A stretch of DNA of 64,000 bases from Halorussus marinus (lineage in GTDB: Archaea > Halobacteriota > Halobacteria > Halobacteriales > Haladaptataceae), in NCBI RefSeq assembly GCF_004765795.1, contig NZ_SBIV01000004.1, positions 186,001 to 250,000 of the forward strand, read 5' to 3'. A program made the translations under genes and the position numbers. Below are positions 1 to 64,000 of this stretch, piece after piece. Positions within the stretch are counted from its first letter, which is position 1. Each line of letters starts with the position of its first letter. The notes under the pieces were generated by a model that was not told the DNA's origin, made no database searches, and saw nothing but the letters and a program-made list of their open reading frames with translations.

Positions 1-219
1 GCGGTTGTCGGCTGTCACGTACGCCCGGAGGTGGGTCTCGTCGGACTCCTCGCTGATACGGAGGCCGTCGGCCGCCGAGAGGGTGCCGATGCCGCGGTCG
101 CTCCCGACGGGGTCGGGCTCGATCCGCTCGAACGTGTCGCCCTCGTCGGCGGCGCCGTCCGCGGGATCGGACCCGGAGGCGTCGCCCTCGAAGCTCTCGA
201 AGTCGCCGAGGTCGGTCAT
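1..219 (-). CDS. N-terminus of a probable HerA/DUF87-family ATPase (bipolar DNA helicase), running off the window
   Basis: Manual translation from the ATG at 219: MTDLGDFESFEG...GIGTLSAADGLRISEESDETHLRAYVTADNR, open to the window edge. It resembles the N-terminus of haloarchaeal HerA-like ATP-binding proteins (from memory); the ATPase motifs lie outside the window. Confidence 0.55.
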   Translation of the reverse strand, partial: MTDLGDFESFEGDASGSDPADGAADEGDTFERIEPDPVGSDRGIGTLSAADGLRISEESDETHLRAYVTADNR

Positions 220-302
220 CGTTCCCGACGACGAACCCCTCGGTCAAACACGTTTCGCCGTCAGTCGCGCTCCTTTTACCTCCGGGCGCCCTATCGGAGG
301 CC

Positions 303-653
303 ATGTTACTCATCCGCGGCGAAGGCGGGGGGACGACCCTGACGGGGACGCTGTACGAGCGCGGGGAGCGCGCGCCGCGGTTCAAGGGCGCGCCCGACGA
401 GGACGCCCCCTACGTGTGGGTCTGCGACGAGTTCTACGAGGTCGAGAGCGGCGGGACCGTCCAGAAGGTCAACGGCGAGGAGGTCAACGTCGCGTTCGAG
501 TCGCCGATGCCCCGAGGGTTCGACACGAAAGAACAGGCGACCCAGGCCGCCCGCGAGCACGTCAAGACCCAGTTCGCCCGCATCGGGGTCGATCCCGAGG
601 ACGTGACCATCACCGTCGAGAAGTCCGAACACGAGGCCGCCGAGCCACAGTAG
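303..653 (+). CDS. Conserved haloarchaeal hypothetical protein
   Basis: 116-aa acidic ORF with typical codon usage; TTTTA box about 27 bp upstream, consistent with a leaderless start. Confidence 0.8.
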   Translation: MLLIRGEGGGTTLTGTLYERGERAPRFKGAPDEDAPYVWVCDEFYEVESGGTVQKVNGEEVNVAFESPMPRGFDTKEQATQAAREHVKTQFARIGVDPEDVTITVEKSEHEAAEPQ

Positions 654-704
654 TCGGGTCCGCGCGGGCCAAGCCTATTTTTGCCGGGCGACCCAAACGC
701 CGGC

Positions 705-845
705 GTGAAGCTATCCACGACGCTGATCGCGGTCGGCCTGCTGTTGATCGTGCTCCCGATCCCGATCCTGCCGCCGTTCGTCGGCGCGACGGTCGGGGTC
801 GTCCTCCTGCTCGGCGGGCTCGGCCTGCGGCTGTTCGGCCTCTGA
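705..845 (+). CDS. Small two-TM membrane protein (46 aa, not in the ORF track)
   Basis: GTG start, MKLSTTLIAVGLLLIVLPIPILPPFVGATVGVVLLLGGLGLRLFGL; fills the gap between genes; TATTTTT about 28 bp upstream. Confidence 0.7.
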   Translation: MKLSTTLIAVGLLLIVLPIPILPPFVGATVGVVLLLGGLGLRLFGL

Positions 846-903
846 GCCCGGCCGCGGGGCGGCGACCATTTATCTCGGCTCGGCCCGAACCGGGAGCCAG
901 ACA

Positions 904-1365
904 GTGACGCTCGCTCTTCCCGACGACGTCCGCGAGGAGATACTCGCACACGCCCGCGAGGGCGCGCCCGAGGAGGTGTGTGGCATCCTCGCGGGCAGGC
1001 GCGACGGCGACGACGCGGAGGTCCTCGCGCGCCATCCGGCCGCAAACGCCGCCGCCGACCCGCGGACGCGCTACGAGATCGCCGCGCGCGAACAGCTCGA
1101 ACTGCTGGAGGCGATCGACGAGGCCGGCCGCGAGGTGGTCGGGTTCTACCACTCGCACCCGCGCGGGCCGGCCGAGCCGAGCGCGACCGACGCCGCCGAG
1201 GCGACCTGGCCCGGCCGGTCGTACGTCATCGCCGTCCCCGGAGAGTCGGGCGGCGGCGAGGCCGACGATCCGACCCCGAGCGCTCTCAGATCGTGGCGCT
1301 GGACGGGCGAGCGCTTCGTCGCCGAGGACGTCCGGTCGACCGAGGCCTCGGACCCGGACGCCTGA
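904..1365 (+). CDS. JAMM/MPN+ metalloprotease, desampylase (HvJAMM1-like)
   Basis: EEVCGILAG and GFYHSHPRGPAEPSATD match the JAMM motif E...HSH-x7-S-x2-D. Confidence 0.9.
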   Translation: MTLALPDDVREEILAHAREGAPEEVCGILAGRRDGDDAEVLARHPAANAAADPRTRYEIAAREQLELLEAIDEAGREVVGFYHSHPRGPAEPSATDAAEATWPGRSYVIAVPGESGGGEADDPTPSALRSWRWTGERFVAEDVRSTEASDPDA

Positions 1366-1409
1366 GCCGTTGAGGTACAGTTTTACCCCCGGAACCCCAC
1401 GCTTCGACT

Positions 1410-2459
1410 ATGCAAGCCGTCCAGTTCACCGACCACGGTGACCGCGACGTCATCGAGTACGGCGACTTCCCGGACCCGACGCCGGACCGCGACGAAGTGC
1501 TCGTGGACGTGAAGGCGGGCGCGCTCAACCACCTCGACGTCTGGACCCGGAAGGGGCTCCCGGGCGTCGACCTCGAACTGCCCCACGTCCCCGGTAGCGA
1601 CGCGGCGGGCGTCGTGCTCGAAGTCGGCGAGGACGTGACCCGGTTCGAGCCCGGCGACCGGGTGGCGCTGTCGGCCGGCGTCTCCTGTGGCCACTGCGAG
1701 TTCTGCCGGCACGGCGAACACTCGCTGTGTGAGAACTACCACATCATCGGCGAACACGTCCGGGGGGTCCACGGCGAGATGGCCGCGGTGCCCGCCGCCA
1801 ACCTCGTCTCGGTCCCGCAGGGCGTGTCGTGGAACGTCGCGGCGGCCGCCCCGCTGGTGTTCCAGACCGCGTGGCGGATGCTGGTGACCCGGGCGGACGT
1901 CGACCCCGGCGAGAAAGTCCTCGTGCTCGGGGCGTCGGGCGGCGTGGGCCACGCCGCGGTCCAGATCGCCGACTACCTCGGCGCGACCGTCTTCGCGACC
2001 GGGAGCACCGACGAGAAACTCGACCACGCCCGCGAACTGGGCGCCGACCACGCGATCAACTACGCCGAAGACGACTTCGCCGACCGGGTCTACGACCTGA
2101 CCGACGGCCGGGGCGTCGACGTGGTCGTCGACCACGTCGGCGAGCAGACCTACCCCGACTCGCTCAAGAGCCTCGCGAAGGGCGGTCGACTGGTCACATG
2201 CGGGGCCACCACCGGTCCGAACCCCAACGCCGGGCTCAACCGCATCTTCTGGAACCAACTGTCGGTGATCGGCTCCACGATGGCGACCCGCGGCGAGGTC
2301 GACGACGTGCTCGAACTGGTGTGGGACGGCGAGTTCGAGCCCGCGATCAGGGAGGTCCTGCCGATGAGCGAGACCGCCCGCGCCCACGAACTGCTCGAAG
2401 AGCGCGAGGGGTTCGGCAAGGTCGTGGTCGTCCCGGACAGCGAGTACGGCCGCCAATGA
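1410..2459 (+). CDS. Zinc-binding MDR-family alcohol dehydrogenase / quinone oxidoreductase
   Basis: Structural Zn site CGHCEFC..C, GASGGVG nucleotide-binding motif, GKVVV C-terminus. Confidence 0.9.
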   Translation: MQAVQFTDHGDRDVIEYGDFPDPTPDRDEVLVDVKAGALNHLDVWTRKGLPGVDLELPHVPGSDAAGVVLEVGEDVTRFEPGDRVALSAGVSCGHCEFCRHGEHSLCENYHIIGEHVRGVHGEMAAVPAANLVSVPQGVSWNVAAAAPLVFQTAWRMLVTRADVDPGEKVLVLGASGGVGHAAVQIADYLGATVFATGSTDEKLDHARELGADHAINYAEDDFADRVYDLTDGRGVDVVVDHVGEQTYPDSLKSLAKGGRLVTCGATTGPNPNAGLNRIFWNQLSVIGSTMATRGEVDDVLELVWDGEFEPAIREVLPMSETARAHELLEEREGFGKVVVVPDSEYGRQ

Positions 2460-2740
2460 GCGACGACACCTACACCCACCGGCCCGGCGCCGTCGAGGGC
2501 GGGGACGCCGACGCGGAGGTCTCCGACCCCGCCGCGCCCGTCGAGCGAGGTACCGAGGAGTGGGACTGGCGCGGGTGGGTGCTGGTCGGCGTCATCGTCG
2601 TCTGCTTTCTGGTGGTCCCGGCGACGATCCTGCTGATCCCGCCGGGCGGGCCGTTCAAGGCGGCCTACCTCGTGTTGCCCCTGCTTCCGGCGTTCCTGCT
2701 CGGCGCGACCGCGGTGTGGTCGGCCCAGCGCTCGTCCTGA
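2456..2740 (+). CDS. Small membrane protein
   Basis: ATGA overlap with the upstream stop; MSDDTYTH... followed by two hydrophobic helices (WVLVGVIVVCFLVVPATILL, AYLVLPLLPAFLLGATAVW). Confidence 0.75.
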   Translation: MSDDTYTHRPGAVEGGDADAEVSDPAAPVERGTEEWDWRGWVLVGVIVVCFLVVPATILLIPPGGPFKAAYLVLPLLPAFLLGATAVWSAQRSS

Positions 2741-2806
2741 CGTATCGGTGTCACTATCGACGGTGTGCGGCGTTGTTTTAAGGTGCTGTCGGCCGAACGC
2801 CGACGT

Positions 2807-3439
2807 ATGGTCGATTTCCAGTCTCGCGACACGAGCCGCGGCTTCGACGACGGGGACGACGAGAGCGATCCGGACCGCGAGGAGCCCCACGGCGAGGAGT
2901 CGGGCGACGACGAGAGCCACGACCACCACGATCACGACGACCACGACCACCACGCCCACGACGTCGAGTCGCTCGGGGCCGCCGTCGTCACGGTGTCGTC
3001 CTCGCGGTCGCTCTCGGACGATCCGGCGGGCGACGCCATCGTCGCGGCGTTCGAGGCGGCGGGTCACAGCGTCGTGAGCCGCGACCTGATCGGCGACGAC
3101 TACGACGGCGTCCAGGGGTCGGTCAACGCGCTGGTCCGGCGCGGCGACGTCGACGTGGTCGTGACGACCGGCGGGACCGGCGTCACGCCCGACGACGTGA
3201 CCGTCGAAGCGATCGAGCCCCTGTTCGACAAGCACCTGCCCGGGTTCGGCGAACTGTTCCGTTCGCTGTCGTTCGAGGAGATCGGGACGAAGATCGTCGG
3301 CACGCGTGCGGCCGCGGGGATCGCCGAGGGGACGCCCGTCTTCTGCCTCCCGGGGAGCGAGAACGCCGCCCGGCTCGGTGCAGAGGAGATCATCGTCGAG
3401 GAGGCGGGCCACCTCGCGGGGCTGTCGGATCGCGAGTAA
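2807..3439 (+). CDS. moaB: Molybdopterin adenylyltransferase MoaB/Mog with a His/Asp-rich N-terminal tail
   Basis: [27 protein letters not shown] and VFCLPGS motifs; TTTTAAG box about 28 bp upstream of the ATG at 2807. Confidence 0.9.
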
Positions 3440-3528
3440 CGCGATTCGGTAAGAATCGCGAGAAGACGAGCGGGGAGAACCGACCCGCGAGTAGCGCGAT
3501 TACGTAGGAATCGCGAGAAGACGAGCGG
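3431..3528. repeat. Imperfect 43-bp direct repeat (period 55 bp), each copy containing a hairpin, between convergent moaB and idi
   Basis: cgcgagtaacgcgattcggtaagaatcgcgagaagacgagcgg (3431-3473) versus cgcgagtagcgcgattacgtaggaatcgcgagaagacgagcgg (3486-3528); stems cgcgatt(c)/(g)aatcgcg. Confidence 0.85.
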
Positions 3529-3537
3529 AGCGACAGA

Positions 3538-4122
3538 TCAGTCGAAGTCCCGGCGCATCGCGATCTCGAACCACGGGCACAGCCGGAGCTGGCGGTACCA
3601 CTCGGGGTGCTCGTGGAGGCGCTCGTAGGGCACCCACATCAGGCCCGCGACCTCCGCCTCGTCGGGGTCGAGCGAGACGTCGTCGAGAGTGAGCTTGAGG
3701 ACCGCACAGACCTCGTGTTCGACGCCAGCGTTCTCGAAGTAGCGCTTGTACTCGAAGCGGTCGGTGACCCGGAGGTCGTCGTACTGGTCGGGCGTGATTC
3801 CGAGTTCTTCGTCGAGGCGCTGGCGGGTGGCCTCCTCCTGTGACTGACCCTGCACCGGGTGGGAGGCGACGGTGCCGTCCCACCACGTCCCCCACAGGCG
3901 CTTGTCGGGGGCCCGCTGGGCCAGCAGGATGTTGCCCTCGCCGTCGAACACCAGCGAGGTGAACGCGCGGTGGCGCGTGCCGTCGCCGGTGTGTGCGTCG
4001 AGGCGGTTGATCGTCTCCTGCTCGTTGTCGTCGGCGTCGACCGCGACGACGTGCTGGCGGGCGTTCTCGTGCTCTGCGGTCTCGGGCGCGTCGGCGTCCG
4101 GGGCCGTGTCGTCCGTGCTCAT
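3538..4122 (-). CDS. idi: Isopentenyl-diphosphate delta-isomerase type 1 (NUDIX fold)
   Basis: AHTGDGTRHRAFTSLVF, LLAQRA..K..W...WDGTVASHP, EHEVC and LCPWF motifs. Confidence 0.88.
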   Translation of the reverse strand: MSTDDTAPDADAPETAEHENARQHVVAVDADDNEQETINRLDAHTGDGTRHRAFTSLVFDGEGNILLAQRAPDKRLWGTWWDGTVASHPVQGQSQEEATRQRLDEELGITPDQYDDLRVTDRFEYKRYFENAGVEHEVCAVLKLTLDDVSLDPDEAEVAGLMWVPYERLHEHPEWYRQLRLCPWFEIAMRRDFD

Positions 4123-4239
4123 TGGACGGCCATTACCGTGGGTCGGTAAAACGCTCTTCGATAGTTCGCGGCGAAACGCGCGCGACCGCCGCGAACGACC
4201 GTACTCCCGGGGACCGTCGGCGCGCCCGTCGCTCCGGGG

Positions 4240-4299
4240 CGAATTCGAATTTCGAAATTTGGCCCCGGAACTCGTAATCTATCGTCGGATTTATTACGA
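4240..4299 (+). promoter_or_regulatory. carB promoter region with palindromes
   Basis: Perfect palindrome aatttcgaaatt (4248-4259); inverted repeat tcgtaat-N14-attacga (4272-4299) overlapping a TTTATTA box about 30 bp upstream of the carB ATG. Confidence 0.5.
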
Positions 4300-4324
4300 T
4301 GAGCGAACTCTCTCCTACCAACGA

Positions 4325-7300
4325 ATGACCGAGGAGACCACAGCCGACGGACGGACGATCCTACTCATCGGCAGCGGACCCATCCAGATCGGGCAGGCCG
4401 CGGAGTTCGACTACTCCGGGGCGCAGGCCTGCCGCGCGCTCCAGGAAGAGGGAGCGCGAGTCGTGCTGGTCAACTCGAACCCAGCGACCATCATGACCGA
4501 TCCGGAGATGGCCGACGAGGTGTACATCGAGCCGATCACCACCGAAGCCATCGCCGAGATCATCCGGACGGAGAACCCCGACGGCGTCATCGCGGGGCTC
4601 GGGGGCCAGACCGGGCTGAACGTCACCGCCGAGCTCTCCGAGGAGGGCGTCCTCGAAGCGCACGACGTCGAGATCATGGGCACGCCCCTGGAGACCATCT
4701 ACGCCACCGAGGACCGGGACCTGTTCCGCCAGCGGATGGAGGAGCTTGGCCAGCCGGTCCCGGCGTCGACGACCATCGCGCTCGACGAGGGCGAGGCGGT
4801 CGCCGATCTGACCGAGGAGTCGCTTCGCGAGCGCGTCGAGGCGGCGGTCGAGGCGGTCGGCGGCCTCCCGGTCATCGCCCGCACCACCTACACGCTCGGC
4901 GGATCGGGCTCGGGCGTCGTCTCGGAGATGGACGAGCTCTTCGACCGCGTCCGGAAGGGCCTGCGGCTCTCCCGGAACAGCGAGGTGCTCATCACCGAGT
5001 CGATCTCCGGGTGGGTCGAACTGGAGTACGAGGTGATGCGCGACGCCGGGGACTCGACGATCATCATCTGCAACATGGAGAACATCGACCCGATGGGTAT
5101 CCACACGGGCGAGTCGACGGTCGTCACGCCCTCGCAGGTCATCCCCGACGACGGCCACCAGGAGATGCGCGACGCCGCCCTCGAAGTGATCCGTGATCTG
5201 GGCATTCAGGGCGGCTGTAACATCCAGTTCGCGTGGCGCGACGACGGCACCCCCGGCGGGGAGTACCGCGTGGTCGAGGTCAACCCCCGCGTCTCGCGGT
5301 CGTCGGCGCTCGCCTCGAAGGCGACTGGCTACCCGATCGCCCGCGTGACCGCGAAGGTCGCGCTCGGCAAGCGCCTCCACGAGATCGAAAACGAGATCAC
5401 CGGCGAGACCACCGCCGCCTTCGAGCCCGCGATCGACTACGTCGTCACGAAGGTGCCCCGGTGGCCCAAAGACAAGTTCCCCGACGTGGACTTCGAGCTG
5501 GGCACCGCGATGAAGTCGACCGGCGAGGCGATGGCGATCGGCCGGACGTTCGAGGAGAGCCTGCTGAAGGCGCTTCGCTCCTCGGAGTACGACCCCGAGG
5601 CCGACTGGGCCGAGGTCGACGACCAGACCCTCGAAACCGACTACCTCGAAGCCCCGACGCCCGACCGCCCGTACGCGATGTTCGAGGCGTTCGACCGCGG
5701 GTACACCGTCGCCGAGGTCGTCGAGCTCACCGGCATCTACGAGTGGTACGTCGAGCGCTACCGGAACGTCGCCGACGCGGCGGTCGCGGCCCAGGAAGGC
5801 GAGTTCGAGTCCGCCGCCGAGGCCGGGTTCACCGACCACGAGATCACGGCGCTCGCGGGCGGCGAGTTCGAGGACACCCACTCGTCGTGGCTCCCCGCCG
5901 AGTCCGACGACGGCGCGGCCACCGACGGCGCGGGCGTCACGGTCGACGACGTCGAGGCGGCCGCCCCCGACCGGGACTTCAAGCAGGTCGACACCTGCGC
6001 GGGCGAGTTCGCGGCGTCGACCCCGTACTACTACTCCTCGCGCCGGCCGGGCGCCGGGCTCGGCCGCGACGAGGTGCAGGTCGACCCCGACGTCGAGAGC
6101 GTGGTCGTGGTCGGCGGCGGCCCGATCCGGATCGGACAGGGCGTGGAGTTCGACTACTGCTCGGTCCACGCGGTCCGGGCGCTCCGCGAGCAGGGCATCG
6201 AGGCCCACGTCGTCAACAACAACCCCGAGACCGTCTCGACCGACTACGACACCTCCGACGGACTGTTCTTCGAGCCGATCACCGCCGAGGAGGTCGCGGA
6301 CGTGATCGAGGCCACTGGCGCCGACGGCGTGATGGTCCAGTTCGGCGGCCAGACCTCCGTCGACATCGGCGAGCCCCTCGAAGACGAGCTCGCGCGCCGG
6401 GAGCTCGACTGCGATATCCTCGGCACGTCGGTCGAGGCGATGGATCTGGCGGAGGACCGCGACCGGTTCAACCGCCTGATGGACGATCTGGGCGTCGCCC
6501 AGCCCGAGGGCGGCTCGGCGACCAGCGAGGCCGAGGCGCTCGATCTCGCCCACGACATCGGCTACCCGGTACTCGTCCGGCCCTCCTACGTGCTCGGCGG
6601 ACGCGCGATGGACGTGGTCGGCGACGACGAGGAGCTCAAAGAGTACATGGCTGAGGCGGTCAGGGTGAGCCCCGACAAGCCGATCCTCATCGACGAGTTC
6701 CTCGCCGACGCCGTCGAGCTCGACGTGGACGCGGTCGCCGACGGCGAGGACGTGCTGATCGGCGGCATCATGGAGCACGTCGAGTCCGCGGGGGTCCACT
6801 CGGGCGACTCCGCGTGCATGATCCCGACCCGGGCGCTCGACGAGGCGACCCTCGGCCGGGTCCGGGACGTGGTCGAGGACATCGCGGTAGCGCTCGACAC
6901 GGTCGGCCTGCTGAACGTCCAGCTCGCGGTCCAAGACGGCGAGGTGTACGTGCTCGAAGCCAACCCGCGCTCGTCGCGGACCGTCCCGTTCGTCTCGAAG
7001 GCGACCGGCGTCCCGATCGCCAAGCTCGCCGCGAAGGTGATGGCCGGCGAGTCGCTGGCCGCCCTCGATACCGACGAGCAGGTCCCCGAGCAGGTCAGCG
7101 TCAAGGAGGTCGTCCTGCCGTTCGACCGCCTGCCGGGGTCGGACCCGCGGCTCGGTCCGGAGATGAAATCGACCGGCGAGGTCATGGGCACCGCCGACAC
7201 CTTCGGGAAGGCCTACGACAAGGCTCAGGACTCGACCGGCAAGCCGATTCCCGGCGAGGGAACCGCGCTCGTCGACCTGACCGACGACTTCGGCGAGTAC

Positions 7301-7594
7301 TTCAGCACCGAGGAGTTCGCCACCCACTTCGAGGTGGTCACCCCCGACCAGTTCGCCGACGACGCCGCGGCGTGGACCGACCGCGCGAAGGAGGCTGTGC
7401 GGTCGGGCGACGTCGACCTCATCGTCTCGCGCAACCGCGACGTGCTCGAAACCGCGGTCGAGGAGGAAGTGACCTACTTCTCGACGGAGGCCAGCGCGAG
7501 CGCCGCGCTGGAGGCCCTCGACGCCCGCGAGGAGCCCCTCGACGTACTGCCGGTCGGGGACCGCCCAAAGCAGGTCCGCGAGTGGGGTCGCTGA
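4325..7594 (+). CDS. carB: Carbamoyl-phosphate synthase large subunit
   Basis: LLIGSGPIQIGQAAEFDYSG, EVNPRVSRSSALASKATGYPIA, GGGPIRIGQGVEFDY and LGPEMKSTGEVMG; the true start is the ATG at 4325, not the track start at 3872. Confidence 0.97.
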   Translation: MTEETTADGRTILLIGSGPIQIGQAAEFDYSGAQACRALQEEGARVVLVNSNPATIMTDPEMADEVYIEPITTEAIAEIIRTENPDGVIAGLGGQTGLNVTAELSEEGVLEAHDVEIMGTPLETIYATEDRDLFRQRMEELGQPVPASTTIALDEGEAVADLTEESLRERVEAAVEAVGGLPVIARTTYTLGGSGSGVVSEMDELFDRVRKGLRLSRNSEVLITESISGWVELEYEVMRDAGDSTIIICNMENIDPMGIHTGESTVVTPSQVIPDDGHQEMRDAALEVIRDLGIQGGCNIQFAWRDDGTPGGEYRVVEVNPRVSRSSALASKATGYPIARVTAKVALGKRLHEIENEITGETTAAFEPAIDYVVTKVPRWPKDKFPDVDFELGTAMKSTGEAMAIGRTFEESLLKALRSSEYDPEADWAEVDDQTLETDYLEAPTPDRPYAMFEAFDRGYTVAEVVELTGIYEWYVERYRNVADAAVAAQEGEFESAAEAGFTDHEITALAGGEFEDTHSSWLPAESDDGAATDGAGVTVDDVEAAAPDRDFKQVDTCAGEFAASTPYYYSSRRPGAGLGRDEVQVDPDVESVVVVGGGPIRIGQGVEFDYCSVHAVRALREQGIEAHVVNNNPETVSTDYDTSDGLFFEPITAEEVADVIEATGADGVMVQFGGQTSVDIGEPLEDELARRELDCDILGTSVEAMDLAEDRDRFNRLMDDLGVAQPEGGSATSEAEALDLAHDIGYPVLVRPSYVLGGRAMDVVGDDEELKEYMAEAVRVSPDKPILIDEFLADAVELDVDAVADGEDVLIGGIMEHVESAGVHSGDSACMIPTRALDEATLGRVRDVVEDIAVALDTVGLLNVQLAVQDGEVYVLEANPRSSRTVPFVSKATGVPIAKLAAKVMAGESLAALDTDEQVPEQVSVKEVVLPFDRLPGSDPRLGPEMKSTGEVMGTADTFGKAYDKAQDSTGKPIPGEGTALVDLTDDFGEYFSTEEFATHFEVVTPDQFADDAAAWTDRAKEAVRSGDVDLIVSRNRDVLETAVEEEVTYFSTEASASAALEALDAREEPLDVLPVGDRPKQVREWGR

Positions 7595-7607
7595 CCGCTC
7601 CGGCCGC

Positions 7608-7964
7608 TCACGTCCCGACGCCCGGGACCTGTTTTTGACATTCGAGTAGCTGTGCCGCCCGGTCGGCTTTCGCCAACAGGACTTGCTTCAGGGTCGGCGG
7701 GTTCCGGATTCGGGTGTCGTCGAGAACGTTTTCGGGGAGCGCCAGCGTCCCTTCGGGGATGTCGTCTTCGCCCCGGACCGCGAGGTGGTGGCTGTCGACT
7801 TTCATCACGAGCGGGTTGTCGAGCCGTTCGACGCCCTCGCCGGTCGCGTAGAGTTGCTCGTTGATGTGTTCGTGCTGGTCGCGACGCATCGCGGCCCGGT
7901 CGCCGTCGTGGGGTTCGACGTAGAGCCGACCCAGGTAGTAGCCGCTCGAAAACTCCTCGAACAT
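7608..7964 (-). CDS. Conserved haloarchaeal hypothetical protein (DUF5802-like)
   Basis: MFEEFSSGYYLGRLYVEP... start; AT-rich promoter upstream (tttatata near 8013). Confidence 0.75.
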   Translation of the reverse strand: MFEEFSSGYYLGRLYVEPHDGDRAAMRRDQHEHINEQLYATGEGVERLDNPLVMKVDSHHLAVRGEDDIPEGTLALPENVLDDTRIRNPPTLKQVLLAKADRAAQLLECQKQVPGVGT

Positions 7965-8114
7965 GAGACACGCTAACGTATCCCACGATAGGACATAAAC
8001 GTTTCGGATAGATTTATATAGTATTGCAATAACAGATTTTAATCGTTCGCCCGCGTCGGTCCGAGGTCGCCGCGATCCGACAAGACCTTTGTCGCTGGCG
8101 GTCCGCGAGTCGGT

Positions 8115-8765
8115 ATGGCGATCCCCGACCGCTACGCCCGGACGTTCCTCGAAGACGGCCCGAACCTCGCGTGGCTGCTCTCGGTGAACGTGCTGGCGAT
8201 GCTGGTCGGGGTGCGTTTCTACGTCGAGACGCTCCCCGAGGTGCCGATCTACCTCTGGCCGCTGTACGCCGACTCGCCGGCGGCGCTGTTTCTCGTCACC
8301 CTGTCGCTGGCCACGTTGGTCCCGAATCTGGGCCGTCGACTCGACGCCGCGCCCCGGAACCGGCCGCTGGCGTACCTCCACACGTTCGCGTTCGCGTGGC
8401 TGGTCAAGTACGGCCTCTGGACCGCGGTCTCGCTCAATCTCGGGTTCGGCGCGTACTTCGGGCCGCCGTGGGACCCCGACGCCCTGTGGTCGTACTGGTT
8501 CATCGTCCTCACTCACCTCGGGTTCGTCGCCGAGGCGTACCTGCTTCCGCGCTACGGCGCGACGACGCGGGGGGCACTGGCGGCGACGCTGTTCGCACTC
8601 CTCGCGAACGACGCCCTCGACTACCTGCTCGGGTTCCATCCGCCCCTGCGGTACGAACCGGGACTGGTACTACCGGTGGCGACGGTCGGGCTCTCGGCGC
8701 TCTCGGTCGCCGCGGCGGCCCGTGCGTTCGACCGCCTCGGCCCCGACGACAGACCGAGCGCGTAG
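8115..8765 (+). CDS. DUF1405-like integral membrane protein
   Basis: Multiple TM segments; WPLYADSP, LVKYGLW, NDALDY and GFHP motifs. Confidence 0.8.
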   Translation: MAIPDRYARTFLEDGPNLAWLLSVNVLAMLVGVRFYVETLPEVPIYLWPLYADSPAALFLVTLSLATLVPNLGRRLDAAPRNRPLAYLHTFAFAWLVKYGLWTAVSLNLGFGAYFGPPWDPDALWSYWFIVLTHLGFVAEAYLLPRYGATTRGALAATLFALLANDALDYLLGFHPPLRYEPGLVLPVATVGLSALSVAAAARAFDRLGPDDRPSA

Positions 8766-8880
8766 ACGACATCTAATCGGGTTTTAAACTCTAATACGCC
8801 GTTTTGGGCGCTAAAAGCCGAATATGAACGGAACGAACGAATGTCTGTATTTTTAAACGGCGGCGCTATATGACGACCCG

Positions 8881-9966
8881 ATGAGTGCCTATCGAGCCGT
8901 CCTGTTGGCGCTGGTCGTCGGCAGTTCGCTCGCGATCGCCGCCCCGGCGACAGCGGCCCCCGACCTGAGCCCGGACTCCCCCGACCCCGTCGGCTCGGCG
9001 ACCGCCGACCCGCCGGTCGCCCAGAGCGACGACGGAAACGAGAGCGAGAGCGAAAATCAGTCCGCGAGCCCGTCGCTGGGCGCGGATATCTCCTCGTTCA
9101 TGCAGTCGAGCGCGGCCGAGATGAGCGGTGCGGTCGAGACCGGCATGTGGTCGGCGTCGTTCAACGCGACGGACAACGAGACCAAGCGCAAACGGCTGGT
9201 GGAGCGTCGGACCGGCGACCTGCGCGCCGAGCTCGCGGACCTCCGCGATCGGAAGGCCGAACTCGAATCCGAGCGCGAGGCCGGCAACCTCAGTGGGGCC
9301 GCGTACAAGGCGCAGGTCGGCCAGTTGGTCGGACGGATCAACGCGTTGCAGTCGACGATCGACGCCACCGCGCCGCGAGCCAGACAGGCCAACGCCGACG
9401 TGGACGCCATCGCGGGGCTCGAAACCGACGCCCGGAACCTGACCGGCCCGGCGGTCGCCGCGGTCGCCCGGAACACCTCCGGCGTCGGCGTTCCCGGCCC
9501 GCCCGACGACGTCGGAGGCGGTCCGCCCGAGGACGCCGGCATCGACGACTCCGGGAACGCAAACGAGAGCGCCGCGTCCGCTCGATCGGGGACCGACGGC
9601 GCTTCGAACGGCGAGGGCGATCCCGGGCCGCCAGAGGACGGCGGTCCCGAGGCCGGCCCGAGCGAGGAGAAAGCGGTCGCGGATCCGAGCGACAACCGGA
9701 CCGACGCGGCGGGTCCCGACAACGGTGCCGACGGCGAGGCGTCGGGTGAGGAAGGGGCCGACGGCAAAGCCGCCGGCGGAAACGGGGAGAAGGGAGCCGA
9801 CGGCAAAGCCGCTGGCGGAAACGGGGAGAAGGGAGCCGACGGCAAAGCCACGACGACCGACTCGCCCGACGAGACGAGCCAGCGCGCGAGGACCTCGATC
9901 CCGGATGGCGCCGACGATTCGACAACCGAGACGGGGAGCCCGCCAAAAACGACGGCGGTCGAGTGA
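8881..9966 (+). CDS. Secreted protein with a coiled-coil core and a low-complexity Gly/Asp C-terminus
   Basis: Signal peptide (RAVLLALVVGSSLAIAAPATA), coiled-coil LRAELADLRDRKAELESERE and a disordered tail; TTTTTAAA box upstream. Confidence 0.75.
   Translation: MSAYRAVLLALVVGSSLAIAAPATAAPDLSPDSPDPVGSATADPPVAQSDDGNESESENQSASPSLGADISSFMQSSAAEMSGAVETGMWSASFNATDNETKRKRLVERRTGDLRAELADLRDRKAELESEREAGNLSGAAYKAQVGQLVGRINALQSTIDATAPRARQANADVDAIAGLETDARNLTGPAVAAVARNTSGVGVPGPPDDVGGGPPEDAGIDDSGNANESAASARSGTDGASNGEGDPGPPEDGGPEAGPSEEKAVADPSDNRTDAAGPDNGADGEASGEEGADGKAAGGNGEKGADGKAAGGNGEKGADGKATTTDSPDETSQRARTSIPDGADDSTTETGSPPKTTAVE
9751..9849 (+). repeat. In-frame 39-bp tandem repeat, about 2.5 copies (GADGKAAGGNGEK)
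   Basis: gccgacggcaaagcc recurs every 39 bp within the 8881-9966 CDS. Confidence 0.85.
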
Positions 9967-10029
9967 TCGCCGGCGGGGCGAAATCGAGAGACACCCTTTT
10001 GAGCGCGCGATGCCTACCATCGCCCCTGA

Positions 10030-10812
10030 ATGGACTCCGCCGAGCTACTCGACATCCTCGGGAACGAGAACCGACGGCGCATCCTCCGTCTGCTGGCGCG
10101 CAAGCCGTGTTACGTCACAGAAATCAGCGAGTACCTCGGCGTCAGCCCCAAGGCCGTCATCGACCACCTCCGGACGCTCGAAGACGCCGGGCTCGTCGAA
10201 AGCCGCACCGACGACCAGCGCCGCAAGTACTTCAGCATCTCGCGCAACCTCCGGCTCGAAGTGAGCGTCTCGCCCTACGAGTTCGGGATGAAAAGCGCCT
10301 ACCCCGCGAGCGCCAACCTCGACGTGAGCACCTGCCGGTACGTCTCGCTGAACGTCCAGTTCGAGGACGACGCGGGGGTCGAGCCGGAGGAGGGCGCGGC
10401 GATCGACGGCGAACGACCCGACGACACCGCAGGGGACGCGGGAGAACTCGGGCCGCCCGAGGCGTCCGACGCGCAAACCCACGAAACGCCCGCCGACGCC
10501 GAGGGGCCGACCGACCTCGCCGCGGAGCTCGATCGGCTCCAACAGCTCCAGAGCGAACTGTCGCTGGCCCAGCGGTGGGTCCACGGCCGCATCGCCGACG
10601 TCCAGACCCGGCTCGGCGAGGCGCTTGACGCCGACGGCGAGGACCGAATCCACGCCCAGGTGCTCGCGGCGGTCGCGGGCGGGGCGAGCACCGTCGGGCG
10701 GGTGAGCCGCGCGGTCGAGGCGCCCGAACCGGTCGTCGAGGACTGTCTCGGCGAACTCGAAGCGCGAGAACTGCTCGAACGCACCGACGACGGGTGGACG
10801 CTCGCCGATTAG
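10030..10812 (+). CDS. ArsR-family transcriptional regulator
   Basis: LLDILGNENRRRILRLLA..PCYVTEISEYLGVSPKAVIDHL..LEDAGLV winged HTH; a second wHTH-like region at the C-terminus. Confidence 0.9.
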   Translation: MDSAELLDILGNENRRRILRLLARKPCYVTEISEYLGVSPKAVIDHLRTLEDAGLVESRTDDQRRKYFSISRNLRLEVSVSPYEFGMKSAYPASANLDVSTCRYVSLNVQFEDDAGVEPEEGAAIDGERPDDTAGDAGELGPPEASDAQTHETPADAEGPTDLAAELDRLQQLQSELSLAQRWVHGRIADVQTRLGEALDADGEDRIHAQVLAAVAGGASTVGRVSRAVEAPEPVVEDCLGELEARELLERTDDGWTLAD

Positions 10813-11288
10813 ATGTCCTGAGTCAGTCCCTCGCGGAGGTCCCCGCCGAAGTGGGCGCCGAGCCCGCCCGCGATCGCGCCTGCCCCCGCGCCGACGGCCG
10901 CGAGCGGAACGCCCGCGCCGCCGAACGCGGTCAGCGCGAGGTGACTGAGCACCGTCGCGAGCCCGGCCGCGAGCGCGCCGGCGGCCGCCGATTCGAGGAC
11001 CGTGCCGCGCTCGACCGCGAGTCCGAGCGCGAACGCGCCGGCGAACGCGCCCACGAGCCCGGCGAGGCTGTCGACGAACGGAAGCGGGATGAAGGCGTTG
11101 CCCGCGAACAGTCCCGCCCCGACGAGCAGGACGGCGTACACGAACGTCCGCGGCGAGAAGACCCCGCCCGCACGCCGTTTGAGCCGCTGGCGGGTGGACG
11201 GCTGGGGGCTCTCGGCATCGTCGTCCAGGGGGGCGTTCAGGTCGTCCGCGACGGCGTCGCGGGTGCGCTGGTCGGAGCGCTGGGGCAT
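10809..11288 (-). CDS. Gly/Ala-rich membrane protein
   Basis: Four hydrophobic segments; convergent 4-bp overlap with the ArsR gene. Confidence 0.75.
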   Translation of the reverse strand: MPQRSDQRTRDAVADDLNAPLDDDAESPQPSTRQRLKRRAGGVFSPRTFVYAVLLVGAGLFAGNAFIPLPFVDSLAGLVGAFAGAFALGLAVERGTVLESAAAGALAAGLATVLSHLALTAFGGAGVPLAAVGAGAGAIAGGLGAHFGGDLREGLTQDI

Positions 11289-11377
11289 ACGAGTGGGTGG
11301 AACCCGGACGCTAATGGGTCTTTGGTCGGTCCGGGCGAAAAGATGGTTTCAAGTCCGGCCCGCCGGTACTCGGTGAT

Positions 11378-12622
11378 ATGAATCCCGGCGATCGCGTCCG
11401 CGTCGAGCGGGCAGACCAGACCTACGAAGGGGTACTGCTCCCCTCCTCGACGGCCCAGAACCTCGTCGTCAAACTCGACGGCGGCTACAACGTCGGCGTC
11501 GACCGCGACGCCGCCGACGTGGACGTCCTCGAAACCGACGTGTACGACATCGACTCGGGCGGGGCCGACGACGGGTCGGCGGTCGAGTTCGACGACGACC
11601 TCCCGACGATCTCGCTCATCTCGACCGGCGGCACCATCGCCTCGACGATCGACTACCGGACCGGCGCGGTGACCGCCCAGTTCGACGCCGAGGACGTGCT
11701 CCGGGCGGTGCCCGACCTCGCGGGCCGGGCGAACTACCGCGGGCGCGTGGTCGCAAACATCCTCAGCGAGAACATGACCACCGACGTGTGGCAGGACCTC
11801 GCCCGCGCGGTGGCCGAGGAGATCGAGGCCGGCGCCGACGGCGTGGTCGTGATGCACGGTACCGACACCATGCAGTTCACCGCGTCGGCGCTGGCGTTCA
11901 TGCTCGATACGCCCGTCCCGGTGGTGTTCACCGGGAGCCAGCGATCGGCCGACCGGCCCTCCTCGGACAACGTGATGAACGCGGTCTGTGCGGTCGAGGC
12001 CGCCAAGGCCGACGCCGCCGAGGTCATGGTCTGTATGCACGCCTCCGAGAGCGACGACGTCTGTGCGCTCCACCGCGGGACGCGGGTCCGGAAGAACCAC
12101 ACCTCCCGGCGAGACGCCTTCGAGACGGTCGGCGCCGAACCGCTCGGCACGGTCGCGTACGGCGACGACGTCGAGGTCGCCTTCGACGGCGAGTACGCCG
12201 AGCGCGGCGGGACCGACCTCGCGATCGAGTCGGCGCTCGAATCCGAGGTGGAACTGCTGAAGTTCACCCCCGGCACGGACGAGTCGGCCCTCGACGTGGC
12301 CGAGGGCAAGGCGGGGCTCGTGCTCGAAGGCACCGGACTCGGGCACGTCCACTCCGACTGGGTCGATCGCATCGCCGAGCTGGTCGACGACGGGACGACG
12401 GTCGTGATGACGAGCCAGTGCATCGAGGGCCGGGTCTGTGATCGGGTGTACGACACCGGCCGAGACCTGCTCGACGCCGGCGTCGTGGAGGGCGAGGACA
12501 TGCTCCCCGGCACCGCCAAGGTCAAACTGATGTGGGCGCTCGCCAACAGCGACGACCCCGCGGCGACCGTCCGCGAGCCGATCGCGGGCGAGATCACCGA
12601 CCGGTCGGTGCCGTGGGAATGA
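11378..12622 (+). CDS. gatD: Glutamyl-tRNA(Gln) amidotransferase subunit D
   Basis: N-terminal KLDGGYNVG domain plus asparaginase motifs STGGTIAS, HGTDT, GSQRSADRPSSD and GTGLGH. Confidence 0.96.
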   Translation: MNPGDRVRVERADQTYEGVLLPSSTAQNLVVKLDGGYNVGVDRDAADVDVLETDVYDIDSGGADDGSAVEFDDDLPTISLISTGGTIASTIDYRTGAVTAQFDAEDVLRAVPDLAGRANYRGRVVANILSENMTTDVWQDLARAVAEEIEAGADGVVVMHGTDTMQFTASALAFMLDTPVPVVFTGSQRSADRPSSDNVMNAVCAVEAAKADAAEVMVCMHASESDDVCALHRGTRVRKNHTSRRDAFETVGAEPLGTVAYGDDVEVAFDGEYAERGGTDLAIESALESEVELLKFTPGTDESALDVAEGKAGLVLEGTGLGHVHSDWVDRIAELVDDGTTVVMTSQCIEGRVCDRVYDTGRDLLDAGVVEGEDMLPGTAKVKLMWALANSDDPAATVREPIAGEITDRSVPWE

Positions 12623-13524
12623 GCGGCGCGGCGATCCAGCTCCGGCCGGCCCGCCACGACGACTACGAGGACGTGGCGGCGTTCACCGCCGAGACGTGGC
12701 CCGATCGGGACGGCGGCGACTACATCCCGGACGTCTACCACGACTGGATCGACGGCGAGGACCGCCACACCGTGGTCGCCGACGCGGGCGACGAGATCGC
12801 GGGCATCGTGCAGGCGGTCGCGCTCTCGGAGTGGGAGGCGTGGGGTCAGGGGATGCGGGTCAACCCCGCGTTCCGCGGGCCCGGGGTCGCCAACCGCATG
12901 ACCGAGGCGCTGTTCGACTGGGCGCGCGACCGGGGCGCGACCGCGATGCGAAACATGGTGTTCTCGTGGAACGAGGCCGGACTGGGCCAGTCGCGGGCGA
13001 TGGGTTACGACCCCGCGACCGAGTTCCGGTGGGCCCACCCCGAGCCGGACCCCGACGCCGACCCGGCCGCCGAGATCACGGCGAATCCCGACGCCGCATG
13101 GCGGTTCTGGACCGACAGCGACGCCGGAGAACACCTCCGTGGGCTCGCGCTCGACCCCGAGGAGACGTGGGCGGTCTCCCGGCTCACCCGCGAGCGCCTC
13201 GCGGCCGCGGCCGACGACGACGGTCTGTTCGTGGTTCAGAACGGCGGAACGAAGGGGTTCGCACACCGGGTCCGGAAGTACGACCGCGAGACGGACGCGG
13301 ACGGGCCCGAGACGTGGGTCGAGTACGGCGTCGCCGCGTGGGCCGACTCCGCGAGCGCCGAGGCGCTGTTCGAGGCGCTGGCTCGCGACGCCGCCGACCG
13401 CGGCGCGGACCGCGTGCGGGCGCTGATCCCCGAGACCGTCCGGACCGTGAGCGACGCCGCGTACTGTCGAGTCGACGTGGCCGACGACCCCGACTTCGTG
13501 CTGGCGGCCGATCTGACCGCCTAG
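12619..13524 (+). CDS. GNAT-family N-acetyltransferase
   Basis: ATGA overlap with gatD; GMRVNPAFRGPGVA acetyl-CoA-binding motif. Confidence 0.85.
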   Translation: MSGAAIQLRPARHDDYEDVAAFTAETWPDRDGGDYIPDVYHDWIDGEDRHTVVADAGDEIAGIVQAVALSEWEAWGQGMRVNPAFRGPGVANRMTEALFDWARDRGATAMRNMVFSWNEAGLGQSRAMGYDPATEFRWAHPEPDPDADPAAEITANPDAAWRFWTDSDAGEHLRGLALDPEETWAVSRLTRERLAAAADDDGLFVVQNGGTKGFAHRVRKYDRETDADGPETWVEYGVAAWADSASAEALFEALARDAADRGADRVRALIPETVRTVSDAAYCRVDVADDPDFVLAADLTA

Positions 13525-14681
13525 TCGTCGGCGCGTTGCTTTCCGTCGCCGGTCTGGAGCTCGCGGTCCGACACCTCGATGTCGGACTCGTCCCAGTCGA
13601 ACTCGTCGAGTTCGCTCCCGCGTTCGAGGACGAACGGCCCCGACGCCAGCGTCCGGAGGGTCACCGTCATCGCCCGGAGGACGAAGGCGGTCAGCATCAC
13701 GTACGGCGTGAGCGCGATCGTGTACGCGACGGTTACGAACACCGCCAGTGGCGTCAGCGTGAGAAACGTCACCTCCGGAAAGAGGTTGCTGTCGAGCGCG
13801 AGTAACACGTAGGAGGTGACGACGATCGTCGGCAACGAGACGTACAGTAGCCTGCTCGACAGCCGGGCGAACTCCCGCTTGTAGTACAGCGACTTGAAGT
13901 ACTCCCGGCCGGTGGCGTATATCTTGAGCGACTCCACGAGGTCGTCGATCGCCGCCTGCTGGTCGTCGGTGAGTTCCTCGCCGTACGTTCGGTCGAACCG
14001 CCGGGCGACGTGGAGTTGCCACGAGTAGTCGTAGTTGAGCCCGGCGAGCAACACTTTGAACGACCCGAACCGGGCGCCGCTCAGGATCTCGCCGGCGCGC
14101 TCGGCTTCGGCGGTGACTTCGTCGGCGAACGTCCGGGCGTCCTCGGCGAACTCCTCGCTCTCGCCGTCGGCGGCGATGTCCGCGATGGTCGAGGCCTGCT
14201 GGTCGATGATCCGGAGGATGGTCCGGAGGAAGTCGGCGGGGCGGGCCGGGCTCACGTCGGACTCGATGAACTCCTCGATCTCGCCGCGGTAGTCGATCGA
14301 GCCGTCGATGCGCTGGCGCTGGGATTCGATGTCGGTGATCTCCTCGGACAGGACGATCGAGGTGACCGACACGACGACCGAGACGAGCAGGATGGTCCCG
14401 CTCAACAGCGTGTTGAAAAGCGTCTGGGCCGTGTTGGTGTCCTGCAACAGCGAGTACATGTCGACGGGCCGGATCATCGACAAAACGATTAACCCCGTCA
14501 GAACCCCGAGCAGGAGGCCGGCAGTCACCGATTCGCGGCGCCCCTCGAGCAGGACCCAGTGGCTCACGCGCTCGCGGAGCGTGTCCGGCTCGCCGTCCCC
14601 GCCGGGGACGATCGAGTTGAGCGACCGATGGTTCTCCATCACCGACTCTACCGACGACCGCCCCGGATCTCCGGACCCCAT
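13521..14681 (-). CDS. Hypothetical membrane protein
   Basis: Four TM segments with an acidic helical loop; the start could alternatively be 14639. Confidence 0.75.
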   Translation of the reverse strand: MGSGDPGRSSVESVMENHRSLNSIVPGGDGEPDTLRERVSHWVLLEGRRESVTAGLLLGVLTGLIVLSMIRPVDMYSLLQDTNTAQTLFNTLLSGTILLVSVVVSVTSIVLSEEITDIESQRQRIDGSIDYRGEIEEFIESDVSPARPADFLRTILRIIDQQASTIADIAADGESEEFAEDARTFADEVTAEAERAGEILSGARFGSFKVLLAGLNYDYSWQLHVARRFDRTYGEELTDDQQAAIDDLVESLKIYATGREYFKSLYYKREFARLSSRLLYVSLPTIVVTSYVLLALDSNLFPEVTFLTLTPLAVFVTVAYTIALTPYVMLTAFVLRAMTVTLRTLASGPFVLERGSELDEFDWDESDIEVSDRELQTGDGKQRADD

Positions 14682-14726
14682 TCCGAACGTAGTATCACCC
14701 CGCGGTGCTAAGGCCTTCTGGCTGAT

Positions 14727-14999
14727 TCACCCGCCGCTGACCGGCGGGAACAGCGCGAGTTCGTCGCCGGCGTCGAGTTCGGTGTCCAGTCCGTCCTCGG
14801 CGGAGACGTTCGTCCCGTTTCGGAGGACGTTGATGTGCTCGCGGAGGTCTCCGTCGTCGTAGATGCGGTCTTCGAGCGCCGGGTGGTCCTCGACCAGCGC
14901 CGAGAGCGCCGCCCCGACCGTGTCGCCGGGTTCGGCGTCGACCGCGATCTCCTTGCCGCCGGTCACCTCGGCGAGGTCAGCGAACAGCTTCCACTTCAT
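14727..14999 (-). CDS. samp1: Ubiquitin-like small archaeal modifier protein SAMP1 (MoaD family)
   Basis: MKWKLFADLAEV...HINVLRNG...DELALFPPVSGG, closely resembling H. volcanii SAMP1; C-terminal di-glycine. Confidence 0.9.
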   Translation of the reverse strand: MKWKLFADLAEVTGGKEIAVDAEPGDTVGAALSALVEDHPALEDRIYDDGDLREHINVLRNGTNVSAEDGLDTELDAGDELALFPPVSGG

Positions 15000-15105
15000 G
15001 GTCGGCCCGAGGGACGGGAGGGCAAAGAGCGTTGCTGGTCGGTCGGTCCGTCGCGCCGCCACGAGCGGGGTCTGCCCGTCGCGCCGGCGCCCCCGGTCGA
15101 CCGCG

Positions 15106-16347
15106 CTACCGGCCGAGGTCCTCGTGGGCCGACGAGAGGTGCCGGGAGGCCAGCGCCGCCAAAAGCGATAGCTCGCCGGCGAGCGCGCCGACCGCGATGA
15201 TCTCGGCGAGCGCGTCGGCGTTGTCCCCCGCGGGGTCGCCGCCGCCCCGGAGTCCGAGCACGTCGAGGGCCTCCGACTGGGTCGGGAGCTTGGTGCCCCC
15301 GCCGACCGTGCCGACTTCGAGGCTGGCGAGGCTCACGCTGGCGTACAGCTCGTCTTGGCGGGCCTCGACGGTGGTGATCGCGTTCGAACCCTCCACGACC
15401 TGCGCGGCGTCCTGGCCGGTGGCGAGGAAGGCGGCCGCGACCACGTTCGCGGCGTGGGCGTTGAACCCCAGACTGCCGGCCTTCGCGCTCCCGACGAGGT
15501 TCTTTCGGGTGTTGGCCTCCTCGATGGCCTCGGGCGTGGTGTGGAGTCGCTCCTCGACGGTCTCGCGCGGGATCGTCACGTCGGCGGTCACGCTCCGGCC
15601 CCGACCCTCGACGGCGTTGATCGCGGCGGGCTTCTTGTCGGTACAGAGGTTCCCCGAGAGCGCGACCAGCGACGCCGGCGTCTCGTCTTCGACGACCTGT
15701 GCGGCCTCGCGGGTCGCGATGGTGGCCATGTTCATCCCCATCGCGTCTTTGGTGTCGTAGACGAACCGCAGGAAGACCGAGTCGCCGACCACGTAGGTGT
15801 CCACGTCGAGCAGTTCGCCGTGGCTGGTGGTCGACTCGGCGGCCTCCCGGAGGCGCTCGCGGTGGTCGCCGACCCACGAGACGACCTCCTCGGCCTCGGC
15901 GACGCCCGACACCCGGAAGACGGGCGCGCGGGTCATCCCCGACTTCGTCACCCGGGCGTCCGCGCCGCCCGCGGTCGCGACGACCGAACAGCCGCGGTTC
16001 ACGCTCGCGACCAGCGCGCCCTCGGTGGTCGCCAGCGGGAGGTAGTAGTCGCCGTCGGCCGACCCGCCGGCCACCGCCACGGGGCCGGCGACGCCCATCG
16101 GGATCTGGGCCGCCCCGACCATGTTCTCGACGTTGGCGTCGCTGGCCTGCGCGGCGTCGATACCGTAGTCGCCGACGGCGTCGAAGTCGGCGTCGGTCTC
16201 GGCTTCGAGCAGGCGGCGACGGGCCGCCGCGGCCGTCTCGGCGTCGACCCGGTCGTCCAGTTCGTGGAGTCGCAACTCGCCCGTGCGGACGCGTTCGGCG
16301 AGCGCCTCGGGATCGCCGGCCTCCGCGTCGGAATCGGCGTCGGTCAT
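15106..16347 (-). CDS. hmgA: Hydroxymethylglutaryl-CoA reductase (NADPH, class I)
   Basis: ENMVG, PLATTEGALVAS, DAMGMNM, SGNLCTDKKP and GTVGGGT motifs. Confidence 0.97.
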   Translation of the reverse strand: MTDADSDAEAGDPEALAERVRTGELRLHELDDRVDAETAAAARRRLLEAETDADFDAVGDYGIDAAQASDANVENMVGAAQIPMGVAGPVAVAGGSADGDYYLPLATTEGALVASVNRGCSVVATAGGADARVTKSGMTRAPVFRVSGVAEAEEVVSWVGDHRERLREAAESTTSHGELLDVDTYVVGDSVFLRFVYDTKDAMGMNMATIATREAAQVVEDETPASLVALSGNLCTDKKPAAINAVEGRGRSVTADVTIPRETVEERLHTTPEAIEEANTRKNLVGSAKAGSLGFNAHAANVVAAAFLATGQDAAQVVEGSNAITTVEARQDELYASVSLASLEVGTVGGGTKLPTQSEALDVLGLRGGGDPAGDNADALAEIIAVGALAGELSLLAALASRHLSSAHEDLGR

Positions 16348-16624
16348 ACCCGGGTGGTCGGCCGGCCGGCCCCTAACAGTTCCCATTCACGGCGCGCCGG
16401 CGAGTCGCGATTATAAATTATACTTTTGAGAGTTCTTGCTGGGTCAGCTCGCGTCAGGTCAGGGCCGAGGATTCTTAGGGAGTCACAGACAGCAGACTGA
16501 AAGCTGATAGCACTGAACGAGTCGTTCGGCATGCGAACGATTCTATGACACCGCGGTAAAGACGGGGAAAGGCGTGAAAGCCGTTAGGAAAGAATTGAAC
16601 TATACCTGCCAGAAACACGGCAGC

Positions 16625-17947
16625 ATGGCAATGAAAGAGGGCGGTTCGACGGCAGAAAAAGACTTCTCACAGCCTATTTCGGGAGGAAAAGAACTACCAG
16701 AGGACGAACTCTGGGACGTCCTTACAAAAAACCTCCGTCAGGTGATGGAATCGACGGGTGCGGCGATGCGTATGCTCGATTTGAATTTCAACGTCGTGGT
16801 CGAGAACGAGCAGATGAAAGAACTGGGCGGCGTAGATGCCGAGGAGAGCGAGTTCGTCAAGTGCTACGACCAGTTCTGTAATCCGGAGGTGTGCGGAACT
16901 GGAAACTGTACACTGAAACAGATCGTCGATGAAGAGAGCGAAGAGATCCGCGTCGAGGTAGAAAAAGAGAGTTACGACGGGCGTGTCATCCCAACAGAAC
17001 TAGTCGTCAGGCCGATCTATGACGCCGAAGGCGATATCGTCGCTATTAGTGAGACGTTCCAGGATATTTCAGCTCGTAAGACCGCCGTCAGCGATATCAA
17101 AACGGCTGTTGACGATCTCGAAGAATCGTCGGAGGAAGTGGCCGAAAACTCCCAAACGATCAGCGACCAAGCGTCCCACCAACTTGAGTCGATTACCGAG
17201 ATCTCCGAAGAGATCGCCTCGCTCACCGCAACGGTCGAGGAAATCGCCGCGACAACAGATCAGGTCGAATCCACCAGCCAGCGAGCCCGTGAAGAAGCTG
17301 AATCCGGGAAGACCGAAGCCGAAGAAACGATCGATATCATGGAAAGTATCGAGCGCGCGGCGGCCGACGTGACCGCAGATATTCGCGACCTCGACGAGAG
17401 CGTCCAGCAGATCGACGAACTCGTCGATGTTATCAACGACATTGCCGACCAGACGAACATGCTCGCGCTGAACGCCTCGATCGAAGCAGCCAACGCAGGT
17501 CAAGCTGGCGACGGCTTTGCAGTCGTCGCTGATGAGGTGAAATCGCTGGCCGAGGAGTCACAGCAACGCGCATCTGAGATCGAATCGATCGTCACTGATG
17601 TCCGGGAAAACACTTCCGAGACGGTCAAGAGCCTCGAAGAAACCAACGACGTTGTTCAGCAGGGTGCAGAGAAGATAGAAAGCTCCAGCGAGACGTTCAC
17701 GCAGATCGCTGACGTCGTCGAAGACGTATCTGACGGCGTCACAGAGGTCGCGGATGCGACGGACGATCAAGCCGCAAGCACCGAAGAGATCGCCAGTATG
17801 GTCGACCAGACTGCGGCGGACTTCGAACGGGTCGTCGACAAAGCAGAGGCCATCGCAGCCGCAAACGAACAACAGACCGAGCGTATTCGAGATATCAGTG
17901 CCGACGTGGATTCGATGGACTCGCTCGACGTGCAGAGCGAACTGTAA
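16625..17947 (+). CDS. Soluble methyl-accepting chemotaxis transducer (Htr-like) with an N-terminal PAS domain
   Basis: Hairpin tip [43 protein letters not shown]-like end [20 protein letters not shown]; no TM segment. The start is at 16625 or 16631. Confidence 0.93.
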
Positions 17948-18295
17948 AAGTTCTGTTGCTATAGCGGTCTAGTCAAGTATTGTGAGTGATTTGAATACAT
18001 CTGGTGGTGGCCGCGTATCTCAGTTGCTCTCGCGACGAATTCGAGACAGTGCGTGACTGCCTTGACGAAATCGAACCCGTGGCCACGTCCGACGAACGAG
18101 CGGCTACTCAGGCCGTATCGATACGGCGTCTACGGACTGCACTGCTCCGTTGAATAGCAGTGGTCGTGTAGATAAGTGAACTGAGTCACACTGTGAGTGG
18201 CTGTGAAAGGAGGTCTCAAATGTGGTGTCGCTTCACCCTCTCACAGGGGGCTATTCAACAGGGCCCCGCCAACAGACATCGAATGGCTGTCGGTT

Positions 18296-18811
18296 CTACC
18301 AGTGAACTTCGAAAGTCGTCTCGGGGCCGTCGTCATCGACCCTCGCGTGGGCGTATTCGGCTTCGAAGTGTTGGGCTGTGCCTTTGAGAAAGCCTTTCTC
18401 CCACTGCGTCGGGTAGGGTGTCGTCGAGGTGATCTCGGCTTGGTTCTCACCCGTCTTTTCGTACGTGTACTCGCCCGGTGCCTGGCGGTGTTCGGTTTCG
18501 TACATTTCGGGGAGGTGGTTCAGTCCCTCGTGTGGCGAGTCGATAGTCGATGTCCAATCGAGAAACCGCGGCGTGGACTCGCCGATCTTAGCCAGGGCGC
18601 TCTCGCCGGTGTTGCGTTCGACCGCCGTCAGTACGTGGAGAAACTTCGCAAGTGGATACCACTCGTCGGGTTGGGGATCGGGTCTGTCGATTCCCTCCTC
18701 GTCGAGCATATCCCGCATCCGACTCTGATACACGGACATCACTCCGTCGATGCAAACCTGTACCATCTCACCGCGTACGGTACCACTCGGCTCGTTGGCT
18801 GTGAGTGTCAT
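18296..18811 (-). CDS. Hypothetical protein with a V4R/H-NOX-like ligand-binding fold
   Basis: Pattern GI..P.PDEWYP..F...IGE..P...YTYEKTG...ITS.TPYP...EKGFL.G...TFEVHW resembles the haloarchaeal V4R-like family (from memory); its ATG overlaps the stop of the upstream rhodanese gene by 1 bp. Confidence 0.65.
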   Translation of the reverse strand: MTLTANEPSGTVRGEMVQVCIDGVMSVYQSRMRDMLDEEGIDRPDPQPDEWYPLAKFLHVLTAVERNTGESALAKIGESTPRFLDWTSTIDSPHEGLNHLPEMYETEHRQAPGEYTYEKTGENQAEITSTTPYPTQWEKGFLKGTAQHFEAEYAHARVDDDGPETTFEVHW

Positions 18812-19686
18812 TAGAAATCGCCCTCCTTGAGTGCAGGCTCAGTGGCCTTCTCTACTGGCGCCGCGTCGTCGGCCGCCCATTCCGTCCACGACCCGTCGTA
18901 GTTGACAGCATCGACACCGAGGAGTTCCGAAAGAACGAACCACGTGATCGATGAGCGCTCCCCGATACGGCAATACGCGACCGTGGATCTGTCCGGGTCG
19001 ATGTACTCGCCGTAAATCTCTCGGAGTTCCGACTCTGACTTGAATGTGCCATCGGCGTTGACCGCTTTTCCCCACGGGACGTTTGCCGCGGTTGGAATGT
19101 GACCCTCGCGATCGGTGGTATTCGGGATCTCCGCTGGTGGCTTTTCACCACGGTACTCCTGTGGGTTTCGGACGTCGATAATCGGCCTGTCTCCGTCGAG
19201 ACTATCCATGATGTCTTCTTTGTACCCGCGGATGTCTTCGTTGGTCCCGTCGATCTCGTATTCGCGGGACGGGTACTCGACGTCGCCCTGCGTCTGTTCG
19301 TAGCCTTCGAGTCGCCAGTGCCGGCGGCCACCATCCAGCAACTGGATGTTGTCGTGCTGGTAGTAGTTAAGCACCCAGTAGGCGTGGCCGGCGAACCAGT
19401 TCGCTTGGTCGCCGTAGACGACGACCGTGGTGTCTCGCGTGATTCCCAGATCGCCGAACAATGATTCGGCCTCGCTCGGAGCAACGACGTTGCCGCCGAG
19501 CCCGTCGATGATGTCTTCTTCCCAGTCGATCTGCACGGCCCCCGGTATGTGCCAGTCGTCGTACACGTCCGGGTCCATATCGACTTCGACGAGCCGATAG
19601 TCGGGGTCGTCGGTCCGGAACCGGTCCAGGTGGTTACGAACCCATTCGGCCGATCGTACCGCGTCACTGTCGAGATGAGATGTCAC
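18811..19686 (-). CDS. Tandem-domain rhodanese / thiosulfate sulfurtransferase (CysA/TssA type)
   Basis: HIPGAV, LLDGG, GHIP, active-site YCRIGERSS and the NYDGSWTEW signature. Confidence 0.93.
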   Translation of the reverse strand: MTSHLDSDAVRSAEWVRNHLDRFRTDDPDYRLVEVDMDPDVYDDWHIPGAVQIDWEEDIIDGLGGNVVAPSEAESLFGDLGITRDTTVVVYGDQANWFAGHAYWVLNYYQHDNIQLLDGGRRHWRLEGYEQTQGDVEYPSREYEIDGTNEDIRGYKEDIMDSLDGDRPIIDVRNPQEYRGEKPPAEIPNTTDREGHIPTAANVPWGKAVNADGTFKSESELREIYGEYIDPDRSTVAYCRIGERSSITWFVLSELLGVDAVNYDGSWTEWAADDAAPVEKATEPALKEGDF

Positions 19687-19940
19687 AGGCAGAGATACTC
19701 AGTATCGGTACAAGTAACCGCCAACATCTTCTCAGAAAGTGAAAACTGCGTTCTTAATATTAATGCTCGTATTCTCATATACATAGTCGATCAACGAGCA
19801 CGCCCACCGTCCGACGCACAGTCCGATCTTTCCTCTGTGATTGCGCGAGTGCGATAATCGGGCGAGAGCACCAAGCCCAATAACAGCCGAGCCCGTCTCA
19901 GAAACCGTCCGGAATACGGAATCTGCGCTAACAACTACTG

Positions 19941-20468
19941 CTACAGTAGCCGGTACTCCCCGCGGCTCTCGGTGACCTCGCCACGGCGGACCAGTTTACC
20001 GAGCGCGTCACGGACGTAGTCGGCCGGGACGCCGCGCTCGTCGGCGTACGCGATCACCTCGTCTTCGGTCGGTCGGTCGAGCGCCCGGAGCGCGTCGAGG
20101 ACGGTGTCCTTGCGCGAGCGTCCCGAACCGGCCGTTCGGTTTTCGGCTCGCTCGCCGGCGGCCGCCACTTCGTCGGCGTCGATTCCCGAGGCTTCGAGGA
20201 ACGTCTCGTCGTCGACGACCGCCTCCTCAACGCGGGCCTCCATCTCCGAGAACGAGTCCAGTTGCGCGAACGACTCGCCCTCGCCTTGCCGGTTGGCGAG
20301 CATCGACGCCCGGACCTCCCGAGCGTGATCCTCGTCGTCGGTCTCGACGAACTTCTTTAGCTTCTCGAACTTCCTGCGCGTGCCACACCGCGGGCACTCG
20401 GTCGTCTCGGGCCGGCCCTCGACGAGCTTGAGCGCCCCGCAGTCGCTACAGCCGACGACGGCGTACAT
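19941..20468 (-). CDS. Zn-ribbon plus wHTH protein (DUF5817-like)
   Basis: MYAVVGCSDC...CPRCG and C-terminal LGKLVRRGEVTESRGEYRLL. Confidence 0.8.
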   Translation of the reverse strand: MYAVVGCSDCGALKLVEGRPETTECPRCGTRRKFEKLKKFVETDDEDHAREVRASMLANRQGEGESFAQLDSFSEMEARVEEAVVDDETFLEASGIDADEVAAAGERAENRTAGSGRSRKDTVLDALRALDRPTEDEVIAYADERGVPADYVRDALGKLVRRGEVTESRGEYRLL

Positions 20469-20683
20469 ACCTCTCCGTCGGGCGCGTTCGTACCTGAATC
20501 TTCGGGACCGCCCCCGGTCAGAGTCGACAGTCGAGGGAGAAAAGCGCCCGAACGCCGCGGGCGTGCTCGTGTCCGAACGACTACTCTCTTCGGGGCGTAT
20601 TTTAGGAATATAAGTGCGTACGCGTCCCACACGCGACGAAACGGCAGGCCTTTTATCCTCCTCGCTCGCACGTTTGAACGTTC

Positions 20684-21955
<1,272 letters not shown>

Positions 21956-22041
21956 ACCGTTTTCCGAGCGGTCGGTCGACGACGCCACGAACGGTTCCCG
22001 ACCGTCCACAGTCTCCGTTTTTTGGGGTTCGCGCCCGAGAG

Positions 22042-22380
22042 CTACTCCTGCCAGTCGGGGTTCTCGCGGGGCGGACTGAACACGTCGACGCCGGTCACCG
22101 GCTCGTCGCCGCGGTTCTCGGCGGCGTGGGGCTCCTCGCCCGGGATCGCATAGGAGTCGCCGTCGGTGACTTCGATCTCCTCGCCGTCGACGACGAACGT
22201 GAGCGTCCCGCCGGTGAGGTAGCCGGTCTGCTCGTGGGGGTGGTCGTGCTCGGGGACCGTCGCGCCGGGCTCGATACGGAAGTGCTGGACGTTCATCTCG
22301 TCGCCGCCCGCGAGGATCGAGAGGTGGACGCCCTCGACGGCCTCGGTCGATTCCTCCTCGTCTGTGGGTACGACTTCCAT
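22042..22380 (-). CDS. Cupin-domain protein
   Basis: PEHDHPHEQTG...GDSYAIPGEEPH cupin motifs and DVFSPPR. Confidence 0.88.
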   Translation of the reverse strand: MEVVPTDEEESTEAVEGVHLSILAGGDEMNVQHFRIEPGATVPEHDHPHEQTGYLTGGTLTFVVDGEEIEVTDGDSYAIPGEEPHAAENRGDEPVTGVDVFSPPRENPDWQE

Positions 22381-22447
22381 ACCGGCCCGACGCGGGCGAG
22401 CCACCTAAAGGTTCGAGTGGGGGCAAGGCCGAGTCCCGGCGAGGGAC

Positions 22448-22837
22448 TCACTCGACGGGTTCGCGCCAGTGGACCGTGACGGTGTTCACCGCGAAGCTGT
22501 CGTCGGTCGTCTCGTCGCGGACCACCCGTATCGCGTTGGTCCCCTCCCGGAGTTCGGCGTCGGTGAGCAGGTCCTCCCAGTACTGCCAGCCGTCGGCCGG
22601 CGGCAGGTCGAAGCCGCTCAGGGGCTCGCCGTTCACCTCGATCTCGTGGCCGTAGGCCCCGACGCGGAACGCCCGCAGACCGAGGTAGGCGTCGGTCGAG
22701 TCCGCGGTCGGAACCTCGAACTCGTACTCGGGCGTGGCGTCGCCCACGTAGTCGGCCCACGGCACGTCGATGGCTTCCCGGTTCGGGCCGAGGTGCGCGC
22801 TGACGGCCACCGGCGCGTAGTTTGCGCGGTAGGACAT
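22448..22837 (-). CDS. Conserved haloarchaeal hypothetical beta-sandwich protein
   Basis: 129-aa acidic ORF with typical codon usage, ending L.EG.N.IRV. Confidence 0.7.
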   Translation of the reverse strand: MSYRANYAPVAVSAHLGPNREAIDVPWADYVGDATPEYEFEVPTADSTDAYLGLRAFRVGAYGHEIEVNGEPLSGFDLPPADGWQYWEDLLTDAELREGTNAIRVVRDETTDDSFAVNTVTVHWREPVE

Positions 22838-22952
22838 GACAGGACCGACGCAGTCCGGCCACTAAATCGTGGGGGCCCGCCGACCCGACGCGGGCCGCCC
22901 GCCGAAATCCACAACAGTTGAGTACCCCGACTGAGCACCGCCGGCACCGTCG

Positions 22953-23417
22953 ATGTCCCTCCCGCTCGACTGGCTCGTGGCCGCCGTCGTCGGCCTCGGC
23001 GCGCTCGCGGTCGGGGTCTGTGCCCACGAGCTCCTCCACGTCGTCCCGCTTCGGCTCCTCGGCGCGGACTACACCGTCACGCTCCTGCCGGGCGAAGCCA
23101 GCACCGAGACTCCCGCGCTCGCCGCGCTCCCCGACGCTCTCTCCGGGGGACTCGTCCGAGTCGAGGTCACCGATCTGCCGCCCGACGCCCCGGAGTGGGC
23201 GGTCCGGGTCGCCGCCGCGCTCCCGGTCGTGCTGGCGCTCCCGCTCGTGCTGGCCGCCGCGGGCGTCCTCCCCGACCCGACCGCGACCGGCGACCGCGTG
23301 GGAACCGCCCTCCTCGTCGCGGCGGGCGCGAGCGGCCTCCCGAGCCCGGCCGACTGGTCGGTGGTCTGGCACGGCGCGGCGGGCTACCGGGCGTCCGGCG
23401 CCGACCCGTCCGAATGA
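22953..23417 (+). CDS. Membrane protein with an HExxH motif (putative zincin-like metalloprotease)
   Basis: TM helix ending in AHELLH, further TM helices and a distal SPADW. Confidence 0.65.
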   Translation: MSLPLDWLVAAVVGLGALAVGVCAHELLHVVPLRLLGADYTVTLLPGEASTETPALAALPDALSGGLVRVEVTDLPPDAPEWAVRVAAALPVVLALPLVLAAAGVLPDPTATGDRVGTALLVAAGASGLPSPADWSVVWHGAAGYRASGADPSE

Positions 23418-23453
23418 GAAACCCGTTTACCGCCCGAACCCCACGGATCAGAT

Positions 23454-24776
23454 ATGACCATCCTCGCCGACGCCCGCCGGGTCATCGAGAACGGCCCGGT
23501 GTGTGAGGCCTGCCTCGGTCGGTGTTTCGCCGACCGGAGCTTCGGACTGACGAACCGCGAGCGCGGCTCGGCCCTCCGGGTCGCGGTCGCGCTGGAGGAC
23601 GACGACCCCTACGAGGAGCCGGGCGCGGAGTGTTGGGTCTGTGAGGGCGAGAGCCGGCGGTTCGACGCGTGGGCCCAGACGGTCGCCGACGCGCTGGAGG
23701 GCTGGTCGTTCGACACCTACCAGGTCGGCACCCGGACGCCCCCGCTGGTCGAGGAAAACGAGGTCCTGCTCCGGGAGTCTGCGGGCCTCCCCGAGGACGC
23801 CGGCGAGCTGTTCAAATCGGAGTTCAACCGCGAGGTCGGCAAGCGCGTCGGCCGGCTCACCGACACCGAGGTCGACTTCGAGCGTCCCGACGTGCTGGCG
23901 CTCCTGAACGTCGACCCCGAGCGCGAGGAGATCTCCGAGCACGCCGTCGAGGTGCAGGTGAACTCGGCGTTCGTCTACGGCCGGTACCGGAAGCTCGAAC
24001 GCGACATCCCCCAGACGGAGTGGCCCTGCCGGGAGTGTGGGGGCTCGGGCAAACAGCTCGCGAGCGACGGCGGCGAGGAACCCTGCGAGTACTGTGGCGG
24101 GTCGGGGTACCTCTACGACGAGAGCGTCGAGGAGCTCACCACGCCGCCGGTCCGTGAGGCGATGGACGGCGAGGAGGCGCTTTTCCACGGCGCGGGCCGC
24201 GAGGACGTCGACGCGCTGATGCTCGACACCGGCCGGCCGTTCGTGATCGAGGTCAAACAGCCCCGAGTCCGGAGCGTCGACACCGACGCGCTCGAAGCCG
24301 AGATCAACGAGTTCGCCGACGGGAAGGCCGAGGTCACCGACCTCGCGCTGGCGACCCACGAGATGGTCGAGCGCGTCAAGGAACTCGACGCCTCGAAGAC
24401 CTACCGGATGGACGTCGCGTTCGACGACGACGTGACCGAGCCGGCCCTCGAGGAGGCGCTCGCGGAGCTCGACGGGACGACGGTCGAGCAGGACACGCCT
24501 AACCGCGTCGACCACCGGCGCGCGAGCAAGACCCGGACCCGGACCGTCTACGACATCTCCGGCGACCTCGAAGGGCCGCGCCGCGCCGAACTACGGATCC
24601 ACGGCGAGGGCGGCCTCTACGTCAAAGAGCTCGTGAGCGGCGACGAGGGCCGGACCACCCCGAGCCTCGCGGGCCTGCTCGGGGTCGGGGCGGAGGTCAC
24701 CGCGCTCGACGTGCTGGCTGTCGAGGGAGAGGACGAGCCCTTCGCCGACCCCGAGTACCTCCGAGAGGCGATCTGA
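23454..24776 (+). CDS. pus10: tRNA pseudouridine(54/55) synthase Pus10
   Basis: CEACLGR Zn site, YGRYRKLERDIPQT, FHGAGREDVDA (catalytic Asp) and GGLYVKEL. Confidence 0.96.
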   Translation: MTILADARRVIENGPVCEACLGRCFADRSFGLTNRERGSALRVAVALEDDDPYEEPGAECWVCEGESRRFDAWAQTVADALEGWSFDTYQVGTRTPPLVEENEVLLRESAGLPEDAGELFKSEFNREVGKRVGRLTDTEVDFERPDVLALLNVDPEREEISEHAVEVQVNSAFVYGRYRKLERDIPQTEWPCRECGGSGKQLASDGGEEPCEYCGGSGYLYDESVEELTTPPVREAMDGEEALFHGAGREDVDALMLDTGRPFVIEVKQPRVRSVDTDALEAEINEFADGKAEVTDLALATHEMVERVKELDASKTYRMDVAFDDDVTEPALEEALAELDGTTVEQDTPNRVDHRRASKTRTRTVYDISGDLEGPRRAELRIHGEGGLYVKELVSGDEGRTTPSLAGLLGVGAEVTALDVLAVEGEDEPFADPEYLREAI

Positions 24777-25117
24777 CGCCGGCGACAGCGACTCTCGGCG
24801 TGGCGACTGACGACGAACGCGATCGGTTCCGACCCGACCGCGACCCCGGTACGCGGAGCCTAACTGCCTTTTCTCTGTCTCTGTGGGCGTGTAGCGGCCG
24901 GTACCCGTCGACGCACGGACGATCCCCGACCGCTCTCGGTTCGAGACGTTTCGTCTGCTCGACCCCGATTCCGTCGGTCGTTCGGTCGCTGTCAGTCCCC
25001 GCCTGAAACGACGTAGGAGCTCCTTGTGTGGCGCTCTCTGTCGTCCAGATATCACACAGCCGACTCATAACAAAGTCGGTACGTGTCGGCTCGGTGGACG
25101 ATGGCACCGTATCGGCC

Positions 25118-25187
25118 GTTAGGCCCCGAGAAACGGAAGTTAAGCTCGGTCGGAGCGACGTTAGCTCTCGTTTTGTCGTCAGTTAGC
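25118..25187 (+). promoter_or_regulatory. Candidate promoter of the surface-protein operon, with four phased GTTA(G/A) motifs
   Basis: GTTAGG at 25118, GTTAAG at 25139, GTTAGC at 25160 and GTTAGC at 25182 (spacing 21/21/22 bp); gaaacggaagTTAAG resembles BRE-TATA; SD-like GGGAGG precedes the ATG at 25287. Confidence 0.4.
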
Positions 25188-25286
25188 CGCCTCGTACGCG
25201 TGGCGGCGCGGGGACGCGAAACCGGCGGCCGGTCGGCGCCCGCACAGACACATGAGTCCACACACACCACGAGCGGGAGGCGTCGG

Positions 25287-28200
25287 ATGAACAGTACGCG
25301 AAACGCGGCTCGGTTGCTTGCAGTCGTCTTCTCGGTGTTGCTGGTGACGTCGGCGGCCGGGGGCGGCGCGCTGTCGGTCATCGGGACCGCGCAAGCACAG
25401 GAGGCCAGCGACGTGTTGTATCGCGTGAACGCGGGCGGCGACGCGGTGGAATCGCCGAGCGGTCCCGACTGGTCGGGGACCGGCGACCAGTACGTGACCG
25501 GCGGATCCGCGTACGGGGACTACTCGGGGACCGTCTCTCTCGACGGCTCGGTCCCGGCGGGGACGCCCACGGAGATATTCGGCACCGAAGTGTACGGCGA
25601 CCAGCAGTGGACCTTCTCGGAGAACGTCCAGAGCGACCAGCAGTACGAGGTCCGCCTGTACTTCGCCGAGGTCTACCACGGCGTGTCCAACGATAACGGA
25701 GCGGGCGCGCGCGTCTTCGACGTCGCCATCGAAGACGAGACGGCACTGAGCGCCTACGACATCTTCGAGGAGGTCGGCGCGGAGACCGGCGTGATGAAGT
25801 CGTTCACGGTCACCCCCTCGGACGGCTCCATCGACGTCAACTTCACGACGATCGAAGACAACGCGAAGGTCTCGGCCATCGAGATCGTCGAATCCGAACC
25901 GGAGCCGAACGCGCTCGGCGGGCCCTCGAACGTCGACTTCGGAACCGTCCTCACGGGCGAGTCGGCGACCGAGACGGTCACGGTCACGAACCTCGGCGAC
26001 GACGGCGACCCGGCGATCGACGTTTCGGGCGTCTCGGTCACCGGCGCGGACGCCGACGCGTTCTCGGTCGGGTCGGCGTCCCAGACGACGCTCGCCCCCG
26101 GCGAGTCTGCCGACCTGCCGGTGACGTTCTCGCCCGCGGACGCGCAGGCGAAGCAGGCCACGCTCGAAGTCGCCCACACCGGCGACGACTCCCCGCTGGC
26201 GATCGACCTCGCCGGCGAGGGTGCGAGCTCGGCGAACCCCGCGTTCTCGAAGAGCACCTTGCAGGGGTTCAGCGCGGGTAGTCCGACGGCCGTCGACTTC
26301 GGTCCCGACGGTCGGGCGTACGTCTCCACGCAGGGCGGGACGGTCTACGCGCTGAACGTCACCCGGACCGGCGAGAACAGCTACGCGGTCGAAAACGAGG
26401 TCGAGATCGGCGCGATCGAGGCGATTCCGAACCACGACGACGCCGGCGACTACACCCCCGGCGAGACCGACCGCCAGATCACGGGGCTGACGGCCGCCGG
26501 AACCGCCGACCAGCCGGTCGTCTACGTCTCCTCGTCGGACCCCTCGATCGACGTCGGGCAAGACGACGACGACACCGACACCAACTCCGGGGCGATCTCC
26601 CGGCTGACGCTCACGCCGGGGAGCGACGGCGTGCTCCAGACCGGCGAGATCGACCACGACGTGCTGGTGATGGGCCTGCCTCGCTCCGAGGAGAACCACG
26701 CCACCAACGGTCTGGACCTCTCGGCGGACGGCGAGACGCTGTACGTCGCCCAGGGCGGCCACACCAACAAGGGCGCGCCCGGCGACAACTTCGGCCACAC
26801 GCCCGAGTACGCGCTCTCGGCCGCGATCCTCGAGATCGACCTCGCCCAGATCGAGGCCGAGTATCAGGCCAAGAACCTCCAGAGCTACGACCCACAGGGC
26901 GCCAGCCAGTCGTACCCCGATCTGGAGTTCTACTACGCCGTTCCGACGATTCAGAACGACGACGCCACCGACGGCGACGACCTGCCGTTCGGCGGCAACG
27001 ACGGGATCAATCAGGCGAAACTCGTCGAGGGCAGTCCGGTTCAGATCTACTCGCCGGGCTACCGGAACCCCTACGATCTGGTCGTGACCCAGACCGGACA
27101 GGTGTACGCCGCGGATCACGGGCCAAACGGCGGCTGGGGCGGTCAGCCGGCCGACGCGGACGGCGCCGTCACGGCCGACGCCGCGTCGGTGACCAACCAC
27201 CCCAACGAGGCCGGTAGCTTCTCGACCAGCGACCAGCTCGCGAAGGTCGACGAGGGCGACTACGGCGGACACGCCGCGCCGATCCGGGCGAACCCGACCG
27301 GCGCGGACATCTACGACGCCGACGGGGAGATGGTGTTCGACATCACCGAGTCGAACTCCCCCGTGGCGCCGAGTCAGGTGAACCCGGTGGAGGCCGACTA
27401 CATTCCGCCGACCGGCGGCTCGCCCGACCCGGGCGCTCCCGCGGGCACCGCCAACACGATGGAGTTCGAAGACGGCCAGCACGTCCTCTTCGGCCCGACG
27501 GGCGGTCTCGACGAGTACACAGCCTCGAACTTCGGCGGCGCGATGGCGGGCGACCTCCTCCAAGTCGAGCTCAGCGGCGACGTCGAGCGCGTCGAACTGA
27601 GCGCCGACGGCGAGACGGTCGTGAACGTCGAGACCATCTTCAACACCGGCGGCCCGCTCGGGATCGACGCGGTCGGCGACGACGGCCCGTTCCCGGGCAC
27701 CGTCTGGACCGCGAACCACGGCGGCAACGACGTCACCGTCTTCGAGCCGGTCGACTACGGCGACACCGGTGGCGGCGACGGCGAGCAGTGTACCGGCGCC
27801 GACGACGCGACACTCGACGAGGACGGCGACGGCTACGACAACGCAGACGAGATCGACGCGGGCTCGGACCCGTGCTCGGCGGCCTCGACGCCCGCAGACT
27901 TCGACGGCGACGGGACCTCGAACCTCAACGACCCCGACGACGACGGCGACGGGCTCGACGACACCGAGGACCCGTTCGCGCTCGACCCGGCAAACGGCCT
28001 CGAGACGACCCCGCCGGTCCAGCACGACCTCTCGGAGCTCAGCCTGTTCGGCGAGAACGGGCAGGGCTGGACGGGGCTGATGACCAACGGGAGCGACTAC
28101 CGGGAGCGCTACGACCCGACCCAGATGACGGTCGGCGGCGCAGCCGAGGTCCTGACGGTCGAGGGCGTGCCCGCGGGCGACGCCTACGCGGACACGAACA

Positions 28201-31200
28201 CCCAGCAGTACGGGTTCCAGTTCGGCGTCGACCCGCCCGCGGAACCGTTCGTCGTCGAGACGACGGTCGCCTCCTTCCCGGAGAATCCCGAGGACTTCCA
28301 GTCGGCCGGCGTGTTCGTCGGCACCGGCGACCAGTCGAACTACGTCAAGCTCGTCGCCGCGGCCAACGGCGGCGACGGCGGCGTCGAGTTCGCGCAGGAA
28401 GTCGGCGACGAGTTCGAGGGGGAGATGACCGACGAGAGCGCGGTCACGGGGAACGACGTCACGCTCGGGCTGACGGTCGACCCGACGACCGACCCGGCGC
28501 CGGACAACGATATCGACGAGGTCGCTGTGACAGCCGAGTACGAGGTCGACGGGACGACCGCCGAGGTCGGAACCGCCGCGATGCCGGCGAACTGGCTCGA
28601 CACCGCGGACGGCGTCGCGCCCGCGGTCGGCGTCGTCTCGACGTCGAACGGTGCGAGTTCGACGTTCGACGCGACGTGGACCGATATCTCGGTCGAGTAC
28701 GTGACCCCGCCGAACGAGGCTCCCGGCGCCGCGTTCACCTACTCGCCGAGCCAGCCGACCGCGACCGAACAGGTGGCCTTCGACGCGTCGGGATCGAGCG
28801 ACGCCGACGGCTCGATCGCGAGCTACGAGTGGGACTTCGACGGCGACGGCGAGACCGACGCGACCGGCCAGAGCGTCACCCACGCGTTCGACGCGGCGGG
28901 CGAGTACGACGCGACCCTGACCGTCACCGACGACGAGGGCGCGACGAACGCGACGATCAAGACCGTCGCGGTGGCCGAGCCGGAGACCGAGACGCTCGCG
29001 GAGGCGGTCGCGAGCTACGGCGAGGACGACGACTCGACGATCAGTCTGGCGGAGATCCAGACCGCCATCAACTGGTGGTCGACCGGTGCAGAAGTGCCCA
29101 ACACCGGCGGGGAGACGTTCTCGCTTGAGGAGATCCAGCAGTTGATCAACCTCTGGTCGACCGGCGCGACCGTCGGCGACGGGTCCGACGGCGGAAGCGA
29201 GCAGACCGGCTCCGCGCTGGTCGAGATCACGCCCGACTCGGGCGTCGAGACCAGCACCTACGGCGGCGATACCTATCAGGTCACCAACACCGGCGAGAAG
29301 AACATCACGTCGGTGTCGTTCGACCTGAGCAGTTCGTCCCTTCCCGACATGGTGTTCGACCCGCAGGGCACCGCGGGCGATCCGACCGGCGAGGGGCTCA
29401 ACGTCGCCAGCGACGGCGGTACCGGGATCGTCACCGAACCCGGCACGGGCGAGGCGTTCGCCGCGCCGCACAACGGCCAGAACGCCGACGACGGCTACGA
29501 CGTGATGACCGTCGAGTTCGACGACTTCGAGCCGGGCGAACAGGCGACCTTCTGGGCCGACAACGACCCGACCACGATCAAAGGCGCGACGATCGCCTCC
29601 CAAGAGGCCGGCCCGGTTTCGGGGCTCGAACTCGCGCGCTCGACCGTGACGGTGACGTACGCCGACGGGACGACCCAGACCACCCAGCTGATGGGCGACG
29701 GGAGCGCCGGCGGCGCGACCGCCGTCGTGAACGCCACCGAGGCCCCCGCGCCGACCGTCGACGTGGCGGGCGTCTCGCTCGACGACGCCGCGCTCGAGGA
29801 CTACCACAGCGCGGCGACCGTCTCGGAGGCGAGCCAGACCGTGGCGGTCTCGGGCCAACCCGGCGAGACGGTCACGCTGGTCCGGGTCGAGGCCGAACTC
29901 GCGCTGAGTAACGTCCCGGACGCCGACGGCGACGGCGAGCCGGGGTACGACGTCGAACCCTACGAGGCGAACAACGCCCAGAACGTCGCGTACTACACGG
30001 CGACGATCGGGTCCGACGGGACCGCGACGATCCCGGTGACGCTGACGAACACGACCGGGGACGGCGACGACGCGGGCTACAACTACTTCGTGGCCGCCCA
30101 CGGCGAGGCCGCCGGCGACATGGGGCTCGCGTCCGACGTGGTCGTGCTGAAGTACGACCAGAACGCCGGCGACGGCGGCGACGCCGGCGGTGGCGGCGAC
30201 ACCGTGTTCGCGCTGAACGCCGGCGGCTCGGCGTACACCGCCGCCGACGGGACGGTGTACCAGGCCGACACCAACTTCGACGGCGGCACCGCGTACGATA
30301 CGACCGAGCAGATCGGCGACACGCAAGACGACCCGCTGTACCAGACCGAGCGGTACGGAAACTTCACCTACGACGTCCCGCTCGAGGACGGCGAGTACGA
30401 GGTCACCCTGCAGTTCGCCGAGATCTTCCAGGGCGTCGCGGCGAGCGACTCGCCCGACTCGACCGGGCCGACCGACGGCACGAACGAGAACGACCGCGTG
30501 TTCGACGCCTCGATCGAGGGCGAGGAGGTCCTGTCGAACTACGACATCTTCGCGGAGGTCGGGCCGCTGAACGCGACCGAGGAGACGTTCACCGCGACCG
30601 TCTCGGACGGCGAACTGTCAGTCGAGTTCAGCACCGTCTACGACAACGCGAAGGTGAGCGCGATCGAGGTCGCCGAGGTCGACGACGGCTCCGCCACCAA
30701 CGCCGCGCCGACGATCGACTCGATCGCAGACCAGACGCTCACCGTGGGCGACTCGACGACCGTTCCGGTGAGCGCCGACGACGCCGACGGCGACGACGTG
30801 TCGGTGTCGGTGACCGGCCCGGACTTCCTCACGCTCGCGAACGGTGAACTGACCGTCGCCCCGCAATCGGGCGACGCCGGCACGTACACCGTCGACGTCA
30901 CCGCCGCCGACGGTAACGGCGGAACGGCGACCGAGACGTTTCAGGTGACCGTCGAGCAAGCGGCCGGCGGCGACGCCAGCTCGGCCGACTTCGCGGTCAA
31001 CACCGGCGGCGCCATCGACGCGAGCACGTACGGCGCGGGCTCGTTCGAGATCACCAACACCGGCGACGGGCAGATCGCGTCGGTCACCTACGACCTGAGC
31101 TCCGCGGCGTTCCCCGACGTAGTGTTCGATCCCGAGGGGACCGCGGGCGACTCGGGCGCAAAGGGCTTCACGCCCGACGGCGGCGCGAGCGCGGTCGACC

Positions 31201-32456
31201 CCTCGGGGTCGTTCGCCGCCCCGCACAACGGCCAGAACGGCGAGGACGGCTACGACAAACTCGCCATCGACTTCGACGACTTCGAGGGCGGCGAAACGTT
31301 CGCCTTCTCGGCCGACGTCGACCCGACCAGCATCAAGAACGCCGACGGGACCGGCGCGGCGGGTTCGGTCTCGGGGCTGGAGCTGTCGGGCGCGACGGTG
31401 ACCGTCGAGTACGCCGACGGGGCGACCCAGACGACCCATCTGTTCGGCGACGCGAGCGCGGGCGGCTCGCAGGCCACCTCGAAGGCCGACGCCGCCGGCG
31501 CGCCGACGATCGGCGTCGAGGCCGTCTCGCTCGATTCGAGCGCGCTCGACGACTATCACAGCGCGGCGACCGTCTCGGAGCCGACCCAGACCGTGACTGT
31601 CTCCGGGCCGGCCGGCGGGACCGTCGAACTGCTCCGAATCGAGGGACAGCTCGAACTCGCCAATCAGGCCGACGGCTACGATCTGGAGGCCTACGAGGCC
31701 AACACCGCCGAGAGCGTCGCGTACCAGACCGTCGAACTCGACGCCGACGGGCAGGCCGCGGTCGAGGTGTCGCTGACCAACACGTCGAGTAGCGGCGTCG
31801 AAGGCGGGTTCAACTACCTCCTCGCCGCGGTGGAGGACGGCGGCGACACCGGCCAGCCCTCGAACGTGGCCGTGCTGAAGTACGACCAGAACGCGGGCGC
31901 CGACGACCCCGACACCGCGGGGCCGCAGGCGCTCCACCGCGTGAACGCGGGCGAGAGCGCGACTATTTCTGCGACCGACGACGGCCCGAACTGGACCGGC
32001 GTCGCGAACGCGAGTTCGCAGTACCTCGCCTCGGTCGCAGAGGAGGACGGCGGGACCTACTGTGGCGGCGACGCCCTCACGCCCGACGACACCGTCCCCG
32101 AGTCCACGCCCGACGGCGTGTGGAACTGCGAGCGCTACGGGGACATGTCCTGGGAGTTCCCGGTCGACCCCGGTCAGGACGTCGAGGTTCGACTCTCCCT
32201 CGCCAACTCCTACCCGGGCGCGAGCGCGCAGGGCGACCGGCAGTTCAACGTCTCCATCGAGGGGTCGCAGGTCCTGACGCAGTACGACCCGGTGGCCGAC
32301 GTCGGACACGCGACCGCCACGACCAAGAGCGTCACCGTCACCGACGACGGGGACGGCACCATCGCGGTCGACTTCGAGCAGGGCGCCGCCGAGAACCCGG
32401 AGGTCAGAGCCATCGAGATTCTGACGGTCGAGGACGGCACCGACGGGGGGAGCTGA
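25287..32456 (+). CDS. Giant secreted multidomain protein (about 2390 aa): three malectin domains, ASH/Ig domain, glucose/sorbosone-dehydrogenase-like beta-propeller, Ca-binding DxDxDG repeats, lectin-like domain, PKD, atypical dockerin-like module and two copies of an unknown domain
   Basis: Signal peptide MNSTRNAARLLAVVFSVLLV; malectin motifs YRVNAGG...YFAE...RVFDV...AKVSAIEI three times; propeller motifs PTAVDFGPDGRAYV, GLPRSEENHATNG and GYRNPYD; PKD motif FDASGSSDADGSIASYEWDF. Confidence 0.88.
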   Translation: MNSTRNAARLLAVVFSVLLVTSAAGGGALSVIGTAQAQEASDVLYRVNAGGDAVESPSGPDWSGTGDQYVTGGSAYGDYSGTVSLDGSVPAGTPTEIFGTEVYGDQQWTFSENVQSDQQYEVRLYFAEVYHGVSNDNGAGARVFDVAIEDETALSAYDIFEEVGAETGVMKSFTVTPSDGSIDVNFTTIEDNAKVSAIEIVESEPEPNALGGPSNVDFGTVLTGESATETVTVTNLGDDGDPAIDVSGVSVTGADADAFSVGSASQTTLAPGESADLPVTFSPADAQAKQATLEVAHTGDDSPLAIDLAGEGASSANPAFSKSTLQGFSAGSPTAVDFGPDGRAYVSTQGGTVYALNVTRTGENSYAVENEVEIGAIEAIPNHDDAGDYTPGETDRQITGLTAAGTADQPVVYVSSSDPSIDVGQDDDDTDTNSGAISRLTLTPGSDGVLQTGEIDHDVLVMGLPRSEENHATNGLDLSADGETLYVAQGGHTNKGAPGDNFGHTPEYALSAAILEIDLAQIEAEYQAKNLQSYDPQGASQSYPDLEFYYAVPTIQNDDATDGDDLPFGGNDGINQAKLVEGSPVQIYSPGYRNPYDLVVTQTGQVYAADHGPNGGWGGQPADADGAVTADAASVTNHPNEAGSFSTSDQLAKVDEGDYGGHAAPIRANPTGADIYDADGEMVFDITESNSPVAPSQVNPVEADYIPPTGGSPDPGAPAGTANTMEFEDGQHVLFGPTGGLDEYTASNFGGAMAGDLLQVELSGDVERVELSADGETVVNVETIFNTGGPLGIDAVGDDGPFPGTVWTANHGGNDVTVFEPVDYGDTGGGDGEQCTGADDATLDEDGDGYDNADEIDAGSDPCSAASTPADFDGDGTSNLNDPDDDGDGLDDTEDPFALDPANGLETTPPVQHDLSELSLFGENGQGWTGLMTNGSDYRERYDPTQMTVGGAAEVLTVEGVPAGDAYADTNTQQYGFQFGVDPPAEPFVVETTVASFPENPEDFQSAGVFVGTGDQSNYVKLVAAANGGDGGVEFAQEVGDEFEGEMTDESAVTGNDVTLGLTVDPTTDPAPDNDIDEVAVTAEYEVDGTTAEVGTAAMPANWLDTADGVAPAVGVVSTSNGASSTFDATWTDISVEYVTPPNEAPGAAFTYSPSQPTATEQVAFDASGSSDADGSIASYEWDFDGDGETDATGQSVTHAFDAAGEYDATLTVTDDEGATNATIKTVAVAEPETETLAEAVASYGEDDDSTISLAEIQTAINWWSTGAEVPNTGGETFSLEEIQQLINLWSTGATVGDGSDGGSEQTGSALVEITPDSGVETSTYGGDTYQVTNTGEKNITSVSFDLSSSSLPDMVFDPQGTAGDPTGEGLNVASDGGTGIVTEPGTGEAFAAPHNGQNADDGYDVMTVEFDDFEPGEQATFWADNDPTTIKGATIASQEAGPVSGLELARSTVTVTYADGTTQTTQLMGDGSAGGATAVVNATEAPAPTVDVAGVSLDDAALEDYHSAATVSEASQTVAVSGQPGETVTLVRVEAELALSNVPDADGDGEPGYDVEPYEANNAQNVAYYTATIGSDGTATIPVTLTNTTGDGDDAGYNYFVAAHGEAAGDMGLASDVVVLKYDQNAGDGGDAGGGGDTVFALNAGGSAYTAADGTVYQADTNFDGGTAYDTTEQIGDTQDDPLYQTERYGNFTYDVPLEDGEYEVTLQFAEIFQGVAASDSPDSTGPTDGTNENDRVFDASIEGEEVLSNYDIFAEVGPLNATEETFTATVSDGELSVEFSTVYDNAKVSAIEVAEVDDGSATNAAPTIDSIADQTLTVGDSTTVPVSADDADGDDVSVSVTGPDFLTLANGELTVAPQSGDAGTYTVDVTAADGNGGTATETFQVTVEQAAGGDASSADFAVNTGGAIDASTYGAGSFEITNTGDGQIASVTYDLSSAAFPDVVFDPEGTAGDSGAKGFTPDGGASAVDPSGSFAAPHNGQNGEDGYDKLAIDFDDFEGGETFAFSADVDPTSIKNADGTGAAGSVSGLELSGATVTVEYADGATQTTHLFGDASAGGSQATSKADAAGAPTIGVEAVSLDSSALDDYHSAATVSEPTQTVTVSGPAGGTVELLRIEGQLELANQADGYDLEAYEANTAESVAYQTVELDADGQAAVEVSLTNTSSSGVEGGFNYLLAAVEDGGDTGQPSNVAVLKYDQNAGADDPDTAGPQALHRVNAGESATISATDDGPNWTGVANASSQYLASVAEEDGGTYCGGDALTPDDTVPESTPDGVWNCERYGDMSWEFPVDPGQDVEVRLSLANSYPGASAQGDRQFNVSIEGSQVLTQYDPVADVGHATATTKSVTVTDDGDGTIAVDFEQGAAENPEVRAIEILTVEDGTDGGS

Positions 32457-32458
32457 CG

Positions 32459-32677
32459 ATGCGAGCGACGATCGACTCCCGGCCTCGGCCGAACGCCGGC
32501 CGACGGTCGCCCGAGCCCGATGCGAGCGGTCCCGAGCCGAGCGCACGCCCGACGATCGCCGACGCCAGCGCCCCGCCGACGCCGACCGCGCTCGTCGGGA
32601 CGGCGGCGAACCACTCGATCGCGACACCGCGCGTCGCGATCACACCTCACACCACCGCGGAGGGTGGTCGACAATGA
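32459..32677 (+). CDS. Possible short Pro/Ala/Thr-rich bridging ORF (72 aa)
   Basis: ATG 2 bp after the giant gene's stop; its TGA overlaps the next ATG (ATGA). Composition is not acidic, so coding status is uncertain. Confidence 0.4.
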   Translation: MRATIDSRPRPNAGRRSPEPDASGPEPSARPTIADASAPPTPTALVGTAANHSIATPRVAITPHTTAEGGRQ

Positions 32678-34983
32678 ACACGAAAAACACCCAGAGGTCA
32701 ACGCGGTTCACCGCCGCGAGCCTCGCGTTGCTGGTCCTGCTCTCGGCGTTCGCGCCGGTGGGGATCGGCGGCGCCCAGCAGGCAGGCGTATCGATAGCTC
32801 AATCGGTCGAGGGCGACGCGACGGTCGCGCCCGGCGACGTCGTCACCGTCGAGGCGACGGTGACTGCACCGGGCCTCAACGGCCCGGCCATCGACGTCGG
32901 CGCGCCCGACGGCTGGACAGTCACCAGCCAGTCGGCCGACGGCGGAAACTTCAAACCCGCCGAGAGCCAGTGGGTCTGGCTCTCAGGCGACCACACGGTG
33001 ACCTACACCGTGGCGGTCCCCGCCGACGCTTCGGAGGGCGATTACGCCCTCTCGACAGAGGGTTCGGGGATCGTCCCGGACACCGGCGAGCGCGTGACCG
33101 AAACGACCGAGACGACGATCACGGTCCAGCAAAACGAGGCGCCGAACGCGGACGCGGGGAGCGACCAGACCGTCGAGGAGGGCGCGACGATCAGCCTCGA
33201 CGCCTCGGGATCGAGCGATCCCGACGGCGACGACCTGACCTACGCGTGGACCCAGACCGGCGGTCCCAGCGTCTCGCTGACCGGGGCCGACACCCCCACG
33301 CCGTCGTTCGACGCGCCCGACGAGCCCCAGCAGACCCAGACGTACGCCTTCGAGGTCGCGGTCTCGGACGGTCAGACGACGACCACCGACGCGGTGACCG
33401 TGACGGTCGAACCGGTCGACGATCCGCCGACCGCCGACGCGGGCGACGACCAGACCGTCGCGGAAGGGAGCACGGTCCAGCTATCCGGGTCGGGAACCGA
33501 CGTCGACGACGCGACCCTGTCGTACGCGTGGACTCAGACCGGCGGTCCCGACGTCTCGCTGAGCGACGCCGACGTCCCGGCGCCGTCGTTCACCGCGCCG
33601 GACGTCGAGAGCCCGACCGACGTCGTCTTCGAGCTGACAGTCTCGGACGGCGAGACCGCGGTCGCCGACGCGGTGACGGTCACCGTCGAGCCGACCGCGC
33701 CCGCGAACGAGCCGCCGACCGCCGACGCGGGCGACGACCAGACGGTCCCGGCGGGTGAGACAGTCGCGCTCGACGCCTCGGGATCGAGCGACCCCGACGG
33801 CGACGACCTGACCTACGCGTGGACCCAGACGGGCGGTCCCAGCGTCTCGCTGATCGGGGCCGACACCCCCACGCCGTCTTTCACCGCGTCGGGCCTCGAC
33901 GGCGACGCGACGCTGACCTTCGAGGTCGAAGTCGGCGACGGGCAGGCGACCGACACCGATTCGGTGGCCGTGACCGTGACCGCGAGCGCCGACAACCAGC
34001 CGCCGACCGCCGACTTCGCAGTCGACCCGAGTTCGCCCGTCCCGGGCGAATCGGTCAGCTTCGACGCCTCGGGGTCGAGCGACCCCGACGACGACCTGAG
34101 CTACGAGTGGACGATCGAGGGTGCCACCGCAGGTCCCGAGGAGTCGACGCTACTCGACTCGGACTTCGAGAGCGGGTCGCTCGCGACCGACGGGTGGACC
34201 CACGACGCAATCGAGAGCGGTGCCACCGCGGGCGTCGACGACGCAACCGCGAACTCCGGGAGCCAGTCGGCCTCCCACTACGGCGGTGAGGGCGCGCTCG
34301 TCTCGCCCGCGCTCGACGCGAGCGAGGCCGACTCGCTGACGGTGAGCTACTGGATCCAGAAGGGCTCTGACGCGTTCAGCGAGAACCCCGACCCGAACAC
34401 CGGCGAGGACCTGATCGTCGAGTACCTCGACCAGAACGGCGACTGGGTCGAACTCGACCGCGTCGAGGACACCGTCGAGTCCGGCGCCGAGTTCACGACG
34501 AACTTCACCGTCGAGGCCGACGCCGCGCTCCACGACGGCTTCCAACTCCGATTCCGGCAAGAGGGCGCGTCGGTCACGTCCGGCGACTACTGGCACGTCG
34601 ACGACGTGTCGGTCGCCGCGACCGACGGGGCCGAGACCGCCCCAATCCAGAAGTCGGGCCAGACGGTCTCGCACGCGTTCGATCAGGCCGGTACCTACGA
34701 CGTGACCCTGACGGTCGCCGACGGCGACGGCGCGACCGACGCGGTGACGAAGCCCGTCGAGGTGATCGAGGACCAACAACAGCCCCAGTCGATTCCGGAG
34801 GCGGTCGCGGGTCAGGACGGCACGGTCGACACCGGCGAGATCCAGCAGGCGATCAGCTGGTGGGTGAACGACGAGCCGGTTCCGGACACCGACGGCGAGA
34901 CCATAGACACCCAGACGATACAGACGCTCATCGACCTGTGGGTCGAGAACGCGACGGTCGCAAACGGGGGTGAGTCCCCGTGA
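32674..34983 (+). CDS. Secreted protein: X module, three PKD/REJ-like Ig repeats, PKD split by a jelly-roll insert, C-terminal atypical dockerin-like module
   Basis: Signal peptide; three P.ADAG.DQTV...YAWTQTGGP repeats; DFESG...W...WHVDDVSV insert; EIQQAISWW...IQTLIDLW tail. Confidence 0.88.
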   Translation: MNTKNTQRSTRFTAASLALLVLLSAFAPVGIGGAQQAGVSIAQSVEGDATVAPGDVVTVEATVTAPGLNGPAIDVGAPDGWTVTSQSADGGNFKPAESQWVWLSGDHTVTYTVAVPADASEGDYALSTEGSGIVPDTGERVTETTETTITVQQNEAPNADAGSDQTVEEGATISLDASGSSDPDGDDLTYAWTQTGGPSVSLTGADTPTPSFDAPDEPQQTQTYAFEVAVSDGQTTTTDAVTVTVEPVDDPPTADAGDDQTVAEGSTVQLSGSGTDVDDATLSYAWTQTGGPDVSLSDADVPAPSFTAPDVESPTDVVFELTVSDGETAVADAVTVTVEPTAPANEPPTADAGDDQTVPAGETVALDASGSSDPDGDDLTYAWTQTGGPSVSLIGADTPTPSFTASGLDGDATLTFEVEVGDGQATDTDSVAVTVTASADNQPPTADFAVDPSSPVPGESVSFDASGSSDPDDDLSYEWTIEGATAGPEESTLLDSDFESGSLATDGWTHDAIESGATAGVDDATANSGSQSASHYGGEGALVSPALDASEADSLTVSYWIQKGSDAFSENPDPNTGEDLIVEYLDQNGDWVELDRVEDTVESGAEFTTNFTVEADAALHDGFQLRFRQEGASVTSGDYWHVDDVSVAATDGAETAPIQKSGQTVSHAFDQAGTYDVTLTVADGDGATDAVTKPVEVIEDQQQPQSIPEAVAGQDGTVDTGEIQQAISWWVNDEPVPDTDGETIDTQTIQTLIDLWVENATVANGGESP

Positions 34984-36500
34984 CCCGCGAGGTCGGCGCC
35001 ACGTTCGGGCGAGCGCTCGCGCTCGCCGTCGCCGCGCTGGTGGCGGTCGCCGCGATCGGCCCCGCGGCCGCGATCCCCCAACCCGCCGGCGCAATCGGAC
35101 TCGCACAGACGCCCGAGACCACGACTGTCGCCCCCGGTGAGACGGTCACCCTTGAAACGACGATCAACGCGACGGGCTACAACGCGCCCGGGCTCGCGGT
35201 GAGCCTGCCCGACGGCTGGAGCGTCCAGAGCCAGTCGACCGACGGGCCGTTCACGTACAAGTCCGCCACCGACGAGTGGGTCGGGCTCTCGGGCGGCGAG
35301 TACACCGTGACCTACACCGTCGCCGTCCCCGACGACGCCGCGGCCGGCGAGTACACCGTGAGTGCCGACGGCTCGGCTATCGACCCCGAGACCGACGCGT
35401 TCGTCGAGGCCACCGACGGCTCCACGGTGACGGTCCAGGACGACTCCACGACCGATCCCGAGCCGGAGCCCGATCCCGACCCGACGACCGTGTCGGTGAG
35501 CCAGTCAGCGAGCGGTCAGGTCGCGCCCGGCGGAACGGTGACGATGACCGCGCAGGTCGACGCGACCGGACTCGACGCGCCCGCGCTCGCGGTGGACCTG
35601 CCCGACGGCTGGAGCGTTCAGAGCCAGACCGCCGACGGCCCCGCGAGCTACAAGCCGGCCACCGGCGAGTGGGTCTGGCTCGCCGGCGACGTCGATGCCG
35701 TCTACACCGTCGAGTACGTGGTGGCGGTCCCCTCGAACGTGCCCGCGGGCGAGTACACCCTCACGGCTGAGGCGTCGGCGCTCGACGCCGAGGACACGCA
35801 GGTGACCGACGCGGCCGAGACGACCGTCACCGTCGCCGAGGACGACGGCCAACAGCCCGCCGGACCGTCGACGGCCGCCCGTCTCTCGCCGTCGAGCGAG
35901 TTCGCAGGCGTCGATCAGATGGCGACATTTGACGTGGTCGTCGACGCCGCAGACGGCGGCATCGGAGTCACCGACTTCACCGTGTCGGTCGCCGACACCG
36001 AGGTCGCCGCCATCACCGACGCGTCGCTCGCGGAGAACGGCACGGAGGGTCTCAGCGACGTCGAGATCGCCGAGGACGGCTCGTCGGTGAGCGTCGAGTC
36101 AGTACTCATGGACACCGGCGACACCGGGTCGGTGACCCTCGCGACTGTCACCGTCGAGACGGCCGCGGAGGGCGCGACCGACCTCGATCTCACCGTCTCG
36201 GCGCTCGGGACCGAGGGCGGGACCGCCTACGTGGTGACCGAGACCGTCGGCGCGACGCTCGACGTCTCGGAGCTGGTGGTCGGCGACGCGGCGAATCCGG
36301 CCGCCGACCCCGACGGCGACGGCGTCTACGAGGACGTCAACGGCGACGGCGCCGTCGACATCACCGACGTGCAAGCGCTCTGGAGCGCCCGAAACGACCC
36401 GACGGTCGCGAACAACCCCGGCGCGTTCGACTTCAACGGCGACGGGTCGTTCAGCATCCTCGACGTGCAGGCGCTCTACAGCCAGGAGCTGGGGGCCTGA
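34980..36500 (+). CDS. Secreted adaptor/scaffoldin-like protein: two X modules, a cohesin-like domain and a C-terminal canonical dockerin
   Basis: GTG start overlapping the upstream stop (GTGA); duplicated F-hand dockerin EDVNGDGAVDITDVQAL...FDFNGDGSFSILDVQAL; cohesin-like TFDVVVD...TVSVAD.EVAAIT...LATVTV...G.TDLDLTV. Confidence 0.85.
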   Translation: MTREVGATFGRALALAVAALVAVAAIGPAAAIPQPAGAIGLAQTPETTTVAPGETVTLETTINATGYNAPGLAVSLPDGWSVQSQSTDGPFTYKSATDEWVGLSGGEYTVTYTVAVPDDAAAGEYTVSADGSAIDPETDAFVEATDGSTVTVQDDSTTDPEPEPDPDPTTVSVSQSASGQVAPGGTVTMTAQVDATGLDAPALAVDLPDGWSVQSQTADGPASYKPATGEWVWLAGDVDAVYTVEYVVAVPSNVPAGEYTLTAEASALDAEDTQVTDAAETTVTVAEDDGQQPAGPSTAARLSPSSEFAGVDQMATFDVVVDAADGGIGVTDFTVSVADTEVAAITDASLAENGTEGLSDVEIAEDGSSVSVESVLMDTGDTGSVTLATVTVETAAEGATDLDLTVSALGTEGGTAYVVTETVGATLDVSELVVGDAANPAADPDGDGVYEDVNGDGAVDITDVQALWSARNDPTVANNPGAFDFNGDGSFSILDVQALYSQELGA

Positions 36501-36505
36501 CCCTC

Positions 36506-37381
36506 ATGACGAGAACGATCGAGACGCGACCCGCGACGATCGCGGTCGCGGGGCTCGTGGCGCTCGTGCTGGCGGTGCCGGCGGTCGGCGCCGCGGGCGG
36601 GGCGGCGGTCGGCCTCTCGTCGGCCGCCGAGCGGACCGCGGTCGGCCAGACCGCGACGTTCGACGTGGTCGTCGACAGCGCAGACGGCGGCGTCGGCGCC
36701 TACACCGCGACCGTCTCGGTGGCGGACCCCGACGTCGCGGCGATCACGGGCGTCGAACTCGCCGGCGATCCCGTCGAGTCGGTCGAAGTCGCCGAGGACG
36801 GCTCGTCGGCCGACATCGAGGCCGCGCTGATGAACACCAGCGACGCCGGATCGGTGGTCGTCGCGACCGTCACGGTCGAAGGCGAGGCGGCGGGTGCGAC
36901 CGATCTGGCCCTCTCGGTGTCCGAACTCGGCGACGAGGACGGCACCGCGTACACGGTGACCGACGAGACCGGCGCGACGCTCGACGTTCGAGCGAACGAC
37001 GCCGAAGGCGACGGTGCACAAGAAAACAGTGAGGACGCGAACGGCGACGGCGACGCCGACGTCGTCGGCGCCGACGGTGAGAGCAGTGGCGACCCCGACA
37101 GCGACGACGACACCGACGCCGCTACCAGCGACGGCGACGGGGCCGACTCGACGTCGCTCGCGACCACGACGACCGTCGCCGACGGGTCGGCCGACACCGC
37201 GTCGACGGCGACTGAGACGACGGTCGACCGAACGTCGGCTCAGACCGATCCGGGATCGGCCGACGACGGCGACGGGGGCGCCGACCGCTCGGACGGTCCG
37301 GCCCTCTCGGCCGTGTTCCTGCTCGTCGCGGTCCTCGCGGCGCTCGCGGCCGGCGCGGTCGTCGCGTTCCGCGACCGATAG
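36506..37381 (+). CDS. Membrane-anchored cohesin-like protein (anchoring scaffoldin)
   Basis: Signal peptide, one cohesin-like domain homologous to that of the upstream gene, an Asp/Ser/Thr-rich stalk, and a C-terminal TM helix followed by RDR. Confidence 0.83.
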   Translation: MTRTIETRPATIAVAGLVALVLAVPAVGAAGGAAVGLSSAAERTAVGQTATFDVVVDSADGGVGAYTATVSVADPDVAAITGVELAGDPVESVEVAEDGSSADIEAALMNTSDAGSVVVATVTVEGEAAGATDLALSVSELGDEDGTAYTVTDETGATLDVRANDAEGDGAQENSEDANGDGDADVVGADGESSGDPDSDDDTDAATSDGDGADSTSLATTTTVADGSADTASTATETTVDRTSAQTDPGSADDGDGGADRSDGPALSAVFLLVAVLAALAAGAVVAFRDR

Positions 37382-37430
37382 CGCCGGCTATCGTCCCGGA
37401 GCTCTCACGCCGGGACTCAGGTCGGCGCTA
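37379..37430 (+). terminator. Hairpin immediately after the operon
   Basis: tagcgccgg...gtcccgg / ccgggac...tcggcgcta inverted repeat starting at the stop codon. Confidence 0.4.
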
Positions 37431-37557
37431 ACGCGTGATCGTGTGAGCGTAACGTCCATAGGCGCTCAACAACCAAGTTCGTGCGAGCCGTCGTCGGTCA
37501 CGCGACGACGGCGCCAGCGGAGTCCCCCGCCGCGACGCCGATCGCGCGATACGCGCC

Positions 37558-37797
37558 ATGACCGACACCGCCCGCCTCAAGGACGTGGTCGAGATTCTGG
37601 GCATCTTCTCGATGTTCGGGCTGAGCGTCTTCGCCTACCTCGCGTGGTGGCTCGCGTTTCACAACGGCGGGACCGTCCGGATCGACGTGACCGCGTTCGG
37701 CGAACTGTGGCTCGAATACCTGCTCTGGCTGGTCGTCACGCCGCTGATCACCCTCGGGCTGTACTACTACGTCGAACGGGGCGGGCGCTCGGGGTGA
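37558..37797 (+). CDS. Small two-TM membrane protein
   Basis: 79 aa with two hydrophobic helices flanking NGGTVRIDVTAFGE. Confidence 0.65.
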   Translation: MTDTARLKDVVEILGIFSMFGLSVFAYLAWWLAFHNGGTVRIDVTAFGELWLEYLLWLVVTPLITLGLYYYVERGGRSG

Positions 37798-37848
37798 GAC
37801 GCCGGCGAACGGAAACGATTTTGCCGGGTGTCGTCCAACTCGGCGAGC

Positions 37849-38487
37849 GTGTTCGGCGTAGACGAGGCGGGCAAGGGTCCGGTGTTGGGGTCGATGTTCG
37901 CGGCCGCGGTCGCGGTCGCCGACCCCGCGGTCCTGCCCGCTGACGTGGACGACTCGAAGCGCATCGCGCCCGACCGCCGCGAGGCGCTCGCGGCGGGTCT
38001 CCGGGCCGACGACCGGGTCGCCGTCGGCGTCGCGGAGGTCCCGACCGACCGGATCGACGACCCCGAGACCGACATGAACACCCTGACCGTCGCGGCCCAG
38101 GCAGAGGCGCTCTCGGCGGTCGCCGCCGACGGCGCGTCGGGGGTCGTCGACGCGGGCGACACCAGCGAGCGACGGTTCGCCCGACGGGTCGCCGACCGGG
38201 TCGACGCCGACGTCGATCTGACCGCGGAACACGGCGCCGACGAGCGTCACGCGGTCGTCGGCGCGGCGAGCGTCCTCGCCAAGGTGGCCCGCGATGCCCA
38301 CGTCGCGGAGCTCGCCGCCGAGTACGGCGAGGTCGGATCGGGCTACCCGAGCGACCCGACGACCCGCGAGTTCCTCGCGAGCTACGTCGCAGAGCACGCC
38401 GAACTGCCCGAATGTGCGCGCCGGAGCTGGTCGACCTGCGAGGACGTGCTGGCGGCCCACGAGCAGTCGGGGCTGGCGGAGTTCTAA
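37849..38487 (+). CDS. rnhB: Ribonuclease HII
   Basis: FGVDEAGKGPVLG, DDSK, VGAASVLAKVARD and GSGYPSDP; GTG start at 37849. Confidence 0.96.
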   Translation: MFGVDEAGKGPVLGSMFAAAVAVADPAVLPADVDDSKRIAPDRREALAAGLRADDRVAVGVAEVPTDRIDDPETDMNTLTVAAQAEALSAVAADGASGVVDAGDTSERRFARRVADRVDADVDLTAEHGADERHAVVGAASVLAKVARDAHVAELAAEYGEVGSGYPSDPTTREFLASYVAEHAELPECARRSWSTCEDVLAAHEQSGLAEF

Positions 38488-39677
38488 GCGGGGTCGGGAG
38501 AGACCCGGTCGCGGTCGCCCGAGACGAACCGATCCCCGCCGGTCGATTCGGCCCGGTCGTCCGAGAGGGGGAGTTCGACCGCGAACGCGGTCCCGTCGGG
38601 GCCGGTCTCGACCAGTTCGACCGTCCCGCCGTAGCGCTCGACCAGCGTCCGAACGAGGTAGAGCCCGAGGCCGTGGGTGCCGCCGGTGTTGTCGCTTCGC
38701 TCGAACAGCGCGTCGCGCTCGTCGGCGGGGATTCCGGGGCCGTTGTCGGCGACCCGGACCGTCACCGTCTCCGCCGACTCCTCGACGATAACCTCGACCC
38801 GCGGCGTCTCGCTGTCGTTGTGCTCGACCGCGTTCGTGAGCAGGTTCGAGAACACCCGGGGCAGGAGGTCGTCGGCCTCGACGCGAACGTCGGCCGGGAC
38901 CGACGCTTCGATTTCGACCGACTCGGCGGTGGCTCGGAGGTCCGCCACCTCGGCGAGAACTATCGCCGAGAGGTTCTCGTCTCGCAACTCGACGGTGCCC
39001 CGAGTCGCGGCTATCAGCACCTTCACGTCCCGGATGACGCCCGTCATGTCCCGGCCCTGCCGGTGAATCGTTTCGAGGCGTTCGCGGGCGTCGTCGTCGA
39101 GGTCGGCGTCGTCGAGGACCATCGAGGCGTAGCCCGTGATGACGTTGGCGGTGTTGAGCACCTCGTGTCGGAGGAGGCTGTTGAGGTAATCGAGGTGCTG
39201 GTGGTGCATCTCGGCCTGCTCGGCGCGGACGGTGGCACGCTCGGCGGCGCGCTCGCGCTGGATGGAGCGGGCCTCCACGACGCCCACGAGGAGGCCTCCG
39301 ATGCCGCCGACGGTCACCGTAAAGCGCACCCACCCGGCCAGGACCAGGGCGGAGTCCGGCGACCAGACCGCCATTATCGGGGCGTTTATGCCGAGGTAGA
39401 ATCCCATCCCGCCGAAGAACCACGTTTCGATGCGCGGATACCGGTCGGGAGTGAGTTCACTCCGGTGGAGCCAGTACCCGCCGTACAGAATCACCGCACT
39501 GGCCAAGAGGGTGATCGAGAGGCTGACGAGAAACCCCGTCGAGAGGTACGCGTTCACGTTCACTCCCTTGAACACCACCCACTCCGCAGCGAAGATGAGA
39601 ACGAACAGTACCCCGGAACCCGATATCATCGCGGGCGTTCGATTCGAAGAGAAAAACCGAGACGAGATGGCGTCCAT
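38484..39677 (-). CDS. Membrane-bound sensor histidine kinase (orphan)
   Basis: Four N-terminal TM helices; H-box LLRHEVLN, N-box NLLTNAVEH, DNGPGIP and GLGL. Confidence 0.92.
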   Translation of the reverse strand: MDAISSRFFSSNRTPAMISGSGVLFVLIFAAEWVVFKGVNVNAYLSTGFLVSLSITLLASAVILYGGYWLHRSELTPDRYPRIETWFFGGMGFYLGINAPIMAVWSPDSALVLAGWVRFTVTVGGIGGLLVGVVEARSIQRERAAERATVRAEQAEMHHQHLDYLNSLLRHEVLNTANVITGYASMVLDDADLDDDARERLETIHRQGRDMTGVIRDVKVLIAATRGTVELRDENLSAIVLAEVADLRATAESVEIEASVPADVRVEADDLLPRVFSNLLTNAVEHNDSETPRVEVIVEESAETVTVRVADNGPGIPADERDALFERSDNTGGTHGLGLYLVRTLVERYGGTVELVETGPDGTAFAVELPLSDDRAESTGGDRFVSGDRDRVSPDPA

Positions 39678-39759
39678 ACCCTTTGGTTCGAAACGCGAAT
39701 TAAATAAGTTGACACCAATTACCAGCGCTGATAACGAGGCGGGAGGCGCGGTGGCGTTC

Positions 39760-41337
39760 TTACGTGTCGGTCATCAGTCGCCGGAGGATGTCGCCGTACG
39801 CCGGCCGCGTGATCAACACCCCGACGAGGACGCCGAGGATGGTCACGATGGCGAAGCCCTGGAGGTCGCCGAGCGACAGCACGGCGAGCGGGCTCATCGC
39901 GATGATGGTGGTCGCCGCCGCGGCACCGATGACCCAGAACGCCTTCCGGAACCGGCTCTGGAAGACGCGGTTGGAGTTGACGTCGCCCTCGGCCATCACC
40001 TCGTCGGCGATGATGATGAGGTCGTCGACCCCGGTCCCGATGACCGCGATGAAACCCGCGATGTGACTCAGGTCCAGCGGCAACTGGACCGCCGCCGCGA
40101 ACCCGAGCAGGATGACGACCTCCGAGAGCGCGGTCACCAGCATCGGCGCGGCGACCTTCGGATCGCCGTACCGGAAGAAGACGGTGAGGGCGACCGCGAG
40201 CACCGCGACCAGCCCGGTGATCAGCGAGTAGAGCTTGAACTCCTCGGCGAGGCTGGGCGCGAGGAAGTACGAGGTGCCGTCGTCGAGGTTCAGCGCCGCC
40301 GGGAGCGACCCCGCGTTCAGGTGGATCTGGAGCTCGCGGGCCTCGGACATGTTCGTCGTCTGCATGATGAATCCGGGGTCCTGGACGAACTCGCCGCTCT
40401 GCATCGTTCTGGCGAGACCCGAGCCCATGCTCGCGGCGTAGACGGTCTCGTTGTCGACCACGGTGTACAGGCAGTAGCCGGGGTTCTCGGGGTCGTCGCG
40501 GTACCGACAGGACTCGACGCCCTCGCCGGTGAACCCGAACTCGTTCATCGCGTTCGAGTAGTTCCGGGCGGCGTCTTCTTCCAGCGTGAGCGGGACGTGG
40601 GGTCCCCGGCGAGCCGAGTCCTGGGCCGAACTGATCCGGCTGAAGTCACCCTGCGTGAGCAGGGGTACTCGGCGGTACTCGGTTCCGTTGTCGCCCTGAA
40701 CCGGGAAGCCGGCGACGACCTGGACCTTCCCGCGTTCGGTGACGAGGTCCTCGACCTGACTCTGGTTGGCGTTTGGCATCTCGATGACCACGAAGTTCTC
40801 GCCGTCGGCGGTCTGGACCTCCTGGACCCGGCCGCCGGCGAGCCCGGCTTGGGAGATCTTGTCGCGGAGGATCCGGACGATGGTGTTACGGGTCGCGTCG
40901 GTGACGCCGGCCTGGATCCGGTCGTACTCGTAGCCCGCCGCATCGAGCGCCGAGCCGAACCGCTCGGTTGAGACGTTGCCCACGAGGAGTTCGACCGTCG
41001 TCGTCTCGTTGGCCGACTGGGCGAGCCGGACGGTCACGTCCGAGGCGTCGGCGGCCGAGATGTTCGCGGCCACCCGTCGCTCGATCTGTCCGGGCGAGGT
41101 CTCGCGGGGCACGTCGACTTCGTAGGCGGTCTGGCCGTCGACGGGCGCCCGAATCCGGGTCCCGCCCGACAGTTCGAGCCCGAACGCGAGGTTCGTCGGG
41201 CCGCCGGCCTCCGCGACCAGCGACTCGTTGGTCGCGGCGTCGTCGCTACCGCCGACGCCGGGCGCGACCAGCGCGTAGACGCTGACCGCGATGAAGATCG
41301 CGAGCAGGATGACCCGCCAGTTGTCGCGCCAGTTCAT
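39760..41337 (-). CDS. secD: Protein translocase subunit SecD
   Basis: LAFGLELSGG, LNAGSLP, IAVIGTGVDDLIII and TTIIAMSPL; follows secF. Confidence 0.95.
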   Translation of the reverse strand: MNWRDNWRVILLAIFIAVSVYALVAPGVGGSDDAATNESLVAEAGGPTNLAFGLELSGGTRIRAPVDGQTAYEVDVPRETSPGQIERRVAANISAADASDVTVRLAQSANETTTVELLVGNVSTERFGSALDAAGYEYDRIQAGVTDATRNTIVRILRDKISQAGLAGGRVQEVQTADGENFVVIEMPNANQSQVEDLVTERGKVQVVAGFPVQGDNGTEYRRVPLLTQGDFSRISSAQDSARRGPHVPLTLEEDAARNYSNAMNEFGFTGEGVESCRYRDDPENPGYCLYTVVDNETVYAASMGSGLARTMQSGEFVQDPGFIMQTTNMSEARELQIHLNAGSLPAALNLDDGTSYFLAPSLAEEFKLYSLITGLVAVLAVALTVFFRYGDPKVAAPMLVTALSEVVILLGFAAAVQLPLDLSHIAGFIAVIGTGVDDLIIIADEVMAEGDVNSNRVFQSRFRKAFWVIGAAAATTIIAMSPLAVLSLGDLQGFAIVTILGVLVGVLITRPAYGDILRRLMTDT

Positions 41338-42227
41338 CGGGCCACCCCCTCGAACTTCCACCAGCGAAGCAGACTCAGGTTCAACATGTAGGTGTTCATC
41401 AGGTCGGTCGCGAGCCCGAGCACGAGCACGAGCCCGATCGACGCCAGCAGATCGATGCCGAACAGGTACGCGACGAGCGCCATCACCGCCATCGCCGACA
41501 GCGAGGTGAGCGTCATCGTCACGCCGGTCCGCATCGCCCGGTAGGTGCTCTCGTAGAAGCCGCCCGACCGGCGGATGATGTGGTTGTTCAGCAGGATGTC
41601 GGAGTCGACCGAGTACCCGATCAACATCAGCAGGGCCGCGACGGTGCCCAGCGAGAGCTCGATCCCGAGGAGGTTCATCAGCGCGAGCGGGATCACGATG
41701 TCGCTGAACGCCGAGAGCACGACGGCGATCGAGGGGACGAACGTCCGGAACATCAGGAACACGAGCACGCTCATCCCGGCGAACGCGAGCCCGAGGCCGT
41801 AGAGGGCGAGCTGTTGGGTCGAGGACCCGAAGCTCGCGGAGGTCCCCTGCACCGACTTGACGGGGTCGCAGTCGGGGTTCTGGGCGCAGGCCTGGGTGGG
41901 CTCTAAGTTAGAACGCGCCTGCTCGGCGATGTTCTCGGCCTCCGGCGGGAACGTGACGATGTACGTGTTCGCCTCCGACCGGACCGGACTGACCGACACG
42001 ACGTCGGCGTCGAACTGGTCGGGGAGTTCGGAGGACGGCGTCGCGGTCTGGACTCTGAGCTCGGTACCGCCGGTGAACTCGGTGCCGAGCTGTACGGGCG
42101 CACCGGTGGTGACGTACCACCCGGCGAGCACCAACAGCGCGACGGCGAGCAGGGCGAGAGGGATCGCCGCGAGCTGTCGGTTCGTGTACCGGGTGTAGTC
42201 GACCTCCGGCACTTCGAACGCTACCAT
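41334..42227 (-). CDS. secF: Protein translocase subunit SecF
   Basis: LGTEFTGG, LMLIGYSVDSDILL and TGVTMTLTS motifs. Confidence 0.95.
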   Translation of the reverse strand: MVAFEVPEVDYTRYTNRQLAAIPLALLAVALLVLAGWYVTTGAPVQLGTEFTGGTELRVQTATPSSELPDQFDADVVSVSPVRSEANTYIVTFPPEAENIAEQARSNLEPTQACAQNPDCDPVKSVQGTSASFGSSTQQLALYGLGLAFAGMSVLVFLMFRTFVPSIAVVLSAFSDIVIPLALMNLLGIELSLGTVAALLMLIGYSVDSDILLNNHIIRRSGGFYESTYRAMRTGVTMTLTSLSAMAVMALVAYLFGIDLLASIGLVLVLGLATDLMNTYMLNLSLLRWWKFEGVAR

Positions 42228-42338
42228 ATGGGAGAGGAATGTGGGTCGGCCGTGGATAAGTGTTCTTATCGCCGCTCACGGCACGCAACGTATCCCACGG
42301 GAACAAGGCTCAAAGCGTTCGCGCGCGTAGTCCCGAGC

Positions 42339-42707
42339 ATGGGAACCGAGACCGACTCCGAGGCCGACCTGCGTGACCGCCACAGCGACCTCTCGCCGGC
42401 CGACCGGGTGGTCGTCTCCTACCCGGAGGACCTGAGCGACTGGGGCCGATTTCAGGTCGAGAAGCCCTCCTTCCGAGGGTTCCTCCGGAAGACCAAGACC
42501 GACCGCGTCAGGCAGGGCGACGTCTGGGAGGAGTTCGTCGGCGTCGGCTGTTGTGGCAACACGTTAGACGTGCCGCTTCGCGTCGAGCGAATCGAAGGCG
42601 GCGAGACGTTCGGCCCGGACACCGAGATCACCTACGAGGTGCGAGAGGCCTGCGACATCGCCGGCGGCTGGCAGGTCCAGAGCGAGGGCGGCCCGAACGA
42701 GGTGTAA
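42339..42707 (+). CDS. Conserved haloarchaeal hypothetical protein
   Basis: 122-aa acidic ORF containing WEEFVGVGCCG. Confidence 0.7.
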   Translation: MGTETDSEADLRDRHSDLSPADRVVVSYPEDLSDWGRFQVEKPSFRGFLRKTKTDRVRQGDVWEEFVGVGCCGNTLDVPLRVERIEGGETFGPDTEITYEVREACDIAGGWQVQSEGGPNEV

Positions 42708-42761
42708 GCCCGGCGTCCGGGGATCGTCGAGATCGGGTGTCCCGCCCGCGCCGACCCGGCC

Positions 42762-42816
42762 CCGTCCCACTCGGAGTGGCGACGCAATCTCCGTCCCACT
42801 CGGAGTGGCGACGCAA
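42762..42816. repeat. Exact 26-bp direct repeat (period 29 bp) of a near-palindrome between convergent genes
   Basis: ccgtcccactcggagtggcgacgcaa at 42762-42787 and 42791-42816; core ccactc-g-gagtgg. Confidence 0.9.
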
Positions 42817-42867
42817 CCCTCGGCCCGGTCGTGAGTCGTTCTCCGACGACCGGATCGCCGCCGACCG

Positions 42868-43374
42868 CTACTCGGCCGCGTGGTTCTCGACGGCCTCGTC
42901 GAGGCGGAACTCGGTCCGGAGTCGGAGCCGGGGGACGGATCCGACGGTCCCTTTCGTGCCCGGCTTGCGCGTGGTCGCGCGTTCGACGGTAGCCGAAACG
43001 TCGGCGCCGAGGCGGTCCCGAAGCTCCGCTTCGAGCCGACGGCCGCTCTCCTCGGCGTCGAGCAACACGTCGACGGCGTCGGATCGCGGGCGCACGTCGA
43101 CGACCTCGGGACGGCGTTCGACCCACGCCGTGAGTTCGGGGTACGCCGTCTCGCCCAGCGTGTCGCCGATCGCGGCGTACGTGCCCGTGAGGTCGGCGAG
43201 CCGCCAGTATCTGGTGAGCGCGTACGGGTCGATGACGTTCTGGCGGCGGGTCTCGGAATACGCGTTCGCGACGACGTCGGCGTCGGCGAGTCGGTCGTAG
43301 TCGGCTTCGAACACGACCCGGCGCTCGTCGGTCGAGTCGCCGTCGGGGGTCCACGTCGCCTGCCACTGATACAT
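42868..43374 (-). CDS. Hypothetical protein
   Basis: 168-aa acidic ORF from MYQWQATW. Confidence 0.6.
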   Translation of the reverse strand: MYQWQATWTPDGDSTDERRVVFEADYDRLADADVVANAYSETRRQNVIDPYALTRYWRLADLTGTYAAIGDTLGETAYPELTAWVERRPEVVDVRPRSDAVDVLLDAEESGRRLEAELRDRLGADVSATVERATTRKPGTKGTVGSVPRLRLRTEFRLDEAVENHAAE

Positions 43375-43537
43375 GGCGGCGGGTATTCGACCCCCTCCTA
43401 TCAACTTTCACCTTTCGGCCGTCTCGGATCGAACTCGCTCGACATCCCGGATCGACGGCGGCGGCGAACAGCTCGACCGGACCACTGCCGGCGAACCGGT
43501 GGCTCACGCGGTCGAAAAACAGATTCTCGCGGTCTGT

Positions 43538-44011
43538 TCACGGCATGTAGCGGACGCTCACCACGCCCGCCTCCGACCGGACCTCGACGCGCGAGACCCC
43601 GAGCCGGGCGGCCCGCGTGAGCGTCGCTTCGTCGTCGAGGACGTCTTCGACCGCGCTCTCGGTGTCCTCGGGCGGCACGGTCAGGACGTGAATCTCACCG
43701 GTCCCGGCCCGCTCCTCGCGGGCGACCTCCCCGACCGGCTGGGCGTCCGCGAGTTCGCGCTCTTGGACCGTCGGCGGCTCGTCGCTCCGCTCGGTCGCGA
43801 GCGGGCGCCGCTCGTCGACTTCGATCACCGACCACGTCAGGTTCATCGGCGGGTCGGGCGCGACCGTCGCCTCGACGGCGTCTCGCTCCTCGACGCCGGG
43901 GTTCGACGAGAGGGTGTGGACCTGTCCGCCCTCGACGTCCTTCAGCACCGCCGATTCGTTCTCGGCGTGAGTGACGAGGAAGGTGCTCGTCTTCTCGGAC
44001 TCGTCGGTCAT
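43538..44011 (-). CDS. Conserved haloarchaeal protein (DUF5812-like)
   Basis: MTDESEKTSTFLVTHAENESAVLKDVEGGQVHTL...VSVRYMP. Confidence 0.8.
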   Translation of the reverse strand: MTDESEKTSTFLVTHAENESAVLKDVEGGQVHTLSSNPGVEERDAVEATVAPDPPMNLTWSVIEVDERRPLATERSDEPPTVQERELADAQPVGEVAREERAGTGEIHVLTVPPEDTESAVEDVLDDEATLTRAARLGVSRVEVRSEAGVVSVRYMP

Positions 44012-44052
44012 GGGCGTCGGTAGGCGCCGCGCGCTTTTCCCGATTGCGTTTG

Positions 44053-44598
44053 CTACCGCGCGAGCCGGTGGACCGCGAGGATCGCCGCGATCCCGAGCGC
44101 CGGCGGCGCGAGCGCGTAGACGGCCGGGAGTGCGTAGAGGAACTCCACCGCGGGCGCGAGGAGCGCCGGCGGCGCCTCGCGGGCGTCCGGCGGTGCGGAG
44201 ATCAAAAGCGAGACGTACAGCGAGGCGACGAACAGGTAGCCGGCGAGCGCCGCCAGCAGGTCGGCGCGGGCGCTCGCGGTGCCGCGGCGGTGCTTGCGGG
44301 CGGTCGAGAGGACGGGCCCGATCAGCACCGCGAGGAGCAAGGCTCCCCCGACGATCAGGAAGGCCCGCGAGAAGGTGGCGAACTCCGAGCCGCCCACGGT
44401 GGCGAAGATCCACACCGGGAGCGCGAGCACGACGAACGTCGCGAGCAGCGCCGACAGCAGTGCGGCGACGACCGCGTACGACTGGAGCAGTCGGGAGTCG
44501 GTCTCGGCGAACGCGGTCCGAAACGACCCCCTGATGAGGCTCCGGGAGTCGTCGGTCCGGGGCCGGGCGTCGGCCTCGACGTCGGGCTGGTCGGCCAT
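44053..44598 (-). CDS. Hypothetical membrane protein
   Basis: From MADQPDV, with four TM segments. Confidence 0.7.
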   Translation of the reverse strand: MADQPDVEADARPRTDDSRSLIRGSFRTAFAETDSRLLQSYAVVAALLSALLATFVVLALPVWIFATVGGSEFATFSRAFLIVGGALLLAVLIGPVLSTARKHRRGTASARADLLAALAGYLFVASLYVSLLISAPPDAREAPPALLAPAVEFLYALPAVYALAPPALGIAAILAVHRLAR

Positions 44599-44714
44599 CT
44601 CGTCCGGACGTTGGGACGACGGGCTCAAAAGCGGTGCGATGGGTCGACCCGGCCGGCGGCGGGCCCGGACCACCGCACTTTTTGTCGGCGCCCGACGCGG
44701 ATTCGGACGACACC

Positions 44715-46007
44715 ATGCGCGTAGACCTCGGCAACGCACTCTCGGACGTCGCCGACCCCGGCGTCTCCCGCACAGCCCTCGAGGAGCTCGACGACCGCGT
44801 CGCGGACGCCAACGAGCGGATCGAGGCGGGCCGGGCGGACCGCGAGCACGGCTACGCCGCGCTGAACCTCCCCGAGACCGCAGACCCCGACGCGATCCGG
44901 GCGGCGGTCGAGCCGTTCGCGGACGCCGAGGCGGTGCTCACCGTCGGCATCGGCGGCTCCGCGCTCGGGGCGGCGACGATCGCCGACGCGCTCGACGCCG
45001 AGACCGAGGCGTACTTCCTCGACAACGTCGACCCCGAGCGCGTCTCGGCGCTACTCGACGATCTCCCGCTCGACGCCACTGCGGTCAACGTCGTCTCGCG
45101 GTCGGGCACCACCGCCGAGACGCTCGCGAACTTCCTCGTCGTCCGGGAGGCGATGGCCGACGCCGGCGTCGATTGGACCGACCGGACCTTCGTCACCACG
45201 GGCGAGGAGGGGAACCTCCGGCGGCTCGCCGCGAAGCACGATCTGCCCGCGCTCGACGTGCCCGAGGGCGTCCCCGGGCGATTCTCGGCGCTGTCGACCG
45301 TGGGGCTCGCGTGCGCGGCCATTCAGGGTCACGACCTCGACGCGATCCTCGCGGGCGCGAGCGAGGAGGCCGACCGGCTCGCGGGCTCGCTGTACGACTC
45401 GCCCGCCTACGCGTACGGCGCGGCGACCTACGCGCTCGAACAGCGGGGCGCGGCGGTCAACGCGATGATGCCCTACGCCGAGTCCCTGGAGACGTTCGCG
45501 GAGTGGTTCGCACAGCTGTGGGCCGAGAGTCTCGGGAAGGACGGTCGGGGCCAGACGCCGGCCCGCGCGCTCGGCGCGACCGACCAGCACTCCCAGCTTC
45601 AGCTCTATCGGGCCGGCCCGCGCGACAAGCTGGTCACGCTCGTCCGGCCCGCCAACCGCGACGACCGGGCGATCCCCGAGACCGACCTCGACGGGCTCTC
45701 GTACCTCGGGGGCTCGACGCTCGGCGAGCTCCTCGACGCCGAGTTCGAGGCGACCGAGGCAAGCCTCGCGGCGGCCGGCCGGCCCAGCGTCCGGCTCGAG
45801 ATCGACCGGGTCGACGAGCGGGGGCTCGGCGAGCTCCTCTACGGAATGGAGGCCGCTTGCGTCCTCTACGGCGAGCTCGCGGCGATCGAGACGTTCACAC
45901 AGCCGGCGGTCGAGTGGGGCAAGCGGGCCGCCCGGGGACTGCTGGGCGGGGGCGACTTCGAGGAGGTCGACGCCGTCGCCGACAAGACCCGACTGCTCGT
46001 CGAGTAG
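44715..46007 (+). CDS. pgi: Glucose-6-phosphate isomerase
   Basis: VGIGGSALG, SRSGTTAET, GRFS, QLWAESLGK, GATDQHSQLQ and QPAVEWGK motifs. Confidence 0.95.
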   Translation: MRVDLGNALSDVADPGVSRTALEELDDRVADANERIEAGRADREHGYAALNLPETADPDAIRAAVEPFADAEAVLTVGIGGSALGAATIADALDAETEAYFLDNVDPERVSALLDDLPLDATAVNVVSRSGTTAETLANFLVVREAMADAGVDWTDRTFVTTGEEGNLRRLAAKHDLPALDVPEGVPGRFSALSTVGLACAAIQGHDLDAILAGASEEADRLAGSLYDSPAYAYGAATYALEQRGAAVNAMMPYAESLETFAEWFAQLWAESLGKDGRGQTPARALGATDQHSQLQLYRAGPRDKLVTLVRPANRDDRAIPETDLDGLSYLGGSTLGELLDAEFEATEASLAAAGRPSVRLEIDRVDERGLGELLYGMEAACVLYGELAAIETFTQPAVEWGKRAARGLLGGGDFEEVDAVADKTRLLVE

Positions 46008-46052
46008 ACCGCAAACGCAGGGCCTTTAGCTCGGCCGTTCGTCCCCCGTGGC

Positions 46053-47141
46053 ATGGAAGAGCGTTCGTTCGCGACGGCGGGAGTCGCCCTCGGCGGCGTC
46101 GCGCTCGCGTCGGCGGGCCTGCCGTGGGACGCCGCGGGCGCCGGACCGGTCGAGAACGTCGTCCTCGCCGGGCTCGGCGCGGCCGTGACCGCGGCCTTCT
46201 CGCTCCGGCGCCACGGCCTGCTCGCCGCCGGCCCCGGCGGACTGCTCGCGGGCGTCGCCAGCCTCGCGGTGGTCGGCCACGCCGCGACCGCGGTCGGCGG
46301 CGTCGCGGCCGGCGTGACCTCGCCGCTCGGGGTGGCGCTCGCACTGATCGGCGGGGTCGGCGGCGCGGTCGCCGCCTACGGCGACGCTCGCGGGATTCCC
46401 GACCGCGCCGGCGCCGCCATGGGGGCGTTCGCCCGCGGTCTCGGGCTCGGGTTCGCCGGACTGGTGGCGATCAGCGCGTGGACGAGCGTCGCGGTGTCGC
46501 TGTGGGCCGCGGTCGTCCCCGGCGAGATCGGTCGGCTCCAACAGCTCGTCGTCGGCTCGGTCGCACTCGGGCTCGGTACCGCCACGGTCGCGCTGGTCTA
46601 CTTCGGGGCGACCGACCGCGAGTGGTCGTACGTCGACGTTCGAGCGCCGGATCTAACCGACGCGGGCTACGCGCTCGCCGGCGTCGCGATCCTGTTGGGG
46701 CTTCAGTACCTCCTGACCGTCGCGTTCGGACAGCTCGGCATCACTACCGCCAGCCACAGCATCGAGCGCGCGGCACGGCAGGGCAATCACGAGCTGTTGT
46801 TGTGGCTGATCCCGACGGCGTTTCTCGTCATCGGGCCGGGCGAGGAACTGCTGTACCGCAACATCGTCCAGAAGTCCTTCTACGAGACGTTCTCCGAACG
46901 GGGCGCGGTGGTGGCCGCGAGCGTGGTGTTCGCGATCGTCCACGTCCTCGCGTACCTCAGCCCCGACGTCGGCGCGACCCTCGCGACGCTCTCGGTCGTG
47001 TTCGTGCTGTCGCTGGTGCTCGGGGTCGCGTACCGCCGAACCGGGAACCTCGTCGTTCCGATCTTCATCCACGGCGCGTACGATGCGGTGACGTTCGGGG
47101 CGCTGTACCTCGAACTCGCCGGCCAGACGGGACTGGTGTGA
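46053..47141 (+). CDS. CPBP (CAAX/Abi) family intramembrane glutamic endopeptidase
   Basis: EELLYR, FAIVH and HGAYD motifs with many TM helices. Confidence 0.9.
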   Translation: MEERSFATAGVALGGVALASAGLPWDAAGAGPVENVVLAGLGAAVTAAFSLRRHGLLAAGPGGLLAGVASLAVVGHAATAVGGVAAGVTSPLGVALALIGGVGGAVAAYGDARGIPDRAGAAMGAFARGLGLGFAGLVAISAWTSVAVSLWAAVVPGEIGRLQQLVVGSVALGLGTATVALVYFGATDREWSYVDVRAPDLTDAGYALAGVAILLGLQYLLTVAFGQLGITTASHSIERAARQGNHELLLWLIPTAFLVIGPGEELLYRNIVQKSFYETFSERGAVVAASVVFAIVHVLAYLSPDVGATLATLSVVFVLSLVLGVAYRRTGNLVVPIFIHGAYDAVTFGALYLELAGQTGLV

Positions 47142-47226
47142 GGGCGGCGGGCTCGCCGGCGTCCGCCCCGCGTCGGCTTCACGTCTGACGTAGCTTTAAC
47201 AACGACAGCTACATTTGGAAGAAGCG

Positions 47227-47370
47227 ATGGAGCGTAGTTACTCGATTACCTTCGATCCGGACCGCGCAAAGCGGGTCGAGGCGCTGGCTCGCGAGTACGA
47301 CCTCACGACTCAGGAGGTCCTCGAACAGCTCGTGGCGGTCGGGCTCGAAGAGATCGATCCCGAAAGTTAG
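47227..47370 (+). CDS. Small CopG/ribbon-helix-helix-like protein (47 aa, not in the ORF track)
   Basis: MERSYSITFDPDRAKRVEALAREYDLTTQEVLEQLVAVGLEEIDPES shows a beta-alpha-alpha pattern; TTTAAC box about 28 bp upstream. Confidence 0.7.
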   Translation: MERSYSITFDPDRAKRVEALAREYDLTTQEVLEQLVAVGLEEIDPES

Positions 47371-47831
47371 GCGTTCGAGGGGTTCTTGCGCGAGAGTTCG
47401 CTCCCGCAGATCGGACACCGGTCTTTGTTCTCGTCGAACTCCCGACCACAGCCCTGACACTGGAACCGCCAGTCGCGCTGTTCGGAGATGCCCTCGCGGG
47501 CGATCACCTCGACCGCCACCTCCATGTGCTCGGCGACGTTCTGCATCGCGTAGTCGTCGGTCACGAGCGTCGCGTCGAGCTCGAACGCGGCCGCGATGAG
47601 TCGGATGTCGGTGGTCGACAGCTCCTCGCGGTCGCCGGTCTCCCCGGACGCCCGCCTGACCTTCTCGACGGTGTCGTCTCTGGGGATGTGGATGTGCATC
47701 CCCGATCCCTCCATCGCGTCGAAGCGATAGGCGCTCTCGTCTTCGAGCTCCTCGCGGACCATCGGGATGGTCGCGGTCTGCTCGTCGGTGTGGTACTCGT
47801 TGATAAACGTAGAGGAGTCTAGAACGTTCAT
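47367..47831 (-). CDS. nob1: Nob1-family endonuclease (PIN domain plus Zn ribbon)
   Basis: VLDSSTFI, LSTTD, LVTDDYAMQNVA and CQGC...CPICG. Confidence 0.9.
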   Translation of the reverse strand: MNVLDSSTFINEYHTDEQTATIPMVREELEDESAYRFDAMEGSGMHIHIPRDDTVEKVRRASGETGDREELSTTDIRLIAAAFELDATLVTDDYAMQNVAEHMEVAVEVIAREGISEQRDWRFQCQGCGREFDENKDRCPICGSELSRKNPSNA

Positions 47832-48077
47832 TTACCGCTGGACGACGATGTAGTCTTTGACTGCCTGCACGCGCGTGACCGGTACCTGAAAGCGGCCCCG
47901 GTCGTCGGCGTCGAACGCTACCGAGCCGGCGTCAAGCTCCTCGTCGGGCTCGACGAGGAGATCGGCGAGTTCGCCGGTCTTCAGGTCCATCGTGATGTTG
48001 TACAACATGCCGAGCTCTGTCCCGTCCGACCCCATGACTGCTTTCCCCGAGAGGTTTTCGGCGAGGATTTCGGGCAT
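47832..48077 (-). CDS. PRC-barrel protein, probably the cell-division protein CdpB2 type
   Basis: LSGKAVMGSDGTELG...VQAVKDYIVV is a PRC-barrel pattern; the position between nob1 and infB matches my recollection of the H. volcanii cdpB2 locus. Confidence 0.8.
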   Translation of the reverse strand: MPEILAENLSGKAVMGSDGTELGMLYNITMDLKTGELADLLVEPDEELDAGSVAFDADDRGRFQVPVTRVQAVKDYIVVQR

Positions 48078-48280
48078 ACCCGCCAGTTATTGAGCGCACC
48101 CACATAAACTGTTTGGGGTGCGGGCGGGGAGCGTCGCCCCGGCCAACGAGCGCCGTCGGGAGCGCAACCGCTCGATTTCCGGGGCGCGGTCGGATCGGGC
48201 GCCGAGCGGGGAGCCTCGCAAAAGTTAAATGCCGCGCCCGGTACCTTCACAGTAAGAGACCTTCTCTCCGGGTGGTATCC

Positions 48281-50083
48281 ATGTCTGACACCGACGCGCG
48301 CGAGAACGCGCAAGGACTTCGAACGCCTATCGTCGCGGTGCTGGGCCACGTCGACCACGGCAAGACTAGCCTGCTTGATAAGATTCGCGGCTCGACGGTG
48401 ATCGAGGGCGAGGCCGGCGCGATCACCCAGCACATCGGGGCGACCGCCATCCCGCTCGACGTGGTGTCGAAGGTCGCGGGGAGCCTCGTCGACCCCACCG
48501 ACTTCGACCTCCCCGGCCTGCTTTTCATCGACACGCCGGGCCACCACTCGTTTACGACCCTGCGCTCGCGGGGCGGGGCGCTGGCCGACATCGCCATCCT
48601 CGTGGTGGACGTCAACGACGGCTTCCAGCCCCAGACGCTCGAAGCGATCAACATCCTCAAGCAGTCCCAGACGCCGTTCGTGGTCGCCGCGAACAAGATC
48701 GACACGACGCCCGGGTGGAACCCGAACGAGGACACCCCCGTCCAGCAGACCTACGACGACCAGAGCGACCGGGTCCGGGGAGACCTCGACGAGAAGCTCT
48801 ACGAGATCATCGGCGAGCTCAGCGACGAGGGATTCTCGGCGGACATGTACTGGCGGGTCCAGGACTTCCGGGGCAACATCGGCGTGGTGCCGGTGAGCGC
48901 CGAGACCGGCGAGGGCGTCCCCGACCTCCTGACTGTGCTGATGGGGCTGGCCCAGCGGTATCTCAAAGAGGACATGGCGATCGACGTGACCGGCCCGGGC
49001 GCGGGCACGGTGCTCGAAGTCAAAGAGGAGAAGGGGTTCGGCACGACCCTCGACGTGGTGCTGTACGACGGCATCGTGCGCGAGGACGAGACCGTGGTGG
49101 TCGGCGGGAAGAACGAACCCATCGTGACCGACGTGCGCGCGCTACTCAAGCCGCGCCCGCTCGCCGAGATCCGGACCGAAGACCGGTTCGAGAAAGTCGA
49201 GGAGATCGCGGCCGCCGCCGGGGTGAAGATCGCCGCGCCCGAACTCGACGACGCGATGGCCGGCGCGCCGGTCCGGGTGGTCCGCGATCGGGACATCGGC
49301 GAGGTCATCGCCGAGGTCGAGGCCGAACTCTCCGAGATCGAGGTCGCCACCCAAGAGCAGGGCGTGGTCGTGAAAGCCGACACCCTCGGGAGCCTGGAGG
49401 CCATCGCCAACGCGATGGCGGAGGCCGAGATCCCGATCATGCGCGCGGAGGTCGGCGACGTCGCGCCCCGCGACATCAGCGTCGCCTCCACCGCGGCCGA
49501 GGACAAGCACAAGACCATCCTCGCGTTCAACGTCGACGTGCTGACCGACGCGGCCGAGCAGGCCGAGGAGTCGGACGTGAAGCTGTTCGAGAGCGACGTG
49601 ATCTACCGGCTCATCGAGGAGTACGAGGAGTACGTCGAGGAGCGCGAGCGCGCCCAGCAGGAGACGGTCCTCGACAACATCACCCGGCCCGCGCGCTTCC
49701 AGATCCTGCCCGATCACACGTTCCGCCAGAACGACCCCGCGGTGGTCGGCGTCGAGATCCTCTCGGGCACGATCCGGAAGAACAGCCACGTCGCGATGTT
49801 CGAGGGCAACGAGCCCACGCGCGTCGGCGAGCTCAAGGGGATCCAAGAGCAGGGCGACGACGTCGACGAGGCCCGAAGCGGCAACCGGGTCAGCGTCGCG
49901 ATCGACGGGCCGACTGTCGGTCGCCAGATCGAGGAGGGCGACGAGCTCTGGATCGAGATCCCCGAGAAACACGCCAAGATCCTCGAACAGGAGCTCTCGG
50001 AGGACATCCCGGGCGACGAACTCGAAGCGCTCCAGATGTACCTCGACAAACAGCGCAAGCGCGACCCCTTCTGGGGGAAGTGA
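48281..50083 (+). CDS. infB: Translation initiation factor aIF5B (IF-2)
   Basis: [35 protein letters not shown] and [10 protein letters not shown] motifs. Confidence 0.97.
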
Positions 50084-50230
50084 TCGGGCCCCCGAGACCA
50101 CGTATTCCGGACTGTTTATAACCCGAATTAGTACTGGGCTGCCAGGTATTAAAAAAAATGCCATAAATCCGGTTTATTGGACTTCTGGGAACTTCTACTA
50201 CGTCTTTAAACGGTTTGAACGCCGAAAAAC

Positions 50231-50927
50231 GGTCGTGTTTAGTTAAGGCTGAAAAGTGAGGCGTGGTGATTTTATGCTGGTCTATGGCAGAAATCACACG
50301 CCTCAGTGGCTGTAGCGACTGGATCGAGTTAGATTTTGTGGAGCGAGAGCGGACACCGAGCGAGCTGATGAGCCTCGGTATTCGACTTCATTTAGCTGGA
50401 CTCTCGCTTTCGAATACCGTTAATGAACTTGAGAAGTTCGGTGTCCAACGGTCACGGAAAGCCGTTCATGATTGGGTGCAGAAAGCTAATCTACAGCCCG
50501 CCATCGACGCCAGTCCGGATCAGATTGCGGTGGACGAAACGGTGATCCGCATCGACGGCCAGCAGTACTGGCTGTACGCTGCCGTCAATCCCGACTCGAA
50601 CAAATTCCTGCACATGCGGTTGTTTTCGACGACAACAACGGCGTTGACTGAACGGTTTCTGCAGGAGTTACGCGAGAAACACGATGTTGAAGATGCGGTG
50701 TTTCTGGTTGATCACGCCCAGCATCTCAAAACAGCACTCCAGCGAGTCGGGCTCCGATTCCAGACCGTTCGGCATGGGAATCGGAATGCTGTCGAACGTG
50801 TTTTCCGAGAGATAAAACGCCGAACTTCCTCGTTTAGTAATAGTTTCAGCCATGTCGATCCAACAACAGCGGAATCGTGGCTCCAAGCCTTCGCCGTCTG
50901 GTGGAACTCGCTAAACTAAACACGATG
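50231..50927 (+). mobile_element. IS6-family insertion sequence (697 bp)
   Basis: Imperfect 17-bp terminal IRs ggtcgtgtttagttaag (50231-50247) and ctaaactaaacacgatg (50911-50927); 8-bp flanking direct repeat cgaaaaac (50223-50230 and 50928-50935). Confidence 0.92.
50284..50919 (+). CDS. IS6-family DDE transposase
   Basis: AVHDWVQK, IAVDETVI...WLYAAV, FLVD and RNAVERVFREIKRR; intact ORF whose stop lies in the right IR. Confidence 0.93.
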   Translation: MAEITRLSGCSDWIELDFVERERTPSELMSLGIRLHLAGLSLSNTVNELEKFGVQRSRKAVHDWVQKANLQPAIDASPDQIAVDETVIRIDGQQYWLYAAVNPDSNKFLHMRLFSTTTTALTERFLQELREKHDVEDAVFLVDHAQHLKTALQRVGLRFQTVRHGNRNAVERVFREIKRRTSSFSNSFSHVDPTTAESWLQAFAVWWNSLN

Positions 50928-51120
50928 CGAAAAACGGGGCCGCCATTGAAGTGCGAGCCGTGGCTCACCGCCGAACGGTCCCGCCGGTAGCCGAATGACG
51001 CTCTGAAAACACGTCGGGGGCGTTCGGTTCTCGCTCGGGCGGGGGTCGTGCTGTCGGCGCTCGCGGTCGCCGAGCCGTCGGTTTCGACTCGACCACCGAA
51101 GCGGGTGAGTCGGCGGCCGG

Positions 51121-51513
51121 CTATCGAGCCGTCGGCGTGATGTCGTCGCCCATGGCCTGCTTGACCTGGAGAGCGGCGCTCGCGGCGAGGCCGCGGGCGA
51201 CTTCGGTCTCCTCGTGGGCAACGAGGTCGTCGCCGTCGAAGTCCTCGGCGTCGGGCTGGAACCCGGCGCTGACGGGGTGGCCGACCGGCGGCTGGACCGC
51301 CACCTGGGCCTGCGGGCCGTTCCCGTCGTTCGAGACCTGCGAGCCCACGACGTACTCGTCGGGCAGGAAGTCCCGCGTTCGGGCGGCGATGGAGGCGACG
51401 CTGGTGCGAAGCGACTCCTTCTGCTCGGCCGAGAGTTCGGGGACGTCCGTGTTCGCGCGATGCCCGGCCTGCGTCACGCCGGGGCTACCCGCGTAGGGGG
51501 TGTTGCCGTTCAT
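51121..51513 (-). CDS. Conserved haloarchaeal protein (DUF5811-like)
   Basis: MNGNTPYAG...FLPDEYVVGS...PPVGHPVSAG...LAASAALQVKQAM. Confidence 0.8.
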   Translation of the reverse strand: MNGNTPYAGSPGVTQAGHRANTDVPELSAEQKESLRTSVASIAARTRDFLPDEYVVGSQVSNDGNGPQAQVAVQPPVGHPVSAGFQPDAEDFDGDDLVAHEETEVARGLAASAALQVKQAMGDDITPTAR

Positions 51514-51571
51514 CTATCTGACGACAGTCCATTAGGGCCCCACCTAATAAAACCTCTCGACCGCGGAAGAT

Positions 51572-52045
51572 TCAACAGATCGGCTCGCTCTCGCCGTAGA
51601 CGGCGAGTACGACCGCCGTCGCGTACGTTCCCGGCTCGGCGTCGGCGCTCGCGGTCTCGATCCGCTCGTCGTCGAACGTCCACTCCCGGAGGTCTCGGCC
51701 GGCTTCCAGCCCCGCCCCGACGCGCTCGCGGACGTCCTCGGGGTCGGCCTCGCCCGCGACCTCGTAGAACAGCCCCGGGCCGGGGCCGGTCGTCCAGCCG
51801 AGTCCCGCGGTGACGCCGCCGGGACCCGCCCGGGTCGCGCGGGCCTCGACCACCGTGAGTCGCTCGCCCGCGGGCCCGAGGTCCGGGGCGGTCCCGACCG
51901 CCTCGACCGCCGCGTCCGCCGGGACGACCGACGAGACGGCCACGAGGTTGTAGTTGTGGACGTTGGCGTCCGCGAGCGCGGCGTCGTAGGAAGCCATCTC
52001 GGTTGGGCCGGTGGCGGTTCCCCACACGACCCGAATCGTGCTCAT
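51572..52045 (-). CDS. pdaD: Pyruvoyl-dependent arginine decarboxylase
   Basis: SYDAALADANVHNYNLVAVSSVVP, with the Ser-Ser self-cleavage site. Confidence 0.88.
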   Translation of the reverse strand: MSTIRVVWGTATGPTEMASYDAALADANVHNYNLVAVSSVVPADAAVEAVGTAPDLGPAGERLTVVEARATRAGPGGVTAGLGWTTGPGPGLFYEVAGEADPEDVRERVGAGLEAGRDLREWTFDDERIETASADAEPGTYATAVVLAVYGESEPIC

Positions 52046-52156
52046 AGCCGGAGGGAGTCGTCGCGAGCGCTAAGGGATTGCGATTCGGGGAGCCCGTGGG
52101 GGCCGGCGTCGGGCGAACCGACGCCTACTTTCGGCCCGCACGCCAACGCCACGTCC

Positions 52157-52702
52157 ATGGCGATACGCTTCGTGACGAGCAACGAGGGGAAAGTTCGGGA
52201 GGCCCGCGAGTACCTGACCGACGAAGTCGAGCAGATCGACTACGACTACACCGAGATCCAGAGCGACGACCTCGCGGAGATCGCGGTCGCCGGCGCCCGG
52301 GAGGCCTTCGAGGCGACCGGAAGCGACGAGCCCGTCGTCGTCGACGACGCGGGCCTGTTCGTCGAGGCGCTGGGCGGATTTCCCGGGCCGTATTCGGCGT
52401 ACGTCGAGGACACCGTCGGCGTCGAGCGCGTCTGGCGGCTCGCAAAACCGGAGGACAACCGGCGGGCGCGATTCCGGGGCGTGGTGGCGTACTACGACGG
52501 CGAGCGCGCCGAGACGTTCGCGGGCGCGGTGCCCGGCCGCATCGTCGCGCCCCGCGGCGAAGGCGGGTTCGGCTACGACCCGATCTTCGAACACGAGGGC
52601 GAGACGCTGGCGGAGATGAGCACCGAACGCAAGAACGCCATCTCCCACCGCGGGCGCGCGCTGGCGAAGTTCGCCGACTGGCTGGCCGAGCGCGAGGACT
52701 GA
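52157..52702 (+). CDS. rdgB: Non-canonical purine NTP pyrophosphatase (RdgB/HAM1)
   Basis: FVTSNEGK, DDAGL..ALGGFPGPYS, GFGYDPIF and KNAISHRGRA motifs. Confidence 0.95.
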   Translation: MAIRFVTSNEGKVREAREYLTDEVEQIDYDYTEIQSDDLAEIAVAGAREAFEATGSDEPVVVDDAGLFVEALGGFPGPYSAYVEDTVGVERVWRLAKPEDNRRARFRGVVAYYDGERAETFAGAVPGRIVAPRGEGGFGYDPIFEHEGETLAEMSTERKNAISHRGRALAKFADWLAERED

Positions 52703-52819
52703 CCAGATCCGGGCGCGGCGGTCGACGCGGGCCGATTTCGAGGCGCGCTCGGCCCGGAATTGGGCCGTTACGCCGCCCGATATCCGAGTAATCGCGTGCT
52801 ACTTGGACAGCCAGCCCGT

Positions 52820-54364
52820 CTACCGCCGCCAGTACGACGGCGTGAACACGATCAGCACCGACAGTATCTCCAGCCGACCGATCCACATCAGAAACACCAT
52901 GTAGAGCTTCGCGGGAATCGAGAACGGCAGGAAGCTGTTCATCGGTCCGACGATGCCGACGCCGGGACCGATGTTGCCGAGGGTCGCGATGGTGACGCTG
53001 ATGGCTTCGAGCCCCGTGAGGTCGACGCCAGTCCGGAGCGCGTCGAGGAAGATGAGGACGGTCGAAACAGCGAAGATCGAGAAGAACGCGAGGACGAACA
53101 CGAACACGCCCCGGAGCGCCCCCTCGTCGATCACCGTCTCGGAGAGCCTGATCGGGCGGACCGCTTCGGGGTGGACCGTCGTGAACAGCTCCCGGCCGAT
53201 CGACTTGCGGATCAGGTACCACCGGACGATCTTGATCGAGCCCGCCGCCGACCCGGCCGATCCCCCGAGAAACATCGCGAGCAGGAGGACGACCTGCGCC
53301 GAGGCGTCCCACGTATTGAAGTCCATGCTCGCGTAGCCGGTGGTCGTCACCACCGCCGCGGTCTGAAAGAGGCTCTGGCGGAGCGCGTTCTCGAAGGCGC
53401 CCGGGATCGCGCCGACGTTCTCCGGTACCGATTCGAGGCCGAGTCCGCTGAACAACAACCCCCAGAGGAGCGCCCCGACGACGCCCATCGCGAACAGGTA
53501 CGATCGAAACTCGGCGTTGTCGGTGAGCCGGCGGGGCTCGCCGTTCAGAGCGTGCCAGAACAGCGCGAAGTTCGTCCCGGCGACGATCATAAAGGCGATC
53601 ATGGCCCACTGGATCGCGGCGCTGAACGCCTCCGCGCTCCGGGCTTCGGGCGAGAATCCGCCGGTGGGGAGTGTCGTCAGCGCGTGGGCGACGGCGTGGT
53701 AGAAGTCCATGTTCGGCGCGGCGCCCACGTAGCCGAGCGCGTAGTAGACCCCGATTGCGAGCACGGTGAACCCGGCGTAGATCTTCCAGAGCGCCCGGGC
53801 GGTGTCCTGAATCCGGGGTGTGAGCTTCTCGAGCGAGAGGCCCGGAGCCTCCTCTTTTATCACCTGTGCGCCACCGACCGACAGCTCCGGGAGGATAGCG
53901 ACCATGAGGACGATGATTCCCATCCCGCCGAGCCACTGGGTGAGCTGTCGCCACAGCAGTACCGACCGCGAGTGGGTCTCGAACGAGATGTCGCCGAGCA
54001 CGGTCGACCCCGTGGTGGTGAAACCGCTCATGCTCTCGAAGAGGGCGTTGACCGGGTGAGCGATCGTCCCGTCGCCCGCCACCAGATACGGGATCGTTCC
54101 CACGATCGGCACCGCCAGCCAGGTGAGCGCGACGAACAGGAACCCCTCACGACTCCCGAGTTCACGGTCCGAGCCGAGGCGTTCGAGCCCGGCACCGAGC
54201 ACGACCATCGCGGCGATAGTCACCAGAAACGGTACCGGGCTCTCGCGGTAGTAGAGGGCCGCGACCAACGGAAACAGCGGCGTCACCGCCAAGTACTTCA
54301 GAACACGTCCCAGAAGGCGTAGGGTCGCTTTGTAGTCGACGTAGACGCCGGATCGCATGCTCAT
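52820..54364 (-). CDS. trkH: Trk potassium uptake membrane protein
   Basis: FESMSGFTTTG, QWLGGMG, TGGFS, TTTGY, GNIGPG and MWIGRLE; the start is at 54364 or 54358. Confidence 0.95.
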   Translation of the reverse strand: MSMRSGVYVDYKATLRLLGRVLKYLAVTPLFPLVAALYYRESPVPFLVTIAAMVVLGAGLERLGSDRELGSREGFLFVALTWLAVPIVGTIPYLVAGDGTIAHPVNALFESMSGFTTTGSTVLGDISFETHSRSVLLWRQLTQWLGGMGIIVLMVAILPELSVGGAQVIKEEAPGLSLEKLTPRIQDTARALWKIYAGFTVLAIGVYYALGYVGAAPNMDFYHAVAHALTTLPTGGFSPEARSAEAFSAAIQWAMIAFMIVAGTNFALFWHALNGEPRRLTDNAEFRSYLFAMGVVGALLWGLLFSGLGLESVPENVGAIPGAFENALRQSLFQTAAVVTTTGYASMDFNTWDASAQVVLLLAMFLGGSAGSAAGSIKIVRWYLIRKSIGRELFTTVHPEAVRPIRLSETVIDEGALRGVFVFVLAFFSIFAVSTVLIFLDALRTGVDLTGLEAISVTIATLGNIGPGVGIVGPMNSFLPFSIPAKLYMVFLMWIGRLEILSVLIVFTPSYWRR

Positions 54365-54682
54365 ACGGAGGAATGACGCCCCAGCACTGAATAGGCGATG
54401 CCTCTCGGCTCGCCTACCCGCCCACAGTCCGAACACCGCCGACCGGACACATACGCGAACCCGCAGTTCCGACTGGAACAACACCACGGTCTCTGGCCGG
54501 CGACCGCGAGGCCCCACCGCGGGCGTCGGCGTCGAGTCGCGCCGACCCCAAGCACGTCGGCGCCCGTCGAGACGGACTGACTCCCGCGTTGGCGCGAGCG
54601 GGGTGCGAAACGCCGAGGGAACCGATTCTACTATATAAATTGTTCGGCCGTTGCACCGGTTTTTTGTTTCATTACTCTCTCT

Positions 54683-54701
54683 AACCGTTCTATAAACGGT
54701 T
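54683..54701. promoter_or_regulatory. Palindrome in the AT-rich divergent promoter region
   Basis: aaccgtt-ctata-aacggtt. Confidence 0.4.
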
Positions 54702-54831
54702 TCACCGCTTCTCGGCCAATAATGAGTCATAATCGCGGTACGTGGCGCCGATGAACGATTCGAACGCCACCCAACAGAAGGGGGTTTTTATGCTCGTATC
54801 AGCGCAAGAGGAGACCGAGAGGAAAGTCACG

Positions 54832-55032
54832 ATGGCTACACAAAACCAGGGGTTCGAGGCGATCTCGGAAACGTGCGATGAATGCGGCCGCGAGACGCCA
54901 CACGAGGTGTCCGTCCAGATTCGGACCGAGAGTCAAAAGCGCGAGAACGCGGAATTCTCCCGCGAACCGTACCGTGTCACTGAGTGTCAGGTCTGTGGCG
55001 CGTCGGCGAGCCAGCGGATGAACAACGCCTGA
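54832..55032 (+). CDS. Small Zn-ribbon (CxxCG) protein
   Basis: CDECG...H...CQVCG, 66 aa. Confidence 0.8.
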   Translation: MATQNQGFEAISETCDECGRETPHEVSVQIRTESQKRENAEFSREPYRVTECQVCGASASQRMNNA

Positions 55033-55091
55033 GAGCTTATCTCGGGGGGTGTCGTGCGTCGTGGTTCGGTGCGGCGCAGTTTTCACGCCGC

Positions 55092-55982
55092 CTACTTCGT
55101 CGTGATCTCACAGCCGTCCTCGGTCACGATGATGGTGTGTTCTTTCTGGCTGACCAGCGCGCCGTCCTCCTCTTTTAGCACCGGGTAGCCGTGGACGATG
55201 TCGTTCATCTTGAGCCGGCGCAACGCCATCTCCGCCCGCGAGACGTCGAGCCACCGGGTGGCGAACGGGAGCGTCCGGAACTCCTCGGTGATCTGTTCGA
55301 GCGCCTGGCGGGCCTGACGGTCACGGACCGACCCCTCGCGTTCGAGCGCGAAGATCTCCTCGTCGTTGCCCTCCGTCACCTTCCCGGTGCCGTCGGTTGC
55401 GAACGGCTCGATCGCGACCACGTCGCCGACTTCGAGCTCGACCCCCTGCGAGACCGCACGGTTCGGGATGTTGGGCGCGGTGTGTTGCTCGTAGTGGTCG
55501 AGGCCGTGGCCGGTGAGGTTCACCACGGGGTTGTAGCCGTAGCCGTCGATGACCGACTCGATCTCGGCGCCGATGTCGCCGGTCTCGACGCCGGGCTCGA
55601 CCATCTCGACCGCCGCCTCTAGGGCCTCCTCGCTGGCTTCGACGAGCTCGGGGGTGCCCGAGAGGTCCACCGTGATCGCGGTGTCGGCGATCCAGCCGTC
55701 GACGTGGACCCCGATGTCGAGGTTCACCATCTCCTCGCCGAACTCGGTGTCGTCGCCCGCCGCCGGGGTTGCGTGGGCCGCCTCCTCGTCGACGCTGATG
55801 TTGACCGGGAAGGCGGGCTCGCCGCCGAGTTCGCGGATGCGGTCTTCTGCGTACTGGGCGACGTCGAGTTGGGTCGCGCCGACTTCGACCCGTTCGGCGG
55901 TTTCGGCCCGCACCTGCGCGAGGATCTCGCCCGCCTCGCGGTGCTTCTCGTACTTCTCGGCCTCGAGATCTACGTGACTCAT
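55092..55982 (-). CDS. map: Methionine aminopeptidase type II
   Basis: AFPVN, AAHATP, DIGVHVDGWIADTA, NLTGHG, AIEPFAT and SQKEHT motifs. Confidence 0.96.
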   Translation of the reverse strand: MSHVDLEAEKYEKHREAGEILAQVRAETAERVEVGATQLDVAQYAEDRIRELGGEPAFPVNISVDEEAAHATPAAGDDTEFGEEMVNLDIGVHVDGWIADTAITVDLSGTPELVEASEEALEAAVEMVEPGVETGDIGAEIESVIDGYGYNPVVNLTGHGLDHYEQHTAPNIPNRAVSQGVELEVGDVVAIEPFATDGTGKVTEGNDEEIFALEREGSVRDRQARQALEQITEEFRTLPFATRWLDVSRAEMALRRLKMNDIVHGYPVLKEEDGALVSQKEHTIIVTEDGCEITTK

Positions 55983-56236
55983 GGCTGGTCGTTCGCCCGA
56001 CCGAGCAAAATGGTTTGCGTCTCGGCGCGTGTGTCCGAAAACGCGGCTCGCAGGGCGGGATCTGTGGCGACACCGCTGGCGATATTTGCGGGCGTTCACA
56101 TGTCACTAACTTATTAGGGGCCTCGTACCGGCCGCTTAATCCTCCTGTAACCCGGGTAATAGCCCGTCAACCCGCCAAACGGTGCGAAACGGTAGGCCCT
56201 GTTTATTGGCGGGTCCGGCGATATGATGGCACGCCT

Positions 56237-58447
56237 ATGCAACGAGAAACTGGCGCAGTAGTGATGGCGATGCTCCTGATGGTCGCCGGCGTCCCGCTGG
56301 CGACCGCCGGGGGGTCGTCGACGACTGACGCCGCGAGTCCGAACGGAGTTACCCTCCAAAACGCGACCGTAGATAGCCTCCAACTGGAGAACGTCACGGT
56401 CGAGAACGCGACGATCGAACAGTTGAACGTCGACACGGTCGAGGTAGAGAGTCGCGACGAGACCCTCGAAGACGCGACCCTCGAAAACGTCCGGCTCGGG
56501 GACCTCTCCTTCGAGAACGTGACGGTCGAGAGCCTCGAGACCGGCTCCGAGAGCCTCTCCCAGCAGTTGAGCGGGAACGCCTCCGTCGAGGCGGTCACCG
56601 TCTCGGAACTCACTATCGAGCAGATGAACGTCTCGGAGCTGACCGTCGACAGCCTCCGTCTCTCCAGCGGGGCCGGCGCGGAGACGGCCGAGGACACGGA
56701 CGCCGAGGCTGACGAAGGGACCACCGAGGAAGAAGCCGATGCCGCGGCTGACGAAGAGACCACCGAGGAAGACGCCGATGCCGCGGCTGACGAGGAAACG
56801 ACCGAAGCGGGCGCAGACGAAGAGACGACTGAGGCCGACGACGGCCTCGGTGCCGACGAAGAAACGACCGAAGAGGCCGACGCGCCGGAAGAGACGACCG
56901 AAGGCGCGGTCGGCGCGGACGAGGAGACGACAGAGGAGGCCGCGCTTCAGGAAGAGACCACGACCGACGAAGACGCGGCGGCCGACGAAGAAACGACTGA
57001 AGCAGACGCGGCGGCCGACGAAGAAACGACCGACGAAGACGCGCCAGAAGAGACGACCGAGGATGCTGACACGGCTGACGAGGAGACGACCGAAGAGGCA
57101 AACGCTACCGAGACCGCCGAGTCCGACCAGCAAATGGACTCCGTCGACCTCGATAGTGCGACCATCCAGACTGTGGACGTGCAGTCGATGAGCATCTCGA
57201 ATCTCGTCGTCCAGAACCTCGACACCGGCGACGTGGGGGCTGACACGGCCGGCGAGGAGGAGACGACAGAAGACGCCGAAACGACCGAGGAAGACGCCGA
57301 CGCGGCGGCCGACGAAGAGACGACTGAAGAGGCCGACGACGGACTCGGTGCTGACGAAGAAACGACCGACGAAGACGCGCCAGAAGAGACGGCCGAAGAC
57401 GCGGCCGAAACCGCTGAGGAGACGGCTGAAGCGGCCGGCGAGGAAGCCGAAGAGACCGCCGAAGACGCGGTCGGCGCGGACGAGGAGACGACCGAAGAGG
57501 CCGCACTCCAGGAAGAGACTACGACCGAGGCAGATGGGGCGGCCGACGAGGAGACGACCGAGGAAGACGCCGACGCGGCGGCTGAGGACGAAGCGACCAC
57601 CGAAGCCGATGACGGTCTCGGTGCTGACGAAGCGACCACCGAAGAAGCTGACGCGCCAGAAGAGACGGCCGAAGACGCGGCCGGCGGGGAGGACGCCGAG
57701 CAGGAAACGACCGCATCCGGCGAGACGATGATCGAGAGCGTCTCGGTCCAGAGCGTGAGCGTCGAGGACGCGACCGTCGGTAGCGCCACCAGCGACCGGT
57801 CGACGGCCGGCGACGGCGACATCACCATCCTGACGATTCAGGATCTCTCGGCGCCCTCGGAGGTCCAGACCGGTGACGACTACACCGTCGAGGCCACCGT
57901 CGTCAACAGCGGCCAGAGCCAGGCCGTCGAGCAGGTGTCCTACCGCATCGCGGGCAACGTCATCAAGTCCCAGTTGACCCAGATCCCGGCCGGCAACGCG
58001 ACCACCGTGACGTTCAACGTCTCGGAGATCTCGTTCCCCGGCGGCGAGTACACCCACGGGGTGTACACCCGCGGCACCAACCAGACGGGCACGCTGATGA
58101 TCAACGAATCCGAGCAGGCAGACGAGCAGATGAACGTCGACGAGGAGACCACGACCGAAGCGGCCGAGGAGACCACCGAGGACGGCGCTGAAGCGGAGGA
58201 GACGGCCGAAGAAGAAGCCGGCGGGGCTGAGGAGGAGACGACCGAAGAGGAAGCTGACGCGGCCGAAGAAGAAACGACCGAAGAAGACGCCGACGCCGCG
58301 GCCGACGAGGAAACGACTGAGGAAGAAGCTGACGCGGCCGACGAAGAAGAGACTACCGAGGAAGACGCCGACGCGGCGGCTGACGAGGAAACAACTGAGG
58401 GAGAAGCTGACGCGGCCGACGAAGAGACCACGACCGCAGAGGCCTGA
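56237..58447 (+). CDS. Secreted hyper-acidic repeat protein with beta-solenoid-like segments and a CARDB-like Ig domain
   Basis: Signal peptide; 5-residue periodic segments (VTLQN ATVDS LQLEN VTVEN ATIEQ); dozens of (AD)EETTE repeats; LSAPSEVQTGDDYTVEATVVNSG...GEYTHGV Ig-like domain. Confidence 0.8.
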   Translation: MQRETGAVVMAMLLMVAGVPLATAGGSSTTDAASPNGVTLQNATVDSLQLENVTVENATIEQLNVDTVEVESRDETLEDATLENVRLGDLSFENVTVESLETGSESLSQQLSGNASVEAVTVSELTIEQMNVSELTVDSLRLSSGAGAETAEDTDAEADEGTTEEEADAAADEETTEEDADAAADEETTEAGADEETTEADDGLGADEETTEEADAPEETTEGAVGADEETTEEAALQEETTTDEDAAADEETTEADAAADEETTDEDAPEETTEDADTADEETTEEANATETAESDQQMDSVDLDSATIQTVDVQSMSISNLVVQNLDTGDVGADTAGEEETTEDAETTEEDADAAADEETTEEADDGLGADEETTDEDAPEETAEDAAETAEETAEAAGEEAEETAEDAVGADEETTEEAALQEETTTEADGAADEETTEEDADAAAEDEATTEADDGLGADEATTEEADAPEETAEDAAGGEDAEQETTASGETMIESVSVQSVSVEDATVGSATSDRSTAGDGDITILTIQDLSAPSEVQTGDDYTVEATVVNSGQSQAVEQVSYRIAGNVIKSQLTQIPAGNATTVTFNVSEISFPGGEYTHGVYTRGTNQTGTLMINESEQADEQMNVDEETTTEAAEETTEDGAEAEETAEEEAGGAEEETTEEEADAAEEETTEEDADAAADEETTEEEADAADEEETTEEDADAAADEETTEGEADAADEETTTAEA

Positions 58448-58506
58448 GCCGCCACTGGACTCGCGGGCTTTTCTTTCTACGCAGTCCGACTCGCGTAGCG
58501 ACGCGG

Positions 58507-59361
58507 TCAGTCGCCGCTGTGTACCGCGGTCTGCATCCCGTCGCTGTTGAACGCGCTCCCGGCCTCGCCGTCGGCGTCGAGAACGATGACGCCCGCCGAC
58601 GCGCCGGTGAGCTCTGCGAACTCCTCGATGGCGCGGTCCGCGGCGCGCTGGGCGCCGAGCCCGGATTCGAGGTGACGGACCGCGCGTCGGGTGAGCGTCG
58701 CCTTCGCGATGTCTTCGCCCGCCCCCGTGGCGCTGGCCGCGCCCGCCGGGGCCGCGAAGAAGCCGCTACCGATCTGGGGGACGTCGCCGACTCGCCCCGC
58801 CAGCGCGAGCCACCGCCCGCCCGTGGAGGTGGCGGCGGCGAACGCCTCGCCGTCGGTGGCGACCGCGCCCACCGTGTCGGCGCCGCCGAACTTCTCGCGG
58901 AGCCACTCGAGGTGCTCGCTCGGGGAGCCCTCGGGCGTGTCGTAGCCCTCCCAGCGCTCGCGGGACGACTCGGTCCACAGGTCGACGCCGGTCTCGACGC
59001 CGAAGTCGGCCGCGAGATCGACCGCGCGGTCGCCCGAGACGAGGACGTGGGGGGTCTCTTCCAGCACGACGCGGGCCGCCGAGACGGCGTGTTCGACGCC
59101 CGGCATCGAGCAGGCCGCGCCCGCCCGGCGGTCGTCGGTCATCACGCCCGCGTCGGTCCGGACTTCGCCGTCGCTCTGGACGGCGCCGCCGACGCCCGCG
59201 TTGAACCGCGGCGACGATTCGAGGACTCGGACCGCGCTTTCGACCGCGTCGACGACCGACGACGCCTCGGCGCCGGTCGCGGCCGCGTCGTTCAGGACCT
59301 GCTGTCTGGGCTCGGGTTCGTCGGGGGTGTCGCCCGCACCGCCGTGTACGATGACCTTCAT
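58507..59361 (-). CDS. Isoaspartyl peptidase / L-asparaginase (Ntn hydrolase)
   Basis: IVHGGAG, FNAG.G, DTVGAVA, TSTGG, GRVGD and SATGAGE motifs. Confidence 0.93.
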   Translation of the reverse strand: MKVIVHGGAGDTPDEPEPRQQVLNDAAATGAEASSVVDAVESAVRVLESSPRFNAGVGGAVQSDGEVRTDAGVMTDDRRAGAACSMPGVEHAVSAARVVLEETPHVLVSGDRAVDLAADFGVETGVDLWTESSRERWEGYDTPEGSPSEHLEWLREKFGGADTVGAVATDGEAFAAATSTGGRWLALAGRVGDVPQIGSGFFAAPAGAASATGAGEDIAKATLTRRAVRHLESGLGAQRAADRAIEEFAELTGASAGVIVLDADGEAGSAFNSDGMQTAVHSGD

Positions 59362-59540
59362 GTCAGGGTGTGGCTCGGGAGACGATTTAAACCAACCGAA
59401 CCGGTGGCGCGGCGGTCCGGCGACCGATCGGGGTCGGCCGCGAGAATCCGACTCGAAAGCCCGCCGAACGCCGACGGCGTGAGGCGACGCGGGCGGACGG
59501 TATCGGTGGACATATGCCGGGGCGCTGACCCACCACCAGT

Positions 59541-60392
59541 ATGGATCGAGCAACGCTCGTCGCGGTCGTCGCCGGCGTTCTCCAGGGGATCTTCGAGTGG
59601 CTCCCCATCTCCAGCGAGGGCAACATCACCGTCTTTCTCACCGCGCTCGGATCGACGCCCGCGGCCGCGGTCCAGTTCTCGCTTTTCCTCCACGCCGGCA
59701 CCGCGATATCGGCGGCCGTCTACTACCGCGACGAACTTCGGAGCGTCCTCGCCGGGCTCTCGTCGTGGCGACCGCGCGAGGCGTTCGCCGACGGACACGC
59801 CACCCTCACGTTCCTCGCGGTCGCGACCCTCGCGTCGGGAGTCGTGGGGATCGCGGCGTACGCCACGCTTGAAACCGCCGTCTCGGCGCTGACCGGCGGG
59901 GCGTTCGTCGCGGTCGTCGGCGTCTTGCTCGTGGCGACTGGCGTCCTCCTCCGCGTGGCCGGCGACGGCGAGCGCGACTCGCGCCGGCCGCCGTCGGACG
60001 GCACCGGGTTCGGCACCCGCGACGACCCCGACCTCCTCGACGCCGTGCTCGTCGGCTCGCTCCAGGGGCTCGCTATTCTCCCGGGCGTCTCGCGGTCGGG
60101 GACGACCACCTCCGCCCTGCTGTTCCGGGGCCACGACGGCCCGTCGTCGTTCCGGCTCTCGTTTCTGCTGTCGATACCGGCGGCGCTCGGCGCGGGCGTG
60201 CTCACGCTCGCCGACGGCGGCGTCCCCGGGGTCGCGCCCGCCGCCGGCGCCGTCGCGCTCGCGACCGCGGCGGTCGTCGGCTACCTCACCATCGACGCGC
60301 TGATGCGGGTGGTCGAACGGGTCCCGTTCTGGGGGATCTGTGTGGGGCTGGGCGCGCTGGCGATGCTCGGGGGCGCGGCGCTGGCGGTCTGA
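59541..60392 (+). CDS. uppP: Undecaprenyl-diphosphate phosphatase (BacA family)
   Basis: LQGIFEWLPISSEG, LHAGT, LPGVSRSGTT and SFLLSIPA motifs. Confidence 0.93.
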   Translation: MDRATLVAVVAGVLQGIFEWLPISSEGNITVFLTALGSTPAAAVQFSLFLHAGTAISAAVYYRDELRSVLAGLSSWRPREAFADGHATLTFLAVATLASGVVGIAAYATLETAVSALTGGAFVAVVGVLLVATGVLLRVAGDGERDSRRPPSDGTGFGTRDDPDLLDAVLVGSLQGLAILPGVSRSGTTTSALLFRGHDGPSSFRLSFLLSIPAALGAGVLTLADGGVPGVAPAAGAVALATAAVVGYLTIDALMRVVERVPFWGICVGLGALAMLGGAALAV

Positions 60393-60505
60393 TCGCGGCG
60401 TCCCAGCCGATACACCCAGATCTCGTCGACTCCGCCCGACACAAAGGTTTTGTCGGCTCGATCCGTCACACCGGACGAGCCGCCCTGATTCGGCTCGGTG
60501 TAACG

Positions 60506-61159
60506 ATGGACATAGATAAATTCAGATCCGAACACGTCCCGACCGACTCCGACGAGACGTTCCAACTCGAAAACAGCTACACCCTCGACGTGGCCGTCGA
60601 CGGCTCCGTGATGGCGAAAGCCGGTTCGATGGTCGCCTACACGGGCGACCTCTCGTTCACCGGCCAAGCCTCGGCCGAGGGCGGCATCAAGGGGTTCCTC
60701 AAGGAGGCCGCCTCCGGCGAGGGCACGCCGGTGATGGCCGTCGAAGGCGAGGGCCACGTCTACCTCGCGGACCACCAGAAGAAAGTGCAGGTGCTCGAAC
60801 TCGGCGCCGACGACGCCATCACTGTCAACGGCGAGGACGTCCTCGCGTTCGAGTCGGGGCTCTCCTACGAGATCGACACCATCGACAGCCTTGCGGGGTC
60901 GTTCGCGGGCGGGCTCACGAACGTCTACCTCCAGGGGCCGGGCCACGTCGCGATCACGACCCACGGCGACCCGCTGGTTCTCGACCCGCCGGTATCGACC
61001 GACCCGAGCGCGACCGTCGCTTGGAGCGGGACCTCGCCCGACGTGGAGATCAACAAGAGCCTCTCCGATATGGTCGGTCAGGAGTCGGGCGAGCGCTTCC
61101 AGTTGAACTTCGACGGGCCGGACGGCTTCGTCGTCGTCCAGCCCTACGAGGAGCTGTAA
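60506..61159 (+). CDS. AIM24-family protein
   Basis: KAGSMVAY.G, GEG.VYLA, VLAFE and GESGE..Q..F.G.GFVVVQP. Confidence 0.88.
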   Translation: MDIDKFRSEHVPTDSDETFQLENSYTLDVAVDGSVMAKAGSMVAYTGDLSFTGQASAEGGIKGFLKEAASGEGTPVMAVEGEGHVYLADHQKKVQVLELGADDAITVNGEDVLAFESGLSYEIDTIDSLAGSFAGGLTNVYLQGPGHVAITTHGDPLVLDPPVSTDPSATVAWSGTSPDVEINKSLSDMVGQESGERFQLNFDGPDGFVVVQPYEEL

Positions 61160-61250
61160 TCGGGTCGCTCCGACCGCGGCTCGGGCCGTCGGCGAACCGT
61201 CGATCCGCGAAAGCCGAACCTTGATACGCCTTCTGCTTGTTGCACTACCT

Positions 61251-62453
61251 ATGACAGTTCGCGCCGCCGTCGTGTTGGCCGCGGGCGAGGGCACCCGACT
61301 CCGGCCTCTCACCCGCAACCGCCCGAAGCCGATGCTCCCGGCCGCAGACCGCCCCATCCTCGAACACGTCTTCGACGCGCTCATCGGGGCCGGGATCGAA
61401 CGCCTCCACGTCGTCGTCGGCTACAAGCGCGACCGCGTCCAGGACTACTTCGGCCCGACCTACCGGAACGTCCCGGTCAACTACGTGGCCCAGAACAAGC
61501 AACTCGGGAGCGGCCACGCCCTCCTCGAGGCTCGCGAGGCCGTCGCGAGCGAGGACGGCTTCCTGGTGGTCAACGGCGATCAGGTGATCGAACAGCGGAT
61601 GGTCGAGGACGTGCTCGACGCCTTCGAGGACGACGACGGGGGCGCGATGCTGGCGGTCACCGAGCAGTCCGACGTCTCTCACTACGGCGCGGTCCGCACC
61701 GAGGGCGACCGCGTGATCGAACTGGTCGAGAAGCCCGAGACCGACGAGTACCGCCTGCTCAACGCCGGCGTCTACGCCTTCGACGCCTCCATCTTCGACG
61801 CCGTCGACGAGACCCCCCGCGTGCGAGGCGAGCTCGCGCTGACCGACACGCTGTCGCGGCTGATCGACGAGGACGTGGCGGTCGGCGGGGTCACCACCGA
61901 GGGGCTCTGGGTCGACGCGACCTACCCGTGGGACCTGCTCGACGTGTCTCGGGAACTCCTCTTGGGGGGTCGGGTGACCGAGCCCGAGCGCGGGGAGGCG
62001 GTCTGGGTCGCCGACACCGCGAACGTCCACGAGGACGCGACCCTTCAGGGGCCGGTCGTCGTCGGGCCCGACTCGGAGGTCCGACCGGGCGCGGTCGTCG
62101 GTCCGTTCGCGGCGGTCGGTCGGAACGCGACCGTCGGCGCGAACGCGGTCGTCTCGCGGTCGGTGCTCGACACCGACACGCGCGTCGGGCCGAACGCCAC
62201 CCTGCTGGACTGCGTGACCGGACAGGCCGTCTCGCTGGGCGCCGGCACGACGGTGCCGGGCGGGCCGGGCGACGTGCGCGTCGAGGACTCCGTCTACGAA
62301 GGCCAGCGCCTCGGCACGCTGGTGGCCGACCGCGTCCGGGCGGCCGGCGACGTGAGCTTCGCGCCCGGCACGCTGGTCGGGCCGAACGCCACCCTCCACA
62401 CCGGCGTCTCGATTTCCGAAAACGTCACGGAGGGCGCGGAGGTGTTCCGGTAG
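61251..62453 (+). CDS. Sugar-1-phosphate nucleotidyltransferase with hexapeptide repeats (GlmU-like)
   Basis: LAAGEGTRLRPLT..RPKPML, VEKP and RGELALTD, with a C-terminal left-handed beta-helix; directly upstream of glmS. Confidence 0.9.
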   Translation: MTVRAAVVLAAGEGTRLRPLTRNRPKPMLPAADRPILEHVFDALIGAGIERLHVVVGYKRDRVQDYFGPTYRNVPVNYVAQNKQLGSGHALLEAREAVASEDGFLVVNGDQVIEQRMVEDVLDAFEDDDGGAMLAVTEQSDVSHYGAVRTEGDRVIELVEKPETDEYRLLNAGVYAFDASIFDAVDETPRVRGELALTDTLSRLIDEDVAVGGVTTEGLWVDATYPWDLLDVSRELLLGGRVTEPERGEAVWVADTANVHEDATLQGPVVVGPDSEVRPGAVVGPFAAVGRNATVGANAVVSRSVLDTDTRVGPNATLLDCVTGQAVSLGAGTTVPGGPGDVRVEDSVYEGQRLGTLVADRVRAAGDVSFAPGTLVGPNATLHTGVSISENVTEGAEVFR

Positions 62454-62454
62454 C

Positions 62455-64000
62455 ATGTGCGGCATCATCGGGTGTACGGGCCGGGAGACCGAGACCCTCG
62501 ACGTCCTCCTCCACGGGCTCGACACCCTCGAGTACCGCGGCTACGACTCGGCGGGCGTCGCGCTCGCCAACGGGACGGTCGAGGTCTGCAAGCGCGAGGG
62601 CGAGATCGACCGCCTCCGGGCGGCGGTCGACCCCGCGATGGACGGCCCGGTCGGTATCGGCCACACGCGGTGGTCGACCCACGGGCCGCCGACCGACGAA
62701 AACGCCCACCCACACACAGACTGCACCGGCGACGTGGCCGTGGTTCACAACGGGATCATCGAGAACTACGACGAGCTCAAGGCCGAGCTGACGGCGGCGG
62801 GCCACGAGCTCGAGAGCGACACCGACACCGAGGTCGTCCCCCACTTCATCGAGGACGCGCTCGCCGACGGGATGAGCCGCGACGAGGCGTTCCGGTCGGC
62901 GGTCGCCCGCATCGAGGGGAGCTACGCGCTCGCGGCCGTGTTCGCCGGCTCCGAGGCGATTTTGGCGACCCGCGAGGGATCGCCGCTGGTGGTCGGAGTC
63001 GGCGACGACGCGGCGTACCTCGCGAGCGACGTCCCCGCCTTCCTCGAGTACACCGACCGCGTGGTGTACCTCGACGACGGCGAGTTCGCGCGGCTCGAAT
63101 CCGGCTCGTGGACCGTGACCGACGCCGAGGGCCGACTGCTCGAGAAGTCGATCTCGCAGGTCGAGTGGGACGCCGAGGAGACCGCAAAGAGCGGCTACGA
63201 CCACTACATGCTCAAGGAGATCCACGAACAGCCCCGGGCGCTCCGGAAGTGTCTGCGGGGCCGGGTCGACGAGCTGACCGGGACGGTCGACGTCGAGGCG
63301 CTCGAGGGGCTGACCGCCGAGTCGGTCCAGTTCGTCGCCTGCGGGACGAGCTACCACGCCGCCCTCTACGGCGCCCAGCGCCTCCAGGCGGCCGGCGTGC
63401 CCGCACAGGCGTTTCTCGCAAGCGAGTACGCGACCGCGCCCGCGCCGGTCACCGAGGGGACGCTCGTGGTCGGCGTGACCCAGAGCGGCGAGACCGCCGA
63501 CACGCTGGCGGCGCTCCGGCGTGCGCAGGCCCGAGGCGTCGAGACGCTCGCGATGACGAACGTCGTCGGCTCGACCGCCGCCCGCGACTGCGACCGGACG
63601 CTGTTGATCCGGGCCGGCCCCGAGATCGGGGTGGCGGCGACCAAGACCTTCTCCTCGCAGGTGGTCGCGTGCAACCTGCTGTCGGCGACGCTTGCCGACC
63701 GCGGCGACTCCCGAGAGATCGTACAGGCGCTCCGGGACCTGCCCGGACAGATCCAGGAGGTGCTCGACGCCTCGCGCGCGGAGGCGGTCGCCGAGCGGTT
63801 CGTCGACAGCGACGGCTACTTCTTCATCGGACGGGGCCACCAGCACCCCGTCGCGCTCGAGGGCGCGCTCAAGATGAAAGAGATCACCTACAAACACGCC
63901 GAGGGGTTCCCGGCGGGCGAGCTGAAACACGGGCCGCTCGCGCTCGTGACCGGCCGGACGCCCGTGTTCGCGATCGTCACCGGCACCGACGAGGAGGCGA
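62455..64000 (+). CDS. glmS: Glutamine--fructose-6-phosphate transaminase (3'-truncated by the window end; not in the ORF track)
   Basis: Manual translation: MCGIIG...LEYRGYDSAG...GIGHTRWSTHG...NAHPH...HNGIIEN...QSGETADT...GPEIGVAATK...ELKHGPLAL. Confidence 0.96.
   Translation, partial: MCGIIGCTGRETETLDVLLHGLDTLEYRGYDSAGVALANGTVEVCKREGEIDRLRAAVDPAMDGPVGIGHTRWSTHGPPTDENAHPHTDCTGDVAVVHNGIIENYDELKAELTAAGHELESDTDTEVVPHFIEDALADGMSRDEAFRSAVARIEGSYALAAVFAGSEAILATREGSPLVVGVGDDAAYLASDVPAFLEYTDRVVYLDDGEFARLESGSWTVTDAEGRLLEKSISQVEWDAEETAKSGYDHYMLKEIHEQPRALRKCLRGRVDELTGTVDVEALEGLTAESVQFVACGTSYHAALYGAQRLQAAGVPAQAFLASEYATAPAPVTEGTLVVGVTQSGETADTLAALRRAQARGVETLAMTNVVGSTAARDCDRTLLIRAGPEIGVAATKTFSSQVVACNLLSATLADRGDSREIVQALRDLPGQIQEVLDASRAEAVAERFVDSDGYFFIGRGHQHPVALEGALKMKEITYKHAEGFPAGELKHGPLALVTGRTPVFAIVTGTDEEA

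Follow-up and report, generated by a model that had tools for sequence, protein, structure and literature searches.

Adaptor and anchoring scaffoldins are well known from cellulosomes, for instance ScaB of Acetivibrio cellulolyticus, ScaC/ScaE of Ruminococcus flavefaciens and SdbA/OlpB of Clostridium thermocellum, where cohesin-dockerin types are used at all tiers and enzymes are carried. Non-cellulosomal pairs are found in archaea. In Archaeoglobus fulgidus, a dockerin gene adjoins a cohesin gene (ORF2375/ORF2376), and strong, specific cohesin-dockerin binding is reported in the accessible part of the source (PMC9705933). ANME dockerin/cohesin proteins are also archaeal and non-cellulolytic, and a role in surface attachment has been proposed for them (PMC9012536; PMC5244752, accessible part). 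DUF11-type (CLIPPER) domains are described, in the accessible part of a recent preprint, as adhesin stalk units, on archaeal surface proteins that also have PKD domains (bioRxiv 10.1101/2025.04.25.650565).

The operon of Halorussus marinus analysed here lies in a window of 64,000 nucleotides (contig NZ_SBIV01000004.1, positions 186,001 to 250,000) and, as read from its sequence, quite probably encodes a non-cellulolytic, non-covalent surface scaffold made of two independent plug-and-socket pairs. Its last two genes, g3 and g4, are like the A. fulgidus pair a dockerin gene beside a cohesin gene, with no cellulase, but two more tiers are added here via X and WW modules on the dockerin protein, together with a 2389-aa cargo. 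The ANME proteins differ in having up to five cohesins plus a dockerin, and section 32 of PMC9012536 and the accessible part of PMC5244752 mention no second module pair. With cellulosome scaffoldins the locus shares a single-cohesin anchor, a specificity-converting adaptor and ordered tiers; in contrast to them, its second tier appears to consist of a DUF11/CnaA-type receptor and a tag without detected dockerin homology, and its cargo is devoid of glycoside hydrolase.

Four co-oriented genes and their domains

The four co-oriented ORFs, all on the (+) strand, encode a secreted giant cargo (g1, 25287..32456, 2389 aa), a secreted extender (g2, 32674..34983, 769 aa), a secreted adaptor (g3, 34980..36500, 506 aa) and a membrane anchor (g4, 36506..37381, 291 aa). 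The original prediction of four secreted proteins, of which only the last has a C-terminal transmembrane anchor, agrees with a hydropathy scan, which detects one N-terminal hydrophobic segment in each of g1-g4, no twin-arginine motif in any of them, and a second, C-terminal segment only in g4 (residues about 262-290). The tight coupling also predicted holds for g2/g3 (GTGA overlap) and g3/g4 (5-bp gap) but not for g1/g2, which are separated by 217 bp. This gap contains a 72-codon ORF (32459..32677, +), starting 2 nt past the g1 stop and overlapping the g2 start through ATGA, which is a possible translational coupler. The sequence of this spacer ORF is not conserved, and a comparable ORF is present in 12 of 28 rows, a count that includes the own locus and one duplicate locus and has no chance control. 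There is no tRNA within the window.

g1, homologs of which are found in 28 of 401 Halobacteria genomes (own genome counted), is composed of a malectin domain, an ASH-type Ig domain, a beta-propeller, TSP3-like acidic repeats, a 235-aa domain and a PKD domain, followed by the WW tag, a Y1-Y2 unit, malectin, Ig, a second Y1-Y2 unit and malectin. It had been described as a lectin/oxidoreductase. The lectin part is supported by PF11721, which matches three stretches (25407..25901, about 30201-30686 and about 31923-32435; E 3.7e-66). The oxidoreductase part is backed by a weak match of the propeller (26241..27761) to the GSDH (PQQ sugar dehydrogenase) family PF07995, with E 2.4e-5 and 24.2 bits, below the curated 25-bit cut-off. 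PF07995 matches 29 of 33 homologs of this propeller at E<=0.01, the top PDB match is 2ism, a 'putative oxidoreductase' (E 0.003), and H153 and R275-N276, which we take to resemble GSDH motifs, are invariant in the alignment. The conserved Y1-Y2 unit (29202..30161) and its repeat (30972-31889) have no usable match among Atlas structures and no family match by sequence search, and sequence searches gave no family match either for the 235-aa domain (residues about 905-1140), for which a ConA-like lectin may be conjectured. No glycoside hydrolase domain is detected in g1-g4 by Pfam. g2 is built of an X module (32788..33129), three K319L-type PKD domains, a further PKD with an inserted domain, and a C-terminal WW tag (residues 706-762, 34789..34959); the inserted domain has a match to the Reelin subrepeat (E 0.04), with no family assigned by sequence search.

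g3 is made of two X modules (X1 and X2), a cohesin (35868..36269) and a dockerin (36273..36497). PF00963 is silent on both g3 and g4, but in a VIA fold search with the AlphaFold2 model of the g3 cohesin (pLDDT 95), the top 16 rows are all cohesins (Z 12.4-15.5), including 6kgc (Z 15.5, rmsd 2.1, 127 aligned) and A. fulgidus 2xdh (Z 14.4, rmsd 2.2, 121 aligned). A non-cohesin assignment drawn from the silence of PF00963 is overruled by these fold searches. The modelled g3 domain is predicted to adopt the nine-stranded cohesin beta-sandwich, as would the g4 domain (36599-36991) through its 60% identity to it. By their sequences, the two are members of a divergent subfamily missed by Pfam: among 28 aligned homologs PF00963 matches a single one at E<=0.01, and the cohesin alignment, searched as a profile against sequences in the PDB, reaches a best E of 0.079, suggestive at most, while the profile built here matches 152 of 401 Halobacteria genomes.

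The duplicated-F-hand dockerin expected at the end of g3 is found there, PF00404 matching it with E 1.4e-9 and 38.5 bits (cut-off 22.9), and consists of two calcium-loop/helix repeats, nearly identical to each other, which lie at residues 452 and 484. It is the one dockerin found in the genome, in which two cohesins are found, in single copies on g3 and g4. Since adaptor and anchor cohesins are hardly more identical within a locus (0.49) than between loci (0.47), the 60% identity of the g3 and g4 cohesins should not be read, as a rule, as evidence that two cohesins share a specificity; dockerin distances correlate better with those of the neighbouring cohesin (rho 0.60) than with those of the anchor (0.20).

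In g4, the single cohesin is followed, as predicted, by a D/S/T stalk (about 36992-37285; these residues make up 50% of 98) and then by the C-terminal TM helix (about 37289-37375), with no PGF motif in the protein. The last gene has this cohesin-stalk-TM form in the own locus and many others, and that of locus L062 has a PGF-CTERM above the cut-off. In L059, L060, L063, L073, L094, L095 and L101, two or three cohesins are present in the last gene, and the hydropathy scan detects no TM helix at its C-terminus.

The WW tag and the X module

The modules of g1 (internal, residues 1236-1296, 28992..29174) and g2 that had been called atypical dockerins do exist and are 46% identical, but their homology to dockerins is undetected. 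This WW tag, the proposed plug for X, has about 60 aa and two repeats, I-x-x-x-E-I-Q-x-A-I-x-W-W and T-I-x-x-x-x-I-Q-x-L-I-x-x-W. PF00404 matches none of 46 WW modules at E<=0.1, and hhalign against haloarchaeal dockerins gives probabilities of 2.8% and 3.7%. A full EF-like loop stands ahead of the first WW helix in 29 of 157 modules, and in 5 of the 46 in the alignment, and the second repeat is preceded by V-P-x-T-G-G rather than by such a loop; the tags of g1 and g2 do not have the two calcium-binding loops of a dockerin. Against PDB sequences the WW alignment has weak matches only, many to EF-hand proteins, and the Atlas model of the g2 tag has a TM of 0.83-0.85 to Ca. Bipolaricaulota proteins versus 0.46 to a Dockerin_1 cluster. 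In 131 of 150 library hits the tag stands at the C-terminus, and its cargo, in the 74 of these 150 hits that were scanned, includes proteases, beta-helices, propellers and CBMs. It is found on at least 417 protein clusters and, in this genome, on three proteins, namely g1, g2 and an LVIVD-repeat protein.

The X module is present, as anticipated, in two copies on g3 (X1, 35094..35438; X2, 35490..35837, 57% identical to X1), and the N-terminal module of g2, a proposed WW socket, is 51% identical to X1, so that the three share 50-57% identity. The X1 model (pLDDT 98) is a nine-stranded beta-sandwich of CnaA/DUF11(CLIPPER) type, closest by VIA to 3kpt (Z 13.3) and CLIPPER 9ifr (Z 12.9, rmsd 2.0, 23% identity). 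CnaA-type domains score Z 12.2-13.3 at rmsd about 2, versus Z 10.4-12.0 at rmsd 2.8-3.3 for cohesins, with which X has a broad topology in common (hhalign 30%). Among 57 X rows, Pfam matches NPCBM_assoc in 49, DUF11 in 32 and PF00963 in 2 at E<=0.01; a profile search of the X alignment against PDB sequences gave no useful match. X is accordingly modelled as a CnaA-type fold, akin to CLIPPER/DUF11 domains in structure and in Pfam similarity. It differs from them in that it appears to be without the first-strand lysine required for a Lys-Asn isopeptide bond (1 of the 57 rows has a lysine among its first 14 residues), sits alone on anchors as a cohesin does, and is proposed to be a receptor rather than a stalk repeat.

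WW and X across genomes

Loci with a giant like g1 were chosen by its propeller and not by their tags, which gives 34 distinct loci, own included. The tag of the giant and the first domain of the next gene are WW and X in 19 of them, and dockerin and cohesin in 8; 6 have neither a tag nor such a gene (one of the six untagged giants, at L097, is truncated by the contig end), and one has a WW at a contig end. Cross combinations, WW with a cohesin-first gene or dockerin with an X-first gene, occur in none of the 34. The tag needs 11 changes on a propeller tree, a quick tree, for a least possible number of 2 and a shuffled mean of 12.6, indicating that it has switched repeatedly. Among the best 120 giant homologs, WW alone is present in 66, a dockerin alone in 24, both in none and neither in 30, and 8 of these 30 tagless giants have T9SS, FlgD-Ig or SLH attachment domains in precomputed Pfam annotation. 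At locus L073 the giant is split, its first half ending in a dockerin and its second half starting with a cohesin. In the genome of the operon itself, a second X-X gene adjoins a WW gene on contig C8.

In 400 other Halobacteria genomes, X is present in 34 of 41 genomes with WW (31 of 31 at >=50 bits), and of the 28 genomes whose X scores >=60 bits, 27 also have WW; both thresholds were picked after the data were seen, and kin genomes in these counts are not independent. X lies within 12 kb of 42 of 55 WW hits in these genomes. In the set of 150 WW hits, X comes immediately before WW in 27, mirroring the cohesin-dockerin cassette. An X-first gene lies directly downstream of 15 of 32 non-giant genes with a C-terminal WW (17 are without), and 5 of these 15 have a PGF motif near the C-terminus. 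Outside Halobacteria, 13 genomes matched WW; among the 9 examined, X is found in the stretch in 7, and in 6 an X gene has a PGF motif at its end, although 3 of these 6 anchors score only 23-25 bits. X is absent from the stretch examined in four WW genomes (G050, G236, G274 and G155).

WW and X distance matrices are correlated (rho 0.35, Mantel p 0.004, 17 loci), in one of 10 tests in which two control pairs also have p about 0.02, and the distances of four other parts of g1 show no correlation with X. Some of the WW-X pattern is explained by joint inheritance, since tag and receptor genes lie next to each other. A complex prediction of g3 X1 with the g1 WW (57- and 46-row alignments) scored 0.07 against a mark of 0.32, in a run without controls, and weighs neither for nor against the pair. 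The sequence patterns as a whole point to X as the receptor of WW, in a pair apart from cohesin-dockerin. It is fairly likely that WW-X is a tag-and-receptor pair of its own, orthogonal to and interchangeable with cohesin-dockerin, in which a DUF11/CnaA-type domain has turned into a docking socket; haloarchaea, methanogens and probably Ca. Bipolaricaulota would hang hundreds of secreted proteins on membrane or lipid anchors in this way, and the operon would chain both pairs into a self-extending multi-tier fibre in saturated salt. Searches of the open-access literature (supplements excluded, including S4 Data of PMC9012536 with its ANME cohesin/dockerin list) turned up neither a tiered scaffold in haloarchaea nor a WW/X pair, and this second pair is apparently undescribed.

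Assembly model, alternatives and significance

Folds and comparative genomics lend good support to the tiered assembly of the original prediction, from anchor to adaptor, stalk and giant cargo, its binding steps being read from genome patterns. All four proteins would be exported by Sec, and g4 alone, judging from its anatomy, would be held in the membrane by its C-terminal helix, its acidic stalk raising one cohesin off the surface. The g3 dockerin, the sole one of the genome and of a calcium-dependent family, would dock on this cohesin, while the g3 cohesin may either bind a further g3, giving a chain, or merely buttress the adjacent dockerin. X1 and X2 would serve as WW receptors, capturing g1 directly or g2, and a bound g2 would present a new N-terminal X, allowing a longer stalk, perhaps assembled head to tail. 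Attached through its mid-chain WW, g1 would display its three malectins and its GSDH-like propeller; in this weakest step of the model, glycan binding would serve adhesion to particles or cells, perhaps alongside sugar oxidation. A separate pair for each tier would keep cargo off the anchor cohesin and fix the order of assembly.

Part of these data could be accounted for if cohesin-dockerin only joins g3 to g4, X is a mere stalk and WW is a degenerate dockerin binding cohesins, other WW modules or another surface component, the two co-travelling through neighbourhood. X does resemble DUF11, a known stalk family, and among the 73 genomes that have X at E<=1e-5, 39 are without a WW hit; the EF-like loop in some WW modules and the weak EF-hand matches in the PDB fit a dockerin ancestry, and g3 holds a spare cohesin. 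This is nevertheless unlikely, as tag and receptor switch in step along the tree despite the 2.8-5.2 kb that separate the mid-protein WW of the giants from X. Further points against it are two-gene loci composed of a cargo-WW and an X-stalk-anchor gene (L077, L079, L083, L086 and L143), with no cohesin found in their stretches, and clusters outside Halobacteria that have many WW and X modules and no match to the cohesin and dockerin profiles used, which were built from haloarchaea and could overlook remote members.

Both pairs could also be real and their product be mainly a shed or cell-free matrix or biofilm polymer, built by g3 via cohesin and dockerin and by g2 via X and WW, with g4 as an incidental anchor. 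Plug and socket of one pair are indeed present on both g2 and g3, and in at least seven related loci the final gene has several cohesins and no TM helix detected. We find this improbable, given the loci ending like the own one in cohesin-stalk-TM, the PGF-CTERM of L062 and the minimal loci, which are one cargo and one anchor. As for a haloarchaeal cellulosome degrading polysaccharides, the 'cellulosome-like' label is right for the parts, true cohesins and a dockerin, to which three malectin carbohydrate-binding domains may be added, and for other haloarchaea the accessible part of the source reports glycoside hydrolases that carry dockerins. It fails for the whole, making this reading highly improbable: the two cohesins are on two proteins and not on a multi-cohesin scaffoldin, the sole dockerin found sits on the adaptor, in which Pfam detects no enzyme domain, so that no dockerin-bearing enzyme is seen, the WW carriers are g1, g2 and the LVIVD-repeat protein, and no GH5, the only GH family searched in the genome, was found.

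Compared with these alternatives, the surface scaffold of two pairs is the reading that we retain. Archaeal non-cellulosomal cohesins and dockerins have been without a function since their discovery, according to PMC9012536 and the accessible part of PMC5244752, and this locus offers a compact architecture that lends itself to testing, in a group for which laboratory genetics exist and in which cohesins are common (152 of 401 genomes) and mostly invisible to Pfam (1 of 28). If WW binds X, the pair would be a salt-tolerant coupling for protein engineering, which should not cross-react with cohesin-dockerin. A module without annotation, present on at least 417 protein clusters, would moreover gain a named function, DUF11-type domains would take on a new role, and archaea would have a non-covalent route of surface display beside archaeosortase anchoring.

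Operon organisation and its cohesin-dockerin tier

The four genes are located where the original prediction placed them and the feature as a whole is real: g1 (giant cargo, 25287-32456), g2 (extender, 32674-34983), g3 (adaptor, 34980-36500) and g4 (anchor, 36506-37381), all on the forward strand. As proposed, an N-terminal hydrophobic segment is present on all four products and a C-terminal one on g4 only. The 217-bp gap between g1 and g2 is spanned by a 72-codon ORF overlapping the start of g2. A 12-codon ORF with a GGAGG motif (25252-25290, +) overlaps the g1 start by ATGA.

The cluster is flanked by pus10 and rnhB and has the GC3 of its flanking genes (0.90-0.94). These two flanking genes are 0.4-2.4 kb apart in all five same-genus genomes tested (inverted in one), and g1-like giants, as well as the modules X (a sandwich module of g2 and g3) and WW (in g1 and g2), are absent from all eight same-family genomes searched. 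The short gaps and this absence indicate that the operon is either a lineage-specific gain or has been lost in relatives. Between g4 and rnhB lies a 79-codon hydrophobic ORF (37558-37797, +), with no counterpart found in four same-genus gaps. Elsewhere in the window, GC is low at 16001-20000 (0.58 versus about 0.69), where genes are of low GC3, and a long ORF (56015-58447, +) with 31% Asp+Glu and a strong AT skew has no NCBIfam match.

The dockerin predicted at the C-terminus of g3 is confirmed by a Pfam match (E 1.4e-9) and is the only one found in the genome (completeness 99.97%). PF00963 misses the cohesin-like domains of both g3 and g4, which are 60% identical. The expected cohesin fold is borne out by an AlphaFold2 model of the g3 domain built from 28 homologs (pLDDT 95): Foldseek ranks cohesins or their complexes highest, A. 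fulgidus 2xdh among them, and the top 16 VIA rows are all cohesins (best Z 15.5, rmsd 2.1). By sequence, a profile of these domains matches 152 of 401 Halobacteria genomes (E<=1e-8, with at most the best 10 candidates scored per genome). The description of the operon as cellulosome-like applies to its parts only: there are two cohesins on two proteins, the dockerin comes without an enzyme and no GH5 was found. The operon is not a cellulosome.

Four other loci (L005, L006, L008, L020) contain consecutive cargo genes, every one of which has a cohesin-dockerin cassette at its end, and their products could in principle link up with each other. At seven others (L059, L060, L063, L073, L094, L095, L101), the last gene carries two or three cohesins, with an unassigned C-terminal domain in place of the TM helix; several share a similar acidic tail at their end, which may be another attachment domain.

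The WW and X modules

WW is a 60-residue unit of two helix-like repeats, each ending in a tryptophan. It had been called an atypical dockerin, which fits its use and not its sequence: the dockerin profile matches 0 of 46 copies, alignment to dockerins by hhalign gives a probability of 2.8-3.7%, and no NCBIfam model matches it. As a full EF-like loop is found in 29 of 157 copies, WW may yet descend from a dockerin. At E<=0.001, 417 library proteins match WW; among the best 150, 131 have it at the C-terminus, and the 74 of these 150 that were scanned include proteases, beta-helices, propellers and carbohydrate-binding proteins, 21 of the 74 having no Pfam match. WW thus appears to be deployed in a dockerin-like manner. 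Two of 10 WW clusters checked are named by their sources, as Ca. Bipolaricaulia and Methanolobus, and the same fold is present in Ca. Bipolaricaulota proteins of the Atlas. In two non-acidic proteins, P0143 and P0151 (the latter from Ca. Bipolaricaulia according to its source), an Ig-like tail at the C-terminus comes directly after WW; in P0143 it matches CHU_C.

The model of the X copy X1 is a nine-stranded sandwich (pLDDT 98), whose nearest structures, at Z 12.2-13.3 and an rmsd of about 2, are CLIPPER/DUF11 and the CnaA-type domains of pilins; cohesins rank just after, with a Z of at most 12.0 and an rmsd of about 3. NPCBM_assoc matches 49 and DUF11 32 of 57 X copies (E<=0.01). The first-strand lysine, required for CnaA-type isopeptide bonds according to a preprint (bioRxiv 10.1101/2025.04.25.650565), is found in 1 of the 57.

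WW and X as candidate docking partners

Loci were chosen for a match to the g1 propeller, present in 28 of 401 genomes, and complemented with named loci, identical sequences being counted once. At 34 loci, including our own, the tag of the giant was compared with the domain recognised first in the gene that follows: 19 are WW-X and 8 dockerin-cohesin, the remainder being none-none (6, one giant being cut by a contig end) or WW at a contig end (1). On a quick tree the tag changes 11 times, for a minimum of 2 and 12.6 in shuffles. Among the best 120 of 1392 giant homologs, 66 carry WW, 24 a dockerin, none both and 30 neither, with T9SS, FlgD-Ig or SLH domains in 8 of these 30. WW/X looks like a second docking pair able to replace cohesin-dockerin. 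At L073 (G094:C1:581000-595500), the giant is split in two, a dockerin ending the first gene and a cohesin starting the second, in what appears to be a natural re-joining through docking modules.

Of 41 other Halobacteria genomes that carry WW, 34 also encode X, and X lies within 12 kb of 42 of 55 WW matches; with stricter scores, chosen afterwards, X accompanies WW in 31 of 31 genomes and WW accompanies X in 27 of 28. A wider profile, applied to six of the seven WW-only genomes, places X in the following gene of G037 and G152 and finds no X in the other four. An X-first gene directly follows 15 of 32 non-giant WW genes, and 27 of 150 library proteins have an X immediately ahead of WW, the order that cohesin and dockerin show in g3. 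The smallest loci consist of a cargo with WW and an X-stalk-TM/PGF protein (L077, L079, L083, L086, L143); L010, with a dockerin cargo and a cohesin-stalk-TM protein, is their mirror, and L070, like the Halorussus marinus locus, has five tiers. On contig C8 of our own genome (L023:3356-6598, G000:C8:87356-90601), a second X-X gene, with a T/E/A-rich stalk and DUF192, is followed by a gene whose LVIVD-repeat product carries WW at its C-terminus; the first loop of this WW is of the full EF-like type. A TM anchor was not seen in this pair, and its cargo could dock on g2 or g3 as well.

Outside the order, 13 genomes match WW, including 12 of 43 of family f12. Of the 9 examined among these 13, 7 have X near WW and 6 an X gene ending in PGF; in four of the 9, 4-7 WW and 2-6 X modules are clustered. 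Their X aligns with haloarchaeal X at 99.5% probability. The clusters outside the order at L125-L128, L130-L131 and L135-L136 (in G533, G541, G501 and G593) span 25-35 kb and encode numerous proteins tagged with WW, along with X...WW adaptors and X-stalk-PGF anchors; our haloarchaeal profiles for cohesin and dockerin have no match in them.

Over 17 loci, the sequence distances of WW correlate with those of X (rho 0.35, p 0.004), while the propeller, Y1 (a conserved g1 part) and two malectins show no correlation with X; two control pairs also reach p about 0.02, and the signal is modest. Two points count against X as the receptor of WW: 39 of 73 genomes with X-like domains lack WW, and neighbouring genes are inherited together. 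X is nevertheless the likely receptor, and we consider it probable that both form a docking pair separate from cohesin-dockerin.

Proposed assembly

We are fairly confident of the mechanism as a whole, in which anchor, adaptor, stalk and cargo would be joined by two docking pairs. The membrane anchor g4 would present one cohesin, on which g3 would dock through its dockerin, leaving two putative X sockets and its own cohesin free. g2 would attach through WW, bringing PKD domains as a stalk as well as another X, and g1 through its mid-chain WW. As the genome holds 2 cohesins, 1 dockerin, 5 X and 3 WW, no ligand other than g3 was found for either cohesin, and successive g3 molecules could form a chain. 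Alternatively, the g3 cohesin could buttress its own dockerin, which fits both the 2-residue linker between them and their distance correlation of 0.60.

A specific cohesin-dockerin pair is established in A. fulgidus (PMC9705933), ANME archaea have scaffoldin-like proteins proposed to act in surface attachment (PMC9012536; PMC5244752), and in haloarchaea dockerins have been noted as parts of enzymes and interpreted as binding substrate (PMC10963439; PMC13260240). The cohesin-dockerin tier of the operon adds a member to a kind already known in archaea; neither a tiered haloarchaeal scaffold nor a WW/X pair was found described in the open-access literature searched. In most relatives the operon comprises three genes, with the PKDs within the adaptor, relative to which g2 is an extra tier. 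As g1 contains three malectins and a propeller that matches GSDH weakly, our best guess is that the cargo would serve in adhesion to glycans, sugar oxidation being a weaker one.
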